63,957 nucleotides of DNA. Source: Actinomycetota bacterium (GTDB lineage: Bacteria; Actinomycetota; UBA4738; HRBIN12). Below are positions 1 through 63,957 of this stretch, in pieces (positions within the stretch are counted from its first letter, which is position 1; each line of letters opens with the position of its first letter). The translations under genes and the position numbers were made by a program. The DNA lies in NCBI GenBank assembly GCA_036374435.1, contig DASUTU010000057.1, forward strand, positions 1 to 63,957, in the 5' to 3' direction. The notes under the pieces are model-generated. The model did no database searches. It was not told the DNA's origin and worked only from the letters and a program-made list of their open reading frames with translations.

Positions 1-236
1 ATCGGGCGGAACAGGCGGAACAGACGGACCTTCAGCCGCCGGCGCCACCGCCGGGTCGAGGCCAGGTTCGGCTCGCCGCGGGGGATGATCGCCTTCTCGT
101 CCTCGCGCATCGCCGCGGCGAAGTCGTGGAGCGCGTCGCGCACCTGGCCCGTGTCCATCCTCGAGCGCGGCGTGGCCTCCTCGGCCCAGTACAGCTCGCG
201 TTCGAGCGCCTCGCGCAGGTCGTTGTCGCTGGTCAT
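1..236 (-). CDS. Hypothetical protein, 5' part only (runs off the window edge); next gene of the rml operon
   Basis: ATG at 236-234 opens the frame MTSDNDLREALERELYWAEEATPRSRMDTGQVRDALHDF..., with no stop before base 1; co-oriented downstream of rmlD. Confidence 0.55.
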   Translation of the reverse strand, partial: MTSDNDLREALERELYWAEEATPRSRMDTGQVRDALHDFAAAMREDEKAIIPRGEPNLASTRRWRRRLKVRLFRLFRP

Positions 237-310
237 GAACCCTCGGAGCGTAACATCGGCCTCCGCCCGGTCCGCGGTCGTCGATCGACCGGTCCCGGCG
301 TCGCGGGAGA

Positions 311-1144
311 TCACAACGAGGCGAGCAGGTCGCGGATCGCGTGGTCCAGCGAGGGAACCGGCGGAACGCCCAGGTGGGGCAGGTAGGCGCTGGTGAGGCC
401 GCTGTGCCGCGGACGCGGCGCCGGACGGCCGAGGTCGTCGGCCCGCTGCGGATGCACCCGGCCGGGCAGGCCGCCCAGTCCTTTCGCCCTGGTCAGCACG
501 TCGAACCACGTGGTGGCCTCGGGCCCGGCCAGGTGGTAGGTGCCGTAGCGGCCCGTCAGGACGAGCGGAAGGAGGCGCTCGGCCAGGTGCGGGACGTACG
601 TGGGGGTGCCGGTGCGATCGGCGAGCCCGCCCGCCGGCTCGCCCACCGCCAGCCGGCGGATCGCCCCGGTCGCGTAGTCCCGGACGCCGCCGAAGAGGTA
701 GCCGGTCCGGACGACGAAGTGGTCCGGGAGCGCCGACCGGACGTGCTCCTCCCCGGCCAGCTTGGTGCGCGCGTAGACGCTCAGGGGGTTCGGCCGGTCC
801 AGCTCGTCGTAGGGCGACTCCTTCTCGCCGTCGAAGACGTAGTCGGTCGACACGTGGAGAAGGACCGCGCCGCACCGGCGCGCCGCGAGTGCAAGCAGCT
901 GGGGGCCGAGCGCGTTGTCCCGCGCCGCGCGGTCGGGCTCGGACTCGCACGCGTCCACGTCGGTGAAGGCCGCGGCGTTCACGATCAGGTCGGGCTCGAG
1001 CGGCACGACCGTCCGCATCACGGCGTCGTGGTCCCCGATGTCGAGGTCCCGGTGCGAGAGCGGGACCAGGTCGTGGTGCCCCGGGCATGTCTCGGCGAAG
1101 GCCCGGCCGAGCCCTCCACCGGCCCCGGTCAGGACGATCTTCAT
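311..1144 (-). CDS. rfbD: dTDP-4-dehydrorhamnose reductase
   Basis: MKIVLTGAGGGLG Rossmann motif, NAAAFTDVDACE, HVSTDYVFDG, YARTK (YxxxK); ATG 1144 overlaps the rfbB stop (ATGA). Confidence 0.95.
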   Translation of the reverse strand: MKIVLTGAGGGLGRAFAETCPGHHDLVPLSHRDLDIGDHDAVMRTVVPLEPDLIVNAAAFTDVDACESEPDRAARDNALGPQLLALAARRCGAVLLHVSTDYVFDGEKESPYDELDRPNPLSVYARTKLAGEEHVRSALPDHFVVRTGYLFGGVRDYATGAIRRLAVGEPAGGLADRTGTPTYVPHLAERLLPLVLTGRYGTYHLAGPEATTWFDVLTRAKGLGGLPGRVHPQRADDLGRPAPRPRHSGLTSAYLPHLGVPPVPSLDHAIRDLLASL

Positions 1145-2118
1145 GTCGTGGCGGGTGTGGCCTCGAGGACCTCGGCGACGTGCGTGCGATACCACTCGAC
1201 CGTGGAGGCGAGCCCGTCGTCGAACGGGATCTCCGGCGACCATCCGAGCGCGCGCAGGCGGTCGGCGCGCACGCCGTAGCGGAAGTCGTGTCCCGGCCGG
1301 TCCTCGACGAACGTGATCAGCGACTCCGGCGCCCCGGCCAGCGCGCAGATCCTCCTGGCGAGCTCCAGGTTGGGGAGCTCGAACCCGTCGCCGACGTTGT
1401 ACACGACCCCGGCCTCGCCGCGATCGAGCACCAGACACGTCGCCCGCACCCAGTCCTCGACGTGCAGGAACTCGCGACGCTGCTCGCCGCGGCCGTACAC
1501 TGGGACCGGGAGCCCGCGGAGGGCGGCGAGCGAATAGGTCGGGACGACCCGCTCCAGCTGGCGGGGGCCGAACGCGTTCGTCCCGCGGATCACGACCACC
1601 TCCACGCCGTAGGTGACGTGGTAGGCGCGGCAGAGCAGGTCGGCGCCAGCCTTGCTCGCCGCGTACGGGCTCCTCGGCGCCAACGCCGCATCCTCCGGGA
1701 ACGATGCGCCGGCCGGTTCGTTCGCCCCGTAGACCTCGTCGGTCGAGACCATGAGCAGGCGCCGACCGTGCTCGCGGCAGGCGTCCAGCACGGTGTGGGT
1801 GCCGAGCACGTTGGTCACCAGGAACTCCCTCGGCCCGGCGATGCTGCGGTCGACGTGGGACTCCGCGGCGCAGTGCACCACGACGTCGACCTCCCGGACC
1901 AGCCGGCCCACGGTGTCGGCGTCGTTCACGTCGCCGAGCTGGAACGTGAACCTCGGGTCATCCTCGTGGTGTGCCACGTTCTCCCGCCGCCCGCCCACGG
2001 AGAGGCGGTCCAACACCACGACCTCGGCCTCCGGACGCTCGAGCAGCGCGTCGACGAGATGGGACCCGATGAAGCCCGCCCCGCCCGTGACGAGGAACCG
2101 CTCGCTCCGGTCGGCCAT
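1141..2118 (-). CDS. rfbB: dTDP-glucose 4,6-dehydratase
   Basis: VTGGAGFIGS, HCAAESHVDRSI, VSTDEVYG, PYAASKAG, DRPGHDFRY motifs. Confidence 0.95.
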   Translation of the reverse strand: MADRSERFLVTGGAGFIGSHLVDALLERPEAEVVVLDRLSVGGRRENVAHHEDDPRFTFQLGDVNDADTVGRLVREVDVVVHCAAESHVDRSIAGPREFLVTNVLGTHTVLDACREHGRRLLMVSTDEVYGANEPAGASFPEDAALAPRSPYAASKAGADLLCRAYHVTYGVEVVVIRGTNAFGPRQLERVVPTYSLAALRGLPVPVYGRGEQRREFLHVEDWVRATCLVLDRGEAGVVYNVGDGFELPNLELARRICALAGAPESLITFVEDRPGHDFRYGVRADRLRALGWSPEIPFDDGLASTVEWYRTHVAEVLEATPATT

Positions 2119-2154
2119 GGCGTGCGCGAGTCTACCGGCCGGGCCGCGTGCGGC

Positions 2155-3297
2155 TCAGAGCCCGGCCGCCGCCCGGAGGACCTCGGCCGTCTTGCGGGCG
2201 GTCGTCTCCCAACGGAAGGCCCGGGCGCGCTCTCGCCCCGCCCGGCGCAGCCCTTCCCGCAGACCGTCGTCGCCGAGAAGCCGTTCGAGCCCGTGCGTCA
2301 TGGCATCCACGTCCCGCGGGTCCACGAGCAGCGCGGCGTCGCCGGCCACCTCCGGCAGCGACGAGGCGTCCGACGTCAACACCGGAACGTCCGCCGCGAA
2401 CGCCTCGAGCACGGGCAGGCCGAACCCTTCGTACAGCGACGGATACGCCAGCGCCTCGGCCCCGGCCAGCAGGGCCCGTTTGTGGCGCTCGGAGACGTAC
2501 CCGGTCAGCACCACCCGATCGCGCACCTCGGGCGGCAGGGCCGCCACCAGATGGTCGAGACGCCCTGCCTCCCCGGGGATCCAGTTCGTCCGCCCGCCGG
2601 CCAGGACCAGCCAGGCGTCGGTCTGCGCCCGCCGGAACGCCTCGATCAGCCGGTGCAGGTTCTTGCGGGGCTCGATCCCACCAACGAACAGCACGTACCG
2701 CCCTCCGATCCCGAACCGCTCGGACGCCGCCACCACCTCGGAGCGATCCGGGGCCTCGAAGGGCTCGACGCCGTGCGGGACGACGTGCACGCGCGCCGGG
2801 TCCACGTCGTGGTGGGCGAGCAGGTCGCGTTCGGCGCTTCGGGAGGGGACGATCACCCCCCCGGCCCGCCGCAGCCACCGACGGAAGACCCGCCGCCACC
2901 GAGCGTCCATCTGCGGCGCGGTCTCCGGGAACCGCTCGTACGCCAGGTCGTGCACGACCAGGACGACGCCGCGGATCCTGGTGGCCGGCGGGAGGAAGTT
3001 CGTGGCCAGGAACGCGTCGACGTCCACACCCAGCCACTCCAGCCGGGGAACTCCCAGCCGCCACGACAGGGGCTGGAACACCCGGGCGGGCAGGCGCGTG
3101 GGGTGTTCGGTCAGGTTGGGCGGGGCCTCGCCGAGGAGCCGGCGCCGGCGGAACAGGCCTCGCGCGTGCAGGTACCACGCCACGTATTCCGGCAACGGGT
3201 CGGCCGCGGGAAGGTGGCGCAGGATCCGCCGCGTGTACTCCCCCACCCCGGTCCGGCGGGGGTCGAGCGCGGGGCGCGCGTCGATCGCGATGCGCAC
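2155..3297 (-). CDS. Glycosyltransferase family 4 (GT-B, group 1)
   Basis: VRIAIDAR...TGVGEY start; HDL motif; GGIEPRKNL; YPSLYEGFGLPVLEA (EX7E) motif. Confidence 0.9.
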   Translation of the reverse strand: MRIAIDARPALDPRRTGVGEYTRRILRHLPAADPLPEYVAWYLHARGLFRRRRLLGEAPPNLTEHPTRLPARVFQPLSWRLGVPRLEWLGVDVDAFLATNFLPPATRIRGVVLVVHDLAYERFPETAPQMDARWRRVFRRWLRRAGGVIVPSRSAERDLLAHHDVDPARVHVVPHGVEPFEAPDRSEVVAASERFGIGGRYVLFVGGIEPRKNLHRLIEAFRRAQTDAWLVLAGGRTNWIPGEAGRLDHLVAALPPEVRDRVVLTGYVSERHKRALLAGAEALAYPSLYEGFGLPVLEAFAADVPVLTSDASSLPEVAGDAALLVDPRDVDAMTHGLERLLGDDGLREGLRRAGRERARAFRWETTARKTAEVLRAAAGL

Positions 3298-3302
3298 GGC
3301 GC

Positions 3303-4370
3303 TCAGTCGACCTCGACGCGACTCTGGTCGCCGAGCACGAGGCGGTGGACGCCGCCCGTCCCGGACCGGCGCAGCTCGGCATTGCGGCCGAGGATCGACC
3401 CGCTGACCGTGGCCATCCCTTCGATCCGCGAGCCCTCCATCACGATCGAGTCCCGGACCGCGCTCGAGGTCACCACACACGACGGCGAGAGCGCGACGTC
3501 GGGCCCCAGCTCGGAGTCCTCCACGAGCGCGCCCGCCCCCACGATGACGGGGCCCACGATCCGCGAGCGGACCACCTTCGCCCCCGCCTCGACCACCACC
3601 AGCCCCTCGAGCCGGGACGCCTCGTCGACCTCACCCTCGACCGACGGCCGAAGCACGGAGAGCATCTGCCGGTTGGCCTCCAGGAGGTCCTCCGGCCGCC
3701 CGGTGTCCTTCCAGTACCCGCTGACCATCTCGGCGCGAACCGACCGGCCGTGGTCGATCAGCCACTGGATCGCCTCGGTGATCTCGTATTCGCCCCGCCA
3801 GGACGGCTCGAGCGTGGACGCCGCCTCTAGGATCGAGTCGTCGAACAGGTACACGCCGACGAGCGCGAGGTCGGACAGGAACTCCTTCGGTTTCTCGACG
3901 AGCCGCACCACGCGGTCGCCCTCGAGCACGGCGACCCCGAACTGTTCGGGCTCGGGCACGCGGGCGAGGAAGATCTGCGCGTTGGGGCGGTGGCGCTCGA
4001 ACTCGGCGACGAACCGCTCGATCCCGCCCATCAACACGTTGTCGCCGAGGTACATCACGAACGGCTGGCCGCGCACGAAGTCGGCGGCCGTGGTCACGGC
4101 GTGGGCCAGGCCGAGCGGCGCCTCCTGCGGGATGTACGTCACCCGGAGGCCCCACGCCGACCCGTCGCCGACGGCCGCCCGAACCTCGTCACCGGTCTGG
4201 CCGACCACGATGCCGACCTCCGAGATCCCGGCCTCGGCGATGGCCGACAGGACGTGGAACAGGATCGGGACGTTCGCCACGGGGATCAGCTGTTTCGCGT
4301 TCGTGTGCGTGATCGGCCGGAGCCGGGACCCCTCGCCACCGGATAGGACCAGCGCTCTCACGTGGGGCAC
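3303..4370 (-). CDS. rfbA: Glucose-1-phosphate thymidylyltransferase, long form with C-terminal left-handed beta-helix-like region
   Basis: LSGGEGSRLRPITHTNAKQLIPVANVP, YLGDN, RGEYEITEA, WKDTG motifs. Confidence 0.93.
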   Translation of the reverse strand: MPHVRALVLSGGEGSRLRPITHTNAKQLIPVANVPILFHVLSAIAEAGISEVGIVVGQTGDEVRAAVGDGSAWGLRVTYIPQEAPLGLAHAVTTAADFVRGQPFVMYLGDNVLMGGIERFVAEFERHRPNAQIFLARVPEPEQFGVAVLEGDRVVRLVEKPKEFLSDLALVGVYLFDDSILEAASTLEPSWRGEYEITEAIQWLIDHGRSVRAEMVSGYWKDTGRPEDLLEANRQMLSVLRPSVEGEVDEASRLEGLVVVEAGAKVVRSRIVGPVIVGAGALVEDSELGPDVALSPSCVVTSSAVRDSIVMEGSRIEGMATVSGSILGRNAELRRSGTGGVHRLVLGDQSRVEVD

Positions 4371-5773
4371 TCCACCTGGTCACCCTCGGCGGGCGGTTCG
4401 GGCAACCGGTAGTCGCCCGTCACGACCACGGCGACGTCTTCACCGTTGGGCAGCAGGCGCGGAGGGACCGGCACGAGCTCCATGTTGCCGAAGTATGTCC
4501 CAACTACCTTCGCCATCGCCTCCGACCCCTCGCGGAACAGGATCGCCGGGCCCGTCCGCGGCGGGTCGATGGCCGTCCCGGGCAGCAGGCCGGGCTCCGT
4601 GTTGAACCCGCCCTCGGTGAGGATCTCGAACACCTCCCCGGCAACCTCGGCGTTCCCCCGGTCGTAGACCGCGGCGACGATGGTCGCGGGCGACGGCGGC
4701 GTCTGCTCGAGCTCGGTGCCGAGGTCGCCCAGCGGCTGCCCGTTGCGGATCCGCTCGAAGAGCTCGCCGGCGTCGGGTTCGATCTCGTCGACCACGGAGA
4801 GGTACCGCCCGTCGACGGTGATGCCGACGGGGTGCGTCGGTACGGAGCGGAAGTCGGCGGCGCCGGTCCCCACGTCTTCGAGGGTTCCGGCCAGGTACAC
4901 CAGGTCCGCGACGTTCAACCCCTCGTCCACCACGAGGTTGTCCAGCAGCCGGGGCACCAGGCTGGGGAGATCGACGAGCCGTCCCGGCGACAGCAGGGCC
5001 GAGACCACGGCCCGCAGGAACTGCTGCTGCCGGCCGATGCGGGCGAAGTCCGGGACGCGGTCGCAGGGCTGGTGGCGCGTCCGCACGAAGGCGAGGGCCA
5101 TGGCGCCGTCCAGGCGCTGGCAGCCGGCGTCGACGTCGAGCCCGGTCAGCTCGTCCGTCATCGGGTACGGGATGCACAGGTCCACCCCGCCCAACGCGTC
5201 GACCAGGCCCTGGAACCCGGCGAGAGACACGTACAGGACGTGGTGGATCGGCATCCCGGTCAGCTCCTTCACCGTCCTCGCCACCCTGGCCGGCCCGTTG
5301 CCCTCGACGCCTCCCTCGAAGGCCGAGTTGATCCGCCCCTCGCCCATACCGGGGATGTCCACCCAGAGGTCGCGGGGGAACGACACGAACAGCGCCTGCT
5401 TCTGGCTCGGCCGCGTGTGCACCAGGATGATGGTGTCCGAGCGGTTCTCGCCGCCGATGTCTTCGTCCGTGCCGAACGCCTCCTGCTCCTCGGGGGACAG
5501 ACCCTGGCGCGAGTCGCTGCCCAGAAGCAGGTAATTGCAGGCCCGCCGGGCGCAGCGCCCCAGGATGTCGGGGGCCACCGCCGGCTCATCGCCGGGAGCG
5601 GGCTCGAGCGTGTCGATCGAGAGCGTCGTCCGTTGCCGGTCGGCCCAGACGTAGGCCCCCATGCCGAACGAGGCCAGGAGCGTCACAAGGGCGGCCACGC
5701 CGGCGGTGACGGCAAGGAACGGTCCGCGAAGATTCGACCGTCCGCGGGCAGGCGTGATCGAGCCCTCAGGCAT
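4358..5773 (-). CDS. LCP (LytR-CpsA-Psr) family glycopolymer transferase with LytR C-terminal domain
   Basis: N-terminal TM; LLGSDSR, RSDTI, SFPRDLWV, FVRTRH, DFARIGRQQ motifs. Confidence 0.9.
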   Translation of the reverse strand: MPEGSITPARGRSNLRGPFLAVTAGVAALVTLLASFGMGAYVWADRQRTTLSIDTLEPAPGDEPAVAPDILGRCARRACNYLLLGSDSRQGLSPEEQEAFGTDEDIGGENRSDTIILVHTRPSQKQALFVSFPRDLWVDIPGMGEGRINSAFEGGVEGNGPARVARTVKELTGMPIHHVLYVSLAGFQGLVDALGGVDLCIPYPMTDELTGLDVDAGCQRLDGAMALAFVRTRHQPCDRVPDFARIGRQQQFLRAVVSALLSPGRLVDLPSLVPRLLDNLVVDEGLNVADLVYLAGTLEDVGTGAADFRSVPTHPVGITVDGRYLSVVDEIEPDAGELFERIRNGQPLGDLGTELEQTPPSPATIVAAVYDRGNAEVAGEVFEILTEGGFNTEPGLLPGTAIDPPRTGPAILFREGSEAMAKVVGTYFGNMELVPVPPRLLPNGEDVAVVVTGDYRLPEPPAEGDQVECPT

Positions 5774-5922
5774 AGGCGTTCGACGCGAAGGGTACCCGTC
5801 GGGGTCGGTCCCGGTACGGGCCGCGAGATGGTGATCCTGTCACCGTCGGGTTTCCCGAACCGCAGGAGCCTGTGGCAATCCCCCCTCCACCACCTGCCCC
5901 ACCTCGTCGATCCCGTGTTCGT

Positions 5923-6702
5923 ATGGCCAGGACGCTGGCGGAGTGGTGGAACGACCGGTCCCTACGGTGGAAGGGCATCATCGTGGTCGCCTTCCCGGTG
6001 GTGGCCCTGTTGGCGGTCACCGCCGTGTTCGGCGTGGCCTCGACGGTGGCCGACCGCAGCGCGCAGGCGTACGAGGAGGGCGCGTGTCCACCGCCGTGGA
6101 CCGGCTGACGAATCACCTGTCGGCGGCGGAAGCCGGGCTGCGCGGCTACCTCCTGACCAAAGACGACCTGTTCCTCGAGCCGTATTTCCGCATCGTCGGC
6201 GGCCGCCCGCGGCCAAGGCGGACCTCGTCGCGGCGCTCGCCGAGGACACGGTGTTCACCCACCTGACCGAGGCATTCGCGACCCGAGTCGATCGGCTCGA
6301 GGACATCTCGGTGGAGATCCTGGACGCTGCCTCAAACAGGTCAGCGACGAGCTGGGACACGCCATGGGGTCGCGCCTGCTGATCGATGCGGCCGACGCCA
6401 TTCGCTCGGCGATCCGACAGTGCGACGTGCCGGCCCGAGTGGGCGGCGACGAGTTCGCCGTCCTGCTGGTGGGCGGACGGACCGCCGCCGAGAACGTCGT
6501 CGGGCGGTTGAACGATGTGATCGCCCGAACCAACTCGGCGTCGTGCGGCCCCTACACGCTTTCGCTGTCCGTCGGGACCGCCGTGTCCTCGCACGGGGAC
6601 CGACACTCTCTCTCGCGACTGCTGAGCGAGGCCGACGACGAGATGTACGCGAACAAGCGTGCTCGTCGCTCCGACCGATCCGGCTCCTCGCCCGGGCGTT
6701 AA
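5923..6702 (+). pseudogene. Degraded CHASE3-sensor diguanylate cyclase (frameshifts plus internal deletion)
   Basis: Pieces lie in different frames: TM (IIVVAFPVVALLAVTAVFG), CHASE3-like EAGLRGYLLTKDDLFLEPY, then a partial GGDEF domain LKQVSDELGHAMGSRLL...ARVGGDEFAVLL...LSVG...ADDEMYANK. Confidence 0.8.
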
Positions 6703-7112
6703 CGGACGACGAGCACCGGGATGTGCGCCAGGTGGACCACCTTGTGCGCCACGCTGCCCACGAGGAGCCGGCTCCAGTCTGAGAGGCCGCGGGTGCCGAG
6801 CACGATGAGGTCCATCCCCTCGTCCGTCGCGGCGTCGAGGATCGCTCGCGGGGTCTGGCCGAGCGGTACGCGAACGATCTCTCCGCGCACGCCCACCCCG
6901 AGGTCCTTCAGCTCACGAACGACCCCGTCCACGAGATCCAACGCCTCCCGGGGAGTCTCGGCGTCCACGTCCACGCCGAGCGCCGCCTCGTGCTCGCGGA
7001 CGTGGAACACGAGGACCTCGCCACCGTGGCGGAACGCGAGCTCCGCCGCCACGGGGACGGCCCTTCGGCTGTGCTCGGAGCCGTCGACGGCGAGGAGGAT
7101 CCGCTCGAACAT
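6699..7112 (-). CDS. Universal stress protein (single USP domain)
   Basis: MFERILLAVDGSEHS; DLIVLGTRGLS...LLVGSVAHKVVH motif. Confidence 0.92.
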   Translation of the reverse strand: MFERILLAVDGSEHSRRAVPVAAELAFRHGGEVLVFHVREHEAALGVDVDAETPREALDLVDGVVRELKDLGVGVRGEIVRVPLGQTPRAILDAATDEGMDLIVLGTRGLSDWSRLLVGSVAHKVVHLAHIPVLVVR

Positions 7113-7236
7113 CGTGACCACCTCTCTCCGACGAGCATGACCCCGGCCGTCGCCGACGGGCGAGGGCCGTCCGGGCCTTCCCGACCGGGCCGACCGCCAC
7201 CGGGTGGAGGAGGTGACCCACTAGGATGAGGAGCAC

Positions 7237-9957
7237 ATGGCCACGACGGCCTTCCCCGCCCATCTGGTCTCGGACGTCGTCCTTCGAGACGGCTCCACGG
7301 TCCGGGTCCGGCCGGCGCGAGCGACCGACGTCACCCGGGTCGAGGACTACCTGATCGACCTGTCGCCGGAGACCCGCCGCCTGCGTTTCTGGTCGCAGGC
7401 CATCGACGTCAGGGAGCTGGCGCGCAAGATCGTCGACGTCGACTACGCCGACCACCTAACGCTCCTCGTCCTGCAGGGCGGCGACGAAGGCCGCATGATC
7501 GGCGGCGCCCAGTACATCCGGATCGAGGGCGGCCGCGCCGAGGTCAGCCTGTCGGCGGCCGACGACTTCCAGGGTCGTGGGATCGGCTCCATCCTCCTGG
7601 GACAGATGGCGCAGGAGGCCGCGCGTCACGGCGTCACCACGTTCGTGGCCGAGGTGCTTCCCGAGAACCACACGATGGTCAACGTCTTCCGCGCCAGCGG
7701 CTTCACCGTGTCCATCCGGGCCACGCCCGGGCTGATCGAGGTGGAGTTCCCGATCCTGCTGACCGACGAGGCCGTGGAGCACTTCGAGCAGCGCGAGACC
7801 GAGGCCGCCGTCAACGCCATGCGAACGCTCCTTTCCCCTCGCTCGGTCGCCGTGATCGGCGCGTCGCGGGACTCCTCGACCATCGGCGGCCAGCTCTTCC
7901 ACAACCTCCTGACGACGGAGTTCCACGGTCCCGTGTATCCGGTGAACCCGAAGGCCGAGGTGGTGCACGGCGTGGTGGCCCACCCCTCGGTCAAAGACGT
8001 CCCCGGGGACGTGGAAACCGCCTTCATCGTCGTCCCGGCCCCCTACGTGGCGCAGGTCGTCCGCGAATGCGGGGAGAAGGGAGTACGCGGGTTGGTGGTG
8101 ATCTCCTCGGGCTTCAGCGAGGTGGGCGGCGAGGGCGAGGCCCGCCAGGACGAGCTGGTGGAGATCAGCCGGGCGTTCGGGATGCGGATCATCGGCCCGA
8201 ACTGCATGGGCATCGTGAACACCGCCCCCGAGATCCGTCTGAACGGCACGTTCGCCACGGTGTACCCGCCGCCAGGACGCGTGGGGTTCCTGTCGCAATC
8301 GGGCGCCCTGGGCCTGGCGGTGATGCAGTACGCCACCGAGCTCGGCCTGGGCCTCTCCTCGTTCGTCTCGATCGGCAACAAGGCCGACATCTCGGGCAAC
8401 GACCTCGTCGCCTATTGGAACGAGGACCCGAACACGGACGTCGTGCTCCTGTACCTCGAGTCCTTCGGCAACCCACGTCGCTTCGCGCGTCTGGCGCGGG
8501 AGGTGAGTCGTCGCAAGCCGATCGTCGCCGTGAAGTCGGGGCGAAGCGCGGCGGGCGCCCGAGCGGCGGCGTCGCATACGGGCGCCCTCCTGGCCTCATC
8601 CGACGTCACGGTCGACGCCTTGTTCCGGCAGGCCGGCGTGATCCGCACCGACACGTTGGAGGAGATGTTCGACGTGGCCACGATCCTGGCGTACCAACCC
8701 CCGCCGAAAGGCGACCGGGTGGCCATCGTGACCAACGCGGGCGGGCTGGGAATCCTGTGCGCCGACACGTGTGAGGCCAACGGGCTCACGGTGCCCCCGC
8801 TGTCCGGGGGGACCGCCGAGGCGCTGCGCGGGTTCCTCCCCGCCGAGGCCTCGGTGGGCAACCCGGTGGACATGATCGCCTCGGCCGCGGCGGAGGACTA
8901 CGAACGGGCCATCCGGACGGTCGCCGCCGACCCCGAGATCGACGCGATGATCGTGATCTACATCCCGCCCCAGGCGACCAAGGCCGCCGAGATCGGGCAC
9001 GCCATCGTGCGTGCCATCAACGAGGTCGGTGGGCGGATCCCGGTGGCCACGACGTGGATGTCCACCCGTGGCCTGCCCCAGGAGCTCCAGGAGGCCGGCA
9101 CGCGGATCCCGTCGTTCTCCTACCCCGAGCAGGCGGCGATCGCGATGGCCCACGCAGCCCGGTACGGCCGGTGGCGCGACCAGCCCGTCGGCACGATCCC
9201 GCGGTTCCACGACACGAAGCCCGACGAGGCAACGGCCGTCCTGGCCGAAGCGATGGGGCGCGAGGGCAGGGGTTGGCTCACCGCGGAGGAGGTCGAGCAC
9301 CTGCTGGCGTGTTACGGCCTGCGCACGGCGCGATCCGAGCGAGCCGCCTCACCCGAAGAGGCAGGGAACGCGGCGGCCAAGATCGGCTCGGCGGTGGCGA
9401 TCAAGGCGTTCGGGCCCGACATCGTCCACAAGACGGAGGTGGGCGCCGTGGCCCTCGGCCTGGAGGGGCCCGCCGAGACGACGACGGCAGCCCGGGAGAT
9501 GGCCGACCGGGTGGCCGCCGCCGGGCTCACGCTCGAGGGGTTCCTCGTGCAGGAGATGGTTCGCGAAGGCGTGGAGATGCTGGTGGGCGTGGCACACGAC
9601 CCCCTGTTCGGGCCCGTGGTCGCGTGCAGCGCGGGGGGGACGACAGTCGAGCTGGTGCGCGACGTCGCCGTGCGCGTCACGCCGATCACCGAGCTCGACG
9701 CGGGCGAGATGGTCCGCTCGCTCCGAACGTTCCCGCTCCTGGAAGGGTTCCGGGGGGCGCCCAAGGTCGATGTGTCGGCCCTGGAGGAGGTGATCCTCCG
9801 GGTGGGGGCCCTGGTCGACAACCACCCCTCGGTCGCCGAGATGGACTGCAACCCCGTGATGGTCCTGCCGCACGGGGCGATGATCGTCGACGCCCGGGTG
9901 CGCGTTCAGGAGGCGCCTCAGATCAAGCCGCTCGCGGCCCGCGCGGCCGCCGGCTGA
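7237..9957 (+). CDS. GNAT acetyltransferase fused to NDP-forming acyl-CoA synthetase domains (type II Pat-like protein lysine acetyltransferase)
   Basis: N-terminal GNAT with FQGRGIG; CoA-binding VAVIGAS; GPNCMG; FLSQSGALG; SHTGAL; C-terminal ATP-grasp (HKTEVGAV, EMDCNP). Confidence 0.88.
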   Translation: MATTAFPAHLVSDVVLRDGSTVRVRPARATDVTRVEDYLIDLSPETRRLRFWSQAIDVRELARKIVDVDYADHLTLLVLQGGDEGRMIGGAQYIRIEGGRAEVSLSAADDFQGRGIGSILLGQMAQEAARHGVTTFVAEVLPENHTMVNVFRASGFTVSIRATPGLIEVEFPILLTDEAVEHFEQRETEAAVNAMRTLLSPRSVAVIGASRDSSTIGGQLFHNLLTTEFHGPVYPVNPKAEVVHGVVAHPSVKDVPGDVETAFIVVPAPYVAQVVRECGEKGVRGLVVISSGFSEVGGEGEARQDELVEISRAFGMRIIGPNCMGIVNTAPEIRLNGTFATVYPPPGRVGFLSQSGALGLAVMQYATELGLGLSSFVSIGNKADISGNDLVAYWNEDPNTDVVLLYLESFGNPRRFARLAREVSRRKPIVAVKSGRSAAGARAAASHTGALLASSDVTVDALFRQAGVIRTDTLEEMFDVATILAYQPPPKGDRVAIVTNAGGLGILCADTCEANGLTVPPLSGGTAEALRGFLPAEASVGNPVDMIASAAAEDYERAIRTVAADPEIDAMIVIYIPPQATKAAEIGHAIVRAINEVGGRIPVATTWMSTRGLPQELQEAGTRIPSFSYPEQAAIAMAHAARYGRWRDQPVGTIPRFHDTKPDEATAVLAEAMGREGRGWLTAEEVEHLLACYGLRTARSERAASPEEAGNAAAKIGSAVAIKAFGPDIVHKTEVGAVALGLEGPAETTTAAREMADRVAAAGLTLEGFLVQEMVREGVEMLVGVAHDPLFGPVVACSAGGTTVELVRDVAVRVTPITELDAGEMVRSLRTFPLLEGFRGAPKVDVSALEEVILRVGALVDNHPSVAEMDCNPVMVLPHGAMIVDARVRVQEAPQIKPLAARAAAG

Positions 9958-9969
9958 GGACCGCAGGCC

Positions 9970-10815
9970 TCACCGATCGGTCGAACCCAGCCTGGCCACG
10001 AGCACGGAGCAGGGGGCGTGGTGCGCGCAGTATTCGCTCACGCTGCCCAGCAGCACCCGCCGGACGCCCGAGACCCCCCGGTGCCCCACCACCAGCAGGT
10101 CGGTCTCGGTGCGCCCCACCGCCGCCACGAGCGCGTGTTCGGGACGTCCCATGGCCATCTCGCGAATGGGATCGGCGCCGAGCGCGGTGGCGGCGGCCAC
10201 CGCCGGTTCGAGCTCGGGCGGGTTCGGCTCGTCCTCCCGAAGGGTCCAGTCCCGGTCGTGGCCCCGGAACACCGGGACGACGTGGAGCACCCGGAGATCG
10301 CCCCCCGCCGCGGTCGCAAGGCCGGCGGCGAACGCGGCCGTGTCCGCCGAGGCATCGGACCCGTCCACGCCGCAGGTGATCCTGCGCGGGAAGCCGGCCC
10401 CGTCGGGCCGGGCGACCAGGACCGAGCACAGCGCCTCCCGCAGGACGTGCGCGGCCACCTGTCCGATCCGGAGCGCCCCGCCGATCAGGCCGGCGTCCGG
10501 ACCCAGGCAGAGCAGGTCCACCTCCTCCTCGGCGGCCTCCCCCACGAGCACCGCGCCGGGATCCCCGGCCAGGATGCGGGTCTCCGCCCGGACGTCGAGC
10601 TCGGCCGCCCGCCCCGCGGCCCGGGAGAGCACCTCCTCGGCCTCTCGCTCGACGTCGTCCGCGTGCGCTCGGCCGGTGTCCATGACATAGGCGATCTCGA
10701 GGCCCGCCCCGGTGATCGACGCCAGCCGGGCGGCCTGGCGGACGGCTTCCATGGAACGCTCGGAGCCGTCGGCCCCGGCGAGGATCCGTTCGAGGTGATG
10801 ATCGCCGAACGTCAA
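9970..10815 (-). CDS. Universal stress protein (tandem USP domains)
   Basis: Two USP repeats: RILAGADGSERS and RITCGVDGSDAS...LVVGHRG...LLGSVSEYCAHHAPCSVLV; TTG start overlaps the stop of the upstream CBS gene. Confidence 0.85.
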   Translation of the reverse strand: MTFGDHHLERILAGADGSERSMEAVRQAARLASITGAGLEIAYVMDTGRAHADDVEREAEEVLSRAAGRAAELDVRAETRILAGDPGAVLVGEAAEEEVDLLCLGPDAGLIGGALRIGQVAAHVLREALCSVLVARPDGAGFPRRITCGVDGSDASADTAAFAAGLATAAGGDLRVLHVVPVFRGHDRDWTLREDEPNPPELEPAVAAATALGADPIREMAMGRPEHALVAAVGRTETDLLVVGHRGVSGVRRVLLGSVSEYCAHHAPCSVLVARLGSTDR

Positions 10816-11522
10816 CGACGGGCCTTCGGCGCGAGCGCCGTCCAGGGCAATGGGAGGCCCGTGGACGGTGCTCTGTCGTCGGCCACGTAGGAAAGCTCGT
10901 GTTCGAAGGCGACCACGCCTTCGATCGAGAGCACGAGCCGCTCGATCACCGGGATCAGGCTCCGGCGCTCCACCTGTCCTTGGATCGTGACGACGCCGTC
11001 GCGGACCACGACGCGGATCGTATCGGGATCGATCCACAACGTCCGGCGGATGACGTCGTCTCGGATCTCGGTGGCGATCTCGGCGTCGTCGCGCAGGAAC
11101 ACCTTCAACAGGTCCGTGCGCGAGACGATGCCGAGGATGGTGCCGGCTTCGGGATCGACCACCGGGAGTCGCTTGACGGTTCGCTGGTGCATCAGGCGCG
11201 CCGCCTCAGCGAGCGAGGCATTCGGTCCTACGGTGATCACCGGCACGGTCATGAGCTCTGAGGCGATCAGCCCGGCGGCTTTCGAACGATCGTGCCGGCG
11301 GTGAACGCTCTCGAACAGGCGAGGATCACCGTCCAGGTCGGGGTCCTCCTTGAGGATCAAGTCCCCCTCCGACACGAGCCCGAGCACGTGGTCGTCCTCG
11401 TCCACGACGGGGACGGCGCTCACCCGGTGCTCCTGCATCAGCCGCACGATGTCCTTGAACGGCGTGAAGGCGTTCACGGACACGACGGCCCGGGTCATCA
11501 CATCCGACACCGCCCGCTTCAT
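10812..11522 (-). CDS. CBS-pair plus BON domain protein
   Basis: VSDVMTRAVVSV, VSAVPVVD, VKRLPVVD, GIVSRTDLL; C-terminal BON (VVVRDGVVTIQGQV); SD GGAAGGAG upstream of ATG 11522. Confidence 0.9.
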   Translation of the reverse strand: MKRAVSDVMTRAVVSVNAFTPFKDIVRLMQEHRVSAVPVVDEDDHVLGLVSEGDLILKEDPDLDGDPRLFESVHRRHDRSKAAGLIASELMTVPVITVGPNASLAEAARLMHQRTVKRLPVVDPEAGTILGIVSRTDLLKVFLRDDAEIATEIRDDVIRRTLWIDPDTIRVVVRDGVVTIQGQVERRSLIPVIERLVLSIEGVVAFEHELSYVADDRAPSTGLPLPWTALAPKARR

Positions 11523-11701
11523 CGTCCGTCTCTCCTTCCGGTCCGGCAGGTGCACGTGCCCCCAACGCCGCCAACCTAGGCGAGGACACCGCGGCTCCCC
11601 ACGGCCGGACGTCCCGGACGCGAACGGGCCCTCACCCAGCGCCGGATGGGCCGGTTGGACCGACCCCGTCGAGGCCTCCTCGGGCGCGTTACCCTCCGAT
11701 C

Positions 11702-13303
11702 GTGGATCGGAGGGACCGTCTCATCCGCGCCGGGATGACGCTGCACTCGGACCTCAGCCTGGAGGCCGTCCTGCAGCGTCTCGTCGAGGCCGCCGCCGAG
11801 CTCACGGACGCCCAATACGGGGCCCTTGGGGTGCTCGGGGCGGACGGTGGGATCGCCGAGTTCGTGACGACGGGGATCACTCCCGAGCAACGGGAGAAGA
11901 TCGGGGACCCCCCCACCGGACACGGGATCCTCGGTCTCCTGATCTCGGATGCGAGGGCGGTACGGATCCGCCGGATCGCGGACCATCCACTTTCGTACGG
12001 ATTCCCACCGAACCATCCCCCCATGATCTCGTTCCTCGGCGCGCCGGTCACCGCGCGGGGAAAGGTGTACGGGAACCTGTACCTGACCAACAAACAAGGG
12101 GCCGAGGAGTTCAGCTCCGAGGACGAGGAGGCCCTCGTCGTCCTGGCGGCGCAGGCGGGCGTGGCGGTCGCGAACGCCAGGCTGTACGAGGAATCTCGCA
12201 GCCGGCAGCGGTGGCTCGAGGCCTCCACGGAGATCGCCAACGCCATCCTCTCCGGGTCCCAACCGGACGAGGCGCTGGCGCTCGTGGGCGCCCGGGCGCG
12301 CGAGCTCCTGGCGGCCGACCTCACCTGGATCGTGACGCCGGAGGCGGCCGGTCCGCTGCGGGTGGCATTCGCGGAGGGCGACGCCGCCGAGACGATCCTC
12401 GGCCTGCCGCTTCCGCTTGAGGACTCGATCTCGGGCGAGGTGGTACGCACGGGGAGTCCCCTCGCCCTCGAAGACGCGAGGCAGGACGAGCGCGCGTTCC
12501 GGCCGCTCATCGACGCTGGCAAGATCGGTCCGGCCGTCTACGTGCCGCTGACGGCGCACGGGCGGGCGTTCGGCACGTTGGCCGCGGCCCGGGAGCCCGG
12601 AGGGCGCCCGTTCGACGAAGAGGCGATCCGCCTGCTCGGATCGTTCGCCGATCAGGCCGCCATCGCGCTCGAATACGCGCGGGCCCAGCAGGAGATCGAA
12701 CGCCTGGCGGTGCTGGAGGACCGCGAGCGGATCGCCAAGGAGCTGCACGACGGGGTCATCCAGGCGTTGTTCGCCGTCGGGATGGGGCTGCAGGGGACGG
12801 CGCTCATGTCGGCCGACGAGGAGCTCTCGGCCCGGGTCGAGGGCGCCGTTGCCGAGCTCGATCGCGTGATCCGCGATCTGCGCAACTACATCTTCGGCCT
12901 GCGGCCCGGGATCCTCGCCGACCGGCAGCTCGACAAGGCGCTGCGGGCCCTGGTGGAGGAGTTCCAGAGCCGCAGCGGGGTGGTGACGATCATCGAGCTG
13001 GACGAGACGATCGCCTCGGAGCTCTCGACCGTGGCCGCCGACGTGGTCCAGCTCACCCGCGAGGCGTTGTCGAATGTCGGCCGGCACGCGAAGGCCTCGA
13101 CCTGCCGGGTTTCGCTGACCCAGACCGACGGGTTCGCCCTCCTTGAGGTGGACGACGACGGCGGCGGGTTCGACACGGCCACCGCCCGGCGTGGCGAGGG
13201 GCTCAGGAACCTCGAGGAACGGGCCGTGGCCCTGGGCGGCGAGGCCTCGATCGAGTCCGTCCCCACCCAGGGAACCACGGTGCGGGTCCGGCTCCCCCTG
13301 TAA
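11702..13303 (+). CDS. GAF-GAF sensor histidine kinase, DevS/DosS/DosT-like (HisKA_3)
   Basis: GAF-A with GFPPNHPPMISFLG (heme-ligand His motif of DosS), second GAF, RERIAKELHDGVIQ H-box, EALSNVGRHA, DDDGGGF, GEGLRNL. Confidence 0.9.
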   Translation: MDRRDRLIRAGMTLHSDLSLEAVLQRLVEAAAELTDAQYGALGVLGADGGIAEFVTTGITPEQREKIGDPPTGHGILGLLISDARAVRIRRIADHPLSYGFPPNHPPMISFLGAPVTARGKVYGNLYLTNKQGAEEFSSEDEEALVVLAAQAGVAVANARLYEESRSRQRWLEASTEIANAILSGSQPDEALALVGARARELLAADLTWIVTPEAAGPLRVAFAEGDAAETILGLPLPLEDSISGEVVRTGSPLALEDARQDERAFRPLIDAGKIGPAVYVPLTAHGRAFGTLAAAREPGGRPFDEEAIRLLGSFADQAAIALEYARAQQEIERLAVLEDRERIAKELHDGVIQALFAVGMGLQGTALMSADEELSARVEGAVAELDRVIRDLRNYIFGLRPGILADRQLDKALRALVEEFQSRSGVVTIIELDETIASELSTVAADVVQLTREALSNVGRHAKASTCRVSLTQTDGFALLEVDDDGGGFDTATARRGEGLRNLEERAVALGGEASIESVPTQGTTVRVRLPL

Positions 13304-13309
13304 CCGGCG

Positions 13310-14662
13310 CTACTGGACCACCAGGGCGGTCACCATCCCGTACATGCCCTGCGGCCCCTCGACGTGCGGCAGGATGTGGCAGTGGTAGGCCCACACCCCC
13401 GGGTAGTCGGCCTTCAGGTACACGTCGAAGCGCTGGCCGGGCGCCACCGTCAACGTGTCGGAGAGGTACCGCTGCGACGGTCGAAGGGCGAAGCCGTCGA
13501 CCGCCACGACCTCGAAGTGGTAGCCGTGCAGGTGCATGGGGTGGAGCTGGGCCCCGTCGTTTGACAGGTGGATGAGGACGCCATCGCCCTGCTCGGCCAC
13601 GATCGGCTGGGTCGCCGGGAACTCCTTGCCGTTGAGCACGTACCCAGTCGGACCGTCCCCGAGGAACAGCGTGGCCTCGACGTCCACGGGGCGCCCGTAC
13701 AGCTCGCCCCAGTCGTCGTGGTCTGGCTGCACGTAGAAGGCGCCGTACAGGCCCTTGCCCACCTGCTCCGTCGAGTTGAAGTGCGAGTGGTAGACGTACA
13801 TTCCCGGCGGGTCCACGACCTCGAACTCGTAGGTGAAGAACCCGCCCGGCATGATGGGGTCCTGCGTGATGTACGGGACGCCGTCCATCCCGTTGGGGAG
13901 CGTGACGCCGTGCAGGTGCATCGTGGTGGGCTCGGACATCTCGTTGCGCAGGACGATCCGGACCGTATCTCCCTGGTTCACGCGGATCTCCGGACCCGGG
14001 ACGGTGCCGTTGAAGCCCATCGCCTCCACGAACGTCCCGGGCTTGGTCTCCCAGCGCACCTCTTCGGCGGTGAGCTCGAACACCTGCACCCCGCCCTCGA
14101 CGGTGGGCTCCAGCAGCTGGTTGCCGAGCGCCTCGGTCTCGGCGGGGAACGCCTCGACGCCTTCGCGGTGCCCGTCCAGCATCTCCTGGACGGAGACGGC
14201 GCCGTGGGACCCGTGGCCACCGGTCGCGCCGCTCGCCCCGGCCGCGACGTCTCCGGACGCACCGACGTTCAGCTCGCCGTCCATGCCGAGGTCGGCGTGA
14301 CCGGAGATCGAGCAGAAGATGCGGTACGAGCCCGGCTCGAGCGACGGTACCAGCAGCGTCCGGGTTTCGCCGGCCTGGATGTCGCCGGTGGTCTCGACGC
14401 CGCCGCCGGTGTCCACGGAGAGGTCGTGGGGGGCCGAGCCCTCGTTGCTCACCGTGAACGTGAGCTCCTCCCCGGCGGGCGCCTCGATGACGTCCGGGGT
14501 GATCGCGAACTCGGTGAGGGTCACGGAGAGCGCCGCCGCGGCGGCCTGGTCGCCGTCTCCCCCTCCGCCCGACGCCTCGGCGCCGCCGCCACAGGCGGCC
14601 GCGAGCACCGTCAGCGCGAGCAGGGCGACGGCCAGGGCCGCCCCAGGAACACGCGTGGTCAT
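13310..14662 (-). CDS. Lipoprotein multicopper oxidase: N-terminal cupredoxin fused to a two-domain MCO
   Basis: Lipobox LAAAC; cupredoxin H...CSISGH...M; domain 1 HLHG and YHSH; domain 2 HPMHLHG and YHCHILPH...M; SD GGAGGG 6 nt before ATG 14662. Confidence 0.88.
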   Translation of the reverse strand: MTTRVPGAALAVALLALTVLAAACGGGAEASGGGGDGDQAAAAALSVTLTEFAITPDVIEAPAGEELTFTVSNEGSAPHDLSVDTGGGVETTGDIQAGETRTLLVPSLEPGSYRIFCSISGHADLGMDGELNVGASGDVAAGASGATGGHGSHGAVSVQEMLDGHREGVEAFPAETEALGNQLLEPTVEGGVQVFELTAEEVRWETKPGTFVEAMGFNGTVPGPEIRVNQGDTVRIVLRNEMSEPTTMHLHGVTLPNGMDGVPYITQDPIMPGGFFTYEFEVVDPPGMYVYHSHFNSTEQVGKGLYGAFYVQPDHDDWGELYGRPVDVEATLFLGDGPTGYVLNGKEFPATQPIVAEQGDGVLIHLSNDGAQLHPMHLHGYHFEVVAVDGFALRPSQRYLSDTLTVAPGQRFDVYLKADYPGVWAYHCHILPHVEGPQGMYGMVTALVVQ

Positions 14663-14759
14663 TGCCATCCCTCCTGTCGGGTGTCCATGCGCACCGATGA
14701 CAAGGCTGCATGGAACGGGACCGGCCAAGGCGCGACCAGGCCGGAAGTCCCGCCGCCGG

Positions 14760-15173
14760 CTACCCGGAAGTCCCGGACCCCGGGGTCAGCCGCCGGACGG
14801 CGGTCAGGAGCTCGTCGCGGTCGGGATGGCGCCGCAGCCGCACCAGCTGACCGGGCACCTCACCACCGGGGTGGGAGCCGAGCACGACCACGCGGTGGCC
14901 GCCCATCAGGTACAGGCCGAGCAGCTCCTCCGCCGCCGTTCCCATCACCACCGACTCGCTGTCGAGGCTCATGTCCAGGACCACGACCTGACTCTCGGCC
15001 GCGAGGGGGCACGCCCCTCCTCGCGCGCCGACACACGTGTAGTCGGGTTCGGTCGGACCCGGGCACTCCGCGACCTGGTAACCGGCGCGTTCCAACCACG
15101 AACCCAACCGGGCCCGCTCGAACTGGTCGGCCTCCACGACGAGGACGGTGTCCTCGCCTGCCCCCATGGTCAT
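14760..15173 (-). CDS. Atypical receiver-like protein with a Cys-rich insertion
   Basis: VLVVEAD...WLERAGYQV and VVVLD resemble a REC fold; insert CPGP-x5-C-x6-CPL. Confidence 0.65.
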   Translation of the reverse strand: MTMGAGEDTVLVVEADQFERARLGSWLERAGYQVAECPGPTEPDYTCVGARGGACPLAAESQVVVLDMSLDSESVVMGTAAEELLGLYLMGGHRVVVLGSHPGGEVPGQLVRLRRHPDRDELLTAVRRLTPGSGTSG

Positions 15174-15232
15174 CGGGTTCAGGATGCGCCGACCACCCGG
15201 CCCGGGTCCCAGGCTCCAAGTCCCAACCCCGT

Positions 15233-15248
15233 GGGGTCGTTCGGCCCT
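15233..15248. promoter_or_regulatory. Candidate DevR/DosR-type box
   Basis: GGGGTCGTTCGGCCCT fits GGGNC-N4-GNCCC and is 15/16 identical to the reverse complement of 16476-16491; lies between the divergent 15173 and 15284 starts. Confidence 0.6.
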
Positions 15249-15283
15249 GAGGACCTCTTCGAACGCTCACGCATCCTGGCCGC

Positions 15284-15754
15284 ATGTTCGTTCGCTACTT
15301 CCTGGAGCTGCCCGTTCCGGCGGGGACGGTCGAGAAGGCGCTGCTCGACCATCCGGACGCCTGGGTCCCCGGGTTGCTTCGGGCCGCCGAAGATCGCGGG
15401 CAACACCTGCTGGCCGAGGTGGGGTTCGACGTCGAGCCGGGGCGCATCGACAAGCAGGTCGTGATCCGGCTGGGCTCGGTCTATCACACGCCCTCGAAGA
15501 CTCTGCTGCCGATGACGTGGCGAGCCACCGGCCTGGAGCGACTGTTCCCGCAGCTCGACGCCGATCTCGAGGTGGCCACCCTCGGGCCCGCCCGGACCCA
15601 GCTCTCGATCAGCGCCCGGTACCGACCGCCCATGGGCGCCCTGGGCCGCACCCTGGACCGGGCCCTCCTGCACCGGGTCGCCGAGGCGACCGTCAAAGAC
15701 TTCCTGGACCGCGTGGGGGAACGTCTGATCGCTCACGAGACCACCACCGCCTGA
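15284..15754 (+). CDS. Hypothetical protein, possibly SRPBCC/helix-grip-like
   Basis: Clean 156-aa ORF with strong codon usage, LFPQLDADLEVA...YRPP motif; directly upstream of the DevR-like gene. Confidence 0.7.
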   Translation: MFVRYFLELPVPAGTVEKALLDHPDAWVPGLLRAAEDRGQHLLAEVGFDVEPGRIDKQVVIRLGSVYHTPSKTLLPMTWRATGLERLFPQLDADLEVATLGPARTQLSISARYRPPMGALGRTLDRALLHRVAEATVKDFLDRVGERLIAHETTTA

Positions 15755-15770
15755 GCGGTAGGATGCGCCC

Positions 15771-16451
15771 GTGACCGAGAAGGCCACCAAGACGCCGCCG
15801 CTGCGCGTGCTGCTGGTCGACGACCACGAGGTGGTTCGCAGCGGCGTGAAGGCACTGTTGCAGTCCACCGAGGACATCGTCGTGACCGCCGAGGCAGGCT
15901 CGATCCGCGAGGCGGTGGACGAGGCCGATCGCACCCGCCCCGACGTCGTGGTCATGGATGTCCGGCTGGCCGACGGCAGCGGCATCGAGGCCACCCGGGA
16001 GATCCGGGCCCGGCACCCCAAGACCCAGGTGGTGATGTTGACCTCGTTCGCCGACGACGAGGCCCTCTTCGCCTCCATCATGGCCGGCGCGTCCGGCTAC
16101 GTGCTCAAGCAGGTCAAAGGCGGCGAGTTGGTGCGGGCCATCCGGACCATCGGGAAAGGCGAGAGCCTGCTCGACCCGGCCGTGACCAACGCCGTGCTGG
16201 ACCGGCTGCGGCGGGGCAAACACCTGCTCAAGGACGAGAAGCTGGCCCGGCTGTCGCCCCAGGAGGAGCGGATCCTGTCCCTGGTCGCCGACGGCAAGAC
16301 CAACAAGGAGATCGGCGACGAGCTGAACCTGGCCGAGAAGACCGTCAAGAACTACGTCTCGAGCATCCTGTCCAAGCTCGAGGTGGCCCGCCGGGCCGAG
16401 GCCGCCGCGTACCTGGCGCGGCACACCACCACTCCCGGCACGCAGGGCTGA
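15771..16451 (+). CDS. NarL/LuxR-family response regulator, DevR/DosR-like
   Basis: LLVDDHEVVR, VVVMDVRL, LTSFADDEAL, GYVLK, C-terminal HTH GKTNKEIG...AEKTVKNYVSSILSKL. Confidence 0.93.
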   Translation: MTEKATKTPPLRVLLVDDHEVVRSGVKALLQSTEDIVVTAEAGSIREAVDEADRTRPDVVVMDVRLADGSGIEATREIRARHPKTQVVMLTSFADDEALFASIMAGASGYVLKQVKGGELVRAIRTIGKGESLLDPAVTNAVLDRLRRGKHLLKDEKLARLSPQEERILSLVADGKTNKEIGDELNLAEKTVKNYVSSILSKLEVARRAEAAAYLARHTTTPGTQG

Positions 16452-16475
16452 GCGGGCCGGCGGAACCCCCCGAGG

Positions 16476-16491
16476 GGGGCCGAACGACCCC
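16476..16491. promoter_or_regulatory. Candidate DevR/DosR-type box upstream of PFOR
   Basis: GGGGCCGAACGACCCC near-palindrome about 70 nt before the nifJ ATG; nearly identical to the 15233 site. Confidence 0.6.
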
Positions 16492-16562
16492 GGCCCGGGG
16501 CTCGCCCACGCGAAAGCATGGTTCCGGAACCTGCCGATCTTGGCCTGGCGTGGGGTGAGCCG

Positions 16563-20179
<3,617 letters not shown>

Positions 20180-20183
<4 letters not shown>

Positions 20184-21217
20184 CCGCGAACCTGCGGACC
20201 AGGTACCTGGGGCTCGAGCTGTCCAACCCCGTCGTGCCGTCGGCATCGACCCTGTCCTCCCGCATCGACAACCTGAAGCGCCTGGAGGCGGCCGGGGCGT
20301 CGGCGGTCGTCATGCAGTCCTTGTTCGAGGAGCAGATCGAGCACGAGGAGATCCAGATCCATCGGATGCTCGAGACCGGCGTGGACAGCTTCCCCGAGGC
20401 GTTGACGCACGTCCCAGACCTCGGCGATTACAACACGGGCCCGGACGAGTACCTGCGGCATCTCGAGGCCTGCAAGAAGGAGCTGACCATCCCCGTGATC
20501 GGCTCGCTGAACGGCTCCAGCGAGGGCGGCTGGCTCCGGTACGCGAGGATGATCCAGGAGGCCGGCGCGGACGCGCTCGAGCTGAACGTGTACGTGATCG
20601 CCGCCGACCCCGGGGTGAGCGGCTCGGAGATCGAGCGGCGGTACGTCGACCTGGTCTCGGCGGTCCGCCAAACCGTCACGATCCCGCTCGCCGTGAAGAT
20701 CGGACCGTACTTCTCCTCGGTCGGCAACGTGGCCCGTCAGCTCGTCGACGCCGGGGCCGACGGACTCGTGTTGTTCAACCGGTTCCTTCAGCCGGACATC
20801 GACCTCGAGTCACTCGAGGTCGATCCCGCGTTGCACCTGTCGACGTCGGAGGAGGTCCGACTCCCGTTGCGGTGGATCGCCATCTTGTTCGGGCGGGTGA
20901 ACTGCTCGCTCGCCGCGACCACCGGCGTGCACACGTGGGAGGACGCGGTCAAGCTCCTGCTGGCCGGCGCGGACGTGACGATGATGGCATCCGCTCTGTT
21001 CCGGCACGGCCCCGAACACCTTCAGACCGTCCTGACCGGCCTGCGGACCTGGTTGGACGAGTACGGCTACGAGTCGGTCGAGCAGCTCAAGGGCAGCGTC
21101 AGCCAGATGAACGTGGCCGACCCTTCCGCGTTCGCGCGAGCGAACTACATGGAGATGCTGGTCAACTACTCGAGCCCGTACGACTGGCGCGAGATCCCGG
21201 GTAGCGTGCAGGCGTAG
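20180..21217 (+). CDS. Dihydroorotate dehydrogenase-like FMN protein (PFOR-associated)
   Basis: YLGLELSNP, SLFEEQI, PVIGSLNG, ALELNVY, LVLFNRF, ATTGVH; ATGA overlap with nifJ. Confidence 0.88.
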
Positions 21218-21261
21218 CGGCTCAGCCGCGAACGGCCTGCCGGGCGGGCTCGCCGGTTAGG

Positions 21262-24018
21262 TCAGGACGGCGGCTTCTCCGCCAGCATCTGGCGGAGCAC
21301 CATCTGGAGGATGCCGCCGTGGCGGTAGTAGTCGACCTCGGCCGCGCCGTCGATCCGCACGAGAGCGCGGAACCGGGTCTGGCCGCCGTCCTCGCGCGCC
21401 GCCACCACGTCGACCTCCTGGCCGGGCGTGACCCCGCCCTCGAGCGCGGTGATCGTGAATCGCTCGGTGCCCGAGAGGCCGAGCGTCTTGGCGTTCTCGC
21501 CGTCGGCGTACTGGAGCGGCAGGACTCCCATGCCGACCAGGTTGCTCCGGTGGATCCGCTCGAAGCTCTCGGCCAGGACGGCCCGGACGCCGAGGAGCGA
21601 CGGCCCCTTGGCCGCCCAGTCCCGCGAGGAGCCGCTGCCGTACTCCTTCCCCGCGAAGACCACCAGCGGCACGCCGAGGTCCCGGTACCGCAACGCCGCG
21701 TCGTAGATCTCGACCTGGTTCCCGGACGGGAACATGGTCGTCCACGGCCCCTCGGCCCCCGGCGCGAGCTCGTTGCGCAGCCGCACGTTGGCGAACGTGC
21801 CTCGCATCATCACGTGGTGGTTGCCGCGGCGCGCCCCGTAGCTGTTGAAGTCGCGCTGGGCCACGCCCCGCTCGATCAGGAAGCGGCCCGCCGGTGACTC
21901 CGGCTTGATCGACCCGGCCGGAGAGATGTGGTCGGTGGTGATGGAGTCGCCCACCTTGACCAGGCACCGGGCGTCGACGACGTCGCCGGGCTCGGGCGGC
22001 TCGGGGGCGAGCGCGGAGAAGAACGGCGGCTCCTGGACGTAGGTCGAGCCCGGATCCCACTCGTACAGGGGGCCGGTCGGCGACGGCAGGGCGTTCCAAC
22101 GTTCGTCGCCCTCGAAGATCCTGCCGTACTCCCGGCGGAACTGGCCGGGATCCACCGACGCCGCGACGGCCTCTCGGACCTCGTCGGCGCTCGGCCACAG
22201 GTCGCGGAGGTAGACCGGCTCGCCGCCCGGGGCGTACCCGAGGGGCTCGGTGGTGACGTCCACGCCCACGTGACCCGCGAGCGCATAGGCCACGCACAGC
22301 GGCGGCGAGGCCAGGTAGCTGGCCCGGACCAGCGGGTGGATCCGACCCTCGAAGTTCCGATTGCCCGAGAGCACCGCCACCACCGCCAGGTCCTCCTCGG
22401 CCACGGCGTGTGCCACCTCGTCGGGCAGCGGCCCCGAGTTCCCGATGCACGTCGTGCACCCGAAGCCGACCAGCGAGAACCCCAGCTTGTCCAGGTACGG
22501 CTGGAGCCCGGCGGCGTCAAGGTATTCGGTGACGACCCGCGAGCCGGGGGCGAGCGAGGTCTTGACCCACGGCTTGGACTCGAGCCCGGCCTCGACCGCC
22601 TTCTTGGCCAGCAGGCCGGCGGCGAGCATCACGGTGGGGTTCGACGTGTTCGTGCAGCTCGTGATGGCCGCGATGACCACCGAGCCGTGGCGCACCGGGC
22701 CCTGGTTCGGGACTCGGGAATCCGTCACCTCCACCGTTCGGTCGGTGTCGACGATCGGCTCGACCGGGCCGGTCTGGCCGCCTCCCTCCTCGAAGAAGTC
22801 GGACACCTGGAGCGCCGGGGCGTCCGGGCCCAGGCGCTCCTGGAACGCCTCGACGAACGAGCCCCACACGTTCGGAAGCGGGACCCGGTCCTGCGGGCGC
22901 TTCGGGCCCGCCACCGACGGCTCGATCGCCGACAGGTCCAGGTCGAGGACCTCGCTGAAGTCCGGCTCGCGATCCCCGTCGCGGCGGAACAGGCCCTGCT
23001 CCTTGGTGTACCGCTCGACCAGGTCGACGCGGTCCTCCCGGCCGGTGAACCGCAGGTACCGAAGGGTCTCGTCGTCCACCGGGAAGAACGCGGCCGTGGC
23101 GCCGTATTCGGGACACATGTTCGAGAGCGTGGCCCGGTCGGCGAGCTCCAGGGTGGACAGGCCGTCCCCGAAGAACTCGACGAACGTGCCCACCACGCCG
23201 TGCGCCCGGAGCATCTGGGTGAGCGTCAACACGAGGTCCGTCGCCGTCGTCCCCGCCGGCAGCGCTCCCGAGACGCGAACGCCGATCACGACGGGCCGGG
23301 GCAGGAACATCGGCTGGCCCAGCATGGCGGCCTCGGCCTCGATGCCGCCGACCCCCCAGCCGAGCACTCCCAGGCCGTTGATCATCGTGGTGTGCGAGTC
23401 GGTCCCGACCAGCGTGTCGGGCATGGCCACGCCGTCTCGCTCGGCGACCACCTTCCCCAGGTGCTCGAGATTGACCTGGTGGCAGATCCCGGCGCCTGGC
23501 GGGACGACCCGCATGCCGTCGAACGCCTGCTGCGCCCATCGCAGCAGCGCGTAGCGCTCGCCGTTACGGCGGTACTCCCACTCGATGTTGGCCTCGTACG
23601 CGGCGGGCGAGCGGAACAGGTCCACCTGCACCGAGTGGTCGATGATGAGGTCGACGTCGACGAGCGGATTCACCCGCGCCGGGTCGCCGCCGGCCCGCGC
23701 CATGGCCGAGCGCATCGCGGCCAGGTCCACCACGGCGGGGACGCCCGTGAAGTCCTGCATGAGGACCCGGCTGGGCATGAACGCGAGCTTGGCCTCCGCG
23801 GCAACCTCGGGCCAGGACGCGAGCGCGAGCACGTCGTCGTCGGCCACGTCGCGGGTCCCGGCTCGGCGCAGGAGGTTCTCCAGCAGGATCCGGATCGTGT
23901 GGGGGAGCCGATCGAGGTTCCCATGCCCCTGCTCTCCCAGCCAGGAGAGCCGGAACAGATCGACCGCACCGCCGCCGGCCTGCAGTCGTCCCTTCGCGCC
24001 CGCGAGTCCCGAGTTCAT
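21262..24018 (-). CDS. acnA: Aconitate hydratase A
   Basis: MQDFTGVP, IDHSVQVD, GTDSHT, AAITSCTNTSN, GCTTCIGNSG, TTDHISPAG, GSGSSRDWAAKG. Confidence 0.97.
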   Translation of the reverse strand: MNSGLAGAKGRLQAGGGAVDLFRLSWLGEQGHGNLDRLPHTIRILLENLLRRAGTRDVADDDVLALASWPEVAAEAKLAFMPSRVLMQDFTGVPAVVDLAAMRSAMARAGGDPARVNPLVDVDLIIDHSVQVDLFRSPAAYEANIEWEYRRNGERYALLRWAQQAFDGMRVVPPGAGICHQVNLEHLGKVVAERDGVAMPDTLVGTDSHTTMINGLGVLGWGVGGIEAEAAMLGQPMFLPRPVVIGVRVSGALPAGTTATDLVLTLTQMLRAHGVVGTFVEFFGDGLSTLELADRATLSNMCPEYGATAAFFPVDDETLRYLRFTGREDRVDLVERYTKEQGLFRRDGDREPDFSEVLDLDLSAIEPSVAGPKRPQDRVPLPNVWGSFVEAFQERLGPDAPALQVSDFFEEGGGQTGPVEPIVDTDRTVEVTDSRVPNQGPVRHGSVVIAAITSCTNTSNPTVMLAAGLLAKKAVEAGLESKPWVKTSLAPGSRVVTEYLDAAGLQPYLDKLGFSLVGFGCTTCIGNSGPLPDEVAHAVAEEDLAVVAVLSGNRNFEGRIHPLVRASYLASPPLCVAYALAGHVGVDVTTEPLGYAPGGEPVYLRDLWPSADEVREAVAASVDPGQFRREYGRIFEGDERWNALPSPTGPLYEWDPGSTYVQEPPFFSALAPEPPEPGDVVDARCLVKVGDSITTDHISPAGSIKPESPAGRFLIERGVAQRDFNSYGARRGNHHVMMRGTFANVRLRNELAPGAEGPWTTMFPSGNQVEIYDAALRYRDLGVPLVVFAGKEYGSGSSRDWAAKGPSLLGVRAVLAESFERIHRSNLVGMGVLPLQYADGENAKTLGLSGTERFTITALEGGVTPGQEVDVVAAREDGGQTRFRALVRIDGAAEVDYYRHGGILQMVLRQMLAEKPPS

Positions 24019-24566
24019 GTCAAACCTCCCGCGCCGGACGGGTTCCCTTCCATCGTCCCAGACTCGCCGCGCTCGGCCTCGCGGCGGTGGTCGAGGATGG
24101 CCTGCCGGTGCGCGAGCCGCGTCCGGCGCCGCATCTTCGCCTCACGCATGCGGCGTCGCTGCACGTCGGTCTCGGCGATCAGCGGCGGGATGGGTCGCGG
24201 CTTGCCGTCCTCGTCGAGGGCCACGAACACGAGATAGGCGCTCGAGGTGTGCCGGCGTTCGCCGGAGATCACGTCTTCGACCTCGACCCGGACCCCGACC
24301 TCGAGCGACGTGGTGCCCACGTCGTTGACGGAGGCCCGGACGGTCACCAGGTCGCCGACGTGCACCGGATGCAGGAACGACATCTCGTCGATCGAGACCG
24401 TCACGCACATGCCGCCGGCGTGTTTGATGGCGACGATCCCGGCCGCCGTGTCCACGAGCTTCATGACCTCGCCGCCGTGCACGATCCCGGCGATGTTGGC
24501 GTGGGCGATCTCCATGAGCTGGGCGAGCGTCGTCTGGGACACCGTCACCGCCTTGCCGTCGGACAT
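24015..24566 (-). CDS. Acyl-CoA thioesterase (hotdog fold, YciA/BFIT type)
   Basis: ANIAGIVHGGEVMKLVDTAAG, VTVSIDEMSFLHPV, AYLVFVALD; stop overlaps the acnA start. Confidence 0.9.
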   Translation of the reverse strand: MSDGKAVTVSQTTLAQLMEIAHANIAGIVHGGEVMKLVDTAAGIVAIKHAGGMCVTVSIDEMSFLHPVHVGDLVTVRASVNDVGTTSLEVGVRVEVEDVISGERRHTSSAYLVFVALDEDGKPRPIPPLIAETDVQRRRMREAKMRRRTRLAHRQAILDHRREAERGESGTMEGNPSGAGGLT

Positions 24567-24596
24567 GGGGCGGATGGTAACGACTGGCTCGGTAGC

Positions 24597-25436
24597 ATGA
24601 AGTCGGTGCGCCGCCTCCCGCTCCTGCTTGCCCTCGTCCTCGTGCTCGCGTCCTGCCAGGACGGGGCCTCCCCCGATCGCCCCAGCCGTCCAGGCCGCGC
24701 GCAGGGCACGGCGACGCCCGAGCCGGACTCCCCCGCCCCGACCGGGACCCCCACCAGGCCGCAGGGCCCCCCGTCGGCGCCGGGGCCGGACGTGAACGTC
24801 CCCGACGACGCCCCGACGAGCCTGAGCGACCCCGAGGACCTGGCCAGGATCCCCGAGGACCTCCCGACGCTGATCGAGGGCAGCGGGAACATCCAGGTCT
24901 TCGTGCCGCCGGACGCCTTCGTCACCGACGCCGTGGTCCGGGCCAGGCCGGACGACCCGCTCGACCTGGTGGCCCTGACGTGGCGACGGGGCACCGATCC
25001 GCTGGCGGCGGAGACGGGGTTCGTGTTGTGGCAGCGGTTCGCCGACAACCCGCCGTGGCGCGCGACCTACGCCTTCACGAACCAGCCACGGCGCGAGGTC
25101 CTCGGCATCCGGCTGTCCGCGGGCGACGTCACCGGCGACGGCATCCCGGACGTCGTCACGTTCGAGGAGCGGGGCGGCACCGGCGCCTGCGGCACCTGGA
25201 AGACCCTCGCCGTCGCAGACGGCGGCGCCGAGCAGATCCTGAAGCGCCAAACGTGTGACGCCGCGCTCCACGTTCGCGACGGGTTCCTGGAGCTCCAGCA
25301 GGCCGTGTACGGTCCCGACGACCCCCACTGCTGCCCCCGAGGCCACCGGTTCACGACGCTCGAGTGGGACGGCAGTCGCTTCGTCAAGACCGACAGCCGG
25401 TTCGAGGAACAGCCGGAACTCGACGAGGACGAGTAG
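24597..25436 (+). CDS. Putative lipoprotein with a Pro-rich linker
   Basis: MKSVRRLPLLLALVLVLASC lipobox; DVTGDGIPD motif; DDPHCCP motif. Confidence 0.7.
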   Translation: MKSVRRLPLLLALVLVLASCQDGASPDRPSRPGRAQGTATPEPDSPAPTGTPTRPQGPPSAPGPDVNVPDDAPTSLSDPEDLARIPEDLPTLIEGSGNIQVFVPPDAFVTDAVVRARPDDPLDLVALTWRRGTDPLAAETGFVLWQRFADNPPWRATYAFTNQPRREVLGIRLSAGDVTGDGIPDVVTFEERGGTGACGTWKTLAVADGGAEQILKRQTCDAALHVRDGFLELQQAVYGPDDPHCCPRGHRFTTLEWDGSRFVKTDSRFEEQPELDEDE

Positions 25437-25469
25437 CCGCCGCGCCGGCGGCGCCCTCACCAGGCGCCC

Positions 25470-28049
25470 TCACCTCACGACGCGGACCGAGCTCCCCCGG
25501 GGCGACTTCTCGATCTCGACGCGGGCGGGGAGCCGGATGGCCAGCTCCTGGACGTGGGTGATGACCCCGACCATGCGCCCGTCGCCGCCGAGCTGCTCGA
25601 TGGCCTCGACCACGACCTCGAGCGACTCGTGGTCGAGGGTGCCGAATCCTTCGTCGAGGAACAGCGAGTCCAGCCGGGCCTTCTCGGTCACGGCGAGCGA
25701 CCGCACCTGCTCCGAGAGGGCGAGCGCGAGCGCGAGCGACGCGAGGAACGTCTCCCCGCCCGAGAGCGTCCTGGCGCTCCGGCGCTCCTCGCCGTTCCAC
25801 GTGTCGACGACGGAGAACTCGTCGTCGGCGTATTCGAGGCGGTACCGCCCCTGGGACAACGCCGACAGGCGCTCCGAGCCCGCCGCGGCGAGCACCTGGA
25901 GGGCCTCCACCTGGAGGAACGCGATCAGCCGGTCCTGACGGAGCTCGCGGGCCAGGGCGTCGAAGACCTCGGCGCGCGTCCGGGCCCCGGTGATCTGCTC
26001 CACGATCGCCTCCGCGTTGGCGAGCTTCTCGGCGGCGGCCGCGGCCCGGTCGGCGGCCGTGGCGGCCTCGCGCGCCGCGGCGGTCCGGGTGGCCGACGCG
26101 AGCTCCAGGACCTCGGCCACGGTGAGGCCGTCGAGGTCAGCATCGACGAACCCATCGAGGTGGCCGGCGGCCTCGAGCGCCACCTCTCGCTCGCCGGCGA
26201 TACGGTCCGCCGCGGCCCGGGCGAGGGTGTCGGCCGACCGCTCGAACAGGGACGCCAGCGCTCCGGACGCAACCGCGAGCGCGGCGGCGTCCTCCTTCCC
26301 GGTGAGCGGCGGCGGCGCGTCCTCGACGCCGTCGGCGAGCGACCGCGCACGCTCCAGCAGCCCCGCGACGGCGAGCCCGCCGATCCGCCCGCGCGCCTCG
26401 GCGAGCTCGGTGGCGAGCCCGTCCCGCTCGCGTTCGGCCTCGGCGAGCTCGCGCCGTAGCTCCTCGAGGTCCCCCTCCGCCTCCCCCTGGGCCGCCTCGA
26501 GCTCCTCCAGCCGCTCGAGGCGTTCGTCGATGGTCGCGAGCGGGTCCGCCGGGAGCTTCGGCCCGAGGGCCGTGGCCAGGTCGGCCTCGAGCCGCGCCAC
26601 GTCGGTCCGCGCCCTGGCCGCCGCCTTCGCGCACCGCTCGGCCTCCTGTTCGGCCGCCTCCACGGCCGCGGCGGCTCGGTCACGGGCGCGTTCGGCCTCG
26701 GCGAGCGCCTGCTGGGCCCTCTTCGCCGCGGCGCTCGCCCGGTCGAGCGCGACCCGCGCCCGGTCCAGCGAGGGCGCCTTCGGCGCCTTGGGGAGCGTGG
26801 CGATCTTCGCCCCGCAGACGGGGCAGGCGTCGCCGACGTGCACCCCGGCGCGCACCGCGGCGACGAGGTTCGCGTGTTGCGCCTCGTCCAGCGCGGACCG
26901 GGCGCCCTCGAACGCGTCGATCGCCGCCTCGGCGTCGGCCACGGCGACGGTGACGGCCGCCTCGGTCGCCGCCGAGGCGGCCCGCAGCGCCGGGATGGCC
27001 TGCTCCGCGGCGGCGAGCTCCTCCTCGGCCTCGGCGAGCGCGACACGGGCGTCGACGAACGTCTCCGCCTTCACGCGCACGGCGACCAGCTCGACCGTGC
27101 GCCCCCAGGCCGACTCGGCCTTCTCGCGGGCTGCCGTCGCCTTCGCCGCGGCCCGCTCCCGCGCGACGACGGCCTTCTTCCGCTCGTCGACCTCGGCCGC
27201 GATCGAGGCGGTCCGGGCCGCGAGGTCCCCGAGCGCGTCCGCCACCCCGGCCGCGACGCCCCGCGCGTCGCGGAGGTCGCGTTCGCACGCCTCCAGGTCG
27301 GCGATGGCGCGGGCGCTCTCCGACCAGCGGTCGTGCACCTCCCGCACGGTCGTCTCGGCTGCCGCCAGCGCCTCCTCCCGGTGCGCCGCCGCCTTCGCCA
27401 CCGCCTCCGCCTCGGCCACCGCGTCCGGGGAGACGCCCGCGTATTCGGTCTCGAGCACGGACGACTTCGCCCGGACGTCCGCCTCGGCCTGACGTTTGAC
27501 CTCCCCGGCCCGTCTGCCCAGGCGCTCGAACAGCTCGAGCCCGAGGAGATCGGTGAGGATGTCGCGCCGCTGCCGGGCCTCACCCACGAGGAACTCGGCG
27601 AAGCGTCCCTGGGGCAACAGGACCGTCCGGGTGAAGGCCTCGTAGTCGAGGCCGACGGCGCGTTCGATCATCTGGTTGGCCGTGCCGACCCGGTCGGCCC
27701 CCTCGCCGGCCTGCACCCACCCGTCGCCTTCGCCGCGCTCCAGCAGTACCTGCGTCGCGCCTTTCGCCGAGGTCCGGCGCGCCACGCGGTATCGCGCGTC
27801 GTCCACGGCGAACTCGAAGATCACCGCCATGGTCGGCTGGCCCTGGCTGATGAGCTGGTGCAGGCCCTGCTTGCCGATGCGCTCGACCCGCCCGAAGAGG
27901 GCGTACGTGACCGCGTCCAGGATCGACGACTTGCCCGAGCCGGTCGGGCCGCTGATCGCGAACAGATCGAGCTCGTGCCCCTCGAAGTCGATGGTCTGGG
28001 TGTCGCGGTAGGCGGTGAAGCTCTTGACCTCGAGCCGGATCGGTCTCAT
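25470..28049 (-). CDS. sbcC: SbcC/Rad50 SMC-family ATPase
   Basis: Walker A GPTGSGKS, Q-loop LPQG, Zn-hook CPVCG within a long coiled coil, LSGGE signature, LFLDEGFGTLD, ITH. Confidence 0.92.
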   Translation of the reverse strand: MRPIRLEVKSFTAYRDTQTIDFEGHELDLFAISGPTGSGKSSILDAVTYALFGRVERIGKQGLHQLISQGQPTMAVIFEFAVDDARYRVARRTSAKGATQVLLERGEGDGWVQAGEGADRVGTANQMIERAVGLDYEAFTRTVLLPQGRFAEFLVGEARQRRDILTDLLGLELFERLGRRAGEVKRQAEADVRAKSSVLETEYAGVSPDAVAEAEAVAKAAAHREEALAAAETTVREVHDRWSESARAIADLEACERDLRDARGVAAGVADALGDLAARTASIAAEVDERKKAVVARERAAAKATAAREKAESAWGRTVELVAVRVKAETFVDARVALAEAEEELAAAEQAIPALRAASAATEAAVTVAVADAEAAIDAFEGARSALDEAQHANLVAAVRAGVHVGDACPVCGAKIATLPKAPKAPSLDRARVALDRASAAAKRAQQALAEAERARDRAAAAVEAAEQEAERCAKAAARARTDVARLEADLATALGPKLPADPLATIDERLERLEELEAAQGEAEGDLEELRRELAEAERERDGLATELAEARGRIGGLAVAGLLERARSLADGVEDAPPPLTGKEDAAALAVASGALASLFERSADTLARAAADRIAGEREVALEAAGHLDGFVDADLDGLTVAEVLELASATRTAAAREAATAADRAAAAAEKLANAEAIVEQITGARTRAEVFDALARELRQDRLIAFLQVEALQVLAAAGSERLSALSQGRYRLEYADDEFSVVDTWNGEERRSARTLSGGETFLASLALALALSEQVRSLAVTEKARLDSLFLDEGFGTLDHESLEVVVEAIEQLGGDGRMVGVITHVQELAIRLPARVEIEKSPRGSSVRVVR

Positions 28050-29218
28050 GCGGCGCCCTCCGACTCGAGCTCGAGCACCTCGTCGAACGCCTCGAGCAGG
28101 GCCTCCGGCGGCGGCGCGCCGTGGTGGGCCTCGTGGTACGCCACGAACTGGTCGCGCGGGGCGAGCGAGGACAGCGGCTCGCCGCCGCCGCCGTCTCCCT
28201 CGCCCCGCTCGTAGACCAGGTGCACGTCGAGGACGTTCGGCAGCTCGTCGCGGATCCGGTCGGCGATGCCCGGGACCGGCCCCTCGGACTGGACGAACAC
28301 GCGGAGCCAGGCATCGCCCGCGCCGGCCCCCTGGGCCAGGACCTCGTCGAGGGTGCCCCGGAGGTCCTTCAGCGGCCGCCCGCTCGACAGCCGCACCTCG
28401 GTCACCCTGGCCGGCTTCCCGGGTGCGGCGTCGACGACGGTGACGCTCTTGCGCTGGCCGGCCTCGCCGAAGTCGAGCTGGAGCAGCGACCCGGCGAACC
28501 GGGCCGGCGCCGGCGACCCCTTGACGGCCTGCGGCAGGTGCACGTGGCCGAGCGCGACGTACGCCGCCTCGGCCGGCAGCCGCGACGGAGGGACCGCGTA
28601 CGCGATCCCGATCGTGAGCTCGCGTTCGCCGCCGCCCGGCGTCACGAGCGCGCCGTCGGTGAACAGATGGCCGAGCAGGATCGGGATCCGCCCCGGCGTG
28701 AACCCGGACGCCATCGCGCCGAGGAGCTCCCCCATCCCCTGCGCGTAACCCTGATACCAGGCCTCGCCGGCGTCGAACAGGGCCGCGGCGTCGCCGAACC
28801 GGCGCTCGGGCACGAAGGGGACGGCGGCGATCTCGGCCTCGTGCTCCCCATCGCGGCTCGGGACGACGACCACGCCGCCGGCGTCCGGCGGCGCCACCTT
28901 CGGCACGATCTCGATCCCCAGCGGCCGCAGGACCTTCCCGAACGCCGCCAACCGCAGCGGCGAGTCGTGGTTGCCCGGGATCGCCACCACGCGGATCCCG
29001 GCGTCGTGCAGCCGCAGGAACGCGTCGAACACGAGGCCGTCGGCCTCCGGCGCGGGGGCGCGATGTTCGTACAGGTCGCCGGCGATCAGGATGCAGTCGA
29101 CGCCTTCGTCGACGGCGATGCCCACCGCCTCGTCCAGTGCCGCGGAGAACTCCTCGGCCCGAGAGCGCCCGCGGATGGTCTTGCCGACGTGCCAGTCTCC
29201 GGTATGCAGGAACCGCAC
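28046..29218 (-). CDS. sbcD: SbcD/Mre11 metallophosphoesterase nuclease
   Basis: FLHTGDWHVGK, AGDLYE, PGNHDS, GHLF, LGHVH motifs. Confidence 0.93.
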   Translation of the reverse strand: MRFLHTGDWHVGKTIRGRSRAEEFSAALDEAVGIAVDEGVDCILIAGDLYEHRAPAPEADGLVFDAFLRLHDAGIRVVAIPGNHDSPLRLAAFGKVLRPLGIEIVPKVAPPDAGGVVVVPSRDGEHEAEIAAVPFVPERRFGDAAALFDAGEAWYQGYAQGMGELLGAMASGFTPGRIPILLGHLFTDGALVTPGGGERELTIGIAYAVPPSRLPAEAAYVALGHVHLPQAVKGSPAPARFAGSLLQLDFGEAGQRKSVTVVDAAPGKPARVTEVRLSSGRPLKDLRGTLDEVLAQGAGAGDAWLRVFVQSEGPVPGIADRIRDELPNVLDVHLVYERGEGDGGGGEPLSSLAPRDQFVAYHEAHHGAPPPEALLEAFDEVLELESEGAA

Positions 29219-30909
29219 TACTCGCCCTCGAAGCGGTCGAACACCTTGGCACCCTCGCCGGCCGGCTCGGCCTCGTCGGCGCGGGTCGCCCACGACGGGA
29301 ACGGGAAGCGGATCTGCAGCGGCACCGGGATATGCGGCTGCTGGAGGATCATGGATCCGGGTTTGAGGATCGACGCCCGCGCCCGGGTGACGGCCGGGAG
29401 GAAGCCGTATTCGCTGCGCGCGGCCTCGGCCGTGTCGAGCCGCCCCACCACCCGGAACGCGCTGTTCGAGATCACGCGCCGCTCGACCTCGGAGGCGGTC
29501 TGCTCGGCGCCCACGAGGATCATGCCGAGCGAACGGCCGCGCTCGGCCACGTCGAGGAGGACCTCCTTGATGGGGCTCCAGCCGTCGCGCGGGGCGTAGC
29601 GGTTCAGCTCGTCCAGGACCAGGAAGGCGAGCGGCTCCCGGCGGCCCATCCGCTCCTTGTGCTCGAACAGCCGCTTGATCACCACGCCGGTCACGAACCG
29701 CTTCGCGCGGTCGTGCAGGTTGTGGATGTCCACCACCGTGACCTGGTTCGCCTCCCAGTCGATCCGGTGGCGCTCGGGATGTTCGGCCTCCCGGCCCACG
29801 ATGAGATGCCCCATGCGGAAGCGCGCCGCGTCGAGGCGGCGCACGAACGCGCTCACGGTGGCGTCGCTGACCCGTCCGCGCCACGGGGAGCCGTCGGTGT
29901 CCACCTCGGTCGCGACGAGGTCGCACAGCTGGCCGAAGTCGGACACGGGGGAGCCCGCGAACGTCACGGTGGCGTCGTTGTCGGGGTCGTCCTCGCACTC
30001 GCGGTCGAGCGCGGCCTCGACCCGCGCCACGAGGTCGGCGATCTGCGAGCGCTCGTCGTCCGCCTCGGCGAACATGAACCGCAGGAACCGCTCGCGGACG
30101 AACTCGCGCACGGTCCACGAATAGGCCGTGACCCCCTCGGAACGGCCCTCGACCTGCGGGATGGCCCGGCCGCCGGCGTCGGGTCGGATCGGCGCCCAGA
30201 GGCCCACGCTCTCGAACGGTCCCGCGGGCAACCCGAGCCGGGCGTAGTCCTCGCGGTCGTCTTGGGTGAGTCGGGCGTTCGGCCGGTCGAGCCACATCAG
30301 GTCCTCGCCCTTGACGTTGAAGACGAGGGCCTTCGTGTTCGGCGCGTACCGTCCGAGCACGTCCGAGTGGAACAAGGCGTAGAGCAGGAACAGGGCGTAG
30401 GTGGTCTTCGTCGCGACGCCGGAGACCCCGCTGATGTTGACGTGGGCGCCGCGGGAGCCGTCGAGGAAGTCCAGGTCGAGGAACACGGGCTCACCGTCGC
30501 GGGTGAGCCCGGCGGCGACGCGCCGCTCCATCTGGTCGAAGTACAAGGCCTCGTCGCGGTCCTTGCCCCGTGCCCGCACCGCCGGCAGGCCGGGCATGGG
30601 CGGCACGAAGACCTCGGGCTCGAACCGGGTGGCGACGACCTGCGCGGCCACGGCCGTGTCGACGGGGAGGACCCCCCGGTCGACCAGGAAGACGTCGGTG
30701 TCGAACTGCACCCCCTCGTGCCGGGCCCGGACGTCCTGGACGATGCCGGAGATCCGAAGCGATCCGCGCCCGGGAACCTCGGTCTCGACGATCACGGCGT
30801 CGTCGAGCTGGAGGTACGCGTCCGGCGCGACGCCCACCCAGAACGTCAGCGGCGTGGCGTCTTCGGTGCCGAGGACCATGCCGACCGGTTCGGAGGTCCC
30901 CTCGATCAC
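29218..30909 (-). CDS. herA: HerA-family DNA translocase/helicase (HAS barrel plus ATPase)
   Basis: N-terminal HAS-like GMVLGT...LQLDDAV; atypical Walker A HVNISGVSGVATKT; Walker B FLVLDELNRYAP; ERGRSLG...AEQ motif. Confidence 0.88.
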   Translation of the reverse strand: MIEGTSEPVGMVLGTEDATPLTFWVGVAPDAYLQLDDAVIVETEVPGRGSLRISGIVQDVRARHEGVQFDTDVFLVDRGVLPVDTAVAAQVVATRFEPEVFVPPMPGLPAVRARGKDRDEALYFDQMERRVAAGLTRDGEPVFLDLDFLDGSRGAHVNISGVSGVATKTTYALFLLYALFHSDVLGRYAPNTKALVFNVKGEDLMWLDRPNARLTQDDREDYARLGLPAGPFESVGLWAPIRPDAGGRAIPQVEGRSEGVTAYSWTVREFVRERFLRFMFAEADDERSQIADLVARVEAALDRECEDDPDNDATVTFAGSPVSDFGQLCDLVATEVDTDGSPWRGRVSDATVSAFVRRLDAARFRMGHLIVGREAEHPERHRIDWEANQVTVVDIHNLHDRAKRFVTGVVIKRLFEHKERMGRREPLAFLVLDELNRYAPRDGWSPIKEVLLDVAERGRSLGMILVGAEQTASEVERRVISNSAFRVVGRLDTAEAARSEYGFLPAVTRARASILKPGSMILQQPHIPVPLQIRFPFPSWATRADEAEPAGEGAKVFDRFEGE

Positions 30910-30910
30910 G

Positions 30911-31867
30911 TCAGCCTCCCCCGGCGCTCAGCCAGGCCAGCAGCGCCCGGCGGATCAACCCTCGATGGCCCATCCGGTGCTGCAACCATCCCTCGAGCCC
31001 GCCCACCGGCGCGAGGTTCTGCGGGTACCGCGGATCGCTGTGCCGGCCGGCGAACCCGGGCAGCAGCGCGCTCACCCGGTCGGCCAGCGAGCGTGCCTGC
31101 TCAAGCCCCGCGCCGGCACGCACCTCGCATCGGATCAGCCCGGCGTGATCGTGCCAGGCCGGGCGCGAGGGCACCAGCCGCGTGTACCAGGCATACCGTT
31201 CGGACGCCCGGCCCTCGTAGGCGAGCGCGAACAGCGGCGTCCGCTCCCCCGGAGCGAGCCGAGCGAGCAGGGCATCGTGCCCCTCGTCGAGGTAGGCGCG
31301 CGCGAACCGCTTCACCACGCCGATCACCGGCGAGACGGTTTCTTCGCGGAGGCTCTTCAGGGGGCCGTCGGCCAGCACAAGGCAGCCGGAGTTCGCCGCC
31401 ATCCCGGCCGCGAGCCCGGCCTCTTCGTCGCGCATCTTCGACTGGAGGCCGATGAGCGGGGTGTCGGGATCGGTCCCGGCCTCGCTGCGCGGTTCGTACC
31501 GCAGCCGGTGCGGGCCGGCGTCGATCTCCACCCGGAGCGGTCGCACCCCGCCGCCGACCACCACCGAGCGGCCGACCGCATGGTCGGCGAACACCGCGCG
31601 GCCGTCGCAGCGCACCGCCCCCACCGCCCACGAGCCGAACAGCCCCGCCGCCCGCCGGCCGTCGTCGTCGGCGAGCACCCGGAGCTCGACCCGGCGGACG
31701 CCGTCCACGAACCACACCGGGCACGTCGGGACGTCGGCGGAGACGATGGGACGGCTCCAGTCGTCGGTCTCCACGCCCGGGTCCGCGCTCGCCGGGGTCT
31801 CGTCCAACCTGGCTTCGAAGCCCATGCCGTGATCCGGCGTCCACGGATCGGCGCGGAGCGCAACCAC
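30911..31867 (-). CDS. nurA: NurA-like 5'-3' nuclease (bacterial type)
   Basis: ADPW start, FVDGVRR and LADGPL acidic motifs, PQNLAPVGGLE...L...MG C-terminal motif; immediately upstream of herA; TACCCT 6 nt before GTG 31867. Confidence 0.75.
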   Translation of the reverse strand: MVALRADPWTPDHGMGFEARLDETPASADPGVETDDWSRPIVSADVPTCPVWFVDGVRRVELRVLADDDGRRAAGLFGSWAVGAVRCDGRAVFADHAVGRSVVVGGGVRPLRVEIDAGPHRLRYEPRSEAGTDPDTPLIGLQSKMRDEEAGLAAGMAANSGCLVLADGPLKSLREETVSPVIGVVKRFARAYLDEGHDALLARLAPGERTPLFALAYEGRASERYAWYTRLVPSRPAWHDHAGLIRCEVRAGAGLEQARSLADRVSALLPGFAGRHSDPRYPQNLAPVGGLEGWLQHRMGHRGLIRRALLAWLSAGGG

Positions 31868-32075
31868 GGCCGAAGGGTACCGGACGCTTCCGACGCCCCC
31901 GGGCACGTGCGGCGAACAGGCCTGCGACCTGGGAGAACGCGGAGTCGGGCGTTCCGGCTAGTCAATCCGGGCCACTTCCCCCAACGGGGGGACTACGCCG
32001 CTCGTGTGTCGGCGCCGATACGACCCCTGAAGCCACGGACGACCCTGCACGCCCCGGCTCGAGGGGGACCACGCG

Positions 32076-32950
32076 ATGGCATGGTTGGCACGTCGGGAGC
32101 GACGCCCCGTCTGGGGAACGCTCGCCGTGCTCCCCGTGGCCGACATCGCGGCCAGCGCGTGGTTCGCCGTCCGCGATCGCGCCGAGGCCGTCGAGGCCGC
32201 CCTCGGCCCGCGCCGAGCTCATCGCCCGCACCGAGCTGGCTCCCCTTCTCCAGCCGCGCGACCTCAACTCCCCGGCGACCGGTGATCGGGCCGGACAGCT
32301 CTCGGCGGCCATCGGCGAGTCGATCATCACCTCCGGCCCGGTGGACGGGGTCCGGTTGTTCTCGCCCCTGGGCCGGATCCTCTACGCCGAGCAGTCGAAG
32401 GTGATGGGCACGCGGCCCTCGTACCTTCGCGATCTCACGTTCCGGGTGGCGGGCGGGGACGTCCAGAGGCTCGTCCGGGGCGGGAAGCTCCTGACGTACG
32501 TCCCGGTGTGGCTGACCCCCGGCGGTCCGGTCGCGGTGGCGGAGCTGTCCCAGCCGCTCGGATCGCTCCAGTCCGAGGCCATCGGGCCGTGCTCGAGCAG
32601 CAACGTGAGGCTGCCGAACGGAAGGTCCACATCGTCGAAGAGAACTTCCACGCCCTCCAGAAGCGGCTGAAGGAGGCCCTGGCCCAGGTCCAGGAGCTCG
32701 AGGCCCGCCTGGCCGTGAACGAGAAGCCCCACGACACGCACGACGGCGACCGCCGGCGACGCGCGATCAGATCCGCGACCAGGCTCAGCGGCTCCACGAG
32801 GCCGAGCTCGAGAACAACGCCCTGCGGCAGCGCGAGAGCTACCAGGAACGAGCGGCCGCCCTGGCCAGGGCGCTGGCCCATGCGGATGCCGAGGAGCGGC
32901 GGGATCGGATCCGGGGCAGGCGGCACCGCATGGCCCGAGCCGTTCACGTC
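32076..32950 (+). pseudogene. Fragmented membrane-anchored sensor/coiled-coil gene
   Basis: Coherent protein-like segments in successive frames: TM (VWGTLAVLPVADIAASAWF), sensor-like GVRLFSPLGRILY...PVAVAELSQP, and coiled coils (HALQKRLKEALAQVQELEARL; RLHEAELENNALRQRE). Confidence 0.55.
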
Positions 32951-32964
32951 TCCGGGCCGAGCGG

Positions 32965-34122
32965 TTATCGGAGCGCCTGGAGGAGCTCGCGTGCGATCAC
33001 GACCCGCTGGATCTGGTTCGTCCCCTCGTAGATCTGCGTGACCTTCGCGTCGCGCATCAGGCGCTCGACCGGGTACTCGCGCACGTAGCCGTACCCGCCG
33101 AGCACCTGCACGGCGTCCGTGGTGATCCGCATGGCCGCGTCGGAGGCGAAACACTTCGCCACGCTGGAGAAGTAGGTCATCCGTTCGTCGCCCGCGTCGC
33201 ACAGGGCGAGCGCCTTGTACACGAGGAGGCGGGACGCCTCGAGCTGCATCGCCATGTCGGCGAGCATGAACGAGACGCCCTGGAACTCGGAGATCGGCTT
33301 GCCGAACTGCTCGCGCTCGCCGGCGTACCGCGCCGCGAAGTCGAACGCCCCCTGGGCGATGCCGAGGGCCTGGGCGCCGATCAGCGGGCGCGAGTAGTCG
33401 AGCGTCTCCAGCGCGATGCGGAAGCCCTGCCCCTCCTCCCCGATCAGCCGGTCGCCCGGCAGGCGAGCCCCCGAGAGGATCACCTCGCGCGTCGGGGAAC
33501 CTCGGATGCCCATCTTGTCTTCCTTCCGCCCGAACGAGACGCCCGGGTCGTCCTTCATGGCGAGGAACGCGCTGATGCCTTTGGCCCGTTCGGCCGGATC
33601 GCGCGTGGCGAAGACCACGTAGGCGTGGCTCACCCCGGCGCCGGTGATGAACCGCTTCGTGCCGTCGAGCACGAACTCATCGCCGTCGCGCGCGTACCGC
33701 GTCGACAGCGCCGCGGCGTCCGACCCGGCCCCGGGCTCGGTGAGCGCGTACGACATCAAGATGTCCCCGCGCACGATGCCTTCGATCATGCTCCGGCGCT
33801 GCTCCTCGGTCCCGGCCAGGGCGAGCGGGATCACGCCGAGCTTGCTCACCGCCGGCGCGAGCGCGAGCCCCGCGGCCACGCGCGACAGCTCCTCCACCAG
33901 GACGCCGAACGCGAGCGACCCGCCGCCCGATCCGCCGTACTCCTCGGGGTACCCCACCCCTGTGAGCTCGTTGTCGACGAGGACCCGGAACAGGTCCTCG
34001 GGCCATTCGTCGGTGCGATCGATCTCGTCGGCGCGAGGAGCGATCTTCTCTTCGGCGATCTGCCGGACCAGGGCTCGGAACTCCTCGAGCTCCGGGGGCA
34101 GCGCGAAGCGCTCCAGGTCCAT
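32965..34122 (-). CDS. Acyl-CoA dehydrogenase (short/branched-chain type)
   Basis: YALTEPGAGSDAA, GTKRFIT, KMGIRGSPT, RPLIGAQALGIA, REQFGKPI, LGGYGYVREYPVERLMRDAKVTQIYEGTNQIQR. Confidence 0.95.
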   Translation of the reverse strand: MDLERFALPPELEEFRALVRQIAEEKIAPRADEIDRTDEWPEDLFRVLVDNELTGVGYPEEYGGSGGGSLAFGVLVEELSRVAAGLALAPAVSKLGVIPLALAGTEEQRRSMIEGIVRGDILMSYALTEPGAGSDAAALSTRYARDGDEFVLDGTKRFITGAGVSHAYVVFATRDPAERAKGISAFLAMKDDPGVSFGRKEDKMGIRGSPTREVILSGARLPGDRLIGEEGQGFRIALETLDYSRPLIGAQALGIAQGAFDFAARYAGEREQFGKPISEFQGVSFMLADMAMQLEASRLLVYKALALCDAGDERMTYFSSVAKCFASDAAMRITTDAVQVLGGYGYVREYPVERLMRDAKVTQIYEGTNQIQRVVIARELLQALR

Positions 34123-34124
34123 GC

Positions 34125-35306
34125 TCACACTCGGCGCAGGAGGAGGGCGTCGCCCTGGCCGCCACCCCCGCAGATCGTCGCGCCGCCGAGCTCCACCCCA
34201 CGCCGGCGCATCTCGTACGCGAGCGTGAGCACGATCCTCGCCCCGCTCATCCCGATGGGGTGCCCGAGCGCGACCGCGCCGCCGTTCACGTTCGTGAGCT
34301 CCTCGTCGAATCCCAGCGTGCGGGTCACGTTCAGGGACACCGCCGCGAAGGCCTCGTTCACCTCGAGCAAGCCGAGGTCGTGCACGTCCAGCTGCGCCTT
34401 CTTCAGCGCGTGCTGGAGTGCCAGCGCAGGAACCGTGTGCAGGTACGTGTAGCGTTCGGCGGACATCCCGTGCGCCACGATCTCGACCATCGGCGAGAGC
34501 CCGAGCCGTTCGGCCGCCTCTCGGCGCGCCACCACGACGGCCGCTGCGCCGTCGCTGATCTGGGCCGCGTTCCCCGCCGTGATCGTGCCGTTCTCGGTGA
34601 AGGCGGGAGGCAGTGTGGCGAGGACCTCGGGCGTGGAGTCGGCCCGGATGCCCTCGTCGCGTTCGACCACGATCGGGTCGCCCCGTCGCTGGGGGATCTC
34701 GACGGGGACGGCCTCGTCCGACAGACGCCCCGACTCCCACCCGTCGTGCACCCGCCGGTGCGACCGGGCCGCCCAGAGGTCCTGCGCCTCGCGGGTGATC
34801 CCGAGCTCGGCGTTGACCTCGTCCGAGGAGGCCCCCATGTGTTCCTGGCGGAAGCTCGACCAGAGGCCGTCCTGGACCATGGAGTCGATCATCTGGGTGT
34901 GGCCGAGGCGCGTCCCGGACCGCGCGCTCGGCAGGAGGTGGGGAGCCCGGCTCATGGACTCCATGCCGCCGGCCACGACCACGTCCACCTCGCCGGCGCG
35001 GATGAGCTGATCGGCCAGGGCGATCGCGTTGATGCCCGAGAGGCAGACCTTGTCGACGTTGAGGGCCGGGACCTCTTTGGGGATCCCGGCGGCCACGGCG
35101 GCCTGGCGAGCCGTGATCTGTCCGGTCCCCGCCCGGAGGACCTGCCCCATGATCACGTAGTCGACCTGTTCTGGCGCCACCCCCGAGCGCGCCAGCGCCT
35201 CGCGGATCGCGATCGCCCCCAGGTCGACCGCGGATTGCTCGGAGAGCACCCCCTGGAACTTGCCGACCGGGGTTCGGGCACCACCGAGGATCACGGACGA
35301 CGCCAT
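34125..35306 (-). CDS. Acetyl-CoA C-acetyltransferase (classical thiolase)
   Basis: Complete catalytic set: KVCLSG, EVNEAF, GHPIGMSG, ICGGGGQG. Confidence 0.95.
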   Translation of the reverse strand: MASSVILGGARTPVGKFQGVLSEQSAVDLGAIAIREALARSGVAPEQVDYVIMGQVLRAGTGQITARQAAVAAGIPKEVPALNVDKVCLSGINAIALADQLIRAGEVDVVVAGGMESMSRAPHLLPSARSGTRLGHTQMIDSMVQDGLWSSFRQEHMGASSDEVNAELGITREAQDLWAARSHRRVHDGWESGRLSDEAVPVEIPQRRGDPIVVERDEGIRADSTPEVLATLPPAFTENGTITAGNAAQISDGAAAVVVARREAAERLGLSPMVEIVAHGMSAERYTYLHTVPALALQHALKKAQLDVHDLGLLEVNEAFAAVSLNVTRTLGFDEELTNVNGGAVALGHPIGMSGARIVLTLAYEMRRRGVELGGATICGGGGQGDALLLRRV

Positions 35307-35428
35307 GGCCTCCCACCGCTCGTCGGTCGTTCGGCCCAGTCTACCGTCGGGTCGCCGCACACCCCGTGGCGACCGGTCGCGTCGACTGTGCCATCCTCGA
35401 TGGAGGTCGAGGAGACGAAGGAGGACCG

Positions 35429-36304
35429 GTGGCGGAGACGAGGTTCGGCGTGACGCTCATCCCCTCGGCGTCGGGGCGGTCGGACCCCGTCGCCGAAGCC
35501 AAACGCGCCGAGGAGCTCGGGTTCGACCTCGTCGCCGTGTGGGACCACCCGCACGGCGAACACCCCTCGTTCGAGACCTGGACGTTCATGACCTGGGTCG
35601 CCGCGAACACCAGCCGGATCCGGATCGCCTCGAACGTGCTCGGGATGCCGTTCCGGCTCCCGGCGCTCGTCGCCAAGATGGCCGAGAGCCTCGACCGGCT
35701 CTCGGGGGGGCGGCTGATCCTCGGCCTGGGAGCCGGAGGAAGCGATACCGAGCTCGCTGGCTTCGGAGCACCGACCCTCCCGCCCGACGAGAAGGTCGAT
35801 GCGCTCGAGGAGGCGGTCGAGGTCATCCGTGGCGTGTGGACCGAACCCGCGTTCACGTACGACGGCGCGTATTACCGCAACGACGAAGCACTCGTGGAGC
35901 CCAAGCCGGCCCGGCCGATCCCGATCTGGCTCGGCGCGTACGGCCCGCGGATGCTCGAGCTCACCGGCCGGCTCGCCGGCGGCTGGATCCCCTCGATGGG
36001 ATTCCTCCCCGTCACGCGGGTCAAAGAGGCCATGGATCGCGTCCGGATCGCGGCCGAACGCTCGGGACGGGACCCCGACGGGCTCGACTACGCCTACAAC
36101 GTCCAGGTGCGGGTGGGCGGATCACCGGCGGAGGACCCCGACCGTCGCCTGGCCGGCGAACTCGCTCAGGTGGTCGAGCAGCTCTCCGCCATCCTCGACC
36201 TCGGCTTCACGGTCCTGAACCTCATGGTCGGCGGGCGCCGGGACGAGCAGATGGAGCTCCTCGGCACCGAGGTCCTGCCCGAGCTCCGGCGGCCCGGCGG
36301 CTGA
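35429..36304 (+). CDS. LLM-class flavin/F420-dependent oxidoreductase
   Basis: AEELGFDLVAVWDH, LDRLSGGRLILGLGAG, PIPIWLGAYGPRML. Confidence 0.88.
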   Translation: MAETRFGVTLIPSASGRSDPVAEAKRAEELGFDLVAVWDHPHGEHPSFETWTFMTWVAANTSRIRIASNVLGMPFRLPALVAKMAESLDRLSGGRLILGLGAGGSDTELAGFGAPTLPPDEKVDALEEAVEVIRGVWTEPAFTYDGAYYRNDEALVEPKPARPIPIWLGAYGPRMLELTGRLAGGWIPSMGFLPVTRVKEAMDRVRIAAERSGRDPDGLDYAYNVQVRVGGSPAEDPDRRLAGELAQVVEQLSAILDLGFTVLNLMVGGRRDEQMELLGTEVLPELRRPGG

Positions 36305-36337
36305 TCGTCCGGGTCGTCTCCGCTCCGTCGGTTGGCG

Positions 36338-38221
36338 TCAGCGAGCGGCGGAGTCGTCCGGCGCCACGGGATCGCGCTCCGGCGCGGCCTCCGGGACCAC
36401 TACCACGTCGTCGCGGGCCGAGAGCGCGAGCTCGATGACGCGCAGGATCTGCTCGCCCACGAGCTCGTCCCGGGCGATCAGCGCGTCTCGGAGCGCCACG
36501 ACGACGTCCCGGTTCTCTTCGAGCAGCGCGGCCACCCGCTCGCGCTGGGCCGTGAGAATCTCCTCGACCCGCTCCTTGCCCTCGGCGTCCGCCAGCACCT
36601 TGCCGACGAGGTTCTTCGAGCCGATGGGCCCTTCGGCGATGGCGTCGTAGGAGACGAGGGACCCCGCCATTCCGAACGACCCCACCATCTGGGCGGCGAG
36701 CGTGGTGGCGCTCTGGAGATCCGAGGCCGGGCCGGTACCACTCTCGCCGAAGAAGACCTCCTCGGCGGCGAGCCCGCCGAGGGCGATGGCGATCGCCGCC
36801 TGGAGCTCGGTTCTGGTGCGGGTGAACCGCTCCTCGGTGTCGCCGTGCGCGAGCAGCCCGAGCGCCTGCCGCCGTTTGATGATCGACAGGACCTCGAGCC
36901 GCCGGCCACGGCCCAGGAAATACGCCACGGTGGCGTGCCCGGCCTCGTGCGTGGCCACGGCCACCCGATCGGACTCCGTGTAGGTGACCGGCTGTTTGAA
37001 GCCGAGCTCCTCCGTCAGCTTCGCCTCGTGCACGTCGTCGAGGTTCATCTCCTTGCGGCCGTGGCGCAGGGCCACGAGGAGCGACTCGTCGAAGAGGTGC
37101 TCGAGCATCACGGGGGTGTAGCCGAAGGAGTCGTGCGCCAGTCGCTCTCGGGCCTCATCCCCGTCGAGCTGCGAATGGTGGGCCTTGCGCTCGAGGAAGA
37201 AGTCGATCAGCTCGCGCCGGCCGCTCTTCGTGGGCAGGTCGAAGTAGAGCCGGCGGTCGAACCGCCCCGGCCGCAGCAAGGCAGTGTCGAGGTTGTCGGC
37301 ACGGTTCGTGGCCGCGATCAGCAGGATGTTGGAGTAGCTCGGCTTGGTGGCCGGGATCCGCTTGTCGGGTGGGAGGAAGCCGTTGATCCACTCGATGAAC
37401 CGAGCCTTCACGCGCGCGCCCCGCGGCGGCTGGTCGAACGACTGCATCTGGATCAGCAGCTCGTTCACCATGCCGGTTCCTCCCGGACCGACGAACCTCG
37501 AGGTGACCCGCCCCAGGCCGGTGGGGTCCGGGCTCGCGTTGAGGCCGCCGCGATCCCCTCCGATGGCGTCGATCTCCTCGATGAACCCGATGGCGCCTCC
37601 CTCCTTGCGCGCGAGCTTGCGGAGGATCCGGAAGAAGGCGCGGATGCGGGAGCCGGTCATGCCGAACCACATCGACTGGAAGGCGGGGGCCGAGATGAAC
37701 AGGAAGGGGACCCCGGCCTGCTTGGCCATGGCTTTTGCCAGGTACGTCTTGCCGGTCCCCGGCGGCCCCTCGAACAGGATGCCCCGTCGCGGGTTGCCCC
37801 CCAGCTCCTTTCGGAACGTGGCGTATCCGAGGAAGACGTCGAGCGTGCGGGTGACCTCGTCCACCTGGGACCCGAGCCCCTGGACCTCGTCCAGCCCGAC
37901 CTCGATCTCCTCCGGCCGGACGACCGCATGGGGCGACCGGCCGCTGAACATCGGCATGAGCATGACGAGGAACAGCAGCACCACCAGGAGCATGAGCGGA
38001 GCCCAGATCACCCATTCGGGTCCGAAGGTGGGCAGCTCGAAGGGGTTGTTCGTGAAGTAGCGGTACCAGAGGTAGCCGTCGATCAGTCCCAGGATCAGGA
38101 CCAGGCGGAGGATCCGCCGGCGGCGGGTCCGTTCGCGGATCCGGAAGACGTCGGCGCGGCCCTTCTCGAACACCTCGGACCCGTGCAGGACCGCGGCGGT
38201 CGAGCGGTTCCTCTCCTCCAC
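36338..38221 (-). CDS. FtsH-like membrane AAA+ zinc protease paralog
   Basis: Two N-terminal TMs, GPPGTGKT, FIEEIDAIGG, ATNR...LLRPGRFDRR, HEAGH, LGGLAAEE, SDL; SD GAGGAGG before GTG 38221. Confidence 0.88.
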   Translation of the reverse strand: MEERNRSTAAVLHGSEVFEKGRADVFRIRERTRRRRILRLVLILGLIDGYLWYRYFTNNPFELPTFGPEWVIWAPLMLLVVLLFLVMLMPMFSGRSPHAVVRPEEIEVGLDEVQGLGSQVDEVTRTLDVFLGYATFRKELGGNPRRGILFEGPPGTGKTYLAKAMAKQAGVPFLFISAPAFQSMWFGMTGSRIRAFFRILRKLARKEGGAIGFIEEIDAIGGDRGGLNASPDPTGLGRVTSRFVGPGGTGMVNELLIQMQSFDQPPRGARVKARFIEWINGFLPPDKRIPATKPSYSNILLIAATNRADNLDTALLRPGRFDRRLYFDLPTKSGRRELIDFFLERKAHHSQLDGDEARERLAHDSFGYTPVMLEHLFDESLLVALRHGRKEMNLDDVHEAKLTEELGFKQPVTYTESDRVAVATHEAGHATVAYFLGRGRRLEVLSIIKRRQALGLLAHGDTEERFTRTRTELQAAIAIALGGLAAEEVFFGESGTGPASDLQSATTLAAQMVGSFGMAGSLVSYDAIAEGPIGSKNLVGKVLADAEGKERVEEILTAQRERVAALLEENRDVVVALRDALIARDELVGEQILRVIELALSARDDVVVVPEAAPERDPVAPDDSAAR

Positions 38222-38362
38222 GGGCACGCACCTCCTCGCGCGGATCCCCCACGCCCGGCCCACCTTAGGTGACCCGGAGGATGGCCGCATCCGGCGTTCG
38301 GCCTAAAGCGAGCCCGAAGGCCGGCGCTCCCGCGGCCGGCGAACCGGCTATCGTGCGGGCTC

Positions 38363-38749
38363 GTGGCCAGGAAGAAGCTGCCGCCCGTGGCCCGCGAGGA
38401 CGCCAGGACCATCGGCGCCCTCCTTCGAGGGCTCCGGCGGGCCGCCGGGTACCGGGCCGTCCAGGACGCGGCCTCGGCCTCCGGGTTCCCGGCCGCCCGC
38501 CAGACCATCTACGCGTACGAGCGCGGCGCGCTGACGCCCTCGCTCCAGCAGTTTCTCGAGCTCGTGGAGTTCTACGCCATCCACCCCGTCGCCACCGACG
38601 GCGCCAAGAATGTGGAGGATCTTCGGGCGCTGGCCGTGGCCGCGATCGCCCGTGCGCTCGGGCTGCCCGTCTACCACGTCAGACGGGCCCAGGAGCTGAT
38701 GGAGCGGCTCCAGCCCGATCTCGCCCCGAGCCGCCGCCCGGCACGCTGA
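38363..38749 (+). CDS. XRE-family helix-turn-helix protein
   Basis: GALLRGLRRAAG...RQTIYAYERGALTPS Cro/C1-type HTH signature. Confidence 0.8.
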   Translation: MARKKLPPVAREDARTIGALLRGLRRAAGYRAVQDAASASGFPAARQTIYAYERGALTPSLQQFLELVEFYAIHPVATDGAKNVEDLRALAVAAIARALGLPVYHVRRAQELMERLQPDLAPSRRPAR

Positions 38750-39153
38750 TGTTCACCCGGATCGACCACATCGGGATCGCCGTGGACGATCTCGAGGCGT
38801 CGATCGAGCACTACCGCCGATCGGTCGGCCTGGAGCCGATCCACCGCGAGCGGGTGGAAGACCAGGGCGTCGACGAGGTCCTGTTTGCCGTCGGTGACGG
38901 CTACGTCCAGCTGCTCGGATCGCTCGGCCCCGAGACCCCGGTGGGCCGCTTCCTGGCCCGGCGCGGTCCCGGCCTTCATCACGTGGGGTACGCGGTGGAC
39001 GACGTGGCCGCCGCCCTCGAGCGGCTCCGGTCGGCCGGGGTCCGGCTGGTGGACGAGTCCCCCCGCCGGGGCTCCCGCGGAACGTCGGTCGCGTTCGTCC
39101 ACCCGAGCGGGATGGGCGGAGTGTTGGTCGAGCTGGTGGAGGCCGGCCGCTAA
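38749..39153 (+). CDS. mce: Methylmalonyl-CoA epimerase
   Basis: IDHIGIAV, VQLL, GPGLHHVGYAVDD, FVHP...GGVLVELVE; TGATG coupling to the HTH gene. Confidence 0.92.
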   Translation: MFTRIDHIGIAVDDLEASIEHYRRSVGLEPIHRERVEDQGVDEVLFAVGDGYVQLLGSLGPETPVGRFLARRGPGLHHVGYAVDDVAAALERLRSAGVRLVDESPRRGSRGTSVAFVHPSGMGGVLVELVEAGR

Positions 39154-39581
39154 CGGGCGCGCGCGGCGAGGGTCGTGTTGAGGCTCTCGACCAGGCGCTG
39201 GGCCTGACGATCCCCGGGGTTGAGGGCGGACTCGACCGCCCGGATCCCGAACAGCGGGATCCTCGAGCCGTCGCGGAGCGTCGCCAGGCCGAGGCCCGTG
39301 AACACGGCGTAGCGACCGAGGGAGAATCCCTGGATCTCGGCCCAGGGCAGCAGACGGCGGGCGAACGGGTTCCGGACGAGCAGCCCCTCCTCCCGGACCT
39401 GGACGCCGGCGAGCGCCATCCGCCCCACCAGGAACCACCCCAGCCCGACCCCGGCTCCCGCGACCATGGCCCGGAGCGGGAGCGGCCACGGCGGGCCGGC
39501 CACGCCGAGGTTGAACACGACCAGGCCGGCGCCGGCCCCGAGGAGGCCGAGGCCGATCGCCCACTGACGGCTCCGCTGCAT
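39150..39581 (-). CDS. Membrane protein with bacterial PH domain
   Basis: Two TMs followed by GLLVRNPFARRLLPWAEI (bPH-like motif). Confidence 0.72.
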   Translation of the reverse strand: MQRSRQWAIGLGLLGAGAGLVVFNLGVAGPPWPLPLRAMVAGAGVGLGWFLVGRMALAGVQVREEGLLVRNPFARRLLPWAEIQGFSLGRYAVFTGLGLATLRDGSRIPLFGIRAVESALNPGDRQAQRLVESLNTTLAARAR

Positions 39582-39685
39582 CTTCAGGGGGGCGCTCCTC
39601 CGCTTGCCCTGCTCAACCACTCGGCGGCCCAAAGGCGGCACTGTAGCGAAGGCTCTCGCGAACGTCCGGTGGCGAGTGGCTCGGG

Positions 39686-40927
39686 CTACGGCAGGCCGGT
39701 CAGCCCTCGGCGAGGCGCCCCCACCAGGACCGAGACGTTCCCCTGGGGCAGCTCGCCGTCGGCCATGAGCTGGTGCGCCTTCCCGGCCTCGTGGTACTCG
39801 AACACTCCCCCGAGGGTGGTCTGGATGCGACCCGCGCGGACCAGGTCGTTGAACGCGGCGGCCTGCTCGTCGTTGAACAGGTGAGACCCCTGGTACCGCT
39901 TCTGGAGGTACCAGAGGTACCGGACGTCGATCACCGTGTCGTAGCCGGACGTCCCGGCGCAGATCACGATCATCCCGCCGCGGTCGCACACGAAGTTCGA
40001 CGTGGGGATGGTGTCCTGCCCGGGATGTTCGAACACGATGCGCGGGTTGGTTCGTTCGCCGAGCACGTCCCAGATCGCCTTGCCGAACGCCTTCGCGCCC
40101 TCGAACCAACCTTTCCAGGCCGGGTCGTTCCACGGGGGCGGCACGCCCCAGTGCGAGAACTTCGACCGGTCCACGTAGCCGACGGCGCCGAGACTCTTGC
40201 TGTAGTCGCCGCGTTCGTCGCTCGAGACCACCGCCACCGCGCGGCCGCCGGCCAGCGCCACGAGCTGGATCGCCAGCGACCCCAGGCCCCCCGAGCCACC
40301 CCAGACCAGCACCACGTCCCCTTCGCGAACCGTGTGGGGCGGCCATCCGTGGAGCATCCGGTACGCCGTCGAACCCGTCAGCGTCGGCGCGGCCGCCTCC
40401 TCCCACGTCAGGTGTTCGGCCCTCGGCAGGCACTGGTGGGCCTGCACCTTCGTGTACTGCGCGAACGAACCCCAACACGTGTCGTAGCCCCACACCCGAA
40501 AGCTCGGCGCGAGCCCCGGGTCGTTCCCGGCGCCCACCCAGGGGTCGTCGAGGTCCCACTGCCCCGCGTGTACGACGACGTGATCGCCGACCTTCACGTT
40601 CGTCACCCGGTCGCCCACGGCCGCCACGATCCCCGAGGCGTCCGAGCCCACGATGTGGAACTCGGTGGGTTCGCCCCAGCGGGCCTGGGTCTTCGTCACG
40701 TCCACCGGAACTCCGCGGGCCGCCCACACGTTGTTGAAGTTGACCCCGGCCGCCATCACGAAGACGAGCGCCTCGTCCGGCCCGACCTCGGGGACGTCGA
40801 TCACCTCGTCCCGGACCGCATCGACCGGCTCCCCGAACCGGTCGGGGCGAACCAACTGAGCGTGCATCCGGGGTGGCACCTCGCCGAGCGGCGGGAGCTC
40901 GCCGAGGTCGTAGACGTCCTTGCCCAT
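39686..40927 (-). CDS. ccr: Crotonyl-CoA carboxylase/reductase (enoyl-CoA carboxylase/reductase family)
   Basis: VMAAGVNFNNVWAA, GSDASG, WGYDT, LTGSTAYRML, VWGGSGGLG, VFEHPG, ICAGTSG, QGSH motifs. Confidence 0.9.
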   Translation of the reverse strand: MGKDVYDLGELPPLGEVPPRMHAQLVRPDRFGEPVDAVRDEVIDVPEVGPDEALVFVMAAGVNFNNVWAARGVPVDVTKTQARWGEPTEFHIVGSDASGIVAAVGDRVTNVKVGDHVVVHAGQWDLDDPWVGAGNDPGLAPSFRVWGYDTCWGSFAQYTKVQAHQCLPRAEHLTWEEAAAPTLTGSTAYRMLHGWPPHTVREGDVVLVWGGSGGLGSLAIQLVALAGGRAVAVVSSDERGDYSKSLGAVGYVDRSKFSHWGVPPPWNDPAWKGWFEGAKAFGKAIWDVLGERTNPRIVFEHPGQDTIPTSNFVCDRGGMIVICAGTSGYDTVIDVRYLWYLQKRYQGSHLFNDEQAAAFNDLVRAGRIQTTLGGVFEYHEAGKAHQLMADGELPQGNVSVLVGAPRRGLTGLP

Positions 40928-40965
40928 GGTGGTCGGCCTCCGGGAACGGCGTGAGTGGCCGGAGC

Positions 40966-41916
40966 CTATCCCGGTGCCGGAGACGGCGACAAAGCCGAGG
41001 GGCACGTCGCCACCCGTGGGCACCACGTGCAAAACGGGCCGGGCCGCAACGCAAGCGGATGCCCTGCCTGGGCCGCGGCCGCGGCGCGAACCGCATCGAT
41101 CACGCGATCGGCGGCGCGACCGAGCACCCGGGTGTCCACGTCTTCGGCCTGCCACTGGCCCGAGTCGAGGTACAACGTGGCCACCCGGTACGGCGGAACC
41201 CCGAACCGCAGCGCGAGCACGAGCGCGTAGAACCGCATGTCCTCGGCGTGCTCCGGCCAGGCCCGCCCGGTCTTCAGGTCGATCGCCAGCCGCGTGGCCC
41301 GATTGGGCTCCGCCGGCGAGGCCGCACCGAGCACGAGGTCGAGCTGTCCCGAGAGCACCAGCGCGCCGCCGAGCAGCTCGGCCCGGACGTGCCACTCGGT
41401 GGAGGGGGCGAGATGGCGCCGGAGCGGACGGAGCGGCGGGAGCGTGGCCCGGAACAGCTCGAGGGTCTTGGCCGCCTCCATCAACGTCTCGTCCCGCCGG
41501 AGCGGATCGAGGGCGTCCCAGTAGGCCCGGAAGCCGTCGTCTTCGATGAGACGGTCGGCCGCTTCGGCCACCAGCCCGTGGGCGTCCCGGTCCGCGCGGC
41601 CCGCCACCTCGAGCTCGATGGACTTGTGCGCGAGGCGTCCGGCGGCGAACCTGGGCGTGAACGAGAAGGGAGCGCGTTCCCCGGACCGGACGGCGTCGAA
41701 CAACCCCGGGCAGCGGCCCAGGTCGTTCAGGTTGGACTTGCCCAGCCACAGCGGCTCGGCCAGCTCGAACCCGCGGGCGGCGTCTTCGATCCGGTCGCGG
41801 ATCTTCGGCACCAGGTCGCCCGGCACCAGCGGCCGCTCGCCCGTCCCGATCAGCCCCTCGAGCGTGCGGCGCTGCGGGGCCGTCAGCTCGACCGCGCGCT
41901 CGAGGGTGGCATCCAC
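40966..41916 (-). CDS. PD-(D/E)XK (RecB/AddB-like) nuclease with 4-Cys Fe-S staple
   Basis: GQLDLV...IDLKTG...MRFYA nuclease motifs; N-terminal GRCP plus C-terminal CTWCPRVATC. Confidence 0.82.
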   Translation of the reverse strand: MDATLERAVELTAPQRRTLEGLIGTGERPLVPGDLVPKIRDRIEDAARGFELAEPLWLGKSNLNDLGRCPGLFDAVRSGERAPFSFTPRFAAGRLAHKSIELEVAGRADRDAHGLVAEAADRLIEDDGFRAYWDALDPLRRDETLMEAAKTLELFRATLPPLRPLRRHLAPSTEWHVRAELLGGALVLSGQLDLVLGAASPAEPNRATRLAIDLKTGRAWPEHAEDMRFYALVLALRFGVPPYRVATLYLDSGQWQAEDVDTRVLGRAADRVIDAVRAAAAAQAGHPLALRPGPFCTWCPRVATCPSALSPSPAPG

Positions 41917-41943
41917 GCGTGGATGGTAGGACTAGCCACCGAC

Positions 41944-42495
41944 ATGCCGGAGACGCCCGACGACATCCTCCGCGCGCTGGCCGACGCGGAGCGGCTCGCC
42001 CTCGCCGGCGCCCTCGCCCGCGCCGACGCGACGGCGGCCGGCCTGTCCGAGGCGCTCGATCTCCCCCTGACCCGGGTGCGCCGGCACCTGAACCGGCTCA
42101 CGTCCACCGGCGTGGTCCGCCTCGGCGACGACCGCCGGACCTACCGGCTCGACCGGGAGACGCTGCGCTGGGCGGCGGCGCAGGTCGGGCCGCCGCGCGA
42201 GGCCGGGCTGGCGCTCGGGGCGGCCACCGAAGACGAGGAGACGGTCCTGCGGACGTTCTTCCGCAACGGACGCCTGACCGAGATCCCGGCGAAGGAGTCC
42301 AAACGGCGAATCGTGCTCGAACGCATCTCGCTCGAGTTCGAGCCGGGGGTCCGGTACGACGAACGCACCGTGAACGCGATCGTGGGCAGGTTCTTCAACG
42401 ACCACGCGGCGATCCGCCGGTACCTCGTGGACGAGGGCTTGTTGTCTCGCGAACGCGGCGAATACTGGCGAACCGGCGGCCGCGTCGACGTCTGA
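41944..42495 (+). CDS. ArsR-like HTH plus DUF2087 protein
   Basis: N-terminal LRALADAERL HTH; C-terminal FFRNGRLTEIPAK...YDE..VN...D.AAIRRYLVDEGLL.R (DUF2087). Confidence 0.85.
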   Translation: MPETPDDILRALADAERLALAGALARADATAAGLSEALDLPLTRVRRHLNRLTSTGVVRLGDDRRTYRLDRETLRWAAAQVGPPREAGLALGAATEDEETVLRTFFRNGRLTEIPAKESKRRIVLERISLEFEPGVRYDERTVNAIVGRFFNDHAAIRRYLVDEGLLSRERGEYWRTGGRVDV

Positions 42496-42562
42496 ACGCT
42501 CGCGACCCCGATGCCCTCCGGCGCAACACGTTCGGCGGTGGTCTGCTGCTAGGGTCACGGCC

Positions 42563-43000
42563 GTGCGTGGCCCCGCCAGGACGGTCGTCCTCCTCTTCCT
42601 CGCGCTCGCCATCCTGTCGCCGCAGACGCCCGCGGCCGCGGAGCACCTGCCGGGGCCGTGTGCGCTGGAACGGGCGGAGGGTGAAGGTCCCCGCCGATGG
42701 GCCCGAAGGCTGATCCGATGCGCCACCGATGAGTGGCCGGTCGTCGGCGGAGCCAAACAGGCGATCTGCATCGCGAGGGCCGAGAGCGGCCTCAATCCGA
42801 AGGCGACCTCGCCGGACGGCACGTATGTGGGCCTGTTCCAGCACGCCGCCGACGCGTGGCCCGATCGGTACCGGGAGTGGACGAAGCGCCGGTGGCGGCT
42901 CGACGATCGCCCGCGCAACGCCCGCACCAACACGATCGTCACGATCCGGATGGTGAACGCGAACGGCTGGGGTCACTGGGACGGGGTCGGCGACTGCTGA
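42563..43000 (+). CDS. Small secreted lysozyme-like/lytic transglycosylase domain protein
   Basis: Signal peptide, IARAESG (catalytic Glu), GLFQ motif, GWGHW. Confidence 0.75.
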   Translation: MRGPARTVVLLFLALAILSPQTPAAAEHLPGPCALERAEGEGPRRWARRLIRCATDEWPVVGGAKQAICIARAESGLNPKATSPDGTYVGLFQHAADAWPDRYREWTKRRWRLDDRPRNARTNTIVTIRMVNANGWGHWDGVGDC

Positions 43001-43019
43001 GGCGCCTCGGGCCCGGGAC

Positions 43020-43595
43020 GTCCCGGCCCAGCCGGCGCTGAAGGGCAGCCGTCACCACGGCCCCGGCGGTCAGGCACGACAGGTTGACCGCCAGCACGGC
43101 CAGGGCCCCGAGGGCACGATCGAGATCCATCAGGCCGATGGCCACCCCCAGGCCGGCCGCGGCCGGGATCGTCGTGACCGAGATCGCCACCCCACCACCG
43201 CGCCGGCGCTCCGGCGCTCGAACGACAACATCGCGGCGACACCTCCGGCCAATGCCACGGCGGCCCCGGCCGCGCCGGGGTTCGTGATGAACGTCGTGGA
43301 GCACGCCCCGGCCGAACCCACCTCCGAACGGGTCGTGACCGACCTCCTCGGCCACGGCGATCGTGATCGCCCCCACCGCCGCCGCGACGCCGAGCCCGAT
43401 GAGCAGGGTTGCGGCGCCCCTGCCGGCGATCTGGAGTCGCCGGGCCACCAGGCCGGCGGAGAGAGCCGATAGCGGAGTCAGGTCCGGACTGAGGGCCATC
43501 GCGCCGACGATCAGCACCGGCTGGTCATCGTAGACGCCGATCGAGGCGACGAAGCCGGCGATCGCCATGATCACCAGGTAGGTCAGCGACAAGGG
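43020..43595 (-). pseudogene. Degraded DUF389 family membrane protein
   Basis: [12 protein letters not shown] and GVAISVTTIPAA motifs spread over three frames; no N-terminal part or valid start. Confidence 0.72.
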
Positions 43596-43649
43596 ACTGT
43601 CCTCCGCGGGGTGACCCGGACGTGTCGCTGGCCGTATGCTCGGCGGACC

Positions 43650-45242
43650 GTGGCCACCACCGAGGAACGACCCGCCGCCGGGCCCCCCGGGCCGAGCATC
43701 GAGGAACGCATCGAGGAGCTCCGCAAACGCCGGGCTCAGCTTGCCGATTCGGCCCGCAAAGAGGCCGTTCGCAAGCAGCACGAGAAGGGCAAGCTCACCG
43801 CCCGCGAGCGGATCGACCTGCTCCTGGACCGGGACACGTTCCAGGAGACCGATCCGTTCGCGGTGCACCGCAGCCACGACCTCGGCATGGAGCGGAACCG
43901 CCCGCCCGGAGACGGCGTGGTGACGGGCTACGGGACGATCGACGGCCGACGGGCGTTCGTGGCCAGCCAGGACTTCACCGTGTTCGGCGGGTCCCTGGGC
44001 GAGGTGCACGCGCAGAAGATCTGCAAGGTGATGGACCTCGCGATGTCCACGGGCGCCCCGTTCATCGCCATCAACGACTCGGGCGGCGCCAGGATCCAGG
44101 AAGGGGCGGCGAGCCTCGCCGGATACGGCTACGTCTTCGAGCGCAACGTCCGAGCTTCGGGCGTCATCCCCCAGATCAGCGTCATCATGGGCCCGTGCGC
44201 CGGCGGGGCCGTGTACTCCCCCGCCATCACCGACTTCACGTTCATGGTGCGCGAGACCTCGCACATGTTCATCACCGGACCCGACGTCATCAAGACCGTG
44301 ACCGGCGAGGAGGTGACGTTCGAGGAGCTCGGTGGCGCGATGACGCACGCCAGCAAGTCCGGTGTGGCCTCGTTCGTGGCCCAGGACGAGGCCGAGTGCC
44401 TGGCCATGGTCCGCCACCTCCTTTCCTACCTGCCGCCGAACAACGTCGAGGACCCCCCGTCGTACGCGCCGGTGGACGACCCCGAACGCGAGGACGACGG
44501 CCTCACCCGCCTCGTCCCGGACTCGGCCAAGGAGGCATACGACATGCACGAGGTCGTTCGCCGCGTCGTGGACGACGGCGACTTCTTCGAGGTCTTCCCG
44601 TATTGGGCGATGAACGTCGTCACGGGGTTCGCCCGGTTGGACGGGCGCAGCGTCGGCGTCGTGGCCAACCAGCCGAAGGTGCTCGCCGGGACGCTCGACA
44701 TCGAATCGAGCGAGAAGGCGTCGCGGTTCGTCCGGTTCTGCGATGCGTTCAACACCCCGATCGTCACGTTCGTCGACGTGCCCGGGTTCCTCCCGGGTAC
44801 CGAACAGGAGTTCAGCGGCATCATCCGGCACGGCGCGAAGCTGCTCTACGCGTTCGCCGAGGCCACGGTCCCGAGGCTCACGGTGATCACGCGAAAGGCC
44901 TACGGCGGGGCGTACCTCGTGATGAACTCGAAACACCTGCGGGCCGATGTCTCCTTCGCCTGGCCCACCGCCGAGATCGCCGTGATGGGGCCGGAGGGCG
45001 CCGTGAACGTCGTGTTCCGCAAACAGATCGAGAAGGCCGAGGACCCCACGGTCGCACGCGAGGAGCTCATCCAGCAGTACCAGCAGAAGTTCGCCACGCC
45101 CTACATCGCCGCCGAACGTGGGTTCATCGACGACGTGATCGAGCCGTCCCAGACGCGCCGGCGGTTGATCCGCGCGATGCGGATGCTGGCGACCAAACGC
45201 GAGGCCATCCCGGCCCGTAAACACGGGAACATCCCGCTGTGA
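43650..45242 (+). CDS. pccB: Acyl-CoA (propionyl-CoA) carboxylase beta subunit (carboxyltransferase)
   Basis: [71 protein letters not shown]-terminus. Confidence 0.95.
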
Positions 45243-45249
45243 GGCGCCA

Positions 45250-45510
45250 ATGAGCGACGACCGCCGGTTCGAGCTCCCCGATGGGCTCTCGCCCGAGGAG
45301 GAGCGGGCGATCATCCGGGCCCTCGAGCGCTACTTCGCTCGCGAGAGCCCGCACCCGGAACCCTGGGTGCTGGCCGGCCGGGTGGCCGCGGCCGGGCTCG
45401 GGGCGCTCCAGGCCCGCCGGTACACGGACGTCCCGTGGCAGGTCGGCACGTACGCGCCGTTCGCCCGTCGCGGCGTTCCCGCCGTGCGCGGGCGAGCCGA
45501 CGTGGCCTGA
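45250..45510 (+). CDS. Probable acyl-CoA carboxylase epsilon-like subunit
   Basis: 86 aa directly after pccB; LSPEEERAIIRAL...PWVLAGR resembles the P.PEE.AA...W...GR pattern of AccE. Confidence 0.55.
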   Translation: MSDDRRFELPDGLSPEEERAIIRALERYFARESPHPEPWVLAGRVAAAGLGALQARRYTDVPWQVGTYAPFARRGVPAVRGRADVA

Positions 45511-45630
45511 TTCGGTCGTTCGGGCTTCCCCAGGCCGACGGACGGGAAAAACCCCTCGCTCCAGGTATGTGGCGCCCTACATACGGACGGTACGCCTGCG
45601 TACCCGATACTTGGGATGAACGAAGGAACG

Positions 45631-45760
45631 GTCCCGACAAAGGCAAACCGCCGGTGACGGCGGGACGCAAAGCTCCGGGCCTCCCCGGCTGCACCCGGGG
45701 GCACGGGGGCACTGGAACGCAGCCCCCGGCCCAGCAGGAGGTGGCCGAGCCGCCGAAGGA
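45631..45760 (+). ncRNA. c-di-GMP-I (GEMM-I) riboswitch
   Basis: AAAGGCAAA-CCGCCG[GTGA]CGGCGG-GACGCAAAGCTCCGGGCCTCC...GGAGGTGGCCGAGCCGCCGAAGG matches the GEMM-I core including the GNRA tetraloop. Confidence 0.88.
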
Positions 45761-45812
45761 CCCGAGCCCCCCGGCTCGGCCCCGCCGGGACCCAGACCTC
45801 GGAGGATCGAGG

Positions 45813-46081
45813 ATGGGCATCGTTCGAATCGCCCGCGGGGGTTCGGCTACCTGTTCCACTCTCGCGACGAGCAGCTGCGCCGCGCCCTCGGGACCCGCTC
45901 CTGGGCCGTCGGGGGCGAGAACGTGGGCGTCGGCCGGTCGGTCGAGACCGTCCGGCGCGCGTTCATGGCGAGCCCGTCCCACCGGGACAACGTCCTGAAG
46001 GAAGGGTTCGATCGCCTCGCCGCCGGGATGGTCGAGGCGGACGGCGTCGTCTGGATCGCCGTGGTCTTCTCCGGTTCGTAG
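45813..46081 (+). pseudogene. Truncated CAP (SCP/PR-1) domain protein
   Basis: C-terminal CAP half LFHS...GGENVG...FMASPSHRDNVL...G...W.A.VF is out of frame with the SD-preceded ATG 45813; signal peptide and N-terminal half are missing. Confidence 0.78.
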
Positions 46082-46135
46082 CCGCGCCGACGACGCGGTG
46101 TCGATACCCGGTCGATGCGGGACCATAAGGCCGTC

Positions 46136-46432
46136 ATGACCGCCGTGAAGACCGAGGGAGCCGCCCCCACGCGCGGTCACGCGCTCGACGCCTTCCGGGC
46201 CGAGGGGTGCTCGTCGCCGCGTTCGTGGGGCAACGGACCCGGCGACGGGTACGGGCGCCACTCCCACGCCTACTACAAGGTCCTGTTCTGCCTGCAGGGG
46301 TCGATCACGTTCCACGTCGAGGGCGACGACGTCGTCCTTCGACCCGGCGATCGTCTCGACCTCGGGCCCGGGACCGATCATGCCGCCACGGTCGGCCCGG
46401 AGGGGTGCCAGTGTGTGGAGGCCTCGCGGTGA
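46136..46432 (+). CDS. Cupin domain protein
   Basis: HSH...KVLFCLQGSITF...LRPGDRLDLGPGTDHAA cupin motifs; GTGA overlap with the downstream GT4. Confidence 0.8.
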   Translation: MTAVKTEGAAPTRGHALDAFRAEGCSSPRSWGNGPGDGYGRHSHAYYKVLFCLQGSITFHVEGDDVVLRPGDRLDLGPGTDHAATVGPEGCQCVEASR

Positions 46433-47553
46433 AGGTGGCCGTCCACGTCGACCAGCTGTTCTTCCCGGCACCCGGCGGGATCGGCACGTACCTGCGGAAC
46501 CTCGTCCCGGCGATGGGCCGGCGCGATCCCGCGCTCGAGATCGTCTTGTTCCACGCCCGCTTCGCGCCGGCCCAGGCCCCGGAGCGATGGATGCGGGAGC
46601 ACTGGGTCGAGGAGCTCCCGGCGTCGATCCGGAGCCTGTACCCGCGCTGGGCCCTGCTGGGGCGCCCGGCCCTTCCCGCGTCGCTGCGCGGCGCCGAGAT
46701 CCTGCACGCCGTGAACCATGCGGCCGTGCCGCCGGCCGCCGAGGGACAGCGGCTGGTCGTGACCGTGCACGACCTGGCGGTCGAACGGTTCCCGCGGCTG
46801 TTCCCCCGCTCCTGGCGCCTGCTGTACCGGCTCGGCCTGCGAGCCGCGGTACGCCGGGCCACCGCGATCCTCACGCCCTCGCGGAACACGGCCGAGGACC
46901 TCCTGTCGCGCACCGGCGTCGATCCCGCCCGCCTGCACGTGGTCCCGCTCGCCCCCGCGCTTCCCTCCGGCCCGCTCGACGTGGACGAGACCCTGTCCCG
47001 CCTCAAGGTGCCGAGCCGGTTCGTTCTGTTCGTCGGGACGCTCGAGCCTCGGAAGAACCTGGTCCGCCTGGTCCGCGCCTATCGGCGCGTGGCGGCGAAC
47101 GGGCTGCCCCACGCCCTGGTGCTGGCGGGTCCGCTCGGCTGGCACCACGAGGCATTGATGCGCGAGCTCGCGCTGGAGGGGCCGGGCGAGATCGTCATGA
47201 CCGGCCCCTTGTCCGGCGAGGAGGTCGACGCGTTGTACCGCGCCGCGGACGTGTTCGCCTACCCGTCGCTGTACGAGGGGTTCGGGCTCCCGGTGGCCGA
47301 GGCCATGGCCAGGGGCGTCCCCACGGTGGCCTCGGCCACGTCCTCGATCCCCGAGGTCGCCGGCGACGCCGCCCTCGGGGTCGACCCCCGATCGGTCCCC
47401 GAGCTCGCCCACGCCATCGAGTCCCTGCTCACGGACGTGGAGCTGGCGGAGCGGTGCGCCGCCAGGGGGCGTGCCCAGGCCGAACGTTTCTCCTGGGACG
47501 AGACGGCCAGACGGACGCTCGAGGTCTACGAACGCGTGCTGGGGGCCAAGTGA
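46429..47553 (+). CDS. Glycosyltransferase family 4
   Basis: GGIGTY, VHDL, VGTLEPRKNL, YPSLYEGFGLPVAEA. Confidence 0.92.
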   Translation: MKVAVHVDQLFFPAPGGIGTYLRNLVPAMGRRDPALEIVLFHARFAPAQAPERWMREHWVEELPASIRSLYPRWALLGRPALPASLRGAEILHAVNHAAVPPAAEGQRLVVTVHDLAVERFPRLFPRSWRLLYRLGLRAAVRRATAILTPSRNTAEDLLSRTGVDPARLHVVPLAPALPSGPLDVDETLSRLKVPSRFVLFVGTLEPRKNLVRLVRAYRRVAANGLPHALVLAGPLGWHHEALMRELALEGPGEIVMTGPLSGEEVDALYRAADVFAYPSLYEGFGLPVAEAMARGVPTVASATSSIPEVAGDAALGVDPRSVPELAHAIESLLTDVELAERCAARGRAQAERFSWDETARRTLEVYERVLGAK

Positions 47554-48479
47554 AGGTCTCGCTGATCACCACGGTCAAAGACGCCGCCGAGGCCGCCGGC
47601 CCGTTCCTCGAGTCGCTCGCCGCCCAGACCCGTGCGCCGGACGAGGTGATCGTGGTCGACGGCGGGTCCACCGACGGGACGCCCGAAGTGCTCCGCCGGG
47701 CCGACGGAGTCACGCTGATCGAGGAGCCGGGGGCGAACATCGCCCGGGGACGCAATGCGGCGATCGCCGCGGCCACCCACGACGTCATCGCCGCGACCGA
47801 CGCCGACTGCGTGCTCGACCCGGCCTGGCTGGAGCGCCTGCTCGAGCCGATGGAGGCCGGCGCCGACGTCGCGATGGGCTTCTACGAACCCATCGGCGAC
47901 GGGTTCCTCCAGGCGTGTATGGCCTCGATCAACCTCCCGCCGGCCGACGAGATCGACCCGGCGCGGTTCCTGCCGTCGGCGCGGTCGGTGGCGTTCCGGC
48001 GCGAGGCCATCGAGGCCGCCGGCGGCTACCCGGAGTGGCTCGAGATCGGAGAGGACATGTTCGTGGCGCGCCGGTGGCGCGAGCTCGGGCTCGACCTGCG
48101 GTTCGCGCCCGCCGCGATCGTGCGGTGGCGCCTCCGGCCGTCTCTGCGCGAGACGTGGCTCCAGTACTTCCGGTACGCCCGAGGCGATGCGGTCGCCGGG
48201 ATGCATCCCGAACGCCACGCCATCCGGTTCGGGGTGTACGGGGCCGCGGCCTACGCCTGGGGGTCTCGGGGGGCGCTTCGGAAGGCCGCCACCCTCGTCG
48301 GGGCCGCCGCGTACGCGGGCCGGCCCCTTCGCCGGGCGTGGACGCGGTTCGAGGACCCGGCGTCGCGAGCGGCCGCGATGCTCGCCGTCCCGGTCCTCAT
48401 GGCGACGGTGGACCTGGCGAAGATGGCCGGGTACCTCTCGGGCCTGTCGGCTCGGTCCGGGCCGGCGGAGCGCCGATAG
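47550..48479 (+). CDS. Glycosyltransferase family 2
   Basis: VSLITTVKD, VVDGGSTDGT, GRNAAI, TDADC (DxD), EDM. Confidence 0.9.
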   Translation: MKVSLITTVKDAAEAAGPFLESLAAQTRAPDEVIVVDGGSTDGTPEVLRRADGVTLIEEPGANIARGRNAAIAAATHDVIAATDADCVLDPAWLERLLEPMEAGADVAMGFYEPIGDGFLQACMASINLPPADEIDPARFLPSARSVAFRREAIEAAGGYPEWLEIGEDMFVARRWRELGLDLRFAPAAIVRWRLRPSLRETWLQYFRYARGDAVAGMHPERHAIRFGVYGAAAYAWGSRGALRKAATLVGAAAYAGRPLRRAWTRFEDPASRAAAMLAVPVLMATVDLAKMAGYLSGLSARSGPAERR

Positions 48480-48529
48480 AGTCCGTGACCGTCGGCGACC
48501 GGACGGCGCCACGACGAGGGAGGTACCAC

Positions 48530-49009
48530 ATGTTCCGACGGATCGCGATGTTCCTTGCGGTCGGATCCCTGCTCCTTGCCGCGTGCGGCGGGGGGGACGG
48601 TGACGGAGGCGGCGGGTCCGATATCGGAGGCGACGGCGGGGCCGGCGCGGTGTTCGACGAAGTTCGCTGCGCCGAGGTCGTGCAGGCCATGGCGGCCGCG
48701 GCGGCGGCAGTCCCGCAGACCATGAGCGGCGACGCCGGCGGGCTTGAGGACTCGATCGCCCAACTCGAAGCGTTCGCGAACGCGGCCCCCGAGGAGATCC
48801 GAGACGACCTCCGCACGGTGTACGAGGGATACGCCAGCGTGGCCCAGGCCATGGCCGACGCCGGCTTCGACCCCACGAGCGGGGAGATCCCGGACGCCGG
48901 AACCATCGCCGCGCTCTCGGCGGCGGCGGAGGCGCTCGACACCGCGGAGTTCCAGGAGGCCGCCCAGCGCGTCAACACGTACTTCGAGCAGGAGTGCGGC
49001 GCGGCCTGA
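48530..49009 (+). CDS. Putative lipoprotein
   Basis: SD GGGAGG; LLLAAC lipobox, Gly-rich linker, helical domain with two further Cys. Confidence 0.75.
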   Translation: MFRRIAMFLAVGSLLLAACGGGDGDGGGGSDIGGDGGAGAVFDEVRCAEVVQAMAAAAAAVPQTMSGDAGGLEDSIAQLEAFANAAPEEIRDDLRTVYEGYASVAQAMADAGFDPTSGEIPDAGTIAALSAAAEALDTAEFQEAAQRVNTYFEQECGAA

Positions 49010-49021
49010 CCGAACCGACCC

Positions 49022-49882
49022 TCAGTCGTAGTCGTAGAAGCCCCGGCCGGTCTTCCGGCCGAGTCGGCCGGCGGTGACCATGCGACGCAGCAGGGGCGGT
49101 GGCGCGAACCGGGCCTCACGGAACTCGTCGTAGAGGACCTCGGCGATCTGCAGGCACGTGTCGAGCCCGATCAGGTCGGCCAGGCGCAGCGGACCCATCG
49201 GGTGGTTCAGCCCGAGGTGGATCGCCGTATCCACGTCCTCGCGAGTGGCGAAGCCGTCCTCGAGCATGCGGATGGCGTCGTTCAGGTAGGGGATCAGCAA
49301 CGTGTTCACGATGAACCCGGCGCGGTCCCGCGACAGAACCGTCGTCTTGCCGATCGTCACGCAGTAGCTGCGCGCCACCTCGACGGTCTCGTCCGAGGTC
49401 GTGATGGCCTTCACGATCTCGACGAGCCCCATCACCGGAACCGGGTTGAAGAAATGCAGTCCGATCACCAGCTCCGGGCGCTTGGTGGCGGCGCCGAGAT
49501 CGGCGATCGGGATCGAGGACGTGTTCGAGGCGAGCACGACGTCCGGCCTGGTGACCTCGTCCAGGCGCCGGAACAGCTCGAGCTTCGTGTCCCGGTCCTC
49601 GGTCGCCGCCTCGATCACCAGGTCCACGTCGGCGAGATCGCGCACGTCGACGGTCCCGCGCACCCGCTCGAGCAGCTCGTCCCGCTCGCGAGGGACGATC
49701 TTCTCCCGTTCGACGGCGCGGAGGGTGGACGTCTCGATCCGGTGACGCCCCACCTCGACGAGCTCCTCGTTGGCCTCGAGGAAGGTCACGTGTTGCCCGG
49801 CCCGAGCCGCCACCTCGACGATGCCCGAACCCATCAGGCCGCATCCCACGACCCCCACCGAACGAACCTCTTCGCCTCGCAT
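49022..49882 (-). CDS. 3-hydroxybutyryl-CoA dehydrogenase
   Basis: VGVVGCGLMGSGI, IEAATE, ASNTSSI, GLHFFNP, GFIVN, PMGPL..ADLIGLD, LGRKTGRGFY. Confidence 0.95.
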   Translation of the reverse strand: MRGEEVRSVGVVGCGLMGSGIVEVAARAGQHVTFLEANEELVEVGRHRIETSTLRAVEREKIVPRERDELLERVRGTVDVRDLADVDLVIEAATEDRDTKLELFRRLDEVTRPDVVLASNTSSIPIADLGAATKRPELVIGLHFFNPVPVMGLVEIVKAITTSDETVEVARSYCVTIGKTTVLSRDRAGFIVNTLLIPYLNDAIRMLEDGFATREDVDTAIHLGLNHPMGPLRLADLIGLDTCLQIAEVLYDEFREARFAPPPLLRRMVTAGRLGRKTGRGFYDYD

Positions 49883-49934
49883 CTCGGTCTCCGGATGAAC
49901 CGACGTCAGAGGCCGAGCGTACAATCAATCGATC

Positions 49935-50363
49935 GTGTCCACGGTCCCCTCCGCCTCGTTCCGGGTGCGCGGCATCCCCGCGTTCGGGTTCGCCGCGGCC
50001 GGCCTGCTGATCGGCTATGGGGTCTCGTACCTGGTTGCCGTCCCGGACCCGCATCACCGCGACCTGCTGATCGACCGGACCGGTCACGCCTACCTGCCGG
50101 CGGCCGGCCAGGCGGCGATCGTCCTGGCGCTTGCCGCGGTGGCCGTGGTGGTCGCCCGGGCGTGGACGGGCCGTCGGGTCGGGTCCGCCGGGCTCATCAC
50201 GCTGGTCGTCGGAGTCGCCGTGGTCCTGTGGCCGCGTGGACGCCCGCCGACGAAGAGACGCAATCGAAGGGCGTCCGGGGCCGAACGCGTCAGCAGACCT
50301 GGGAGAGCAGCGGCCAGGGGTTCACCGCGCCGTTCCCGAGGACCGAGTACCCGTAGGGACTGA
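49935..50363 (+). pseudogene. Membrane protein, probably internally deleted
   Basis: TACAAT 9 nt upstream; TMs and a PDPHHR...TGHAYL motif, then the frame drifts into non-membrane sequence and overlaps the convergent M23 gene by 74 nt. Confidence 0.5.
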
Positions 50364-51453
50364 CCGGCCAGTCGTTCGGGATCACGTTCGGACGCCACTC
50401 GAAGTGGTTGTGCGGCGTGCCGGCGTTCCCCGTCGTCCCCACGTACCCGATGATCTGCCCGGCCTGGACGGGCCCGCTCACGCCGGGCGCGGCCAGGTGC
50501 GCGTTGTAGGTGTACCCGTGTTCGCCGTAGACGTAGACGGCGTAGCCGCCGAGTGAGTTGGTCGAGGTTCGGGCCGTCCCGCTGAACGTCGCACGGATCG
50601 CCGTGCCCTGCGGCGCCATGATGTCGTTGCCGGCGTGCGGGTGGTAGCCACCGCCGTAGCGAGGTGCGCCGAAGCCGTCGAACACGGCGCGAGGCGGGTC
50701 CACCGGGCAGACGTTGAAGACGCCCTCGGCGTAGAACTTCACCTGCGAGAGCGCGGCAAGCTCCCGTTTGTACTTCTTCTCCAGGTCCTTCACGAGCTCG
50801 GCGGCCCGCGCCTTCTTCTCCTCCAGGTCGTCCAAGACCGACTGCTGCTCGGCGAGCTTGGCGTCCAGCGCCGCCTGCTCGGTCTCGACCTCCTGCAAGG
50901 CTCGTGCCGCCTTGGCCTGGAGCTCCTCCTGGCTCTCCCTCTCGGCGGCCAGGGCGTTCTTCAGGTTCTGGACCCGCGTGGCGAGGTCGGTGTCGGTCTC
51001 GTTGAGGGCGTTGATGAACTCGACGCGGGCGGACAGATCCGCGATCGAGGTGGCGCCGAGGAGGAATTCCAGGTCGCTGCCGGGTCCGACGATGAAGGTC
51101 TGGCGAGCGCGATCGGCGAGGTCGCCCTGGAGCGCCTCGAAGTCGTCCCGAGCCCGCTGGAGCTCGAGGCGGGTGATCCGCAGCTCCTCCGTGATCTGCT
51201 CCCACCGGCCCCGGGCCTCGGTGAGACGTTGGGCGATCTCGGCCGCCTCGAGCTGGAGGGTCTGGAGCACCCCTTGCTGGGACTCGATCTGGTCCACCAG
51301 GCGGTTGAACTCGGCCTCGGCGGCGTCGAGCTTCTCCTCGGTGGTCTGCGCACCGGCTGACGGCGACAGCGAAGCCAGCAACGCAGCGGCCAAGACCGCC
51401 ACCAGGACGCGTCCGACCAGGCTTCGAGTGGTGCCGTTTGAGCGCTCGGCCAT
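50290..51453 (-). CDS. M23/LytM peptidase with N-terminal coiled coil (peptidoglycan hydrolase)
   Basis: Signal peptide, long coiled coil, HAGND (HxxxD), YNAHL, HNH (HxH). Confidence 0.9.
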   Translation of the reverse strand: MAERSNGTTRSLVGRVLVAVLAAALLASLSPSAGAQTTEEKLDAAEAEFNRLVDQIESQQGVLQTLQLEAAEIAQRLTEARGRWEQITEELRITRLELQRARDDFEALQGDLADRARQTFIVGPGSDLEFLLGATSIADLSARVEFINALNETDTDLATRVQNLKNALAAERESQEELQAKAARALQEVETEQAALDAKLAEQQSVLDDLEEKKARAAELVKDLEKKYKRELAALSQVKFYAEGVFNVCPVDPPRAVFDGFGAPRYGGGYHPHAGNDIMAPQGTAIRATFSGTARTSTNSLGGYAVYVYGEHGYTYNAHLAAPGVSGPVQAGQIIGYVGTTGNAGTPHNHFEWRPNVIPNDWPVSPYGYSVLGNGAVNPWPLLSQVC

Positions 51454-51600
51454 GGAAAGGGCCCTTTGCTTATCGAACCCCGCCCGGGGGTGTCAACCGC
51501 GGGCGGATCGAGGGTGCCGTCTCCGGACCCCCGATGCAATCACCCTCAGCGGCCGGTTGGGGGGTCTTGAGGCCCGCCGCGGCAGGGCCGGCCGTCCGGA

Positions 51601-51618
51601 GTTGCCCGTGAGGGCAAC
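51601..51618 (-). terminator. Hairpin just after the acyl-CoA dehydrogenase stop (terminator-like, no U tract)
   Basis: GTTGCCC-TCAC-GGGCAAC perfect 7-bp stem 3 nt after the TAG. Confidence 0.45.
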
Positions 51619-51621
51619 GAG

Positions 51622-52779
51622 CTAGAGCTCGGTGCCGGGGAGCTCCAGCGCGCGGGCGATCAGGACTCGCTGGATCTCGCTGGTGCCCTCGCCGATCTCC
51701 AGGACCTTCGCGTCCCGGTAGAACCGGGCCACGGGGAACTCCTCGATGTACCCGTAGCCTCCGTGGACCTGGACCGCCTCGCGGGCGCAGGTGGTGGCCA
51801 TCTCGCTCGCGTACAGCTTGGCGATGGCCGCCTCGGTGGTGAAGGGGCGACCAGTGTCCCGCAGCCACGCGGCCCGTTGGTAGGCCAGGCGGGCCAGGTC
51901 CACCGCCACCTTCATGTCGGCGATCTTGAACTGGAGCGCCTGGTACTCCCCGATCAGCCGCCCGAACGCCTCGCGCTCGGAGGCGTACTTGACGCTCTCC
52001 TCCAGGCACCCGCGGGCCAACCCCGCCGAGACGGCCGCGATGGCCACCCGGCCGTCGGCGAGCGTCTCGAGGAACTGCGCGTAGCCCCGGCCGCGTTCAC
52101 CCAGCAGGTGGTCCGCCGGGACCCGGCACCCGTCGAACGCGATCTCGTGGGTATCGCTGGCCCGCCACCCCACCTTCCGGTAGGAGGCCCCCACCGTCAT
52201 GCCCGGCGTGTCGGCCGGAACGAGGATGGTCGAGATGCCACCGTCGGGGGCGCCGGCGTCCCGCGCCGCCGCTAGGACGACCGAGGTGATCGGGGTCCCC
52301 GAGTTGGTGATGAACGCCTTCGAGCCGTCGAGCACCCAATCGTTCCCGTCGAGCCGGGCGGTCGTCCGGACCGCCCCGGCGTCGGAGCCGCCGCCGGGTT
52401 CGGTGAGCGCGAACGCGCCGAGGGCCTCGCCGCGCAGCATCGGCCCGAGCCAACGCCCCTGCTGCTCCTCGGTGCCGAACCGGTACAACGGGTTCGCGGC
52501 CAGTCCCACCGCCGCCTCGAGCGTGATCGCGACCGAGGAGTCGTACCGCGCGATCTCCTCGAGGCACAGACAAAACGTCAGGAGGTCCCCGCCCTGCCCT
52601 CCGACCTCCTCGGGGAACGGGATCCCGAACAACCCGAGCTCCCCCATCCGCTTCACGACCTCGAGCGGGAACTCCTCGCGTTCGTCGTAGCCGGGGGCCG
52701 CCGGCGCCACGACCTCCTCCGCGAACTCCCGGACCAGGTGCCGGAAGGCCCGCTGCTCCTCGGTGAGCTCGAAGTTCAC
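51622..52779 (-). CDS. Acyl-CoA dehydrogenase
   Basis: FALTEPGGGSDAG, GSKAFITN, KVGWRASDT, GRVAIAA, HGGYGY..E.PV.RFYRDAKVLEIGEGTSEIQR. Confidence 0.95.
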   Translation of the reverse strand: MNFELTEEQRAFRHLVREFAEEVVAPAAPGYDEREEFPLEVVKRMGELGLFGIPFPEEVGGQGGDLLTFCLCLEEIARYDSSVAITLEAAVGLAANPLYRFGTEEQQGRWLGPMLRGEALGAFALTEPGGGSDAGAVRTTARLDGNDWVLDGSKAFITNSGTPITSVVLAAARDAGAPDGGISTILVPADTPGMTVGASYRKVGWRASDTHEIAFDGCRVPADHLLGERGRGYAQFLETLADGRVAIAAVSAGLARGCLEESVKYASEREAFGRLIGEYQALQFKIADMKVAVDLARLAYQRAAWLRDTGRPFTTEAAIAKLYASEMATTCAREAVQVHGGYGYIEEFPVARFYRDAKVLEIGEGTSEIQRVLIARALELPGTEL

Positions 52780-52817
52780 GCCCCCACCCTATTCGCGGTG
52801 GACGGCGACGACGCGGC

Positions 52818-53282
52818 TCACTCCAGCGGCCGGAACCCCTCGATGTCGAGGATCGATCCGATCCGGTCGTCGGACAGGACCACCTCGACCCGCTCGCCGA
52901 TCTCGAGCGGCTCGTCGCCCGCCTTCACGATCCGGTGCATCATCACCGCGTCGGCGCGGTCCAGCCGCACCAGCCCGATGGTCTCGGGCTCGTCCAGCGG
53001 CTCCCCCTCGAGCCCGACGAACACGATCGTGAACGACACGAGCGTTCCCTGGGGCCCGACCTCGACGTCGGCGGACAGCTCGGAGAAGCATCGCTCGCAG
53101 AACAGGCGCGCCGGGGCGTACGTGTAGGAGCAGGATTCACATCGGGACCCGAGCAGCACCCCACGGTCGCGCAGCGCCGTGAAGAACACCTCGCCGGCCA
53201 CGCCCGGCGTGTACCGGTGCCGAACGGGCATCTGGCCGGGCCACCGCCGAACCTCCCCCGGCCGCTCGATCCGCTCAAGCAT
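52818..53282 (-). CDS. DUF35 Zn-ribbon/OB-fold protein
   Basis: CESC...P.RLFCERC zinc ribbon, then OB-fold GTLVSFT...LVRLD...IGERVEVV. Confidence 0.88.
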   Translation of the reverse strand: MLERIERPGEVRRWPGQMPVRHRYTPGVAGEVFFTALRDRGVLLGSRCESCSYTYAPARLFCERCFSELSADVEVGPQGTLVSFTIVFVGLEGEPLDEPETIGLVRLDRADAVMMHRIVKAGDEPLEIGERVEVVLSDDRIGSILDIEGFRPLE

Positions 53283-54990
53283 CCGCACGCTCCTCGGACA
53301 CACGCGGCCGGAAATAGGCGATGTCGAGGATCGACCCCGTGCGCTCGCCCTCCGGCCGCCACACGGCCTCGACGGCCATCCCGATCCGAACGTCGTCCGG
53401 CGCGACCCCGCCGAGCTTGTGCAGGAACCCACCGTCCGACCCGTCGATCGAGATCACCGCCGGCAGCTCCGGCTCCGCGAGCGCCTGCATGTCCCACCGC
53501 ACATGGCAGATCGAGAACGTCTGGACGACCCCGGTCTGCTGGACCTCCACCCACGCATCGGTGTTCCGGAAGCAGCGCTCACAGAACATCCTCGGCGGAA
53601 CCAACACGCGCTCGCACCCCCGGCACTCGCGGCCCATGATGCGACCGGCCTCGAATCCGTCGAGATACCGTCCCACGGCGACACCGGCGTCCCAGCGGTA
53701 CCGGGCATCGACCGCGTGATCGACGGCCCCCGTTGCAGAGCGGAACTCGGAATCGGTCAGCGAGTGCCCCGGCGTGGTGACCGGGGGCGTCCCGGTGCTG
53801 GCGGGGGCGGCGGTGGCGCCGGCTCCGTCGGTGCCCATCACCACGACCGTGCCGACTTGCATCAGGTCGCCCCAGGCCTGCGCGACGCCGCGTTCGGGGG
53901 TCCCGGGAACCTGGCGGGCTCCGGCGTCGCCACGGAGTTGCCAGAAGAGTTCCGCGATCTTCATTAGACCTGCGGCCGCGATTGGATTCCCCACACCGAG
54001 CAATCCTCCGGATGGGCAGCTGGGGAGGTCGCCGTCGCGGTTCAGCACTCCGTCGCGGGCCGCTTCCGGGGCTTTCCCCTTGTCGAAGAGCAAGAGCCCT
54101 TCCAGGTGGTGGAGCTCCTTGTAGTCGAAGGGGTCGTAGGGCTCGGCGACGTGGATCTGTTTGCGCGGTTCGGTGACGCCGGCCATGTCGTAGGCCATGC
54201 GCGCCGCGTTGGCAACATATTCGGGGAACACGAGGTCGCGGTTGGTCCAATAGGCCGTGTCGAGGTTCCAGCCGACGCCTTGGATCCAGATGGGGCGGTC
54301 GGTGAGGCGGCGCGCGGCCTCCTCGCTCGCCACGACGATCGCCACGGCGCCGTCGCTGATCGGGGAGACGTCCAGCCGCTGCACCGGCCACGCCAGGGTC
54401 TCGGAGGCCAGGACGTCCTCGACGGTGAGATCCGCCTGGCCGAGGAGCGCCGCCGGGTGGTCGGCGGCGTTGCGCTTGTTCTTGACCGCGATGGAGGCGA
54501 TGTCCCGCTTGTCGATCCCGTGGACCGACATGTAGCGGTTCATCTCGAGCGCGAAGATCCACAACAGGTTGGGGCCGAGCGGGCGCTCCAACGTGTGGTC
54601 GAAGATGCTGAGGAACGCGCCCTGCGGGTGAGGCTGCGTGCTCGACATCTTCTCCTCGGCGACGGCGAGCACGACGTCGGCCATCCCGCTGGCCACCGTG
54701 TACCAGGCCTGGATCGCCGTGAAGACGCCGCTGCCGCCGCCGACGTAGGTGCGGATGAAGGGTTTGCCAAACGCGCCGGCGCCGTCGGACAGGTACTCCC
54801 CCTTCATGTGCACGCCGTCGAACGCGTCCGGCGCGCTGGTGAGACAGACGGCGTCCACGTCGCCCAGAGAGAGCTCGCACGACTGCAGCGCACCTCGGGC
54901 CGCCTCCCACGAGAGCTCCTTGCCGGTCTCGAGGCCCCGGCGGACGAACTTCGTCATTCCCGCCCCCACGACGGCGACCGGGCGGCTCAC
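53275..54990 (-). CDS. Thiolase-fold (SCP2/lipid-transfer-protein type) protein fused to a C-terminal DUF35 domain
   Basis: VAVVGAGMTKF, AEEKM, AVKN..NA..HP, SPISDGAVA, YDPF, GGLLGVGNP; linker; CRGC...PPRMFCERC plus OB-fold. Confidence 0.88.
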   Translation of the reverse strand: MSRPVAVVGAGMTKFVRRGLETGKELSWEAARGALQSCELSLGDVDAVCLTSAPDAFDGVHMKGEYLSDGAGAFGKPFIRTYVGGGSGVFTAIQAWYTVASGMADVVLAVAEEKMSSTQPHPQGAFLSIFDHTLERPLGPNLLWIFALEMNRYMSVHGIDKRDIASIAVKNKRNAADHPAALLGQADLTVEDVLASETLAWPVQRLDVSPISDGAVAIVVASEEAARRLTDRPIWIQGVGWNLDTAYWTNRDLVFPEYVANAARMAYDMAGVTEPRKQIHVAEPYDPFDYKELHHLEGLLLFDKGKAPEAARDGVLNRDGDLPSCPSGGLLGVGNPIAAAGLMKIAELFWQLRGDAGARQVPGTPERGVAQAWGDLMQVGTVVVMGTDGAGATAAPASTGTPPVTTPGHSLTDSEFRSATGAVDHAVDARYRWDAGVAVGRYLDGFEAGRIMGRECRGCERVLVPPRMFCERCFRNTDAWVEVQQTGVVQTFSICHVRWDMQALAEPELPAVISIDGSDGGFLHKLGGVAPDDVRIGMAVEAVWRPEGERTGSILDIAYFRPRVSEERADA

Positions 54991-55346
54991 GGCGCGCTCC
55001 CGGCGTATTCGATGATCTGGAGCCGGTTGCCGTCCGGGTCCTCGAACGAGGCGAACCGGAGGCGTCCCTCGACCTCGCCGATCCGCTCATGGAAGCGGAC
55101 GCCGCGCTGCTCGAGCCCGGCCCGGGCCAGGTCGAGATCGTCCACGCGCAGCACCACCGTTCCGCCGCGTTCGGGCTCGGCTCCGTCCCGCGTGGCGTGG
55201 AGCCCCAGCCGGGCGCCGCCGGCGTCGAGCTCGGACCAGTCGTCACCGTGGCGGCGGAGCACGGTCAGGCCGATCACCCCCTGGTAGAACGCCAGCGCGC
55301 GATCCATGTCCCCAACCCAGAACCAGACGTGGTCGAGCGCCGTCAT
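54987..55346 (-). CDS. VOC (glyoxalase/bleomycin resistance) family protein
   Basis: LDHVWFWVGDMDRALAFY...FEDPDGNRLQI. Confidence 0.88.
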   Translation of the reverse strand: MTALDHVWFWVGDMDRALAFYQGVIGLTVLRRHGDDWSELDAGGARLGLHATRDGAEPERGGTVVLRVDDLDLARAGLEQRGVRFHERIGEVEGRLRFASFEDPDGNRLQIIEYAGSAP

Positions 55347-55380
55347 CTCGTTCCTCTCCGCCCCGGCCCGCGCTGCGCGC

Positions 55381-56550
55381 TCACCCGCCCGCTCCGGCGT
55401 CGTTGGCCAGCACCGCGACGGCGGCCGAGGTGCTCGGCACCGCCCGAACCGACTGCGCCACCGCCACGTAGGCGTCGTCCACCTGCCGCTCGCCGGCCTC
55501 GCCGCGGAGCTGCTCGGCGCACTCGAGCACCCGAACCAGCCCGTTGGCCTCCAACAGGTTCCCCTGCCCGAGCGAGCCTCCAGACACGTTCACCGGCAGG
55601 GCGCCGTCCGGATCGAGCTCTCCGTCTTCGAGCAGGGTCGCGAGGTCGGCCACCGACCCCAGGCCGAGCGCCTCCAGGTGCTGGAGCTCGCGGAACGCGT
55701 AGACGTCGTCGATCTCGAGCAGGTCGATCTCCTCGGCCGGGTCCCGGATCTCCGCCTGCCCGAAGGCGGCTTCGGCAGCCCGCGTGGTCGAGTCGGCCTC
55801 CCCCCACATCCGGCTCTCCAACGTCGGCGAACCCGACGACCACCCCACGCCGAGCACCCACACCGGGGCCTCGCTCAGGTCCCGCACGCGATCGGCCGAC
55901 GCCAGGACGACCACGACGCAGCCGTCGGCGCGCCCGGCGATCTCGAGCTCGCGCAGCGGCCAGCTCACCGGGGAGGAGTCGTCCACGTCGTCGGTGGCCA
56001 GCGCGGCGGGATAGGCGGCGCGAGGATTGTCGAGCGCGTTCGTCCGGTTCTTCGCCGCGATCATCGCGCAATGCTCCTCGGTCAGGCCGGAGCGTTCCAG
56101 GAAGGCGTGCATCTCGAGCCCGGCCACGGCGAGCGTGGAGACGCCGAGCGGCCGCGCGAACACGGGATCGAGGGCGAACGCCTCGATCGCCCCCAGCGTC
56201 TCGACGTCCGAGGCCTTGCTGTGGGCTTCGACGGCCACCACCGAGGCCACGCCCGACCGGATGAGCATCACGCCGGTGGCCAGGCCGACCAGCCCGTCGG
56301 CCGCGACCGTGTGCACCGGGCGCTGCATCGCGCCGAGTTGGTCCGGCACGTATTCGTCGAAGATCGACGTGCCCTCGAGGAAGTCCTCGGAGCAGCACAC
56401 GAACGAGTCGACCTCGGACCTGGGGTCCACGCCGGCGTCGTAGTAGGCGCGGGTCGCCGCCTCGAACATGAGCTCCTTGTACGAGATCCCGGCGGTGATC
56501 GGGGCGAACCCCGCGTGCCCGACCCCGACGATGGCAACGCGACCCGTCAC
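55381..56550 (-). CDS. Second thiolase-fold (SCP2-type) protein
   Basis: VAIVGVG, VEAHSK, AAKN..NA..NP, RADGCVVVVL, LPVNVSGGSLGQG; no nucleophilic Cys. Confidence 0.85.
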   Translation of the reverse strand: MTGRVAIVGVGHAGFAPITAGISYKELMFEAATRAYYDAGVDPRSEVDSFVCCSEDFLEGTSIFDEYVPDQLGAMQRPVHTVAADGLVGLATGVMLIRSGVASVVAVEAHSKASDVETLGAIEAFALDPVFARPLGVSTLAVAGLEMHAFLERSGLTEEHCAMIAAKNRTNALDNPRAAYPAALATDDVDDSSPVSWPLRELEIAGRADGCVVVVLASADRVRDLSEAPVWVLGVGWSSGSPTLESRMWGEADSTTRAAEAAFGQAEIRDPAEEIDLLEIDDVYAFRELQHLEALGLGSVADLATLLEDGELDPDGALPVNVSGGSLGQGNLLEANGLVRVLECAEQLRGEAGERQVDDAYVAVAQSVRAVPSTSAAVAVLANDAGAGG

Positions 56551-56615
56551 GCGAGCGATTGTCCCATGGACGCGTGGCCCCACGTCGCGACCGCCCTTGC
56601 TACGCTCCGGCCACC

Positions 56616-57617
56616 GTGGCGACGATCCACCAGCACGACCGAATGCTCTGGACGCGCCTGCGGTGGGCCGCGCTGTTGTTGTTCGGGGCGATCGCCTACG
56701 GGACCGCCGGCTACATGGTGCTCGAGGGCTGGAGCTTCCTCGACGCCCTCTACATGACGGTCACGACGATGACCACCGTCGGCTTCCGGGAGGTCCGGCC
56801 GCTCGACACCGCCGGCCGGGCCTTCACCCTGACGGTCATCACACTCGGCGTGGGAACCGCGTTGATCACGATCGCGATCACGGCCCAGTGGGTGCTCGAC
56901 ACACACTGGGGAGAACGAACGAGGAGGAGACGGATGCAACGGCGCATCGACGCCCTGACGGATCACTACGTGGTGTGCGCCTACGGGCGCGTCGGACGCG
57001 CCGTGGCTCGGGAGCTCGAGGCCGAAGGTGTGCCGTTCGTGGTCGTCGACACGAAGGAGGACCTCGAGGAGCGAATGACGGCGGACGACATCTTGTACCT
57101 CGTCGACGATCCGTCGGAGGAGAACGTACTCGAACGCGCGGGGGTCCGCCGAGCGCGAGGTTTGGTGTGCGCGGTCGACTCGGACGCCACCAACGTGTAC
57201 ATCACGCTCGTCGCCAGGGCGCTCAACCCCGACCTGTTCATCGTCGCCAGGGCGTCCGAGCCCGGGTCCGACGCCCGGCTCGCCCGCGCCGGCGCGAACC
57301 GCGTCATCTCCCCGTACGTGAGCAGCGGCCGTCACATGGCGCTCGTGGCCATGCGACCCCGCGTGGACGACGTGGTCGAGATCGAGCCCGGCCCCGGGGC
57401 GAGCTCGCTCCGCCTGGAGGAGCTGCGGGTCGAATCGGAGTCCCCGCTCGCCGGCCGGACGATCGGCGAGGCGCTCGGCCGAGCCCCGGTGCTGGCGATC
57501 CGACACGCCGACGCCCAGATCACGCCGAACCCACCGACCGACGTCACGCTGCGCGAGGGAGACCTGGTGCTGATGATCGGGGAAGAGGACCTGCCCTCGG
57601 TGCGGCGCGCCCCCTGA
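56616..57617 (+). CDS. 2TM potassium channel with RCK_N and RCK_C domains (MthK-like)
   Basis: YMTVTTMTTVGF pore/filter, VVCAYGRVG, DSDATNVY, C-terminal RCK_C LREGD; start may be at 56643. Confidence 0.9.
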   Translation: MATIHQHDRMLWTRLRWAALLLFGAIAYGTAGYMVLEGWSFLDALYMTVTTMTTVGFREVRPLDTAGRAFTLTVITLGVGTALITIAITAQWVLDTHWGERTRRRRMQRRIDALTDHYVVCAYGRVGRAVARELEAEGVPFVVVDTKEDLEERMTADDILYLVDDPSEENVLERAGVRRARGLVCAVDSDATNVYITLVARALNPDLFIVARASEPGSDARLARAGANRVISPYVSSGRHMALVAMRPRVDDVVEIEPGPGASSLRLEELRVESESPLAGRTIGEALGRAPVLAIRHADAQITPNPPTDVTLREGDLVLMIGEEDLPSVRRAP

Positions 57618-57627
57618 GATGGGCCGT

Positions 57628-58779
57628 TCACCCAGCGAGGGCTGCCGTCCTGCGGTCGACCAGCCGCGCCGCGATCGGCGCCGCCACGGCGAGGATCATC
57701 ACGTAGGTCGCCGTGAGCGGCACGAGGTCGGCCGTGGTTCCGGCCGCGGCAGCCAGACCGGCGATCACGATCGAGAACTCCCCTCGCGCGATCAGGACCG
57801 TTCCTCCCCGGATCCGCCCCCGCCGGCCGATGCCCGCCCGCCGCGCCGCCAGCCAGGCGGTCAGGAACTTGGTCCCCGCCCCGACCCCGGCGAGGGCCAG
57901 GGCCGCGGGAAGCACGGCCGGGATCGACCCGGTGTCGACCTGGAAGCCGAAGAACAGGAAGAAGGCACCGGCGAAGAGCGCCCGGAGCGGAACCAGCAGC
58001 GACCGGGCTCGGTCCGCCGCCGGGCCCGAGAACGCGATCCCGGCCAGGAACGCCCCCACGGCGGTCGAGACGTTGAGCGCCTCCGTGGCGGCGGCCGTCA
58101 GCAGCAGCACGGCCAAGATGCCGAACAGGAGCGCTTCGTCCGAGCGGCTGAAGACGGCGCGGCTCATGGCCGGGCCGTACGCGGCCGCGAGCGCGAGCAC
58201 CGTCGCGACGGCGAGCGCCGCCAGGCCGATGGAGACGGCTACGCGACCGGCGCCGCCGCCGACCTGCAGGACGGTGACCAGCGGCAGGAACCCGGCCATG
58301 ACCAGGTCCTCGATCACCAGGATGGCGAGGACGAGCGGGGTCTCGCGGTTGCCCATCCACCCCAGGTCGTCGAGGGTGCGCGCGATCACGCCCGACGACG
58401 AGATGTAGGTCACGCCGCCGAGGGCGACGGCGAGCACGACCCCCCAGCCCAGGAGCAACCCGGCCGCGAAGCCCGGCACGAAGTTGAGCACCAGGTCGGC
58501 TCCACCGGCCGCGGCGGTCGATCGCATGGCCTCCACGAGCTCTCGCGCCGAGTACTCCAGGCCGAGCGAGAACAGCAGGAGTATCAGTCCGATCTCGGCG
58601 CCCGCCTCGATGAACTCGTCGGCGATGGCGAGGGGGAACACCCCTCCCTCGCCGAAGGCCAGCCCCGCCAGCAGATACAACGGGATCGGCGAGAACCTCA
58701 ACACATGGGCAACTCTGGCCAACACCGCGAGCAACAGGACCACGCCGCCCAGCTCGACCAGGAACGGCCAGCCGGTCAC
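57628..58779 (-). CDS. CPA2 cation:proton antiporter (KhtU-like)
   Basis: Multiple TMs; IGLILLLFSLGLE, ISSSG, LVIEDL, GAFLAG, RGEFSIVIA. Confidence 0.9.
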   Translation of the reverse strand: MTGWPFLVELGGVVLLLAVLARVAHVLRFSPIPLYLLAGLAFGEGGVFPLAIADEFIEAGAEIGLILLLFSLGLEYSARELVEAMRSTAAAGGADLVLNFVPGFAAGLLLGWGVVLAVALGGVTYISSSGVIARTLDDLGWMGNRETPLVLAILVIEDLVMAGFLPLVTVLQVGGGAGRVAVSIGLAALAVATVLALAAAYGPAMSRAVFSRSDEALLFGILAVLLLTAAATEALNVSTAVGAFLAGIAFSGPAADRARSLLVPLRALFAGAFFLFFGFQVDTGSIPAVLPAALALAGVGAGTKFLTAWLAARRAGIGRRGRIRGGTVLIARGEFSIVIAGLAAAAGTTADLVPLTATYVMILAVAAPIAARLVDRRTAALAG

Positions 58780-58782
58780 CGC

Positions 58783-59268
58783 TCAGCCCGAGCGCAACAG
58801 GATGGAGACGTCCTCGATGCCCCTCGGGGTCCCGACGACGACCAGCACGTCGCCGCCCTCGATCCCGAACTCTGGACCGGGAGCCGGAACGGCCTCGTCG
58901 CCGCGGAGCACCGCTACGATCGACACGCCGGTCCGCGTCCGCGTTTCCGTGTCGCCGATCGTCCGCCCCGCGTACGGCGAGCCGGGCGACACGGGAAGGC
59001 GGTCCACCGCCAACCCTCGGACGTCCTGTTGGAGCTCCGCGAGGTCCTTCGCCACCTGCGATCCGCCGAGGAGCTCCGCCAGCGTATGGCTGTCCTCCGT
59101 TCCGAGGCGCACCAGGTCTCGACCGGCGTCGGGGTCCTCGAGGTCGTAGACGATGAGCTCGCGATCCCCGGTCCGATGATGGATCACGGCCATCTGCACG
59201 CCCTGCCCCGTCTCGAACTCGAACCGGACGCCGACACCCGGGAGGCGAATCTCCTTCACCACGGACAT
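58783..59268 (-). CDS. KhtT-like antiporter regulatory subunit (RCK_C)
   Basis: LPGVGVRFEF, VIHHRTGDREL, LAELLG, RTRTGVSIVAV, P.PEF....GD.L. Confidence 0.88.
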   Translation of the reverse strand: MSVVKEIRLPGVGVRFEFETGQGVQMAVIHHRTGDRELIVYDLEDPDAGRDLVRLGTEDSHTLAELLGGSQVAKDLAELQQDVRGLAVDRLPVSPGSPYAGRTIGDTETRTRTGVSIVAVLRGDEAVPAPGPEFGIEGGDVLVVVGTPRGIEDVSILLRSG

Positions 59269-59368
59269 GCCTTCATCCTTGCACGCCCGGCGTTCGGGAG
59301 GCGGCCGGCGACCGGATCCGCCCCGGACGGGCCGAGCCGGCTCATCGAGCCCGCCGATGCCACCGCCG

Positions 59369-60013
59369 TCACTCGCCGAGGATGCGCTTCTTCTGGTTCT
59401 GGAACTCGGCCTCGGTGAGCACGCCGCGATCCCGGAGATCGGCCAAGCGCTCCAGCTCGGTGGCGACCGCCGGCGCGGACGGGGATGGCCCACGCCCGGC
59501 GTCCCGGCCCCGGAACATCCGTTCGCTGTTCCGCTCGCCCTGCTCGTAGATCGTCCGCTGCACGGCCTCGGGATCGCGGACGTTCGCGAACACGTTCCGC
59601 CCGTATTCGCTGGCGGACTGGATCACCAGGTCGCCGGCGCCGACGATGCGTTCGAGGATCGACTGCTGGAACCGAACGTCGTTGATGGCCTCCAGCGGGA
59701 TCTCCATCGTGTGTTTGGCGATGAACCCCTGCCGGTGGATCACGCGGTCGCTCGTCACGGCGAAGTTCGACGTGATCCAGGCCACGAACGCGCGGACCGG
59801 GTACCACAGCAGGATCACGACCCCGACGGCGAGCGACGTCCACATCAGGACGGTCCGGCCCGTTCCGTCCTCGGGCGCGAACACGAGCACGAGGATCCAT
59901 CCCACGACGACCAGCAGCGAGACGAGCGCGGGAACGACAAGGGCGATCCAGTGTGGACGAAGGTCGAGCACCAGCTCTTCACCTTCGATCAGGAGCCGGC
60001 GCGGGAACACCAT
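59369..60013 (-). CDS. Membrane bPH-domain protein with C-terminal SHOCT
   Basis: LRPHW, two TMs, FAVTSDRVI...EIPL..INDV...Q..LERI.GAG, ELERLADLRDRGVLTEAEF..QK. Confidence 0.88.
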   Translation of the reverse strand: MVFPRRLLIEGEELVLDLRPHWIALVVPALVSLLVVVGWILVLVFAPEDGTGRTVLMWTSLAVGVVILLWYPVRAFVAWITSNFAVTSDRVIHRQGFIAKHTMEIPLEAINDVRFQQSILERIVGAGDLVIQSASEYGRNVFANVRDPEAVQRTIYEQGERNSERMFRGRDAGRGPSPSAPAVATELERLADLRDRGVLTEAEFQNQKKRILGE

Positions 60014-60022
60014 GGGCGGAGC

Positions 60023-60772
60023 TTACTCCAGGTGCCGGACCTCCCCGAACCGGACCGTCTCGGTCTTCTCACCGGTCCGGACGACGAGCCCTCCCGCCTC
60101 GTCCACGTCGTCGGCCACGCCCTCAACGTCTCGCCCGTCGACGGTCGTCGCGCGGACGCGCAGCCCGAGCGTCGCGCACCGCGCCCGGTACTCGGCCACG
60201 ATCGAGCTCGCGAAACCCTCGGAGGAGGGTTCGTACCGCGCCGCGAAGGCGGACAGGAATGCGGCGAGCAGGTCTTCGGGCTCCGCGTCCACCGCGCCGG
60301 CGGTCGGCACGTCGGCGGGCGGCGCGCCGAGGTTCACACCGACCCCGAGCACGGCGTGCTCGATCGAGGCTTCAGCGAGGCGCGACTCGAGCAACATACC
60401 GCCGGCCTTGCGACCATCCACGAGCAGGTCGTTGGGCCATTTACAGGCGGGCCCCGCCGTGTGCGGACGGCACGCGTCGACCAGCGCGACCCCGGCGAGC
60501 AGCGATAGGAGACCGCCCCGCTCGGCCGCCAACCCCGGGCGAAGCACGAGCGAGAACATGAGGGCGTTCCCGGGTTCGTCGCGCCAGGTCCGGCCCAGGC
60601 GCCCGCGGCCCTCGGTCTGGTGCCCGGCGGCCACGAGCGACCACTCCGGCGCACCGGCGGAGGCGAGCTCGAGCGCCGTCGCCTGGGTCGAGCGGGTAAC
60701 CTCGTCGAACCGCGCCGGGGCGTGCAGCCCGGCCCGTTCGAGGGCTCGGGACAGGGCGGCCTCGGTCAGCAC
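60023..60772 (-). CDS. birA: Biotin--protein ligase (no DNA-binding HTH)
   Basis: STQ, QTEGRGRLGRTW, KWPNDLL, KAGGML, LGVGVN. Confidence 0.93.
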   Translation of the reverse strand: MLTEAALSRALERAGLHAPARFDEVTRSTQATALELASAGAPEWSLVAAGHQTEGRGRLGRTWRDEPGNALMFSLVLRPGLAAERGGLLSLLAGVALVDACRPHTAGPACKWPNDLLVDGRKAGGMLLESRLAEASIEHAVLGVGVNLGAPPADVPTAGAVDAEPEDLLAAFLSAFAARYEPSSEGFASSIVAEYRARCATLGLRVRATTVDGRDVEGVADDVDEAGGLVVRTGEKTETVRFGEVRHLE

Positions 60773-60825
60773 CGTTGTTTGACTCCCGTTGTGGGGTACC
60801 CGATTATCGGCTGCCGGAGCGGCGC

Positions 60826-62553
60826 GTGACGAAACCTCGGATCCTGATCGCGAACCGCGGCGAGATCGCCGTCCGGATCATCCGGACGATCCGCGAGCTC
60901 GGGTACACCTCCATCGCCGTCTACAGCGACGCGGATCGGGACGCCATGCACGTGGAGATGGCCGACCAGGCGTACCACATCGGTCCGCCGCTGCCCGCGG
61001 ACTCATACCTGTCCATCGGCTCGATCCTGGACGCCGCGCGAAAGGGCAAGGCCACGGCGATCCATCCCGGCTACGGGTTCCTGTCCGAGCGAGCGCACTT
61101 CGCGCGAGCGGTCGAGCAGGCCGGCTACACGTTCGTCGGACCGCCGGCCGACGCCATCGAGACGATGGGCGACAAGGCCGCGGCCCGGCAGGCCGCCGAC
61201 CGCGTCGGCGTCCCGATCGTCCCGGGCACCCCCGATCCCGTGACGATCGACGACGCCCGCGCGGAGGCGGACCGGATCGGCTACCCCGTGTTCGTGAAGG
61301 CGGCGTTCGGCGGCGGCGGGCGAGGCATGCACATCGTTCGCAAACCCGAGGAGCTCCGGAACGCGCTCGCCCGCGCGGCGCGTGAGGCCACGGCGTATTT
61401 CGGCCGCCCCGAGGTCTTCCTCGAGCGGTACCTCGAGCGCGCACATCACGTGGAGGCGCAGATCATCGCGGACGCCCGCGGCAACACCTTCTTCCTCGGG
61501 GAGCGCGACTGTTCGGTCCAGCGTCGCCACCAGAAGCTGATCGAGGAGACCCCGTCGCCGGTGGTGGACGCGGAGCTGCGCAGCCGGATCGGCGAGGCCG
61601 CGATGGCGCTGGCCAAGGAGGCCGGGTACGTGAACGCCGGCACGGTCGAGTGCATCGTGGACGAGGACGGCTTCTTCTACTTCCTCGAGATGAACACGCG
61701 GCTCCAGGTCGAGCACACCGTCACCGAGATGGTGACCGGCCTGGACCTGGTGGCCCTGCAGATCGGCGTGGCGCTCGGCGAGAAGCTCGACCTGGATCAC
61801 GTTGGTGCCACCGGGCACGCCATCCAGTGCCGGGTCAACGCCGAGGACCCGGCGAGGAACTTCCTGCCCGGCCCCGGCCGCGTGACCTCCTACCGCGAAC
61901 CCTCCGGGCCGTTCGTACGGGTCGATTCGTTCATCGAGGCCGGACGGGAGGTGCCGGCCGACTATGACTCGATGTTCGCCAAGGTGATCGTCTCGGCGGA
62001 GACGCGGGGACGGGCCATCGCGCGCATGCTCCGGGCGCTCGACGAATACCGGGTGGAGGGGGTGCCCACGACGATCCCGCTCCACCGCTGGATCCTCCAG
62101 AGCCGCGCCTTCCGAAAGGCCACCCACACCACCACCTGGCTCGAGAAGGCGCTCCGCGACGCCGAGCTCGACCTGCCCGACGACGGCGCCACCCCCCCGG
62201 GCGAAGCCAAGCCGACGGTCCCCGCCGAGCTTCTGCTCGAGGTGGACGGGCGCCGGGTCGAGGTGCGGATCTTCGACCATCGTCGCGAGTCGGCCCCCCG
62301 GCCGCCGAGCCGCCAGTCCGCGCACCACGACGGAACGGTCCACAGCGAGGTCCGGGCCCAGATGCAGGGCACGATCCTGCGCGTGCTGGTCGAGCCCGGT
62401 CAGGAGATCCAGGCCGGTGACGTGGTCTGCATCCTCGAGGCGATGAAGATGGAGAACGCCGTCCCGGCTCCGCGGGAGGGCGTCGTGTCCGAGGTCCGCA
62501 TCAACGAAGGTCAGGTGGTGCAGGCCGGCGACACGCTCGTCGTGCTCGACTGA
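60826..62553 (+). CDS. Acetyl/propionyl-CoA carboxylase alpha subunit (biotin carboxylase plus BCCP)
   Basis: ILIANRGEIA, IHPGYGFLSE, GGGGRGM, CSVQRRHQK, EMNTRLQVEH, EAMKMEN biotinyl-Lys. Confidence 0.96.
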   Translation: MTKPRILIANRGEIAVRIIRTIRELGYTSIAVYSDADRDAMHVEMADQAYHIGPPLPADSYLSIGSILDAARKGKATAIHPGYGFLSERAHFARAVEQAGYTFVGPPADAIETMGDKAAARQAADRVGVPIVPGTPDPVTIDDARAEADRIGYPVFVKAAFGGGGRGMHIVRKPEELRNALARAAREATAYFGRPEVFLERYLERAHHVEAQIIADARGNTFFLGERDCSVQRRHQKLIEETPSPVVDAELRSRIGEAAMALAKEAGYVNAGTVECIVDEDGFFYFLEMNTRLQVEHTVTEMVTGLDLVALQIGVALGEKLDLDHVGATGHAIQCRVNAEDPARNFLPGPGRVTSYREPSGPFVRVDSFIEAGREVPADYDSMFAKVIVSAETRGRAIARMLRALDEYRVEGVPTTIPLHRWILQSRAFRKATHTTTWLEKALRDAELDLPDDGATPPGEAKPTVPAELLLEVDGRRVEVRIFDHRRESAPRPPSRQSAHHDGTVHSEVRAQMQGTILRVLVEPGQEIQAGDVVCILEAMKMENAVPAPREGVVSEVRINEGQVVQAGDTLVVLD

Positions 62554-62574
62554 CGGCCGCTTCGCGGTCTTGAC

Positions 62575-63264
62575 TCAGGAGCCGGGCCGGCCCCAGCGAT
62601 CGCGTCCGGTGATCCGGAAGCCGCTGTCGTGGATCTTGTAGCCACGATTGACCGAGACCAGTAGGGCCGTCATCGTCTCGACGATCCGGGCCTGGGAGAG
62701 CAGGCCGGCGTCCACCCAGCGGAGATCCGGGATCTGGTCGATGAGCTCGCCGACCGTCGCTTTGGCCTCGGGGTCGTCGCCGCACACCAACACGTCGCTG
62801 TCCATGGGTCGCTCGAGCGCCTGGAGCTGCTCGGCCGAGATCGTGTGGAACGCAGCGGTCATCCGAACCGCGGGGTCCAGGATCGCCGCCGCCTGCTCGG
62901 CCGCCGAGCCGTGCCAGGGGCGGACCACGTGCCAGGCCCGGCCGCCCACCGCCGTCGCCAGAGGGCTCGTGGCGTCGCACACGAGCGCGCCGGAAGCGAC
63001 GTGCTTCTTGATGGCTCGATAGATGTCGGCCTGGCCGGCGAACGGGACAGTGACGAACACGACCTCGCAGCTCGCAGCGGCCTCTTCGTTCGTGGTCCCG
63101 GAGACCTCGGCACCATCGCCGAGGATGCCCCGGGCGTCGGCCGCCCGGCCCGCGCCTTTCTCCTCGGAGCGGGAGCCGATGACCACGTGATGTCCGGCCC
63201 GGGCCAGCCGAAGCGTCAGGCCGAACCCCTCCTCGCCGGTGCCGCCGATGACCGCGAGCTTCAT
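62575..63264 (-). CDS. npdG: NADPH-dependent F420 reductase
   Basis: MKLAVIGGTGEEG, VIGSRS..K, VTVPF, AFHTISA, DVLVCGD, DAGLL..AR..E..T.LL...N. Confidence 0.9.
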   Translation of the reverse strand: MKLAVIGGTGEEGFGLTLRLARAGHHVVIGSRSEEKGAGRAADARGILGDGAEVSGTTNEEAAASCEVVFVTVPFAGQADIYRAIKKHVASGALVCDATSPLATAVGGRAWHVVRPWHGSAAEQAAAILDPAVRMTAAFHTISAEQLQALERPMDSDVLVCGDDPEAKATVGELIDQIPDLRWVDAGLLSQARIVETMTALLVSVNRGYKIHDSGFRITGRDRWGRPGS

Positions 63265-63358
63265 GGCCGAAAGGCTAACGGACCGGGCGAAGGGTCCGGA
63301 GGCCGCACGGCCCGCCCCCGAAGGGACCGGGAGTCCGCTCCGGTGCGGAGCGTCGGGC

Positions 63359-63957
63359 TCATCGCGGCCGGTACTCGCCGAACACGTCGCGTAGGACGTC
63401 CGCGACCTCGCCGAGCGTGGCGCGCGCCCGAAGCGCCTCGCGCATGGGCGGGAGCAGGTTGTCGGTCCCTTCGGCGGCGTCCCGGACATCGGCCAGGGCC
63501 ACGCGGACCGCCGCGGCCTCCCGCCGCTCACGCAGCGACCGGAGACGTTCGATCTGGCGCCCGACCTCGGCCTCGCCGATCCGGTGGAGCTCGACCGGTC
63601 GCTCCTGCGGGTCCTCGAAGCGGTTCACCCCCACCACCACCCGCTCTCCGGACTCGACACCTTGCTGGATCCGGTACGCGGCCTCGTGGATCTCGTCCTG
63701 GTAGAACCGCGCCTCGATGGCGGCCACGGGCCCGCCGAGCTCGTCGATCCGCGTCAGGTAATCATCGGCCCGGGCCTCGATCTCATCGGTGAGCGCCTCC
63801 ACGAAGTAGGAGCCGCCGAGCGGATCCGCCACGTTCGCCACGCCGGTCTCGTAGCCGAGGATCTGCTGGGTTCGCAGGGCGATCTTCGCCGCCTGTTCCG
63901 TCGGCAGCGCGAGGGCCTCGTCGAACGAGTTCGTGTGCAGCGACTGCGTCCCGCCGA
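63359..63957 (-). CDS. Acyl-CoA mutase large (substrate-binding) subunit, methylmalonyl/isobutyryl type; 3' part only
   Basis: GGTQSLHTNSFDEALALPT, RTQQI, DPLGGSYFVE, VVGVN, ATLGEV...LR.VFGEY then stop (no B12-binding domain). Confidence 0.9.
   Translation of the reverse strand, partial: GGTQSLHTNSFDEALALPTEQAAKIALRTQQILGYETGVANVADPLGGSYFVEALTDEIEARADDYLTRIDELGGPVAAIEARFYQDEIHEAAYRIQQGVESGERVVVGVNRFEDPQERPVELHRIGEAEVGRQIERLRSLRERREAAAVRVALADVRDAAEGTDNLLPPMREALRARATLGEVADVLRDVFGEYRPR

What the first reader, a model, noticed from the sequence alone, without database searches (positions are those of the whole stretch)
20180..21217. PFOR-coupled DHODH-like flavoprotein lacks the catalytic cysteine
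Class 1 DHODHs have ELN.SCPN with a catalytic Cys (established). Here the loop reads ELNVYVIAAD (seen), so dihydroorotate oxidation is unlikely. ATGA translational coupling to nifJ suggests a PFOR partner, such as a flavodoxin-like one-electron acceptor or a ferredoxin:NAD(P)/quinone/fumarate oxidoreductase (inference).
Basis: partly seen in the sequence, partly recalled or inferred. Interest (0 to 1): 0.55.

Follow-up and report, generated by a model that had tools for sequence, protein, structure and literature searches.

The report
PFOR-linked DHODH-like flavoprotein, function unknown
This gene encodes an ordinary member of a catalogued but uncharacterised family of dihydroorotate-dehydrogenase look-alikes that lack the catalytic cysteine and sit directly behind one branch of pyruvate:ferredoxin oxidoreductase genes in many bacterial phyla, so it is most likely a flavin-carrying redox partner of that enzyme.

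Summary
Window 20180-21217 (+) encodes a 345-aa TIM-barrel protein whose ATG overlaps the nifJ stop (ATGA). Its loop ELNVYVIAAD aligns with ELNxSCPN of true DHODHs, putting Val139 where the catalytic Cys sits.

It is a clear member of NCBIfam NF005741, "dihydroorotate dehydrogenase-like protein" (466 bits, cut-off 303), and fails every PyrD and PreA equivalog model. None of 38 diverse representatives has a conserved Cys or Ser at that position. Three residues I take, from memory of DHODA, to contact the flavin (N136, K173, N200) are conserved. The genome has a canonical DHODH elsewhere (ELNASCPN).

The link to PFOR is strong:
- nifJ lies directly upstream in 27/30 Actinomycetota loci, 71/76 cross-phylum loci and 30/30 Bacteroidota loci.
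- In 50 of 128 measured pairs the two genes overlap.
- The linked NifJ proteins form their own clade. It carries a mostly basic 6-residue insertion beside the second Fe-S motif of domain V. The DHODH-like family is acidic.

Best reading (about 0.5): an FMN module that takes electrons from NifJ's Fe-S chain and reduces an unidentified two-electron acceptor.

The family and its co-transcription with nifJ are already in databases and papers, and this scan had flagged the pairing in other genomes. The function has not been tested.

The parts
20180..21217 (+). DHODH-like TIM-barrel protein (P0001, 345 aa), a member of NCBIfam NF005741 / PRK07565
   Evidence: NF005741 scores 466.5 bits against a cut-off of 303, covering residues 3-332 of 335 profile positions. 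Pfam DHO_dh gives only 53.5 bits. The AF2 model has pLDDT 90 and its best PDB matches are the DPD FMN domain and class 1 DHODs.
20579..20608 (+). Codons for ELNVYVIAAD (residues 134-143), the loop that in true DHODHs carries the catalytic Cys or Ser. Val139 stands at the Cys position and Ala141 at the Asn position.
   Evidence: Alignments to DHODB 1ep1 and to the genome's own DHODH P0273.
16518..20183 (+). nifJ: single-chain pyruvate:ferredoxin/flavodoxin oxidoreductase (P0002, 1221 aa)
   Evidence: TIGR02176 scores 1759 bits against a cut-off of 911, full length. Pfam finds POR_N, PFOR_II, POR, EKR, Fer4 and TPP_enzyme_C.
20180..20183 (+). ATGA: the start of the DHODH-like gene overlaps the nifJ stop
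   Evidence: Read directly from the sequence. The same 4-nt overlap occurs in 40 of 128 nifJ/DHODH-like pairs from other genomes.
20167..20172 (+). AGGAGG Shine-Dalgarno-like site 7 nt before the ATG, inside the 3' end of nifJ
   Evidence: Read directly from the sequence. Its function is not tested.
18867..18884 (+). Codons for NifJ residues 784-789 (KEVVKH). This 6-residue, mostly basic insertion follows the last Cys-Pro of the second CxxCxxCxxxCP motif in ferredoxin-like domain V. It is specific to the NifJ clade that is linked to the DHODH-like gene.
   Evidence: Present in all 49 clade-B NifJ sequences and absent (6-8 alignment gaps) from all 25 clade-A sequences. Domain V holds the medial and distal clusters (PMC12337175).
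15771..16451 (+). NarL/LuxR-type response regulator 66 nt upstream of nifJ, possibly its regulator or part of the same transcript
   Evidence: Pfam Response_reg plus GerE. A GAF-GAF-HisKA_3 kinase lies at 11702-13303 and USP genes at 6699-7121 and 9970-11037. No regulatory link has been tested.

Best explanation
The gene encodes a flavin (probably FMN) TIM-barrel protein of the DHODH/DPD fold that has lost dihydroorotate chemistry and works as a dedicated partner of the NifJ-type PFOR encoded directly upstream.

Proposed mechanism (inferred):
- The acidic protein docks on ferredoxin-like domain V of NifJ, next to the clade-specific, mostly basic insertion.
- Its FMN takes two single electrons from the outer [4Fe-4S] cluster during pyruvate oxidation. 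This parallels how the FMN domains of DPD/PreA and DHODB PyrD exchange electrons with Fe-S clusters.
- It then passes them as a hydride to a two-electron acceptor that needs no enzyme acid/base. NAD(P)+ and a quinone are the simplest candidates; an enoate such as fumarate is less likely.

The pair would then be a ferredoxin-independent pyruvate:acceptor oxidoreductase, expressed here in a hypoxia-type gene cluster.

Shown: the fold, family membership, loss of the catalytic residues, retention of N136, K173 and N200, the synteny, and the co-segregation with one NifJ clade.
Inferred: FMN binding, physical contact, the direction of electron flow and the identity of the acceptor.
For: - Family and fold: NF005741 at 466 bits. 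The AF2 model has pLDDT 90 and matches the DPD FMN domain and DHODA/B.
- Catalytic Cys absent family-wide, with no conserved Cys, so no Fe-S cluster of its own.
- N136, K173 and N200 are invariant or at least 90% conserved, as are G249 and S271 at phosphate-loop positions. That these match the DHODA flavin contacts Asn127, Lys164 and Asn193 rests on my memory of the DHODA structure.
- nifJ lies directly upstream on the same strand in 27/30 Actinomycetota loci, 71/76 assessable loci from more than ten phyla, and 30/30 Bacteroidota loci.
- Of 128 junctions, 50 overlap, the median gap is 18 nt, and 125 are at most 300 nt.
- No third gene is conserved (at most 11 of 80 loci), so the unit is the pair.
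- Co-occurrence is asymmetric. 30-31 of 35 genomes with the family have NifJ, while 26 of 57 NifJ genomes lack the family, which fits an accessory partner.
- In the NifJ tree all downstream-linked NifJ sequences fall in one clade (support 0.98/1.0). In the Actinomycetota sample plus the window that clade is 22 of 27 linked, against 0 of 25 in the other clade.
- That clade has a mostly basic 6-residue insertion in domain V. The DHODH-like family is acidic, with median pI 5.07 and net charge -12; this protein has pI 4.75 and charge -19.7.
- In a few loci a GltD-like protein (Fer4_20 + FAD/NAD(P) + Fer4_21) precedes nifJ. Together with the DHODH-like protein it reproduces the full DPD domain set.
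- Co-transcription and co-regulation with nifJ are published for Propionibacterium (PMC7650540) and Synechocystis sll0741-sll0744 (PMC11368403).
Against: - There is no biochemical evidence anywhere for FMN binding, complex formation or any activity.
- The position equivalent to DHODA Lys43 (Q46 here) is variable, and the region equivalent to Asn67 is replaced by a roughly 40-residue insert of low model confidence (pLDDT 52-78). Flavin binding could therefore be weakened.
- 26 of 57 NifJ-bearing Actinomycetota, and 4-5 members of the linked clade itself, lack the gene, so PFOR works without it.
- Some family copies are not next to nifJ (L020, L028, L030, L045, L068, L073, L074, and unlinked copies in G101 and G087).
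- The charge complementarity between insertion and partner is only a correlation. The insertion could be a clade marker unrelated to docking.
- The cross-phylum NifJ sequences in the tree were chosen because they are linked, so clade purity outside Actinomycetota is not tested.
- Apparent PFOR-DHODH-like fusion proteins in the database are mostly frameshift artefacts and give no support.
Confidence: 0.5

Rival explanations
1. It is a free-standing FMN enzyme of a pathway that merely runs alongside PFOR. It would reduce or oxidise a small metabolite using free ferredoxin, flavodoxin or NAD(P)H, share an operon with nifJ for co-regulation only, and never touch NifJ.
For: The TIM-barrel fold with retained N136, K173 and N200 suggests a substrate-turning flavoenzyme. 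Some family copies are unlinked to nifJ and sit beside a Zn-ADH or qNOR. PFOR works without it in many genomes. Family-specific invariant residues (R201, W118, W232, E50/E51, R320) could form a new substrate pocket.
Against: Very tight and ancient pairing, with overlapping stop and start in 50 of 128 pairs and no third conserved gene. Co-segregation with one NifJ clade that has its own change in the Fe-S domain. No candidate substrate or pathway gene recurs in the neighbourhood.
Confidence: 0.22
2. It is a protective or auxiliary factor for PFOR in organisms exposed to oxygen. It could be an O2- or radical-scavenging flavoprotein, or a non-catalytic stabiliser that shields the outer clusters, as domain VII does in Desulfovibrio africanus PFOR.
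For: In this window the gene sits in a cluster of hypoxia type. In Synechocystis it is transiently induced together with nifJ on entry to microoxia. The clade-specific change lies in the cluster-bearing domain V. Shielding of the medial and distal clusters by an extra domain has a precedent (PMC12337175). That the host phyla are largely aerobes, phototrophs or facultative organisms is my own general knowledge, not something tested here (the phyla are listed).
Against: Bacteroidota, mostly anaerobes, carry it in 60 of 151 genomes. The strict conservation of N136, K173 and N200 argues for redox chemistry rather than a purely structural role. There is no direct evidence for O2 reactivity.
Confidence: 0.15
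3. It is a genuine dihydroorotate dehydrogenase that uses another residue as base, with NifJ's Fe-S chain serving as its electron sink or source.
For: Pfam DHO_dh is above its cut-off (53.5 against 27). JGI annotates relatives as 'dihydroorotate dehydrogenase (fumarate)'. A few family members have Ser at the Cys-aligned position.
Against: The Cys-aligned position is variable across the family. The Asn of the ...SCPN motif is lost, and the N67-type loop is replaced. All PyrD equivalog models score far below their cut-offs. The genome has a canonical DHODH with ELNASCPN (P0273).
Confidence: 0.03

Closest known systems
NCBIfam NF005741 / PRK07565 'dihydroorotate dehydrogenase-like protein'. From memory, CDD cd04739 DHOD_like is described as keeping the FMN site but lacking catalytic residues.
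   Same: Full-length match well above the curated cut-off. Same length, same loop (LELNxY..D), and the same LFNRFYQPD and SLFEEQ motifs. Same position behind nifJ as Synechocystis sll0744, Chloroflexus Caur_2081 and the Propionibacterium gene.
   Different: Nothing of note: it is a typical member. Here the pair lacks the GltD-like third gene seen in Propionibacterium and some Proteobacteria.
Class 1 dihydroorotate dehydrogenases (L. lactis DHODA 1dor; DHODB PyrD 1ep1 with PyrK)
   Same: Same TIM-barrel fold (Foldseek E about 1e-15, TM about 0.68-0.75). The Asn, Lys and Asn positions that I take, from memory, to contact the flavin are conserved. In DHODB the FMN exchanges electrons with a partner's Fe-S cluster.
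   Different: No catalytic Cys, no orotate-binding Asn in the loop, and the Lys43 equivalent is variable. There is an extra acidic insert of about 40 residues (50-90) and a C-terminal extension (ERANY motif). About 20% identity. It is partnered with PFOR rather than PyrK.
Dihydropyrimidine dehydrogenase (pig DPD 1h7w; bacterial PreT/PreA)
   Same: Best structural match, to the DPD FMN domain (Foldseek E 7e-17). In DPD the FMN is fed by 2x[4Fe-4S] ferredoxin-type domains (Pfam Fer4_21 type). NifJ domain V also gives a Fer4_21 hit (31.8 bits, below that model's cut-off of 35). Where a GltD-like gene is present, the locus carries all the DPD domains split over separate genes.
   Different: No Fe-S domain of its own, no Cys671 equivalent, and the PreA model scores 77 bits against a cut-off of 335. 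The electron source would be pyruvate through PFOR rather than NADPH, and the acceptor is not a pyrimidine.
Pyruvate:NADP+ oxidoreductase of Euglena and Cryptosporidium (PFOR fused to a flavoprotein reductase); from memory
   Same: It is a precedent for a PFOR whose electrons go straight into a dedicated flavoprotein module instead of free ferredoxin.
   Different: The flavoprotein there is a CPR-type FMN/FAD/NADPH module fused in one chain. Here it is a separate DHOD-fold TIM barrel without an evident NAD(P) domain.

Membership tests
NCBIfam NF005741 (DHODH-like protein, PRK07565) | Whole-protein HMM score above the curated cut-off with full-length coverage | tested here: met
   466.5 bits against a cut-off of 303; residues 3-332 on profile positions 2-331 of 335.
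NCBIfam NF005741 (DHODH-like protein, PRK07565) | Family signature motifs: Cys-less LELNxYxxPxD loop, SLFEEQ, LFNRFYQPD, invariant K173 | tested here: met
   Alignment A1 of 38 representatives; the window protein has all of these motifs.
NCBIfam NF005741 (DHODH-like protein, PRK07565) | Typical genomic position directly downstream of a NifJ-type PFOR | tested here: met
   ATGA overlap in the window. Same arrangement in 27/30, 71/76 and 30/30 loci.
Class 1 dihydroorotate dehydrogenase (PyrD) | Catalytic Cys in the ELNxSCPN loop (Ser in class 2) | tested here: not met
   Val139 aligns with the Cys of DHODB and of the genome's own DHODH. The position is variable in the family.
Class 1 dihydroorotate dehydrogenase (PyrD) | Orotate-binding Asn residues (Asn of ...SCPN; the NxxGxxN loop after beta-3) | tested here: not met
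   Ala141 stands at the loop Asn position. The NxxGxxN region is replaced by the 50-90 insert. Which residues bind orotate is taken from memory of the DHODA structures.
Class 1 dihydroorotate dehydrogenase (PyrD) | Equivalog HMM score above cut-off | tested here: not met
   NF005574 106.5 against 269; TIGR01037 99.1 against 270; NF041011 95.5 against 330; NF002702 51 against 301.
Class 1 dihydroorotate dehydrogenase (PyrD) | FMN-binding residues of the barrel | tested here: inconclusive
   N136, K173, N200, G249 and S271 are conserved, but the Lys43 equivalent (Q46) is variable. No ligand modelling or coordinates were available.
Class 1 dihydroorotate dehydrogenase (PyrD) | Dihydroorotate oxidation or pyrD complementation | not testable with these tools
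   Needs an enzyme assay or genetics. The genome has a canonical DHODH elsewhere (P0273, ELNASCPN).
Dihydropyrimidine dehydrogenase PreA subunit | DHOD-like FMN domain plus C-terminal 2x[4Fe-4S] domain, catalytic Cys, and equivalog score | tested here: not met
   NF006183 77.4 against 335. There is no conserved Cys column and no Fer4 domain.
Flavodoxin (classical PFOR acceptor) | Small alpha/beta flavodoxin fold | tested here: not met
   The model is a 345-aa TIM barrel and all top PDB matches are DPD or DHOD. It could still act like a flavodoxin.

The most novel reading that the evidence does not exclude
NifJ of the linked clade and the DHODH-like protein form a stable complex. The partner's FMN sits within electron-tunnelling distance of the outer [4Fe-4S] cluster of domain V, held by the clade-specific, mostly basic insertion and the partner's acidic SLFEEQ region. 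This would be a widespread ferredoxin-independent pyruvate:acceptor (NAD(P)+ or quinone) oxidoreductase, a split bacterial counterpart of DPD/PreA wiring and of eukaryotic PNO. It would redefine what cyanobacterial, actinobacterial and Bacteroides 'PFOR' actually reduces.
Probability: 0.35. Interest if true: 0.65.

Novelty: new member of a known kind. Interest (0 to 1): 0.4.

Why it matters
PFOR is a central enzyme of anaerobic and microoxic carbon metabolism, of cyanobacterial fermentation and H2 production, and of metronidazole activation in Bacteroides. A partner gene travels with one large PFOR clade across more than ten phyla: 35 of 201 sampled Actinomycetota genomes and 60 of 151 sampled Bacteroidota genomes carry it, as do model strains such as Synechococcus elongatus and B. 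thetaiotaomicron. Yet it has no assigned function and is widely mislabelled as 'dihydroorotate dehydrogenase (fumarate)' or 'dihydroorotate oxidase'.

Working out its acceptor would correct metabolic models, since electrons from pyruvate may bypass ferredoxin. It would also fix pyrimidine-pathway annotations. For this particular window the gene is an ordinary family member, and the value lies in the family-level question.

Tried and rejected
1. Rosetta-stone fusions. The 'longer' search returned about 50 proteins joining PFOR and DHODH-like parts. Inspection of 13 junctions showed long Arg/Gly/Pro-rich out-of-frame stretches or short junk linkers. They are frameshift or gene-calling artefacts, made easy because the partner's frame stays open far into nifJ in high-GC DNA (window ORF 18839-21217). 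I rejected them as evidence.

2. A third conserved gene. All-against-all clustering of ORFs in 80 loci found none present in more than 11 loci. HoxEFU, a GltD-like protein and HypF each occur in about 5.

3. A GltD-like partner in this genome: only weak hits, E 1e-6 or worse.

4. A mycobacterial-type DosR box (GGGACnnnnGTCCC, up to 1 mismatch): 3 hits in the window against 11 expected by chance, none near nifJ.

5. Unlinked paralogues (L020, L030): their neighbours are a Zn-ADH and a qNOR, which was uninformative.

6. The search for related loci with the 38-sequence alignment failed because no stretch was conserved enough. It worked with a 12-sequence subset.

8. The ESM Atlas returned only DHOD-like clusters of the same family.

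9. No model coordinates or multimer prediction were available, so I could not map conserved residues around the flavin site or test docking.

10. Literature searches found no biochemical study of the family.

Full report
**1. What is there**

Window 20180-21217 (+) is an open frame of 345 codons (P0001). Its ATG overlaps the TGA of the preceding 1221-codon ORF 16518-20183 (P0002) as ATGA. An AGGAGG sits 7 nt upstream.

P0002 is a full-length single-chain pyruvate:ferredoxin/flavodoxin oxidoreductase: TIGR02176 scores 1759 bits against a cut-off of 911.

P0001 gives only a modest Pfam DHO_dh hit (53.5 bits). It matches NCBIfam NF005741 (PRK07565, "dihydroorotate dehydrogenase-like protein") over its full length at 466.5 bits against a cut-off of 303. 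Every PyrD and PreA equivalog model scores far below its cut-off.

**2. The catalytic loop**

- phmmer against PDB chains aligns ELNVYVIAAD with ELNISCPNVK of L. lactis DHODB.
- hhalign of the family profile against the genome's own canonical DHODH aligns it with VELNASCPNV.
- Val139 therefore replaces the catalytic Cys, and Ala141 replaces the Asn of the SCPN motif.
- In 38 representatives at 34-58% identity the loop follows LELNxYxxPxD. The Cys-aligned position is variable (V, Y, H, S, F, Q, R...) and no column has 30% or more Cys. The loss is a family trait, and the protein has no Fe-S site of its own.
- N136, K173 and N200 are conserved, as are G249 and S271 in the phosphate loops. I take these to be the equivalents of the flavin contacts Asn127, Lys164 and Asn193 of DHODA; that assignment is from memory of the DHODA structures.
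- The Lys43 equivalent (Q46) is variable. The substrate loop after beta-3 is replaced by an acidic insert of about 40 residues (50-90) with low model confidence.
- The AF2 model (pLDDT 90, pTM 0.87) is a TIM barrel. Its best solved matches are the FMN domain of pig DPD and the class 1 DHODs, and no closer structure exists.

**3. It is not the cell's DHODH**

The assembly (2.8 Mb, 95% complete) has two other DHO_dh hits.
- P0273 carries ELNASCPN and looks like the working enzyme.
- P0274 follows a PyrK-like gene but reads LEIYLGTPD, again without Cys. This is recorded under things noticed in passing.

**4. Link to PFOR**

- In 201 sampled Actinomycetota genomes, 35 have a family member over the cut-off. 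27 of the 30 loci fetched have the PFOR C-terminus directly upstream on the same strand.
- A scan of species-representative genomes returned relatives from Actinomycetota, Planctomycetota, Chloroflexota, Cyanobacteriota, Bacteroidota, Ignavibacteriota, Verrucomicrobiota, Acidobacteriota, Alpha- and Gammaproteobacteria, NC10, Dormiibacterota and Sumerlaeota. 71 of the 76 loci with enough upstream DNA have nifJ directly upstream.
- In Bacteroidota 60 of 151 genomes carry the family. All 30 loci fetched have nifJ upstream on the same strand, one of them with a gap of about 1 kb.
- Among 14 model genomes only Synechococcus elongatus and Bacteroides thetaiotaomicron score above the cut-off.
- In 128 pairs the nifJ stop and the partner's start overlap by 4 nt in 40 and by other lengths in 10. 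The median spacer is 18 nt and 125 are within 300 nt.
- ORF clustering across 80 loci found no third conserved gene. HoxEFU follows the pair in 5 loci. HypF lies nearby in 5. A GltD-like protein (Fer4_20 + FAD/NAD(P) + Fer4_21) occurs in 5 loci and directly precedes nifJ in 3 of them.

**5. Co-occurrence and the NifJ tree**

57 of the 201 Actinomycetota genomes have a NifJ over the cut-off. 30-31 of the 35 family-positive genomes are among them. About 26 NifJ genomes lack the family, so the partner is accessory.

I built a FastTree (LG+G, 1155 columns) from three sets of NifJ sequences: 51 from that sample, the window's own, and 22 cross-phylum linked ones. With midpoint rooting it splits into two clades with support 0.98 and 1.0.
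- Clade B holds all 44 NifJ sequences with the partner downstream, plus 5 without it (one of those sits at a contig end).
- Clade A holds 25 NifJ sequences. None has the partner downstream. Two have a divergent copy upstream.
- In the sample that was not chosen by linkage (Actinomycetota sample plus the window), this is 22 of 27 linked in clade B against 0 of 25 in clade A.
- The cross-phylum sequences were picked because they are linked, so they only show that linked NifJ sequences from many phyla cluster together. Phyla are intermixed within clade B, which suggests the pair moves as a unit.

Clade B differs from clade A by a 6-residue insertion directly after the last Cys-Pro of the second CxxCxxCxxxCP motif:
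- Window NifJ 784-789 reads KEVVKH, in the context CPAKSKEVVKHKSIDM.
- Clade A reads CPAKE------KALVM.
- The insertion is basic in most but not all clade-B sequences.
- This motif belongs to domain V, which holds the medial and distal clusters (PMC12337175).

The partner family is acidic: median pI 5.07 and net charge -12, with the window protein at pI 4.75 and charge -19.7. It also has a nearly invariant SLFEEQ motif.

**6. Literature**

- McCubbin et al. 2020 (PMC7650540) noted that in Propionibacterium the PFOR is flanked by a GltD-like gene and this DHODH-like gene. The genes are co-transcribed and co-regulated, and the authors postulated an Nfn-like complex.
- In Synechocystis the nifJ transcription unit comprises sll0741, sll0743 and sll0744 ("dihydroorotate dehydrogenase (fumarate)"). 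It is transiently induced on entry to dark microoxia (PMC11368403).
- The Chloroflexus aurantiacus genome paper lists Caur_2080 (PFOR) and the next locus tag, Caur_2081, as "dihydroorotate oxidase". That looks like the same mislabel, but I did not check the sequence.
- I found no biochemical study.
- This scan's earlier notes show that first readers flagged the same pairing in several other genomes.

**7. Mechanism**

The most economical reading is that the protein keeps the flavin and the Fe-S-to-flavin wiring logic of its relatives. In DHODB the FMN talks to PyrK's cluster. In DPD/PreA the FMN is fed by a 2x[4Fe-4S] ferredoxin-type domain.

Here NifJ's own ferredoxin-like domain V would play that role. 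The partner would collect two electrons from pyruvate oxidation and deliver a hydride to a two-electron acceptor. Loss of the acid/base Cys fits acceptors that need none, such as NAD(P)+ or a quinone. It fits fumarate or pyrimidines less well.

Where the GltD-like protein is present, the locus contains every DPD domain in split form. That argues the FMN site is the end of an Fe-S chain. In this genome no such protein exists.

Every step beyond fold, conservation and synteny is inference.

Rivals:
- a co-regulated but free-standing flavoenzyme;
- a protective or stabilising factor for PFOR under oxygen exposure;
- a true DHODH, which is very unlikely.

**8. Context in the window**

Upstream lie the following:
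- USP genes (6699-7121, 9970-11037);
- a GNAT/acyl-CoA-synthetase-like Pat-type protein (7237-9957);
- a GAF-GAF-HisKA_3 kinase (11702-13303);
- a multicopper oxidase (13310-14728, minus strand);
- a NarL/LuxR response regulator ending 66 nt before nifJ.

Aconitase follows on the opposite strand (21262-24018). This resembles DosRS-type hypoxia clusters, but no mycobacterial DosR box was found.

**9. Verdict and caveats**

The gene is a typical member of an already catalogued family, and its association with nifJ is already in print. What remains open, and worth an experiment, is the family's function.

This analysis adds two things: the breadth and tightness of the pairing, and its co-segregation with a NifJ clade that has a distinctive, mostly basic insertion in the cluster-bearing domain.

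The tallies include eight unpublished genomes (G148, G048, G082, G174, G001, G018, G120, G088). All are below the family cut-off and none contributed a locus or sequence used here.

Noticed in passing
L002:1387-2487 (G000:C127:24549-25649): A second DHOD paralogue in the same genome (P0274) scores above the class 1B PyrD cut-off (NF005574, 283.8 against 269) and follows a PyrK-like gene (DHODB_Fe-S_bind domain). Its catalytic loop reads LEIYLGTPD, with Thr where Cys should be and no ELN Asn. The canonical ELNASCPN enzyme is P0273 on contig C67.
   Followed up: partly
window 18867-18884 (NifJ residues 784-789): A 6-residue, mostly basic insertion follows the second Fe-S motif of NifJ domain V. 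It marks the whole NifJ clade that carries the DHODH-like gene downstream. In four of the five clade members that lack the partner the insertion reads D/N-P-x (DPTRR, NPDHK, DPSHL), whereas many linked ones read xxVKHK, although linked cyanobacterial NifJ also carry Pro here.
   Followed up: partly
window 6699-16451: A hypoxia-type cluster lies upstream of nifJ. It holds a single USP and a tandem USP, a GNAT plus acyl-CoA-synthetase-like (Pat-type) protein, a GAF-GAF-HisKA_3 kinase, a multicopper oxidase with a cupredoxin domain (13310-14728, minus strand), and a NarL/LuxR regulator 66 nt before nifJ. No mycobacterial-type DosR box was found.
   Followed up: partly
window 15693-20246 (-) and 18839-21217 (+): Very long shadow ORFs (1517 aa antisense to nifJ; 792 aa in the partner's frame reaching 1.3 kb into nifJ) are artefacts of high G+C. 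The second one explains why databases hold many false PFOR-DHODH-like 'fusion' proteins produced by single frameshifts.
   Followed up: yes
L182 (G094:C349) and L176 (G051:C261): In one Actinomycetota family (f11), nifJ is flanked by two DHODH-like paralogues, one upstream and one downstream. The same family also has unlinked copies next to a Zn-ADH and a qNOR (L020). In family f18 a divergent copy sits upstream of a clade-A NifJ (L149, L159).
   Followed up: partly
L036, L068, L076, L109, L113; L056, L069, L105: In five loci (Isosphaeraceae, Thermoflexales, Chlorogloeopsis, Gloeobacterales, Sumerlaeota) the DHODH-like gene is followed directly by hoxE-hoxF-hoxU of the bidirectional hydrogenase; in four of these nifJ also lies directly upstream (not in L068). 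In three proteobacterial loci a GltD-like protein with an added C-terminal 2x[4Fe-4S] domain directly precedes nifJ, giving a split DPD-like domain set.
   Followed up: partly
Literature: PMC3150298 (Chloroflexus aurantiacus genome paper): Caur_2081, the next locus tag after PFOR Caur_2080, is listed there as an aerobic 'dihydroorotate oxidase' and used to argue for aerobic/anaerobic enzyme pairs. It is probably a member of this Cys-less family and so mis-assigned. I did not check the sequence here.
   Followed up: no

What the first reader, a model, noticed from the sequence alone, without database searches (positions are those of the whole stretch)
25470..31867. Complete archaeal-style nurA-herA-mre11(sbcD)-rad50(sbcC) operon in an actinobacterium-like genome
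The four genes are co-oriented and abutting or overlapping (gaps of 1 nt or less, shared stop/start bases), behind a leaderless promoter, with catalytic motifs intact (seen). This quartet is the canonical double-strand-break end-resection module of hyperthermophilic archaea. In bacteria, NurA-HerA has been studied mainly in Deinococcus and Thermus (established). HerA here has an unusual Walker A (GVSGVATKT). Inference: a bacterial four-component resection machine that may replace or complement RecBCD/AdnAB, or process foreign linear DNA.
Basis: partly seen in the sequence, partly recalled or inferred. Interest (0 to 1): 0.75.

Follow-up and report, generated by a model that had tools for sequence, protein, structure and literature searches.

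The report
Bacterial nurA-herA-sbcD-sbcC repair operon
Four overlapping genes in this soil actinobacterium encode a DNA-break-trimming set (NurA nuclease, HerA motor, SbcD/SbcC) behind a DNA-damage-type promoter; the set is real and intact, but it is made of bacterial-type proteins, is common in Actinomycetota and has been noted before, so it is under-appreciated rather than new.

Summary
On the minus strand, nurA (30911-31867), herA (29218-30909), sbcD (28046-29218) and sbcC (25470-28049) abut or overlap, and all catalytic motifs are intact. HerA and NurA are close relatives of the solved Deinococcus radiodurans HerA-NurA complex (E 1.9e-143 and 4.4e-23). A confident NurA model (pLDDT 90) matches that structure. 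SbcD and SbcC are bacterial-type.

"Archaeal-style" is true only by analogy. The proteins belong to bacterial clades and the gene order differs from the archaeal one. The "unusual" Walker A (GVSGVATKT) is the norm for bacterial HerA.

The linkage is conserved. In a sample of 401 Actinomycetota genomes, 88 other genomes have this herA, and 73 of them have sbcD directly downstream. The same linkage occurs in Chloroflexota. It was noted in Oceanithermus in 2017.

New here: nurA is preceded by a RecA-NDp/PafBC-type box (cGTCGgaa-8 nt-TACCCT) ending 6 nt before the start codon. This box is conserved in 63 of 73 related loci and is shared with uvrB, lhr, polA, tag and ligase genes in the same genome.

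The genome also has AdnAB, Ku and LigD but no RecC, so the module complements rather than replaces other pathways. The most likely role is a damage-induced end-processing machine. It is a new member of a known kind.

The parts
31874..31895 (-). RecA-NDp/PafBC-type promoter box: cGTCGgaa (31895-31888), an 8-nt spacer, then the -10 hexamer TACCCT (31879-31874). The hexamer ends 6 nt before the nurA GTG, which implies a leaderless mRNA.
   Evidence: The sequence is shown. GTC-N12-TANNNT is present in 63 of 73 related loci, and in 56 of those 63 the -10 ends 6-8 nt from the start codon. It is also present in 8 of 9 distant nurA-first genomes and 7 of 11 herA-first genomes. The published consensus is tTGTCRgtg-8nt-TAnnnT (PMC5656591).
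30911..31867 (-). nurA: bacterial-type NurA nuclease, 318 aa, RNase H-like fold, with catalytic D55/E149/D167 and the pin-adjacent W9.
   Evidence: 7f6d_H at E 4.4e-23 and 1zup at 8e-6. Pfam NurA at 21.6 bits against a cut-off of 21. Invariant residues come from alignment A1. AF2 pLDDT is 90.3. Foldseek top hits are 7f6d_G (TM 0.70) and 1zup.
29218..30909 (-). herA: bacterial-type HerA hexameric ATPase/translocase, 563 aa. Walker A GVSGVATKT (161-169), catalytic-Glu motif VKGED (199), Walker B VLDELN (431).
   Evidence: 7f6d_B at E 1.9e-143, covering residues 6-552. Motifs are conserved in 75-76 of 76 relatives. There is no Pfam or NCBIfam hit.
28046..29218 (-). sbcD: Mre11-family nuclease subunit, 390 aa, with phosphoesterase motifs I-V intact.
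   Evidence: TIGR00619 at 158 bits (cut-off 77.65), Metallophos and SbcD_C. E. coli SbcD structures at E 4e-29. Motifs.
25470..28049 (-). sbcC: Rad50-family ABC ATPase, 859 aa, with a CPVCG zinc hook at residue 409, a short coiled coil, and intact Walker A/B, Q-loop, signature and H-loop motifs.
   Evidence: AAA_23, SMC_N and SbcC_Walker_B. TIGR00618 at 272 bits, below its 478.5 cut-off. E. coli SbcC 6s6v_C at E 7e-44. Motifs.

Best explanation
This is one operon, transcribed from a leaderless, PafBC/RecA-NDp-type DNA-damage promoter. It encodes the bacterial counterpart of the archaeal Mre11-Rad50-HerA-NurA end-processing set.

The inferred mechanism rests on the characterised E. coli SbcCD and D. 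radiodurans NurA-HerA enzymes:
1. SbcCD recognises broken, hairpin-capped or protein-blocked DNA ends and cleans them in an ATP-dependent way.
2. The HerA hexamer then loads on the duplex end and pumps it into the NurA dimer.
3. The NurA pin splits the strands and its RNase H-like sites degrade mainly the 5' strand, leaving a 3' tail for RecA.

Translational coupling makes the four proteins together. The module works alongside AdnAB and Ku/LigD in this genome and does not replace them.

Shown here: gene identities, intact motifs, the NurA fold, conserved linkage, the conserved promoter box, and the shared box on other repair genes. Inferred: transcription as one unit, induction by damage through PafBC, physical or functional coupling of SbcCD to NurA-HerA, and the substrate.
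For: Identities and motifs. NurA fold.

Linkage:
- Of 80 related loci, 78 have nurA directly upstream of herA, 59 have sbcD directly downstream, and 11 more have sbcD after a 1.1-3.9 kb insert.
- In 401 sampled Actinomycetota genomes, 88 others carry the herA orthologue. Of these, 73 have sbcD within 400 nt downstream and 9 within 3-14 kb.
- A second gene order, herA-sbcD-sbcC-nurA, keeps the same four genes together (L080).

Promoter:
- cGTCGgaa-N8-TACCCT lies 6 nt before the GTG.
- It is conserved down to 33-39% NurA identity and across both gene orders.
- In the same genome the box with a leaderless start precedes uvrB, tag, rmuC, an ATP-dependent ligase, a uvrD-like gene, lhr, polA, comM-like, UPF0102 and a PD-(D/E)XK nuclease.
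- There are 25 hits, against 0-7 for permuted cores.
- A pafB/pafC-like tandem WYL pair sits beside tatA/tatC.
- PafBC acts through RecA-NDp (PMC6789036), and sbcD is reported in the M. smegmatis PafBC regulon (PMC11348249).

Context: the flanks are syntenic housekeeping genes, thiolase-ACAD ... lipoprotein-thioesterase-aconitase. Each of the four genes is single-copy in the genome.
Against: - There is no expression data, no mapped transcription start and no biochemistry for this or any actinobacterial copy.
- In D. radiodurans and T. thermophilus, deleting nurA/herA gives only modest or even improved damage resistance (PMC9960219), so a central repair role is not established for bacterial NurA-HerA.
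- The first base of the box core is C rather than T in this window.
- About 14% of related loci have unrelated genes inserted between herA and sbcD, and 5 lack sbcD nearby, so co-transcription is not obligatory.
- The Chloroflexota copies have a different upstream box.
- AdnAB is present, so the module is not needed for resection as such.
Confidence: 0.75

Rival explanations
1. An anti-phage or anti-plasmid system. On this reading a HerA-type ATPase with a NurA-like nuclease (as in TdpAB, Sir2-HerA or DUF4297-HerA), helped by SbcCD, degrades invading linear DNA.
For: HerA ATPases are common in defence systems. PADLOC gives weak hits: HerA to mad8 at 5e-8 and to HerA models at 1e-5 to 3e-7, and SbcC to mad3 at 9e-24 and LmuB at 1e-22. 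The NurA model also matches the NurA-like subunit of TdpAB (8wfd_G, E 8e-5). A role in destroying foreign DNA has been speculated for archaeal HerA-NurA (PMC3326311).
Against: The PADLOC hits are generic P-loop/SMC similarities, far weaker than the match to DrHerA (1.9e-143). NurA has no PADLOC hit. The neighbours are housekeeping genes in conserved synteny. There are no mobile-element genes nearby. The promoter box is shared with uvrB, lhr, polA and tag. The linked SbcCD is the genome's only SbcCD.
Confidence: 0.08
2. Co-regulated but mechanistically separate. On this reading SbcCD acts alone on hairpins, palindromes and converging forks. NurA-HerA acts separately, for example with RecJ as in Deinococcus or in DNA translocation. 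The linkage then reflects shared damage regulation only.
For: In Deinococcus and Thermus the two pairs are unlinked, and HerA partners with RecJ (PMC4663267). In 11 of 80 loci unrelated genes split nurA-herA from sbcDC, and 5 lack sbcD nearby. No actinobacterial protein interaction data exist.
Against: There is tight translational coupling here, with 1-nt and 4-nt overlaps. The four genes stay together under two different gene orders. In 83% of herA-bearing Actinomycetota genomes sbcD immediately follows herA. In archaea Mre11 binds HerA (PMC2288612, from its abstract).
Confidence: 0.15
3. A recent horizontal import of the archaeal herA-mre11-rad50-nurA operon.
For: The same four functions are clustered as in thermophilic archaea. 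The literature on Thermus speaks of an archaeal origin for hepA (PMC5448004).
Against: The best relatives are bacterial. GC content, about 0.73-0.77 against about 0.70-0.73 in the rest of the window, and GC3 resemble the rest of the window. HerA identity runs from 84-91% in some genomes of the same family and order down to 47-76% elsewhere in the phylum, though some genomes of the same family carry a copy only about 49% identical. The flanks are syntenic. The gene order differs.
Confidence: 0.02

Closest known systems
Deinococcus radiodurans NurA-HerA complex (PDB 7F6D, 7WRW/7WRX; PMC9960219)
   Same: The sequences are full-length homologues: HerA at E 1.9e-143 and NurA at 4.4e-23. They share the deviant Walker A G[IV]SGVATKT, Walker B DE, the NurA RNase H-like fold, the N-terminal Trp and pin region, and the nurA-herA order with near-abutting genes.
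   Different: Here the pair is fused into one operon with sbcD-sbcC and carries a PafBC-type promoter. In D. radiodurans sbcCD lies elsewhere, and any link to it is described as still "to be uncovered" (PMC4663267). The pin segment here is 3 residues longer. This host has AdnAB, unlike Deinococcus, which lacks RecBCD/AddAB.
Oceanithermus profundus hepA(herA) locus with sbcD and sbcC downstream (Blesa et al. 2017, PMC5448004)
   Same: A bacterial nurA/herA pair with bacterial SbcD and SbcC encoded directly downstream. The authors read it as an architecture like the archaeal double-strand-break repair system.
   Different: That case is a single observation in Thermales, with no survey and no regulatory analysis. 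Here the arrangement is shown to be the rule in herA-bearing Actinomycetota, to occur in Chloroflexota, and to sit behind a damage-type promoter.
Archaeal herA-mre11-rad50-nurA operon (Sulfolobus, Pyrococcus)
   Same: The same four functions sit in one operon, and the same division of labour is proposed: Mre11-Rad50 does the initial end processing and HerA-NurA does the 5' resection.
   Different: The gene order differs. According to PMC9960219, bacterial and archaeal NurA-HerA share under 20% identity, and no archaeal HerA was detectable by sequence here. That paper describes the NurA dimerisation and the HerA contacts as different from the archaeal ones, and the pin motif as bacterial only. 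It is essential in Sulfolobus islandicus (PMC4351679); essentiality was not examined here.
E. coli SbcCD (PDB 6S6V)
   Same: SbcD and SbcC have all nuclease and ABC-ATPase motifs and the CxxC zinc hook. sbcD-sbcC overlap as ATGA.
   Different: SbcC is about 190 residues shorter (859 against 1048 aa), so the coiled coil is shorter. It scores below the TIGR00618 cut-off. It is always downstream of herA in this lineage.
Mycobacterial PafBC / RecA-NDp DNA-damage regulon
   Same: The box GTCR-N11-TANNNT has the published spacing, is followed by a leaderless start, and occurs on the usual regulon members (lhr, uvrD-like, uvrB, tag) in the same genome. pafBC-like genes are present.
   Different: Membership of nurA-herA in this regulon has not been reported in the papers I could read. 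Only sbcD in M. smegmatis is mentioned (PMC11348249). This herA is rare in the genus of M. frederiksbergense, found in 2 of 61 genomes.

Membership tests
Bacterial NurA (DrNurA / TM1739 type) | RNase H-like NurA fold over the whole protein | tested here: met
   The AF2 model has pLDDT 90.3 and pTM 0.88. Foldseek gives 7f6d_G at E 1.4e-19 with TM 0.70, and 1zup_A at E 1e-14 with TM 0.66-0.71.
Bacterial NurA (DrNurA / TM1739 type) | Conserved acidic catalytic residues (the D...E...D of the RNase H-like core) and the C-terminal PQN motif | tested here: met
   D55, E149, D167, Q283 and N284 are invariant in 56 sequences. They align to VDG, the acidic helix, DGP and PQNL of DrNurA. The mapping onto the published catalytic residues is by alignment only.
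Bacterial NurA (DrNurA / TM1739 type) | N-terminal pin-like motif with a conserved Trp (W8 in DrNurA) | tested here: met
   DPW at residues 7-9 is invariant. The following loop keeps the Phe but is 3 residues longer than in DrNurA. The motif is described in PMC9960219.
Bacterial NurA (DrNurA / TM1739 type) | Mn2+-dependent, HerA- and ATP-stimulated nuclease activity | not testable with these tools
   Needs purified protein.
Bacterial HerA (FtsK-HerA superfamily, DrHerA type) | Full-length homology to a characterised HerA (HAS barrel, RecA-like domain, helix bundle) | tested here: met
   7f6d_B at E 1.9e-143, with query residues 6-298 and 316-552 aligned.
Bacterial HerA (FtsK-HerA superfamily, DrHerA type) | Walker A Lys/Thr, Walker B Asp-Glu and the ASCE catalytic acid | tested here: met
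   GVSGVATKT, VLDELN and VKGED are present and conserved in 75-76 of 76 relatives. They are equivalent to K175/T176 and D487/E488 of DrHerA.
Bacterial HerA (FtsK-HerA superfamily, DrHerA type) | Match to the curated HerA/DUF87 profile models | tested here: not met
   There is no Pfam hit even at E<=10 and no NCBIfam hit. Relatives in the protein database also carry no Pfam domain. I read this as a blind spot of the models, given the 1.9e-143 match to DrHerA.
SbcCD / Mre11-Rad50 | SbcD phosphoesterase motifs I-V and a family model above its cut-off | tested here: met
   DWH, GDLYEH, GNHD, LGHLF and GHVH are present. TIGR00619 scores 158 bits against 77.65.
SbcCD / Mre11-Rad50 | SbcC ABC-ATPase motifs, coiled coil and CxxC zinc hook; family model above its cut-off | tested here: inconclusive
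   All motifs and the CPVCG hook are present, and 6s6v_C matches at E 7e-44. TIGR00618 scores 272 bits, below its 478.5 cut-off, most likely because the coiled coil is short.
Archaeal herA-mre11-rad50-nurA operon | Four genes clustered and co-oriented | tested here: met
Archaeal herA-mre11-rad50-nurA operon | Archaeal gene order and archaeal-clade proteins | tested here: not met
   The order here is nurA-herA-sbcD-sbcC. Archaeal Mre11/Rad50 equivalog models score 44-75 bits against cut-offs of 500-1087. No archaeal HerA chain is found at E<=1.
PafBC / RecA-NDp regulon | Promoter motif tTGTCRgtg-8 nt-TAnnnT upstream of the gene | tested here: met
   cGTCGgaa-GCGTCCGG-TACCCT is at 31895-31874. 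It is conserved in 63 of 73 loci and in distant genomes. The consensus is from PMC5656591. This window has C in place of the first T of TGTC.
PafBC / RecA-NDp regulon | pafB-pafC present in the genome, and the motif shared with known regulon-type genes | tested here: met
   Tandem WYL genes lie next to tatA/tatC. The motif is on uvrB, lhr, a uvrD-like gene, tag, polA, a ligase gene and rmuC, with 25 hits against 0-7 for control cores.
PafBC / RecA-NDp regulon | PafBC-dependent induction after DNA damage | not testable with these tools
The organism is an uncultured MAG.
HerA-based anti-phage defence systems (PADLOC) | Significant match to a defence-system model set and location in a defence or mobile island | tested here: not met
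   Only weak, generic ATPase hits were found, and none for NurA. The neighbours are housekeeping genes in conserved synteny.

The most novel reading that the evidence does not exclude
In Actinomycetota and Chloroflexota, SbcCD, HerA and NurA may form one physically coupled, damage-induced "resectosome". This would be a third bacterial double-strand-break end-resection pathway beside RecBCD/AddAB/AdnAB and RecJ-RecQ. In Actinomycetota it would be wired into the PafBC (RecA-independent) response. It would be the normal state of bacterial NurA-HerA, with the unlinked Deinococcus and Thermus versions as the exceptions.
Probability: 0.35. Interest if true: 0.6.

Novelty: new member of a known kind. 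Interest (0 to 1): 0.4.

Why it matters
The structural literature on bacterial NurA-HerA says the pair occurs "only in a few bacteria, such as Deinococcus-Thermus" and leaves its link to SbcCD open (PMC9960219, PMC4663267). In those models its mutant phenotypes are puzzlingly mild.

The comparative data here point the other way:
- About one fifth of sampled Actinomycetota species carry the pair.
- It is nearly always in one operon with the cell's only SbcCD.
- It sits behind the promoter type that drives the main actinobacterial DNA-damage response.

This makes the SbcCD connection directly testable in bacteria. It points to better model organisms than Deinococcus. It also exposes an annotation gap: bacterial HerA has no Pfam or NCBIfam model and is named "ATP-binding protein" at NCBI.

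All parts are known, and the arrangement has been seen before, in the literature once and many times in this scan. The value therefore lies in consolidation and not in surprise.

Tried and rejected
- The sigma-70 consensus scan found no promoter in 25000-32400, and the two terminator-like sites are within chance.
- The GC-rich hairpin after the sbcC stop folds no better than shuffled sequence (z -0.78). No terminator is claimed.
- Rfam found no RNA element in or next to the operon.
- The 1.1-3.9 kb inserts between herA and sbcD in 11 relatives were checked for a hidden fifth component. They hold unrelated, mostly opposite-strand genes: a Ser/Thr kinase, a recurrent protein of about 260-290 aa that I did not identify, an aminotransferase and a transporter. 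I rejected the idea.
- No clean RecA-NDp box was found upstream of herA in Mycolicibacterium frederiksbergense L080.
- I tried to see whether M. smegmatis sbcD is herA-linked. This herA is in only 2 of 61 genomes of that genus, and the supplements of the regulon papers are not held. The question was left open.
- Iyer 2004, Constantinesco 2004 and Cheng 2015 are not held, so an earlier description of the bacterial linkage in those papers cannot be excluded.
- No phylogeny with archaeal sequences was built. The bacterial-clade assignment rests on profile and PDB scores.

Full report
OBSERVATION.
The window is about 72% G+C. It is contig C57 of a 2.8-Mb, 95%-complete genome in 172 contigs. Relatives are nearly all uncultured soil and groundwater Actinomycetota MAGs.

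On the minus strand four ORFs follow each other:
- nurA, 30911-31867
- herA, 29218-30909
- sbcD, 28046-29218
- sbcC, 25470-28049

One base lies between the nurA stop and the herA GTG. The herA stop and the sbcD GTG share one base. sbcD and sbcC overlap as ATGA. herA, sbcD and sbcC each have a GGAGG or GAGGG 7-9 nt upstream, and nurA has none.

IDENTITIES.
SbcD hits TIGR00619 (158 bits against a cut-off of 77.65), Metallophos and SbcD_C. SbcC hits AAA_23, SMC_N and SbcC_Walker_B. Both score far better on bacterial SbcC/D models than on archaeal Mre11/Rad50 equivalogs, and both match the E. coli SbcCD structures.

HerA has no Pfam or NCBIfam hit at all, even at E<=10. It does align over residues 6-552 to D. 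radiodurans HerA (7f6d_B, E 1.9e-143).

NurA just passes Pfam NurA (21.6 bits against 21). It aligns to DrNurA (7f6d_H, 4.4e-23) and to Thermotoga TM1739. An AlphaFold2 model built from 56 homologues has pLDDT 90.3. Its best PDB matches are DrNurA (TM 0.70, E 1.4e-19) and TM1739. The fold test is passed.

MOTIFS.
All expected motifs are present and conserved in relatives:
- HerA: GVSGVATKT, VKGED, VLDELN.
- NurA: D55, E149, D167, PQN and the N-terminal DPW.
- SbcD: motifs I-V.
- SbcC: Walker A, Q-loop, CPVCG hook, LSGGE, Walker B, H-loop.

It is nevertheless G[IV]SG[VI]ATKT in 76 of 76 relatives and GISGVATKT in DrHerA. In DrHerA, K175 and T176 contact the nucleotide and Mg, and their mutation kills activity (PMC9960219). 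It is the clade's normal P-loop.

START AND PROMOTER.
The GTG at 31867 gives MVALRADPW, which matches the DrNurA N-terminus MRIRLDPW. That N-terminus includes the Trp next to the pin motif.

Directly upstream lies cGTCGgaa-GCGTCCGG-TACCCT, followed by 6 nt and then the GTG. I anchored the upstream regions of related loci on the start codon:
- GTC-N12-TANNNT is present in 63 of 73 loci.
- In 56 of those 63, the -10 ends 6-8 nt from the start codon.
- It is kept in 8 of 9 much more distant genomes with NurA only 32-39% identical.
- It is upstream of herA in 7 of 11 genomes that lack nurA upstream of herA.

The spacing is exactly that of the published RecA-NDp consensus tTGTCRgtg-8nt-TAnnnT (PMC5656591). 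This is the motif through which the WYL regulator PafBC activates most actinobacterial DNA-damage genes (PMC6789036, PMC8223512).

In this genome the same box with a leaderless start precedes these genes:
- uvrB
- tag
- rmuC
- an ATP-dependent DNA ligase
- a UvrD-like helicase
- lhr
- polA
- a ComM-like ATPase
- a UPF0102 nuclease
- a PD-(D/E)XK nuclease, which lies in this window at 41916

There are 25 such sites, against 0-7 when the GTC core is permuted. A tandem pair of WYL genes lies next to tatA/tatC and a proteasome subunit. From memory, this is the mycobacterial pafBC arrangement.

This is inference from sequence. No transcript data could be obtained.

LINKAGE.
Of 80 loci found with HerA:
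- 78 have nurA immediately upstream.
- 59 have sbcD immediately downstream.
- 11 have sbcD-sbcC after a 1.1-3.9 kb insert of unrelated genes.
- 5 end at a contig edge.
- 5 lack sbcD in the available sequence.

The set includes Chloroflexota (Limnocylindria, Chloroflexia), a Solirubrobacteraceae MAG and Mycolicibacterium frederiksbergense. In M. frederiksbergense the order is herA-sbcD-sbcC-nurA, the archaeal order.

I also surveyed an even sample of 401 Actinomycetota genomes (tally by hand from the two tables). 88 other genomes have the herA orthologue. Of these:
- 73 have sbcD starting within 400 nt downstream on the same strand.
- 9 have it within 3-14 kb.
- 2 have it elsewhere.
- 4 are cut by contig ends.

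About 60% of all SbcD-bearing genomes in the sample have sbcD in such a cluster. Genomes with the cluster usually have no second SbcD. The own genome has one copy of each gene.

The flanks (thiolase-ACAD on one side, lipoprotein-thioesterase-aconitase on the other) are conserved in many relatives. The locus is therefore a stable chromosomal one and not an island.

OTHER END-PROCESSING PATHWAYS IN THE GENOME.
- A tandem AdnA/AdnB-like pair, each with UvrD helicase and PD-(D/E)XK domains, is on C22.
- Ku is present.
- Three LigD polymerase domains are present, one beside ku.
- No RecC is found.

The module therefore complements AdnAB and NHEJ.

WHAT IS KNOWN.
Bacterial NurA-HerA has been characterised structurally and biochemically in D. 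radiodurans (PMC9960219). Deletion phenotypes there and in Thermus are mild or even positive. That paper states the pair is present "only in a few bacteria". PMC4663267 leaves any connection to SbcCD open.

A review lists homologues in Cyanobacteria, Actinobacteria and Firmicutes (PMC8708640). Blesa et al. 2017 noted that in Oceanithermus profundus sbcD and sbcC lie downstream of hepA(herA), and read this as archaeal-like architecture (PMC5448004). sbcD is described as a PafBC-regulon gene in M. smegmatis (PMC11348249).

I found no paper describing the actinobacterial operon or its promoter. Three key older papers are not held.

Earlier notes of this scan report the same four-gene set in at least 170 genomes and reach the same reading. 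These are unchecked AI notes. My own surveys agree with them.

MECHANISM.
The most likely mechanism (confidence 0.75) has four steps:
1. DNA damage activates PafBC, which drives a leaderless nurA-herA-sbcD-sbcC transcript.
2. Coupled translation yields the four proteins together.
3. SbcCD opens or cleans blocked or hairpin ends.
4. The HerA hexamer pumps the duplex into the NurA dimer, which splits the strands and degrades mainly the 5' strand, giving a 3' tail for RecA.

Shown here: identities, motifs, fold, linkage, promoter conservation and regulon context. Inferred: transcription unit, induction, protein coupling and substrate.

Rival explanations:
- Co-regulated but separate activities (0.15).
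- Anti-phage or anti-plasmid defence (0.08). It has only weak generic PADLOC hits, housekeeping synteny and a repair-type promoter against it.
- A recent archaeal import (0.02).

VERDICT.
It is a new member of a known kind. The added value is the phylum-wide linkage statistics and the PafBC-type promoter. Interest 0.4.

Noticed in passing
window 31960-33041 (+): The gene divergent from nurA reads in two frames, 32083-32670 and 32508-33041. Part A has homologues at the same position in 16 related loci. In L001 parts A and B are in one frame, with about 150 nt more between them. This points to a frameshift or deletion (a pseudogene) or an assembly error in this MAG. The product is a coiled-coil protein with no family hit.
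   Followed up: partly
window 40966-41916 (-): A 316-aa PD-(D/E)XK nuclease (Pfam PF12705) has a perfect RecA-NDp box, TGTCGGTG-N8-TACCAT, and a leaderless GTG. It is probably another member of the same damage regulon.
   Followed up: partly
own genome: C1:35079, C10:3521/3921, C29:2974, C60:13174, C72:3580, C96:7729, C128:26361, C137:2438: The predicted RecA-NDp/PafBC regulon of this genome includes uvrB, a UPF0102 nuclease, a ComM-like ATPase, tag, rmuC, an ATP-dependent ligase, a UvrD-like helicase, lhr and polA. All have the box 5-9 nt from a leaderless start.
   Followed up: partly
L060-L067 (Chloroflexia and Chloroflexota loci), 20-45 nt upstream of nurA: These copies lack the GTC-N12-TANNNT box. 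Most of them share TGGCACGG-N5-TTCGGGTAGGCT instead (L067 has a diverged version). The loci are close relatives of each other, so this conservation is weak evidence. The regulator is unknown.
   Followed up: no
L080 6872-14268 (Mycolicibacterium frederiksbergense): The same four genes occur in the archaeal order herA-sbcD-sbcC-nurA, with a longer SbcC of about 1135 aa. Only 2 of 61 genomes of that genus have this herA, which suggests sporadic acquisition.
   Followed up: partly
L042, L048, L056, L076: between herA and sbcD: A recurrent opposite-strand gene of about 260-290 aa sits just upstream of sbcD in several loci where the operon is split. I did not run it against any family library, so its identity is unknown.
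   Followed up: no
window 29218-30909 and its relatives in the protein database: There is an annotation blind spot. The bacterial HerA clade (more than 7,400 clusters at E<=1e-30) has no Pfam or NCBIfam hit. NCBI names it "ATP-binding protein", while JGI names some copies "DNA helicase HerA-like ATPase".
   Followed up: yes
window 45632-45696 (+): A c-di-GMP-I riboswitch (Rfam RF01051, 41.1 bits) is the only Rfam hit in the window.
   Followed up: no

What the first reader, a model, noticed from the sequence alone, without database searches (positions are those of the whole stretch)
39686..40927. Ccr with a variant CO2-binding site (GYDT instead of G[F/Y]ET)
In K. setae Ccr, Asn81, Phe170, Glu171 and His365 position CO2 (established). 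This protein keeps NFN, an aromatic residue (Y) and GSH but has Asp at the Glu position (WGYDTCWGS). The usual pocket Cys segment reads HAGQW (seen). Inference: altered carboxylation versus reduction ratio, or a wider acyl-chain range, which is relevant to synthetic CO2-fixation enzymes.
Basis: partly seen in the sequence, partly recalled or inferred. Interest (0 to 1): 0.55.

Follow-up and report, generated by a model that had tools for sequence, protein, structure and literature searches.

The report
Remodelled Ccr enzyme without its pathway
The gene is a real CO2-fixing crotonyl-CoA carboxylase/reductase relative whose Asp-for-Glu change is genuine but swaps freely with Glu among close relatives; more notably, this whole soil-actinobacterial family has lost the pathway the enzyme normally serves yet kept the enzyme, with six active-site changes.

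Summary
Window 39686-40927 (-) encodes a 413-aa ECR/Ccr-family protein (TIGR01751, 506 bits). Alignment through a gapless KsCcr proxy gives N81/F170/E171/H365 = N65/Y148/D149/H349.

Asp is not a one-off. All 120 nearest database homologs have it, as do 66 of 80 species-level syntenic orthologs. Inside the Asp clade, Glu has returned at least five times (GAC/GAG) with nothing else changed. Asp and Glu therefore look interchangeable here, and Asp alone is unlikely to redefine the chemistry.

Asp is one of six co-occurring active-site changes: C145A/P, I167V, E171D, N173C/A, F366L and A367F/M. Together they define a "type II" Ccr.

- **Sister families:** the canonical signature occurs in 16 published genomes (plus 3 unpublished by tally), all with ethylmalonyl-CoA mutase and none with isocitrate lyase.
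- **Own family:** 130 of 138 genomes have Ccr and 0 of 138 have the mutase. Isocitrate lyase was found in 26 of 36 relatives but not in this genome.
- **Window:** ecm is missing between hbd and an M23 peptidase gene.

The best reading is a functional reductive carboxylase that no longer serves the ethylmalonyl-CoA pathway. Its substrate and role are unknown. Other first readers in this scan noted the same neighbourhood in other genomes and read it as EMC-type.

The parts
39686..40927 (-). ccr-like gene (413 aa, P0001), type II enoyl-CoA carboxylase/reductase
   Evidence: TIGR01751 at 506.4 bits against a cut-off of 378.55. Pfam ADH_N plus ADH_zinc_N. AF2 model pLDDT 93.9, TM 0.96 to 9KVA.
40937..40941 (-). 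Shine-Dalgarno GGAGG, 9 nt before ATG 40927
   Evidence: Read directly from the sequence. Homologs start at the same Met, with 100% coverage.
40733..40741 (-). NFN (N63-F64-N65); N65 is the KsCcr Asn81 CO2 anchor
   Evidence: Alignment. N65 is nearly invariant in alignment A1.
40556..40570 (-). HAGQW (120-124); A121 replaces the pocket Cys (KsCcr C145)
40466..40495 (-). V145 plus WGYDTCWGS (146-154): I167V, Y148 (=F170), D149 (=E171, codon GAC at 40481-40483), C151 (=N173)
39875..39889 (-). GSHLF (347-351): H349 (=H365), L350 (=F366 = AntE V350 gatekeeper), F351 (=A367)
   Evidence: PMC6164871
38758..39153 (+). methylmalonyl/ethylmalonyl-CoA epimerase, convergent with ccr (start approximate)
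   Evidence: TIGR03081 at 137 bits against a cut-off of 115. Synteny is conserved in nearly all related loci long enough to show it.
40966..41916 (-). PD-(D/E)XK nuclease-family gene directly upstream of ccr, same strand
   Evidence: PF12705; conserved upstream of ccr in both type I and type II loci
34125..35456 (-). acetyl-CoA acetyltransferase (thiolase; the true start is probably downstream of 35456)
43611..45242 (+). acyl-CoA carboxylase carboxyltransferase (PccB-like)
   Evidence: PF01039 at 683 bits; TIGR01117-like
49022..49924 (-). 3-hydroxyacyl-CoA dehydrogenase (Hbd)
   Evidence: 57% identical to the G053 Hbd
49925..50289 (.). site of the missing ecm: in type I relative G053, a VTT-domain gene and ecm lie between hbd and the M23 peptidase gene
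60700..62553 (+). biotin carboxylase/BCCP subunit (PccA-like)
63359..63955 (-). methylmalonyl-CoA-mutase-type large subunit, cut by the contig end (MCM-like, not Ecm)

Best explanation
The gene encodes a functional NADPH-dependent enoyl-CoA carboxylase/reductase (ECR/Ccr family). It belongs to a lineage-specific 'type II' form found in one family of uncultured soil Actinomycetota and a small sister family.

Proposed mechanism, inferred by homology to KsCcr:
- Hydride transfer from NADPH to C3 of an enoyl-CoA gives an enolate.
- The enolate attacks CO2, which is held by Asn65.
- Tyr148 shields the site from water.
- An ordered water is bridged by His349 and the acidic residue 149.

In this lineage residue 149 may be Asp (about 90%) or Glu (about 10%). 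Asp149 is therefore a tolerated, near-equivalent replacement and not a functional switch.

The more consequential change is a concerted remodelling of the pocket (C145A/P, I167V, N173C/A, F366L, A367F/M). On the sampled genomes it coincides with loss of ethylmalonyl-CoA mutase, and in many relatives with presence of isocitrate lyase. The enzyme thus no longer serves the ethylmalonyl-CoA pathway but has been kept under purifying selection for another role.

That role is not known. The leading guess is reductive carboxylation of a short enoyl-CoA whose product enters the adjacent epimerase and MCM route, or a redox and CO2 valve in C4 acyl-CoA/PHB metabolism.

Shown here: family membership, the residue mapping, the D/E toggling, the six-site signature, the absence of ecm, and purifying selection. 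Inferred: retained carboxylation, and the substrate.
For: - **Family and fold:**
- **Residue mapping:**
- **Asp is clade-wide:**
- **Tree:** Asp arises once, at the base of a clade with SH-aLRT 100, with canonical-Glu sister clades. At least 5 D-to-E reversions follow inside the clade. The revertants keep the rest of the signature.
- **Only acidic residues:** only Asp or Glu was seen at this site across the roughly 200 type II sequences examined.
- **Signature against ecm:** 16 published type I genomes (N-C-I-Y-E-N-H-F-A) all have a fused MeaA/Ecm ortholog, 57-63% identical to Ruegeria MeaA at about 850 bits. 34 type II genomes have none.
- **Wider sample of the own family:** 0 of 138 genomes at least 85% complete have Ecm at E<=1e-150, and 130 of 138 have Ccr, single copy in all but G034.
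- **Deletion site:** ecm is missing between hbd and the M23 peptidase gene in the window.
- **Isocitrate lyase:** 26/36 in f1 and 2/2 in f3, but 0 of the Ecm-positive genomes. Two f7 genomes that have ICL lack both ccr and ecm.
- **Selection:** dN/dS is about 0.19 against 38 orthologs.
- **Pocket conservation:** N65 and H349 are nearly invariant.
- **Literature:** E171A retains 97% carboxylation and F170Y retains 100%.
Against: - No biochemistry exists for any type II member.
- The association between signature and ecm loss rests on a single evolutionary transition (f1+f3), so it is one event and not replicated evidence.
- Without Ecm, ethylmalonyl-CoA has no obvious consumer in these genomes. 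This sits awkwardly with continued crotonyl-CoA carboxylation.
- Smaller pocket residues argue against specialisation on the smaller acrylyl-CoA.
- The window's own genome and about half of its genus show no ICL hit, so 'ICL replaced EMC' does not hold for every member.
Only the F366/AntE V350 position was checked against a paper.
- Several tallies include unpublished genomes.
Confidence: 0.6

Rival explanations
1. One reading: Asp at the Glu171 position is itself the functional novelty, changing the carboxylation/reduction ratio or the substrate range.
For: The residue does lie in the published CO2/water pocket. Glu is otherwise near-universal among 50%-identity representatives of the family. 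No characterised ECR with Asp turned up.
Against: Asp and Glu interchange at least 5 times among syntenic orthologs with an otherwise identical pocket. E171A still carboxylates at 97%; its main effect is on kcat and on Km for crotonyl-CoA. The closest solved structure, 9KVA, has Asn at this position, so the site is naturally variable.
Confidence: 0.12
2. Acrylyl-CoA carboxylase/reductase: the enzyme turns acrylyl-CoA into (2S)-methylmalonyl-CoA, which the adjacent epimerase and the MCM-type mutase convert to succinyl-CoA.
For: This is the only candidate whose product has a complete downstream route encoded in these genomes: the epimerase is convergent with ccr, and PCC and an MCM-like mutase lie in the same window. 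Canonical Ccrs are known to accept acrylyl-CoA (established knowledge, not checked here). An earlier scan note on other DNA (e1-3920353) proposed the same role for another orphan Ccr branch; that is a lead, not evidence.
Against: Three pocket residues became smaller, not larger. The epimerase synteny is inherited from type I relatives, where it serves the EMC pathway, so it says nothing specific. No acrylyl-CoA source was identified.
Confidence: 0.18
3. Reductase in practice: it mainly makes butyryl-CoA (or another saturated acyl-CoA), for example as an NADPH sink or as a feed to the ICM/HCM-like mutase, with carboxylation vestigial.
For: Ecm is absent, so ethylmalonyl-CoA looks like a dead end. 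A second mutase is present with Phe at the MCM Tyr89 position and an adjacent MeaB. The window holds thiolase, Hbd and an ACAD.
Against: Asn65, the aromatic Tyr148, an acidic 149 and His349 are conserved across the sampled type II orthologs, whereas loss of Asn81 or Phe170 is what makes KsCcr a reductase. Both mutases are also present in type I genomes.
Confidence: 0.12
4. Ordinary EMC-pathway Ccr; the pathway genes were simply missed.
For: The gene scores above the TIGR01751 equivalog cut-off. Its neighbours (thiolase, hbd, epimerase, PCC) look EMC-like, and other first readers read the same neighbourhood that way.
Against: 0 of 138 family genomes have Ecm with a query that finds it at E<=1e-244 in sister families. 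Complete chromosome G001 has only two mutases, neither Ecm-like, and no HpcH/CitE-type lyase. The syntenic ecm slot in the window is empty.
Confidence: 0.04

Closest known systems
K. setae Ccr (PDB 6OWE/6NA3), the reference for the CO2 pocket (Stoffel 2019, PMC6628652)
   Same: Same family and fold (37% identity, TM about 0.87). Asn81, the aromatic at 170 and His365 are conserved, and the residue at 171 is acidic.
   Different: E171D, C145A, I167V, N173C, F366L and A367F. The N-terminus is shorter (413 aa against about 445). There is no ethylmalonyl-CoA mutase partner in the genome.
Mesorhizobium metallidurans 'dimeric ECR' (PDB 9KVA; bioRxiv 10.1101/2025.10.17.683039)
   Same: Closest solved structure: 545 bits, 60% identity, TM 0.96. 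It also departs from Glu at position 171.
   Different: It has Asn, not Asp, at 171, Gly at the gatekeeper after the His, and Ile at 167. The preprint reports neither activity nor any discussion of the pocket.
AntE (PDB 4Y0K), an antimycin extender-unit ECR
   Same: 52% identity. It has Val at the I167 position and a non-aromatic gatekeeper (V350) where this protein has L350.
   Different: AntE keeps Glu, sits in a PKS/NRPS cluster and is a secondary-metabolism enzyme. This gene is a near-universal, almost always single-copy gene of its family with no PKS nearby.
Methylorubrum extorquens Ccr (PDB 4GI2) and type I Ccrs of the sister families
   Same: 49% identity to 4GI2 and 58-69% to the type I orthologs. 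The flanking synteny (PccB, PD-(D/E)XK, ccr, epimerase, FtsH-like, thiolase) matches that of the type I relatives.
   Different: Type I enzymes carry C-I-E-N-F-A and co-occur with ecm. Type II carries A-V-D-C-L-F and lacks ecm.

Membership tests
Enoyl-CoA carboxylase/reductase (ECR; NCBIfam TIGR01751) | Score above the curated equivalog cut-off | tested here: met
   506.4 bits against 378.55
Enoyl-CoA carboxylase/reductase (ECR; NCBIfam TIGR01751) | MDR two-domain fold (GroES-like plus Rossmann domains) | tested here: met
   PF08240 and PF00107. AF2 pLDDT 93.9; the top 14 listed matches in the PDB fold search are all ECR chains.
Enoyl-CoA carboxylase/reductase (ECR; NCBIfam TIGR01751) | Asn81 CO2 anchor | tested here: met
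   N65; nearly invariant
Enoyl-CoA carboxylase/reductase (ECR; NCBIfam TIGR01751) | Aromatic water shield at position 170 (Phe or Tyr) | tested here: met
   Y148. F170Y is fully carboxylating in KsCcr.
Enoyl-CoA carboxylase/reductase (ECR; NCBIfam TIGR01751) | Glu171 coordinating the ordered water | tested here: not met
   D149. An acidic residue is retained, and Glu occurs in about 10% of the type II orthologs.
Enoyl-CoA carboxylase/reductase (ECR; NCBIfam TIGR01751) | His365 | tested here: met
   H349
Enoyl-CoA carboxylase/reductase (ECR; NCBIfam TIGR01751) | NADPH-dependent reductive carboxylation of an enoyl-CoA | not testable with these tools
   Needs an enzyme assay
Primary-metabolism Ccr of the ethylmalonyl-CoA pathway (EC 1.3.1.85) | Genome also encodes ethylmalonyl-CoA mutase (Ecm/MeaA) | tested here: not met
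   No Ecm ortholog in G000, in closed relative G001, or in 138 family genomes. The same query finds it in 19 sister-family genomes.
Primary-metabolism Ccr of the ethylmalonyl-CoA pathway (EC 1.3.1.85) | Malyl-CoA/beta-methylmalyl-CoA lyase (HpcH/CitE type) present | tested here: inconclusive
   G000 has a single HpaI-like aldolase hit. Closed G001 has none, and 15 of 36 family genomes have none. Some family members do have a 126-147-bit hit.
Primary-metabolism Ccr of the ethylmalonyl-CoA pathway (EC 1.3.1.85) | Crotonyl-size pocket residues C145/I167/F366 | tested here: not met
   A121/V145/L350. The pocket role of the first two is from memory of the literature.
Primary-metabolism Ccr of the ethylmalonyl-CoA pathway (EC 1.3.1.85) | Neighbourhood with the epimerase and C4 acyl-CoA genes | tested here: met
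Secondary-metabolism ECR (polyketide extender supply) | Located in a PKS/NRPS gene cluster; patchy distribution | tested here: not met
   None of the genes annotated here between 34 and 64 kb is a PKS. The gene is single-copy in 130 of 138 family genomes.

The most novel reading that the evidence does not exclude
Type II ECRs are a new functional class: a reductive carboxylase that lost its link to the ethylmalonyl-CoA pathway and was retuned by six pocket changes for another enoyl-CoA. One candidate is acrylyl-CoA, giving methylmalonyl-CoA and then succinyl-CoA without ATP; another is a C5-C6 substrate. If so, a widespread group of uncultured soil Actinomycetota would have an unrecognised CO2-fixing anaplerotic or redox-valve reaction.
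Probability: 0.3. Interest if true: 0.72.

Novelty: new variant of a known kind. Interest (0 to 1): 0.48.

Why it matters
ECRs are the fastest known carboxylases and the core of synthetic CO2-fixation cycles. Their CO2 pocket is described as four fixed residues.

This work supplies a large natural data set in which the Glu of that tetrad is Asp in most members and flips back to Glu repeatedly. That is direct comparative evidence for what the site tolerates, and it gives ready-made sequence pairs for kinetic comparison, such as L054 and L055.

It also shows that finding 'ccr' in a MAG does not imply an ethylmalonyl-CoA pathway. In this family (130 of 138 genomes with ccr, 0 with ecm) such an annotation-based inference would be wrong. 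The real role of a conserved, near-universal carboxylase in abundant soil bacteria is open.

Tried and rejected
1. **Aldolase-like cluster as an Mcl or Ecm replacement.** Its distribution is not complementary. It occurs in f1 (33/36) but also in all 5 sampled f8 genomes that have Ecm, where it sits next to ecm. Rejected as a replacement.

2. **Mcd-like ACAD in G053.** An apparent 572-aa ACAD with an N-terminal extension in type I genome G053 was an ORF-calling artefact. It overlaps a histidine-kinase gene. Its ortholog, without the extension, lies in the window at about 32971-34146. Mcd and Mch status is therefore not resolved.

3. **Genes between ccr and the epimerase.** In some type I loci these are variable small ORFs, not obvious EMC genes. 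They were not annotated further.

4. **Promoter and terminator scan around ccr.** Nothing was found.

5. **Literature.** No hit for 'E171D' with crotonyl-CoA. The 9KVA preprint does not discuss the pocket or activity. Peter 2015 and Quade 2012 are not in the library, so the pocket roles of C145 and I167 rest on memory.

6. **Representative P0146.** This WGYNT sequence is a defective, long-branch sequence that was misplaced in the tree. It was ignored.

7. **Tool availability.** Context came from the search for related loci and the genome search instead.

8. **KsCcr subunit-coupling residues E151/N157/N218.** These fall in an indel-rich region and do not map cleanly. No conclusion was drawn.

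Full report
**1. What is at the coordinates**

Window 39686-40927 (-) translates to a 413-aa protein, P0001.
- The longer ORF to 41749 is an Arg/Pro/Gly-rich high-GC artefact.
- The real start is ATG 40927, preceded by GGAGG nine bases upstream. Database homologs begin at the same Met.
- The protein scores 506 bits on NCBIfam TIGR01751 'crotonyl-CoA carboxylase/reductase' against a cut-off of 378.55. It has the two MDR domains.
- Its best solved relatives are all ECRs: 9KVA, AntE 4Y0K, M. extorquens Ccr 4GI2, then K. setae Ccr.
- An AlphaFold model is confident (pLDDT 93.9). It superposes on 9KVA at TM 0.96 and 60% identity, and on KsCcr 6OWE at TM about 0.87 and 37% identity.

**2. Numbering**

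Representative P0166 aligns to KsCcr (6NA3/6OWE) without a single gap. It carries N, F, E and H at positions 81, 170, 171 and 365, so it can stand in for KsCcr numbering. In a MAFFT alignment of family representatives the mapping is as follows:

| KsCcr | P0001 |
|---|---|
| N81 | N65 |
| F170 | Y148 |
| E171 | D149 |
| H365 | H349 |
| C145 | A121 |
| I167 | V145 |
| N173 | C151 |
| F366 | L350 |
| A367 | F351 |

The Asp codon is GAC at 40483-40481.

**3. Is the Asp unusual?**

Across the family it is. Nearly all full-length 50%-identity representatives read WG[YF]E. Within this lineage it is the rule:
- All 120 nearest 90%-cluster representatives (80-91% identical, annotated 'Actinomycetota bacterium' MAGs) carry Asp, as WGYD[TS]CWGS in 119 and WGYDTAWGS in one.
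- More than 590 species-level genomes hold a relative. The best 80 are nearly all soil or groundwater Actinomycetota MAGs.
- Those loci share one gene order: GT4, PccB, a small unknown gene, a PD-(D/E)XK nuclease, ccr, a convergent methylmalonyl-CoA epimerase, an FtsH-like protease and thiolase.
- Of the 80, 66 have Asp and 14 have Glu.

**4. Asp and Glu toggle**

A maximum-likelihood tree puts the Asp sequences in one clade (SH-aLRT 100), with canonical Glu-bearing sister groups. Inside that clade, Glu reappears at least five separate times: L060; L012; L058/L040/L043; L035; and L054 beside the near-identical L055.
- All seven revertants keep the rest of the local signature.
- Among 39 gap-free coding sequences, codon 149 is GAC in 34 and GAG in 5, a single third-base change.
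- No residue other than Asp or Glu was seen at this site in the clade.

The site therefore needs a carboxylate but does not care much which one.

The published mutant data point the same way. KsCcr E171A loses 17-fold in kcat and gains 25-fold in Km for crotonyl-CoA, yet still gives 97% carboxylated product. F170Y gives 100% (PMC6628652).

**5. The Asp is one of six linked changes**

Tabulating pocket positions over the 80 loci and over 50 relatives fetched from whole genomes gives two discrete signatures. The order is N81-C145-I167-F170-E171-N173-H365-F366-A367.

| Type | Signature |
|---|---|
| I | N-C-I-Y-E-N-H-F-A |
| II | N-[A/P]-V-Y-[D>E]-[C>A]-H-L-[F/M] |

- The residue after the catalytic His is a known chain-length gatekeeper. 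AntE V350 aligns exactly with L350, and V350G widens AntE's substrate range (PMC6164871).
- That C145 and I167 also line the acyl pocket is my recollection of Quade 2012 and Peter 2015. I could not check it here.

**6. The pathway context changed at the same node**

Using MeaA of Ruegeria sp. TM1040, annotated next to ccrA on its megaplasmid, as the query:

| Group | Ccr signature | Ecm (MeaA ortholog) | Isocitrate lyase |
|---|---|---|---|
| 19 sister-family genomes (f2, f4-f8) | type I, verified in the 16 published ones | all 19: fused, 57-63% identical, about 850 bits, usually 10-17 kb from ccr | 0 of 19 |
| f1 (own family) and f3 in the 61-genome sample | type II, verified in 34 genomes | none: best hits 38-46% identity, MCM-like or ICM/HCM-like | 26/36 in f1, 2/2 in f3 |
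| 138 f1 genomes at least 85% complete, 31 genera | not typed (Ccr in 130, single copy in all but G034) | 0 at E<=1e-150 | not searched |
| G047, G057 (f7) | no ccr | none | both have it |

The positional evidence agrees. In type I genome G053 the order is M23 peptidase, ecm, VTT, hbd, amidohydrolase, GT2, GT4, CoA-transferase III, pccB, PD-(D/E)XK, ccr, epimerase, FtsH-like, thiolase. In the window, hbd (49022-49924) abuts the M23 peptidase gene (50290-51492). There is no ecm remnant, and the CoA-transferase and amidohydrolase genes are also missing.

This is the classic either/or of acetate assimilation routes. The ordinary outcome of switching routes is to lose both ccr and ecm, as G047 and G057 did. 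The type II lineage kept ccr.

It is kept under purifying selection, with dN/dS about 0.19 (an upper-bound-like NG86 estimate). N65 and H349 are essentially invariant.

Caveats:
- G000 itself and about half of its genus show no ICL hit.
- HpcH/CitE-type lyase hits are patchy and not cleanly absent.
- All of this reflects one evolutionary transition, so the correlation is a single event.

**7. What it probably does**

Conservation of the CO2 anchor Asn, the aromatic shield, an acidic 149 and the His argues that reductive carboxylation is retained. I put this at about 65%.

The substrate is open.
- **Crotonyl-CoA** is the default. Its product, ethylmalonyl-CoA, has no evident consumer, unless the Tyr-type MCM-like mutase accepts it. 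Parts of that mutase lie at the window end, and a full copy is at L104 in the closed relative.
- **Acrylyl-CoA** would give methylmalonyl-CoA, which the adjacent epimerase and the MCM-like mutase can take to succinyl-CoA. That is the only option with a closed route. The smaller pocket residues do not suggest a smaller substrate.
- **A reductase-only role**, feeding butyryl-CoA to the Phe-type ICM/HCM-like mutase with MeaB, is possible. It does not explain why the CO2 pocket is conserved.

The upstream PD-(D/E)XK gene and the epimerase synteny are shared with type I relatives. They carry no specific information.

**8. Comparison with what is known, and novelty**

The protein is a member of the ECR family by score, fold and three of the four pocket residues. 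It fails two defining features of an EMC-pathway Ccr (an Ecm partner and the crotonyl-type pocket). It also fails the defining context of secondary-metabolism ECRs.
- I found no paper describing an Asp-171 ECR, or ECRs retained without Ecm.
- The closest solved structure, 9KVA, has Asn at this site but was not discussed in those terms.
- Other first readers of this scan saw the same neighbourhood in other genomes and called it EMC-type. The absence of ecm contradicts that reading for this lineage.

I rate it a new variant of a known kind. The flagged residue by itself is close to ordinary. The orphaned, remodelled enzyme is moderately interesting and directly testable.

**9. Data caveat**

- The tallies include unpublished genomes G016, G039, G046, G054 and G064.
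- One search also includes G068, G090, G091, G122, G126, G136, G137 and G162.
- The residue table uses none of them.
- The figure '19 with Ecm' is 16 published plus 3 unpublished genomes.
- Most genomes are MAGs, and absence statements mean 'not found in those searched'.

Noticed in passing
window 49925-50289, compared with L167:6410-9096: A clean gap where ethylmalonyl-CoA mutase and a VTT-domain gene sit in a sister-family genome. hbd and an M23 peptidase gene are adjacent here. The CoA-transferase III gene (between GT4 and pccB) and an amidohydrolase gene of the relative are also missing.
   Followed up: yes
order-level sample G000-G065: Within this order, Ecm plus type I Ccr and isocitrate lyase were mutually exclusive in the 61 genomes sampled. 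Two genomes with ICL (G047, G057) lack both ccr and ecm.
   Followed up: partly
window ~32971-34146 (-): An acyl-CoA dehydrogenase directly downstream of the thiolase, 66% identical to the one at the same position in G053. My GC3 filter missed it in the first gene call.
   Followed up: partly
L089 (G000:C49:30469-35031): A second acyl-CoA mutase large subunit next to a MeaB GTPase gene. It has Phe where MCM has the carboxylate-binding Tyr (RQFAG against RQYAG), and its best PDB hit is 2-hydroxyisobutyryl-CoA mutase. It is probably ICM/HCM-type.
   Followed up: partly
PDB 9KVA (alignment): The published 'dimeric primary ECR' of M. metallidurans reads WGYNT (Asn at Glu171) and GSHG (Gly gatekeeper). 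The preprint mentions neither feature.
   Followed up: partly
G034:C13:518790-519941 (L147): One family member carries a second, type-I-like Ccr (47% identical to P0001, N-C-I-Y-E-S-H-F-A). It lies near a mutase hit and HpcH-type hits, so it may be a horizontally acquired module.
   Followed up: no
G023, G028, G152, G153, G158: In a few family genomes ccr matches only in part, or with an internal stop. These are either pseudogenes or frameshift errors in long-read assemblies.
   Followed up: no
G064:C15, G054:C128, G048:C63, G061:C51: In family f8 the Cys-less thiolase-like/DUF35 cluster lies 5-10 kb from ecm. It therefore belongs to the same conserved acyl-CoA neighbourhood in genomes that still have the EMC genes. 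G064 and G054 are unpublished.
   Followed up: partly
window 40966-41916 (-): The PD-(D/E)XK (Cas4/AddB-like) nuclease gene ends 38 bp before the ccr start on the same strand. It holds this position in both type I and type II genomes, which is an odd, conserved pairing with a metabolic gene.
   Followed up: no

What the first reader, a model, noticed from the sequence alone, without database searches (positions are those of the whole stretch)
45631..45815. c-di-GMP-I riboswitch with an enlarged P3 and a visible translational expression platform
The aptamer has the G20- and C92-equivalent bases (Vc2 numbering), predicting c-di-GMP rather than cGAMP. P3 carries a ~55-nt insertion with two extra hairpins. 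The aptamer 3' strand CCGAGCCG (45745-45752) is perfectly complementary to CGGCTCGG (45772-45779), which can instead pair with 45762-45768. A CCTCG/CGAGG hairpin (45797-45812) encloses the SD just before ATG 45813 (seen). This is a mutually exclusive switch controlling a CAP-domain gene (inference).
Basis: partly seen in the sequence, partly recalled or inferred. Interest (0 to 1): 0.65.

Follow-up and report, generated by a model that had tools for sequence, protein, structure and literature searches.

The report
Orphaned c-di-GMP riboswitch, bloated P3
This is a genuine c-di-GMP-sensing riboswitch with a unique 52-base insertion in one arm, but the secreted-protein gene it once controlled is now a broken stub, so it is most likely a recently orphaned relic rather than a working new kind of switch.

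Summary
The sequence observations hold. Bases 45630-45762 are a class-I c-di-GMP (GEMM-I) aptamer. RF01051 scores 41.1 bits (cut-off 35) but aligns a false short P3. A model built only from relatives matches end to end at 66.1 bits. The G20, A47 and C92 equivalents are present. P3 carries a 52-nt insert (45685-45736) that folds as two hairpins. No relative has it, but two independent assemblies reproduce it. The reported complementarities and the SD hairpin exist.

In relatives this riboswitch heads a cassette for a full-length secreted CAP/YkwD protein. Here about codons 3-83 are deleted. ATG 45813 is out of frame with the remaining CAP C-terminal half, so the controlled gene is a pseudogene.

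The genome's two other riboswitch-CAP loci are also broken. One has lost the aptamer; the other has lost the aptamer and most of the gene. No intact canonical GGDEF gene was found, only fragments.

Most likely this is a recently orphaned riboswitch in a species dismantling its c-di-GMP regulon. Only hairpin H1 of the platform shows covariation, so the ON/OFF logic remains inferred. It is a known riboswitch class of modest interest.

The parts
45604..45610 (+). CCGATAC motif about 20 nt upstream of P1; a -10-like promoter candidate of the cassette
   Evidence: It is invariant in the window and the three syntenic orthologs. CCGATA(A/C) is also present upstream of type A and type B leaders and of the aptamer-less C139 locus. 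The sigma-70 consensus scan found nothing, so promoter function is inference.
45630..45762 (+). c-di-GMP-I (GEMM-I) aptamer from P1 to P1. P1 is 45630-45636 with 45754-45762. P2 is 45643-45668 with GNRA loop GUGA at 45654-45657. P3 is 45672-45684 with 45737-45750.
   Evidence: RF01051 scores 41.1 bits, above the gathering score of 35. RF03167-model alignment covers 45633-45758. Lineage model R1 scores 66.1 bits, E 1e-15, positions 1-93 of 93. All 20 enforced pairs are standard.
45685..45736 (+). Species-specific 52-nt insert replacing the CUCG loop at the tip of P3. It folds as two hairpins (45685-45698 and 45699-45732), which makes P3 a three-way junction.
   Evidence: The ortholog alignment defines it. 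Constrained fold: aptamer-consistent structure -68.8 kcal/mol against an unconstrained decoy fold of -71.9; the insert alone folds at -30.8 against -22.5 +/- 3.3 for shuffles. There is no other copy in the genome and none in public collections with the same flanks. It is not a duplication of the flanks. It contains an 8-nt tandem repeat at 45696-45712. It is reproduced without change in two independent assemblies.
45762..45779 (+). Hairpin H1 (CCGAGCC-CCCC-GGCUCGG). Its 5' arm repeats the aptamer P3 3' strand CCGAGCC (45745-45751), so its 3' arm can pair with either.
   Evidence: Read from the sequence. It is formed in all predicted folds. The homologous hairpin in relatives has compensatory changes in 4 of 8 pairs. 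The alternative pairing with the P3 3' strand is 81% complementary across relatives but shows no covariation.
45778..45792 (+). Hairpin H2 (GGCCC-CGCC-GGG[A]CC). Its 3' arm CGGGACC (45786-45792) is also the exact complement of the P1 5' strand GGUCCCG (45630-45636).
   Evidence: Read from the sequence. The homologous GGUCCC/GGGACC hairpin is present in type A leaders; its four counted pairs are 80% paired with no compensatory change.
45797..45812 (+). Local hairpin CCUCG/CGAGG with the Shine-Dalgarno GGAGGA (45801-45806) in its 6-nt loop
   Evidence: Sequence and folds. Relatives have GUCGGGAGGCUCGAG here, which pairs with the H1 5' arm. In the window that 8-bp anti-SD pairing has two internal mismatches (read from the sequences). 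The SNP G45811C in the sister-strain assembly breaks the second pair of the hairpin.
45813..45998 (+). ATG-initiated 61-codon open frame, out of frame with the CAP homology; a nonsense product
   Evidence: ORF list and translations. Pfam finds nothing.
45818..46081 (+). Remnant of the CAP/YkwD gene. It holds only the C-terminal half, has no start codon in frame before GTG 45923, and lacks the signal peptide.
   Evidence: TIGR02909 matches positions 62-122 of 127, E 1.5e-8. There is no Pfam CAP hit. It aligns to residues 84-160 of the L011 protein and 86-171 of the L032/L033 proteins. Full-length orthologs of 152-172 aa give Pfam CAP positions 1-115 of 117.

Best explanation
Bases 45630-45762 are a bona fide class-I c-di-GMP aptamer. 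It belongs to a riboswitch-plus-secreted-CAP-protein cassette that is common in this uncultured soil Actinomycetota lineage. In relatives the cassette consists of a CCGATA promoter-like box, the aptamer, hairpins H1 and H2, a conserved SD (GGGAGG) and a gene for a 152-172-aa signal-peptide CAP/YkwD protein. There is no terminator, so control is translational. In those leaders the H1 5' arm copies the aptamer's P3 3' strand (CCGAGC). The H1 3' arm and the SD flank both carry GCUCG. When the ligand locks the aptamer's CCGAGC box away, only one CCGAGC box is left to pair, and it pairs with the nearer H1 arm. The SD would then stay free, which would make c-di-GMP an ON signal. That direction is inferred, not shown. 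In the window three things have happened. (1) A 52-nt insert sits in the P3 tip. It leaves all ligand-contacting and tertiary-contact bases intact, but it creates a competing decoy P3. (2) The SD-flank pairing has degenerated into a purely local hairpin. (3) About codons 3-83 of the CAP gene are deleted, and the start codon is left out of frame. The aptamer probably still binds c-di-GMP, but it no longer has a functional gene to regulate. It is a recently orphaned riboswitch in a species that is dismantling its c-di-GMP riboswitch regulon.
For: Aptamer identity: with covariation of P1-P3 in relatives. The G20/A47/C92 roles are taken from PMC4744006. Cassette family: 33 of 61 related genomes carry 1-4 copies at 47-75 bits, and 32 of the 50 relatives' copies precede CAP genes. 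There are three syntenic locus types: type A after gcvPB, type B after a nitrilase-like gene, and type C after PCCB. Gene decay in the window. The lesions are real. An independent Logan assembly is 100% identical, and a second from another run differs by 5 SNPs and no indels over 1.3 kb, with the same insert, the same deletion and the same G5 run. Decay across the regulon in the same genome: at the type B locus (C139) the CAP gene is intact but the aptamer and H1 are deleted. At the type A locus (C28) only the last 47 or so CAP codons remain and no aptamer. The window copy is the only RF01051 hit in the genome. No full-length canonical GGDEF was found (best 75 bits, a fragment), whereas every same-genus relative has one or more at 113-169 bits. 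Further GGDEF and EAL fragments lie on C59 and C15. No PilZ was found anywhere in the lineage, so the riboswitches are the only recognised c-di-GMP receptors found here. No terminator was found. H1 is supported by covariation.
Against: Every conserved aptamer position is intact and the CAP remnant still shows its motifs. The decay is therefore recent, or the element is still under selection. Two REC-GGDEF-like (GGDDF, PleD-like) genes and one REC-EAL gene remain, so c-di-GMP may still be made. The genome is a 95%-complete MAG, and missing GGDEF genes could lie in the unbinned 5%. A cupin gene starts 34 nt after the remnant (46115) and could still be influenced by the leader. The ON/OFF logic rests on conserved complementarity without covariation. 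Thermodynamic folds did not separate bound from unbound SD accessibility. No ligand-binding or expression data exist.
Confidence: 0.62

Rival explanations
1. The riboswitch still works but has been re-targeted. c-di-GMP binding controls translation of the 61-codon out-of-frame ORF (45813-45998). By coupling or mRNA stabilisation, this would control the cupin and glycosyltransferase genes that start at 46115.
For: The aptamer core, H1, H2, SD and ATG are all intact. The cupin gene begins 34 nt after the remnant's stop. The same arrangement is fixed in two strains.
Against: In most relatives the cupin gene follows the small ORF directly, with no riboswitch, so it does not need one. The out-of-frame ORF ends 117 nt before the cupin start. 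The SD-flank pairing conserved in relatives is degraded here, and a sister strain carries a hairpin-breaking SNP. The other two cassettes in the genome are plainly broken.
Confidence: 0.2
2. This is the first reader's model: a working translational switch for a CAP-domain protein. The truncated CAP half would be made from ATG 45813 by a -1 shift on the G5 run (45837-45841), or from GTG 45923.
For: A -1 slip on GGGGG would join MGIVRIARGG to FGYLFHS... in the CAP frame. The CAP motifs in the remnant are well kept.
Against: The product would lack both the signal peptide and the N-terminal half of the domain that every ortholog has. Pfam CAP does not recognise it. No relative has such a short form at an intact locus.
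Confidence: 0.08
3. The insert and the deletion are assembly or binning artefacts of the MAG, for example a chimera between paralogous cassettes.
For: The genome has three paralogous cassettes that could confuse an assembler.
Against: Two independent per-run assemblies reproduce the region. One is a different strain with 5 SNPs and no indels. The C139 lesion is also reproduced.
Confidence: 0.03

Closest known systems
Vc2 c-di-GMP-I riboswitch of Vibrio cholerae (Rfam RF01051; structure 3IRW)
   Same: Three-helix aptamer. A GNRA loop on P2 docks on P3. The ligand contacts G20, A47 and C92 and the interhelical C44-G83 pair all have equivalents here: G45642, A45669, C45753, C45666 and G45743 or G45744 (residue roles from PMC4744006).
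   Different: P3 ends in a 52-nt, two-hairpin insert, giving an aptamer of 133 nt against 82-119 nt in 30 relatives. The platform is translational and GC-rich. The downstream gene is a pseudogene.
Syntenic ortholog cassettes in same-genus MAGs (L015 in G008, L032 in G013, L033 in G006)
   Same: Same locus order: PCCB, small ORF, riboswitch, CAP, cupin, glycosyltransferase. The aptamer 5' half is near-identical: invariant from 45630 to 45685 except one base (C45638, T in the orthologs), and P3 stems are the same.
   Different: The orthologs have a 4-nt P3 loop (CUCG), an anti-SD GCCUCC in H1, and an intact 172-aa secreted CAP protein.
c-di-GMP-I-GGC variant (Rfam RF03167)
   Same: This model gives the best full-length alignment, because it tolerates the long P3 and includes P1.
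   Different: The score of 42.8 is below its cut-off of 59. The variant consensus has GCGAAG where the window has the canonical GCAAAG (an A at position 47). The window is not a member.
GEMM-Ib 3',3'-cGAMP riboswitches
   Same: Same fold and clan.
   Different: From my own knowledge of the family, those carry A at position 20. The window has G45642, which predicts c-di-GMP.

Membership tests
c-di-GMP-I riboswitch (RF01051) | Covariance-model score at or above Rfam's gathering score | tested here: met
   41.1 bits against 35, and the same in the whole-genome search. The P3 part of that alignment is a decoy. The lineage model gives 66.1 bits over 45630-45762.
c-di-GMP-I riboswitch (RF01051) | P1-P2-P3 architecture with standard base pairs | tested here: met
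   All 25 model pairs are standard in the window, and all 20 enforced pairs are standard. The same helices show covariation in 26 relatives: 7 pairs with changes on both sides, reached by 1 of 500 shuffles (7 pairs) and 0 of 500 for cells changed and covariation score.
c-di-GMP-I riboswitch (RF01051) | Ligand-contacting G20, A47 and C92 | tested here: met
   G45642, A45669 and C45753 align to the consensus GGC, GCAAAG and GCC positions. Residue roles come from PMC4744006.
c-di-GMP-I riboswitch (RF01051) | GNRA tetraloop on P2, and the interhelical C44-G83 pair | tested here: met
   The GUGA loop is at 45654-45657. C45666 lies in GAC, and unpaired G45743 and G45744 lie in the P3 3' strand. This was checked at sequence level only.
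c-di-GMP-I riboswitch (RF01051) | Binds c-di-GMP and changes gene expression | not testable with these tools
   This needs in-line probing or ITC and a reporter assay. The insert creates a decoy P3 that is 3 kcal/mol more stable than the aptamer fold.
c-di-GMP-I-GGC variant (RF03167) | Score at or above the gathering score, and G at position 47 | tested here: not met
   42.8 bits against 59. The window has A45669.
cGAMP riboswitch (GEMM-Ib) | A at position 20 | tested here: not met
   Position 20 is G45642.
CAP/SCP/YkwD domain protein (PF00188, TIGR02909) as the regulated gene | A complete CAP domain in an ORF with a start codon; in this lineage also a signal peptide | tested here: not met
   No Pfam hit even at E=10. 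TIGR02909 matches only positions 62-122 of 127. ATG 45813 is out of frame and the N-terminal 80 or so codons are absent.
Transcription-terminating riboswitch platform | Intrinsic terminator between the aptamer and the start codon | tested here: not met
   There is no + strand terminator-like site in 45200-46500. H1 is followed by CCCCGCC, not a U tract.

The most novel reading that the evidence does not exclude
This species would be a natural snapshot of a whole riboswitch regulon being dismantled. All three conserved c-di-GMP-riboswitch/CAP cassettes carry different lesions: the aptamer deleted, the aptamer plus gene deleted, or the gene truncated with the aptamer kept and bloated. The canonical diguanylate cyclase and phosphodiesterase genes are reduced to fragments. 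The surviving aptamer, if it still binds ligand, would show that the GEMM-I P3 tip tolerates a 52-nt three-way-junction insert.
Probability: 0.5. Interest if true: 0.45.

Novelty: new member of a known kind. Interest (0 to 1): 0.33.

Why it matters
As a riboswitch it is ordinary: class I c-di-GMP aptamers are well known. Three things give it modest value. First, a simple score threshold is not enough, because the Rfam hit is real but mis-aligned around a decoy helix, so annotation pipelines would report a 65-nt 'aptamer' that is wrong. Second, it documents an unstudied regulon in uncultured soil Actinomycetota. There, 1-4 c-di-GMP riboswitches per genome drive secreted CAP/YkwD proteins, and no PilZ receptor was found in the 21 genomes checked. 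Third, it gives a dated example of how riboswitches die: the effector gene, the aptamer and the second-messenger enzymes are lost piecemeal within one species. The insert-bearing aptamer is also a ready-made test of how much extra structure the P3 tip can carry.

Tried and rejected
1. The 65-nt RF01051 alignment (45632-45696) is rejected as the aptamer boundary. Orthologs and the lineage model place the true P3 3' strand at 45737-45750.
2. RF03167 membership is rejected: the score is below the cut-off and position 47 is A.
3. The insert is not a repeat or mobile element, since there is no other copy in the genome. It is not a flank duplication, since alignment scores fall below the shuffle mean. 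Nothing with the same flanks and a 30-60-nt loop exists in the metagenome or genome collections.
4. A second RNA family inside the insert is rejected; only chance-level Rfam hits were found.
5. An intrinsic terminator is rejected. The two minus-strand 'terminators' are the complement of P2.
6. Constrained-versus-free folding of 33 homologous leaders, meant to read the ON/OFF direction from SD accessibility, gave no consistent difference. My P3 constraint was also mis-set for some sequences.
7. Covariation tests gave no support beyond conservation for the anti-SD helix and for the pairing of the P3 3' strand with the H1 3' arm.
8. I first took the GGDEF fragment at 6157-6699 for the ortholog of a 284-aa protein at the same distance in G006 and G008. 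It is not; DNA similarity stops in the LCP gene.
Independent Logan assemblies served instead.
10. Literature searches for a CAP/YkwD link to c-di-GMP riboswitches and for riboswitch relics returned nothing relevant.
11. Earlier notes of this scan on the same genome do not touch this locus.

Full report
**1. What is there**

The window is 71% G+C. It lies on contig C57 of a 2.8-Mb MAG with 172 contigs, 95% complete. Its nearest named relatives are uncultured soil 'Actinomycetota/Actinomycetes bacterium' MAGs.

Rfam's RF01051 (c-di-GMP-I) is the only family above its gathering score in the whole window. It hits 45632-45696 at 41.1 bits against a cut-off of 35. It is also the only such hit in the whole genome.

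That alignment closes P3 as a short hairpin (45672-45690). This is wrong. A permissive scan of 45500-45900 aligns 45633-45758 to the related RF03167 model, with P1 and a long P3 (42.8 bits, below that family's cut-off of 59).

I then built a covariance model from the aptamers of 26 relatives, leaving the window out. It matches 45630-45762 end to end at 66.1 bits, E about 1e-15. Every one of its 25 pairs is standard, and the surplus bases fall in the P3 loop. In those relatives the P1-P2-P3 structure is 94% paired, with 7 pairs changed on both sides (1 of 500 shuffles reach that pair count; 0 of 500 for cells changed and covariation score).

**2. Anatomy, read**

- P1 is GGUCCCG (45630-45636) with CG-AA-GGACC (45754-45762).
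- P2 has outer pairs G45643-C45668 and C45644-G45667, and an inner helix 45648-45653 with 45658-45663, capped by the GNRA loop GUGA.
- P3 is 45672-45684 with 45737-45750. C45675 is bulged, and G45743 and G45744 are unpaired.

By alignment, the Vc2 ligand contacts G20, A47 and C92 are G45642, A45669 and C45753. Their roles are described in PMC4744006. The universally conserved interhelical C-G pair described there also has its two partners: C45666 and G45743 or G45744.

The window has GCAAAG, not the GCGAAG of the GGC variant, and it has G rather than A at position 20. Sequence therefore predicts c-di-GMP as the ligand. Binding itself is untested.

**3. The enlarged P3 is real and unique**

Three same-genus genomes carry the syntenic locus, in the order PCCB, an 86-aa ORF, the riboswitch, CAP, cupin and a glycosyltransferase (L015, L032, L033). 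Their aptamers match the window from 45630 to 45685 at every base but one (C45638 is T in the orthologs) and again from the GGAGG strand onward. Their P3 loop, however, is just CUCG.

The window has 52 nt there (45685-45736). With the aptamer helices enforced, the insert folds into two hairpins, which turns the P3 tip into a three-way junction (-68.8 kcal/mol). The unconstrained optimum (-71.9) instead uses the start of the insert, CCGGCU, as a decoy P3 3' strand. This is the same decoy that RF01051 chose.

The insert has no second copy in the genome. It is not derived from its flanks. It holds an 8-nt tandem duplication. Pattern scans with the same flanks found no match in the public collections. 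Relatives' aptamers are 82-119 nt long, against 133 nt here.

**4. The cassette family**

Of the 60 related genomes searched, 32 carry 1-4 c-di-GMP-I aptamers at 47-75 bits; the tool's tally of 33 of 61 includes the window's own genome. Of the 50 relatives' copies, 32 sit in front of a CAP-domain gene. These encode 152-172-aa proteins with a signal peptide and a full Pfam CAP domain.

The cassettes occupy three conserved loci:
- type A, after gcvPB;
- type B, after a nitrilase-like gene;
- type C, after PCCB.

Most PCCB loci in the wider lineage have no riboswitch or CAP gene between the small ORF and the cupin gene. Type C is therefore a subclade-specific extra copy. The window's platform resembles type A most closely.

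No PilZ domain was found in any of 21 genomes of the lineage. The riboswitches are therefore the only recognised c-di-GMP receptors I could find.

**5. The expression platform**

No + strand terminator-like site follows the aptamer. Homologous leaders share four features:
- hairpin H1, directly after P1;
- hairpin H2 (GGUCCC/GGGACC);
- the conserved block GUCGGGAGGCUCGAG, which contains the SD;
- the start codon.

H1 has compensatory changes in 4 of 8 pairs. Two alternative pairings are complementary in about 81% of cells but show no covariation: the H1 5' arm with the SD block, and the aptamer's P3 3' strand with the H1 3' arm. RNAalifold also finds that the aptamer's own 3' segment, CGAGCUGCCGA, can pair across the SD.

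So the design has two CCGAGC boxes (the P3 3' strand and the H1 5' arm) and two GCUCG boxes (the H1 3' arm and the SD flank). My inferred reading is that ligand binding removes one CCGAGC box, which leaves the SD flank unpaired, so the switch is ON. Thermodynamic folding did not confirm any direction.

But the SD flank has changed from GGCUCG to GGAUCG, and the H1 loop from CCUC to CCCC. The ancestral 8-bp anti-SD pairing therefore now has two internal mismatches. A purely local hairpin (45797-45812) holds the SD in its loop instead. The SD is predicted about 77% unpaired whether or not the aptamer is folded.

**6. The regulated gene is broken**

ATG 45813 opens a 61-codon frame with no family match. 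The CAP-like sequence is in the +2 frame, from 45818 to 46081. It has no start codon before GTG 45923.

The remnant matches only the C-terminal half of YkwD (TIGR02909 positions 62-122 of 127) and is missed by Pfam CAP. It aligns to residues 84-160 or 86-171 of full-length relatives. About codons 3-83 are therefore gone, which removes the signal peptide and the N-terminal half of the domain. The junction lies right after the start codon and is out of frame.

**7. The lesions are not artefacts**

I therefore looked up independent per-run assemblies that encode the adjacent 86-aa protein. One Logan contig (SRR25158390) is identical over 44972-46221. Another (SRR26663084) differs by 5 SNPs and no indels over 44903-46221. 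Both have the insert, the deletion and the G5 run. One SNP, G45811C, breaks a pair of the SD hairpin.

**8. The rest of the genome tells the same story**

- At the type B locus (C139) the CAP gene is intact and keeps the tail of the leader (CCGGGACCCUGAGACGGGAGUCAGGG), but the aptamer and H1 are deleted. An independent assembly confirms this.
- At the type A locus (C28) only the last 47 or so CAP codons remain, directly after gcvPB.
- The best GGDEF match in the genome is a 75-bit fragment, and it lies in this window. It covers 6157-6699 (profile positions 43-160 of 161) and sits next to a CHASE3 fragment at 5943-6266, in another frame.
- Further GGDEF and EAL fragments lie on C59 and C15.
- Every same-genus relative has at least one GGDEF at 113-169 bits, and most have several GGDEF-EAL proteins.

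What remains are two PleD-like REC-GGDEF-like proteins with a GGDDF motif and one PvrR-like REC-EAL protein. These are conserved across the lineage. c-di-GMP synthesis therefore cannot be declared lost.

**9. Verdict**

The enlarged P3 is real, but it is a single-species peculiarity that adds a misfolding competitor. The claim of a 'switch controlling a CAP-domain gene' describes the ancestors, not this copy.

My best explanation, at about 0.6, is a recently orphaned riboswitch in a species that is shedding its c-di-GMP riboswitch regulon. The main rival, at about 0.2, is residual or re-targeted control of the downstream cupin/glycosyltransferase genes.

This is a new member of a known class. 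Interest is modest and lies mainly in the regulon and its decay, not in the mechanism.

Noticed in passing
window 5943-6699 (+): A broken diguanylate cyclase gene. A CHASE3 N-terminal fragment (5943-6266, profile positions 11-46 of 138) and a GGDEF fragment that keeps the GGDEF motif (6157-6699, profile positions 43-160 of 161) lie in different frames. This fragment is the best GGDEF match in the whole genome.
   Followed up: partly
G000 contig C139, about 27560-28100 (-); also locus L136: At the type B locus the CAP gene is intact (154 aa, Pfam CAP). About 115 nt holding the aptamer and H1 are missing, while the promoter-like CCGATA box and the SD-proximal leader remain. An independent assembly reproduces this.
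   Followed up: yes
G000 contig C28, about 17040-17190 (+): At the type A locus only the last 47 or so codons of a CAP gene survive, directly after gcvPB. Twelve relatives have a riboswitch and a full CAP gene at this position.
   Followed up: partly
relatives G001-G060 (loci L002-L051): c-di-GMP-I riboswitch plus secreted CAP/YkwD cassettes occur 1-4 times per genome at three conserved loci. No PilZ domain was found in the 21 genomes checked. I found no description of this regulon in the paper library.
   Followed up: partly
G000 contig C34, 18940-21223: A divergent gene pair, REC-EAL (PvrR-like) and REC-GGDEF-like with a GGDDF motif (PleD-like, below cut-off). A second REC-GGDDF gene lies on C127. 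Similar ~60-bit partial GGDEF hits, and in several cases a REC-EAL-sized EAL hit on the same contig, occur in most relatives; they may be the core c-di-GMP module that survives here.
   Followed up: partly
L010 (G002:C57), leader plus ORF: An aptamer nearly identical to the window's, with a normal short P3, precedes a 51-aa ORF that is little more than a signal peptide. This may be another truncated cassette gene.
   Followed up: no
window 45811; locus L134: A sister-strain assembly (SRR26663084) has 5 SNPs in 1.3 kb. G45811C breaks the second pair of the SD hairpin. Both SNPs inside the CAP remnant (45954 and 46023) change the amino acid in the CAP frame.
   Followed up: partly
window 45647-45663 (-): Two minus-strand 'terminator-like' hits are simply the reverse complement of P2 followed by the complement of CAAAGGCAAA. 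They are an artefact of the aptamer sequence.
   Followed up: yes
L052-L069 (PCCB loci of relatives): In most relatives the cupin gene follows the 86-aa ORF within 0-70 nt. Several others have 550-850 nt of unidentified sequence there, with no CAP match and no Rfam match.
   Followed up: no
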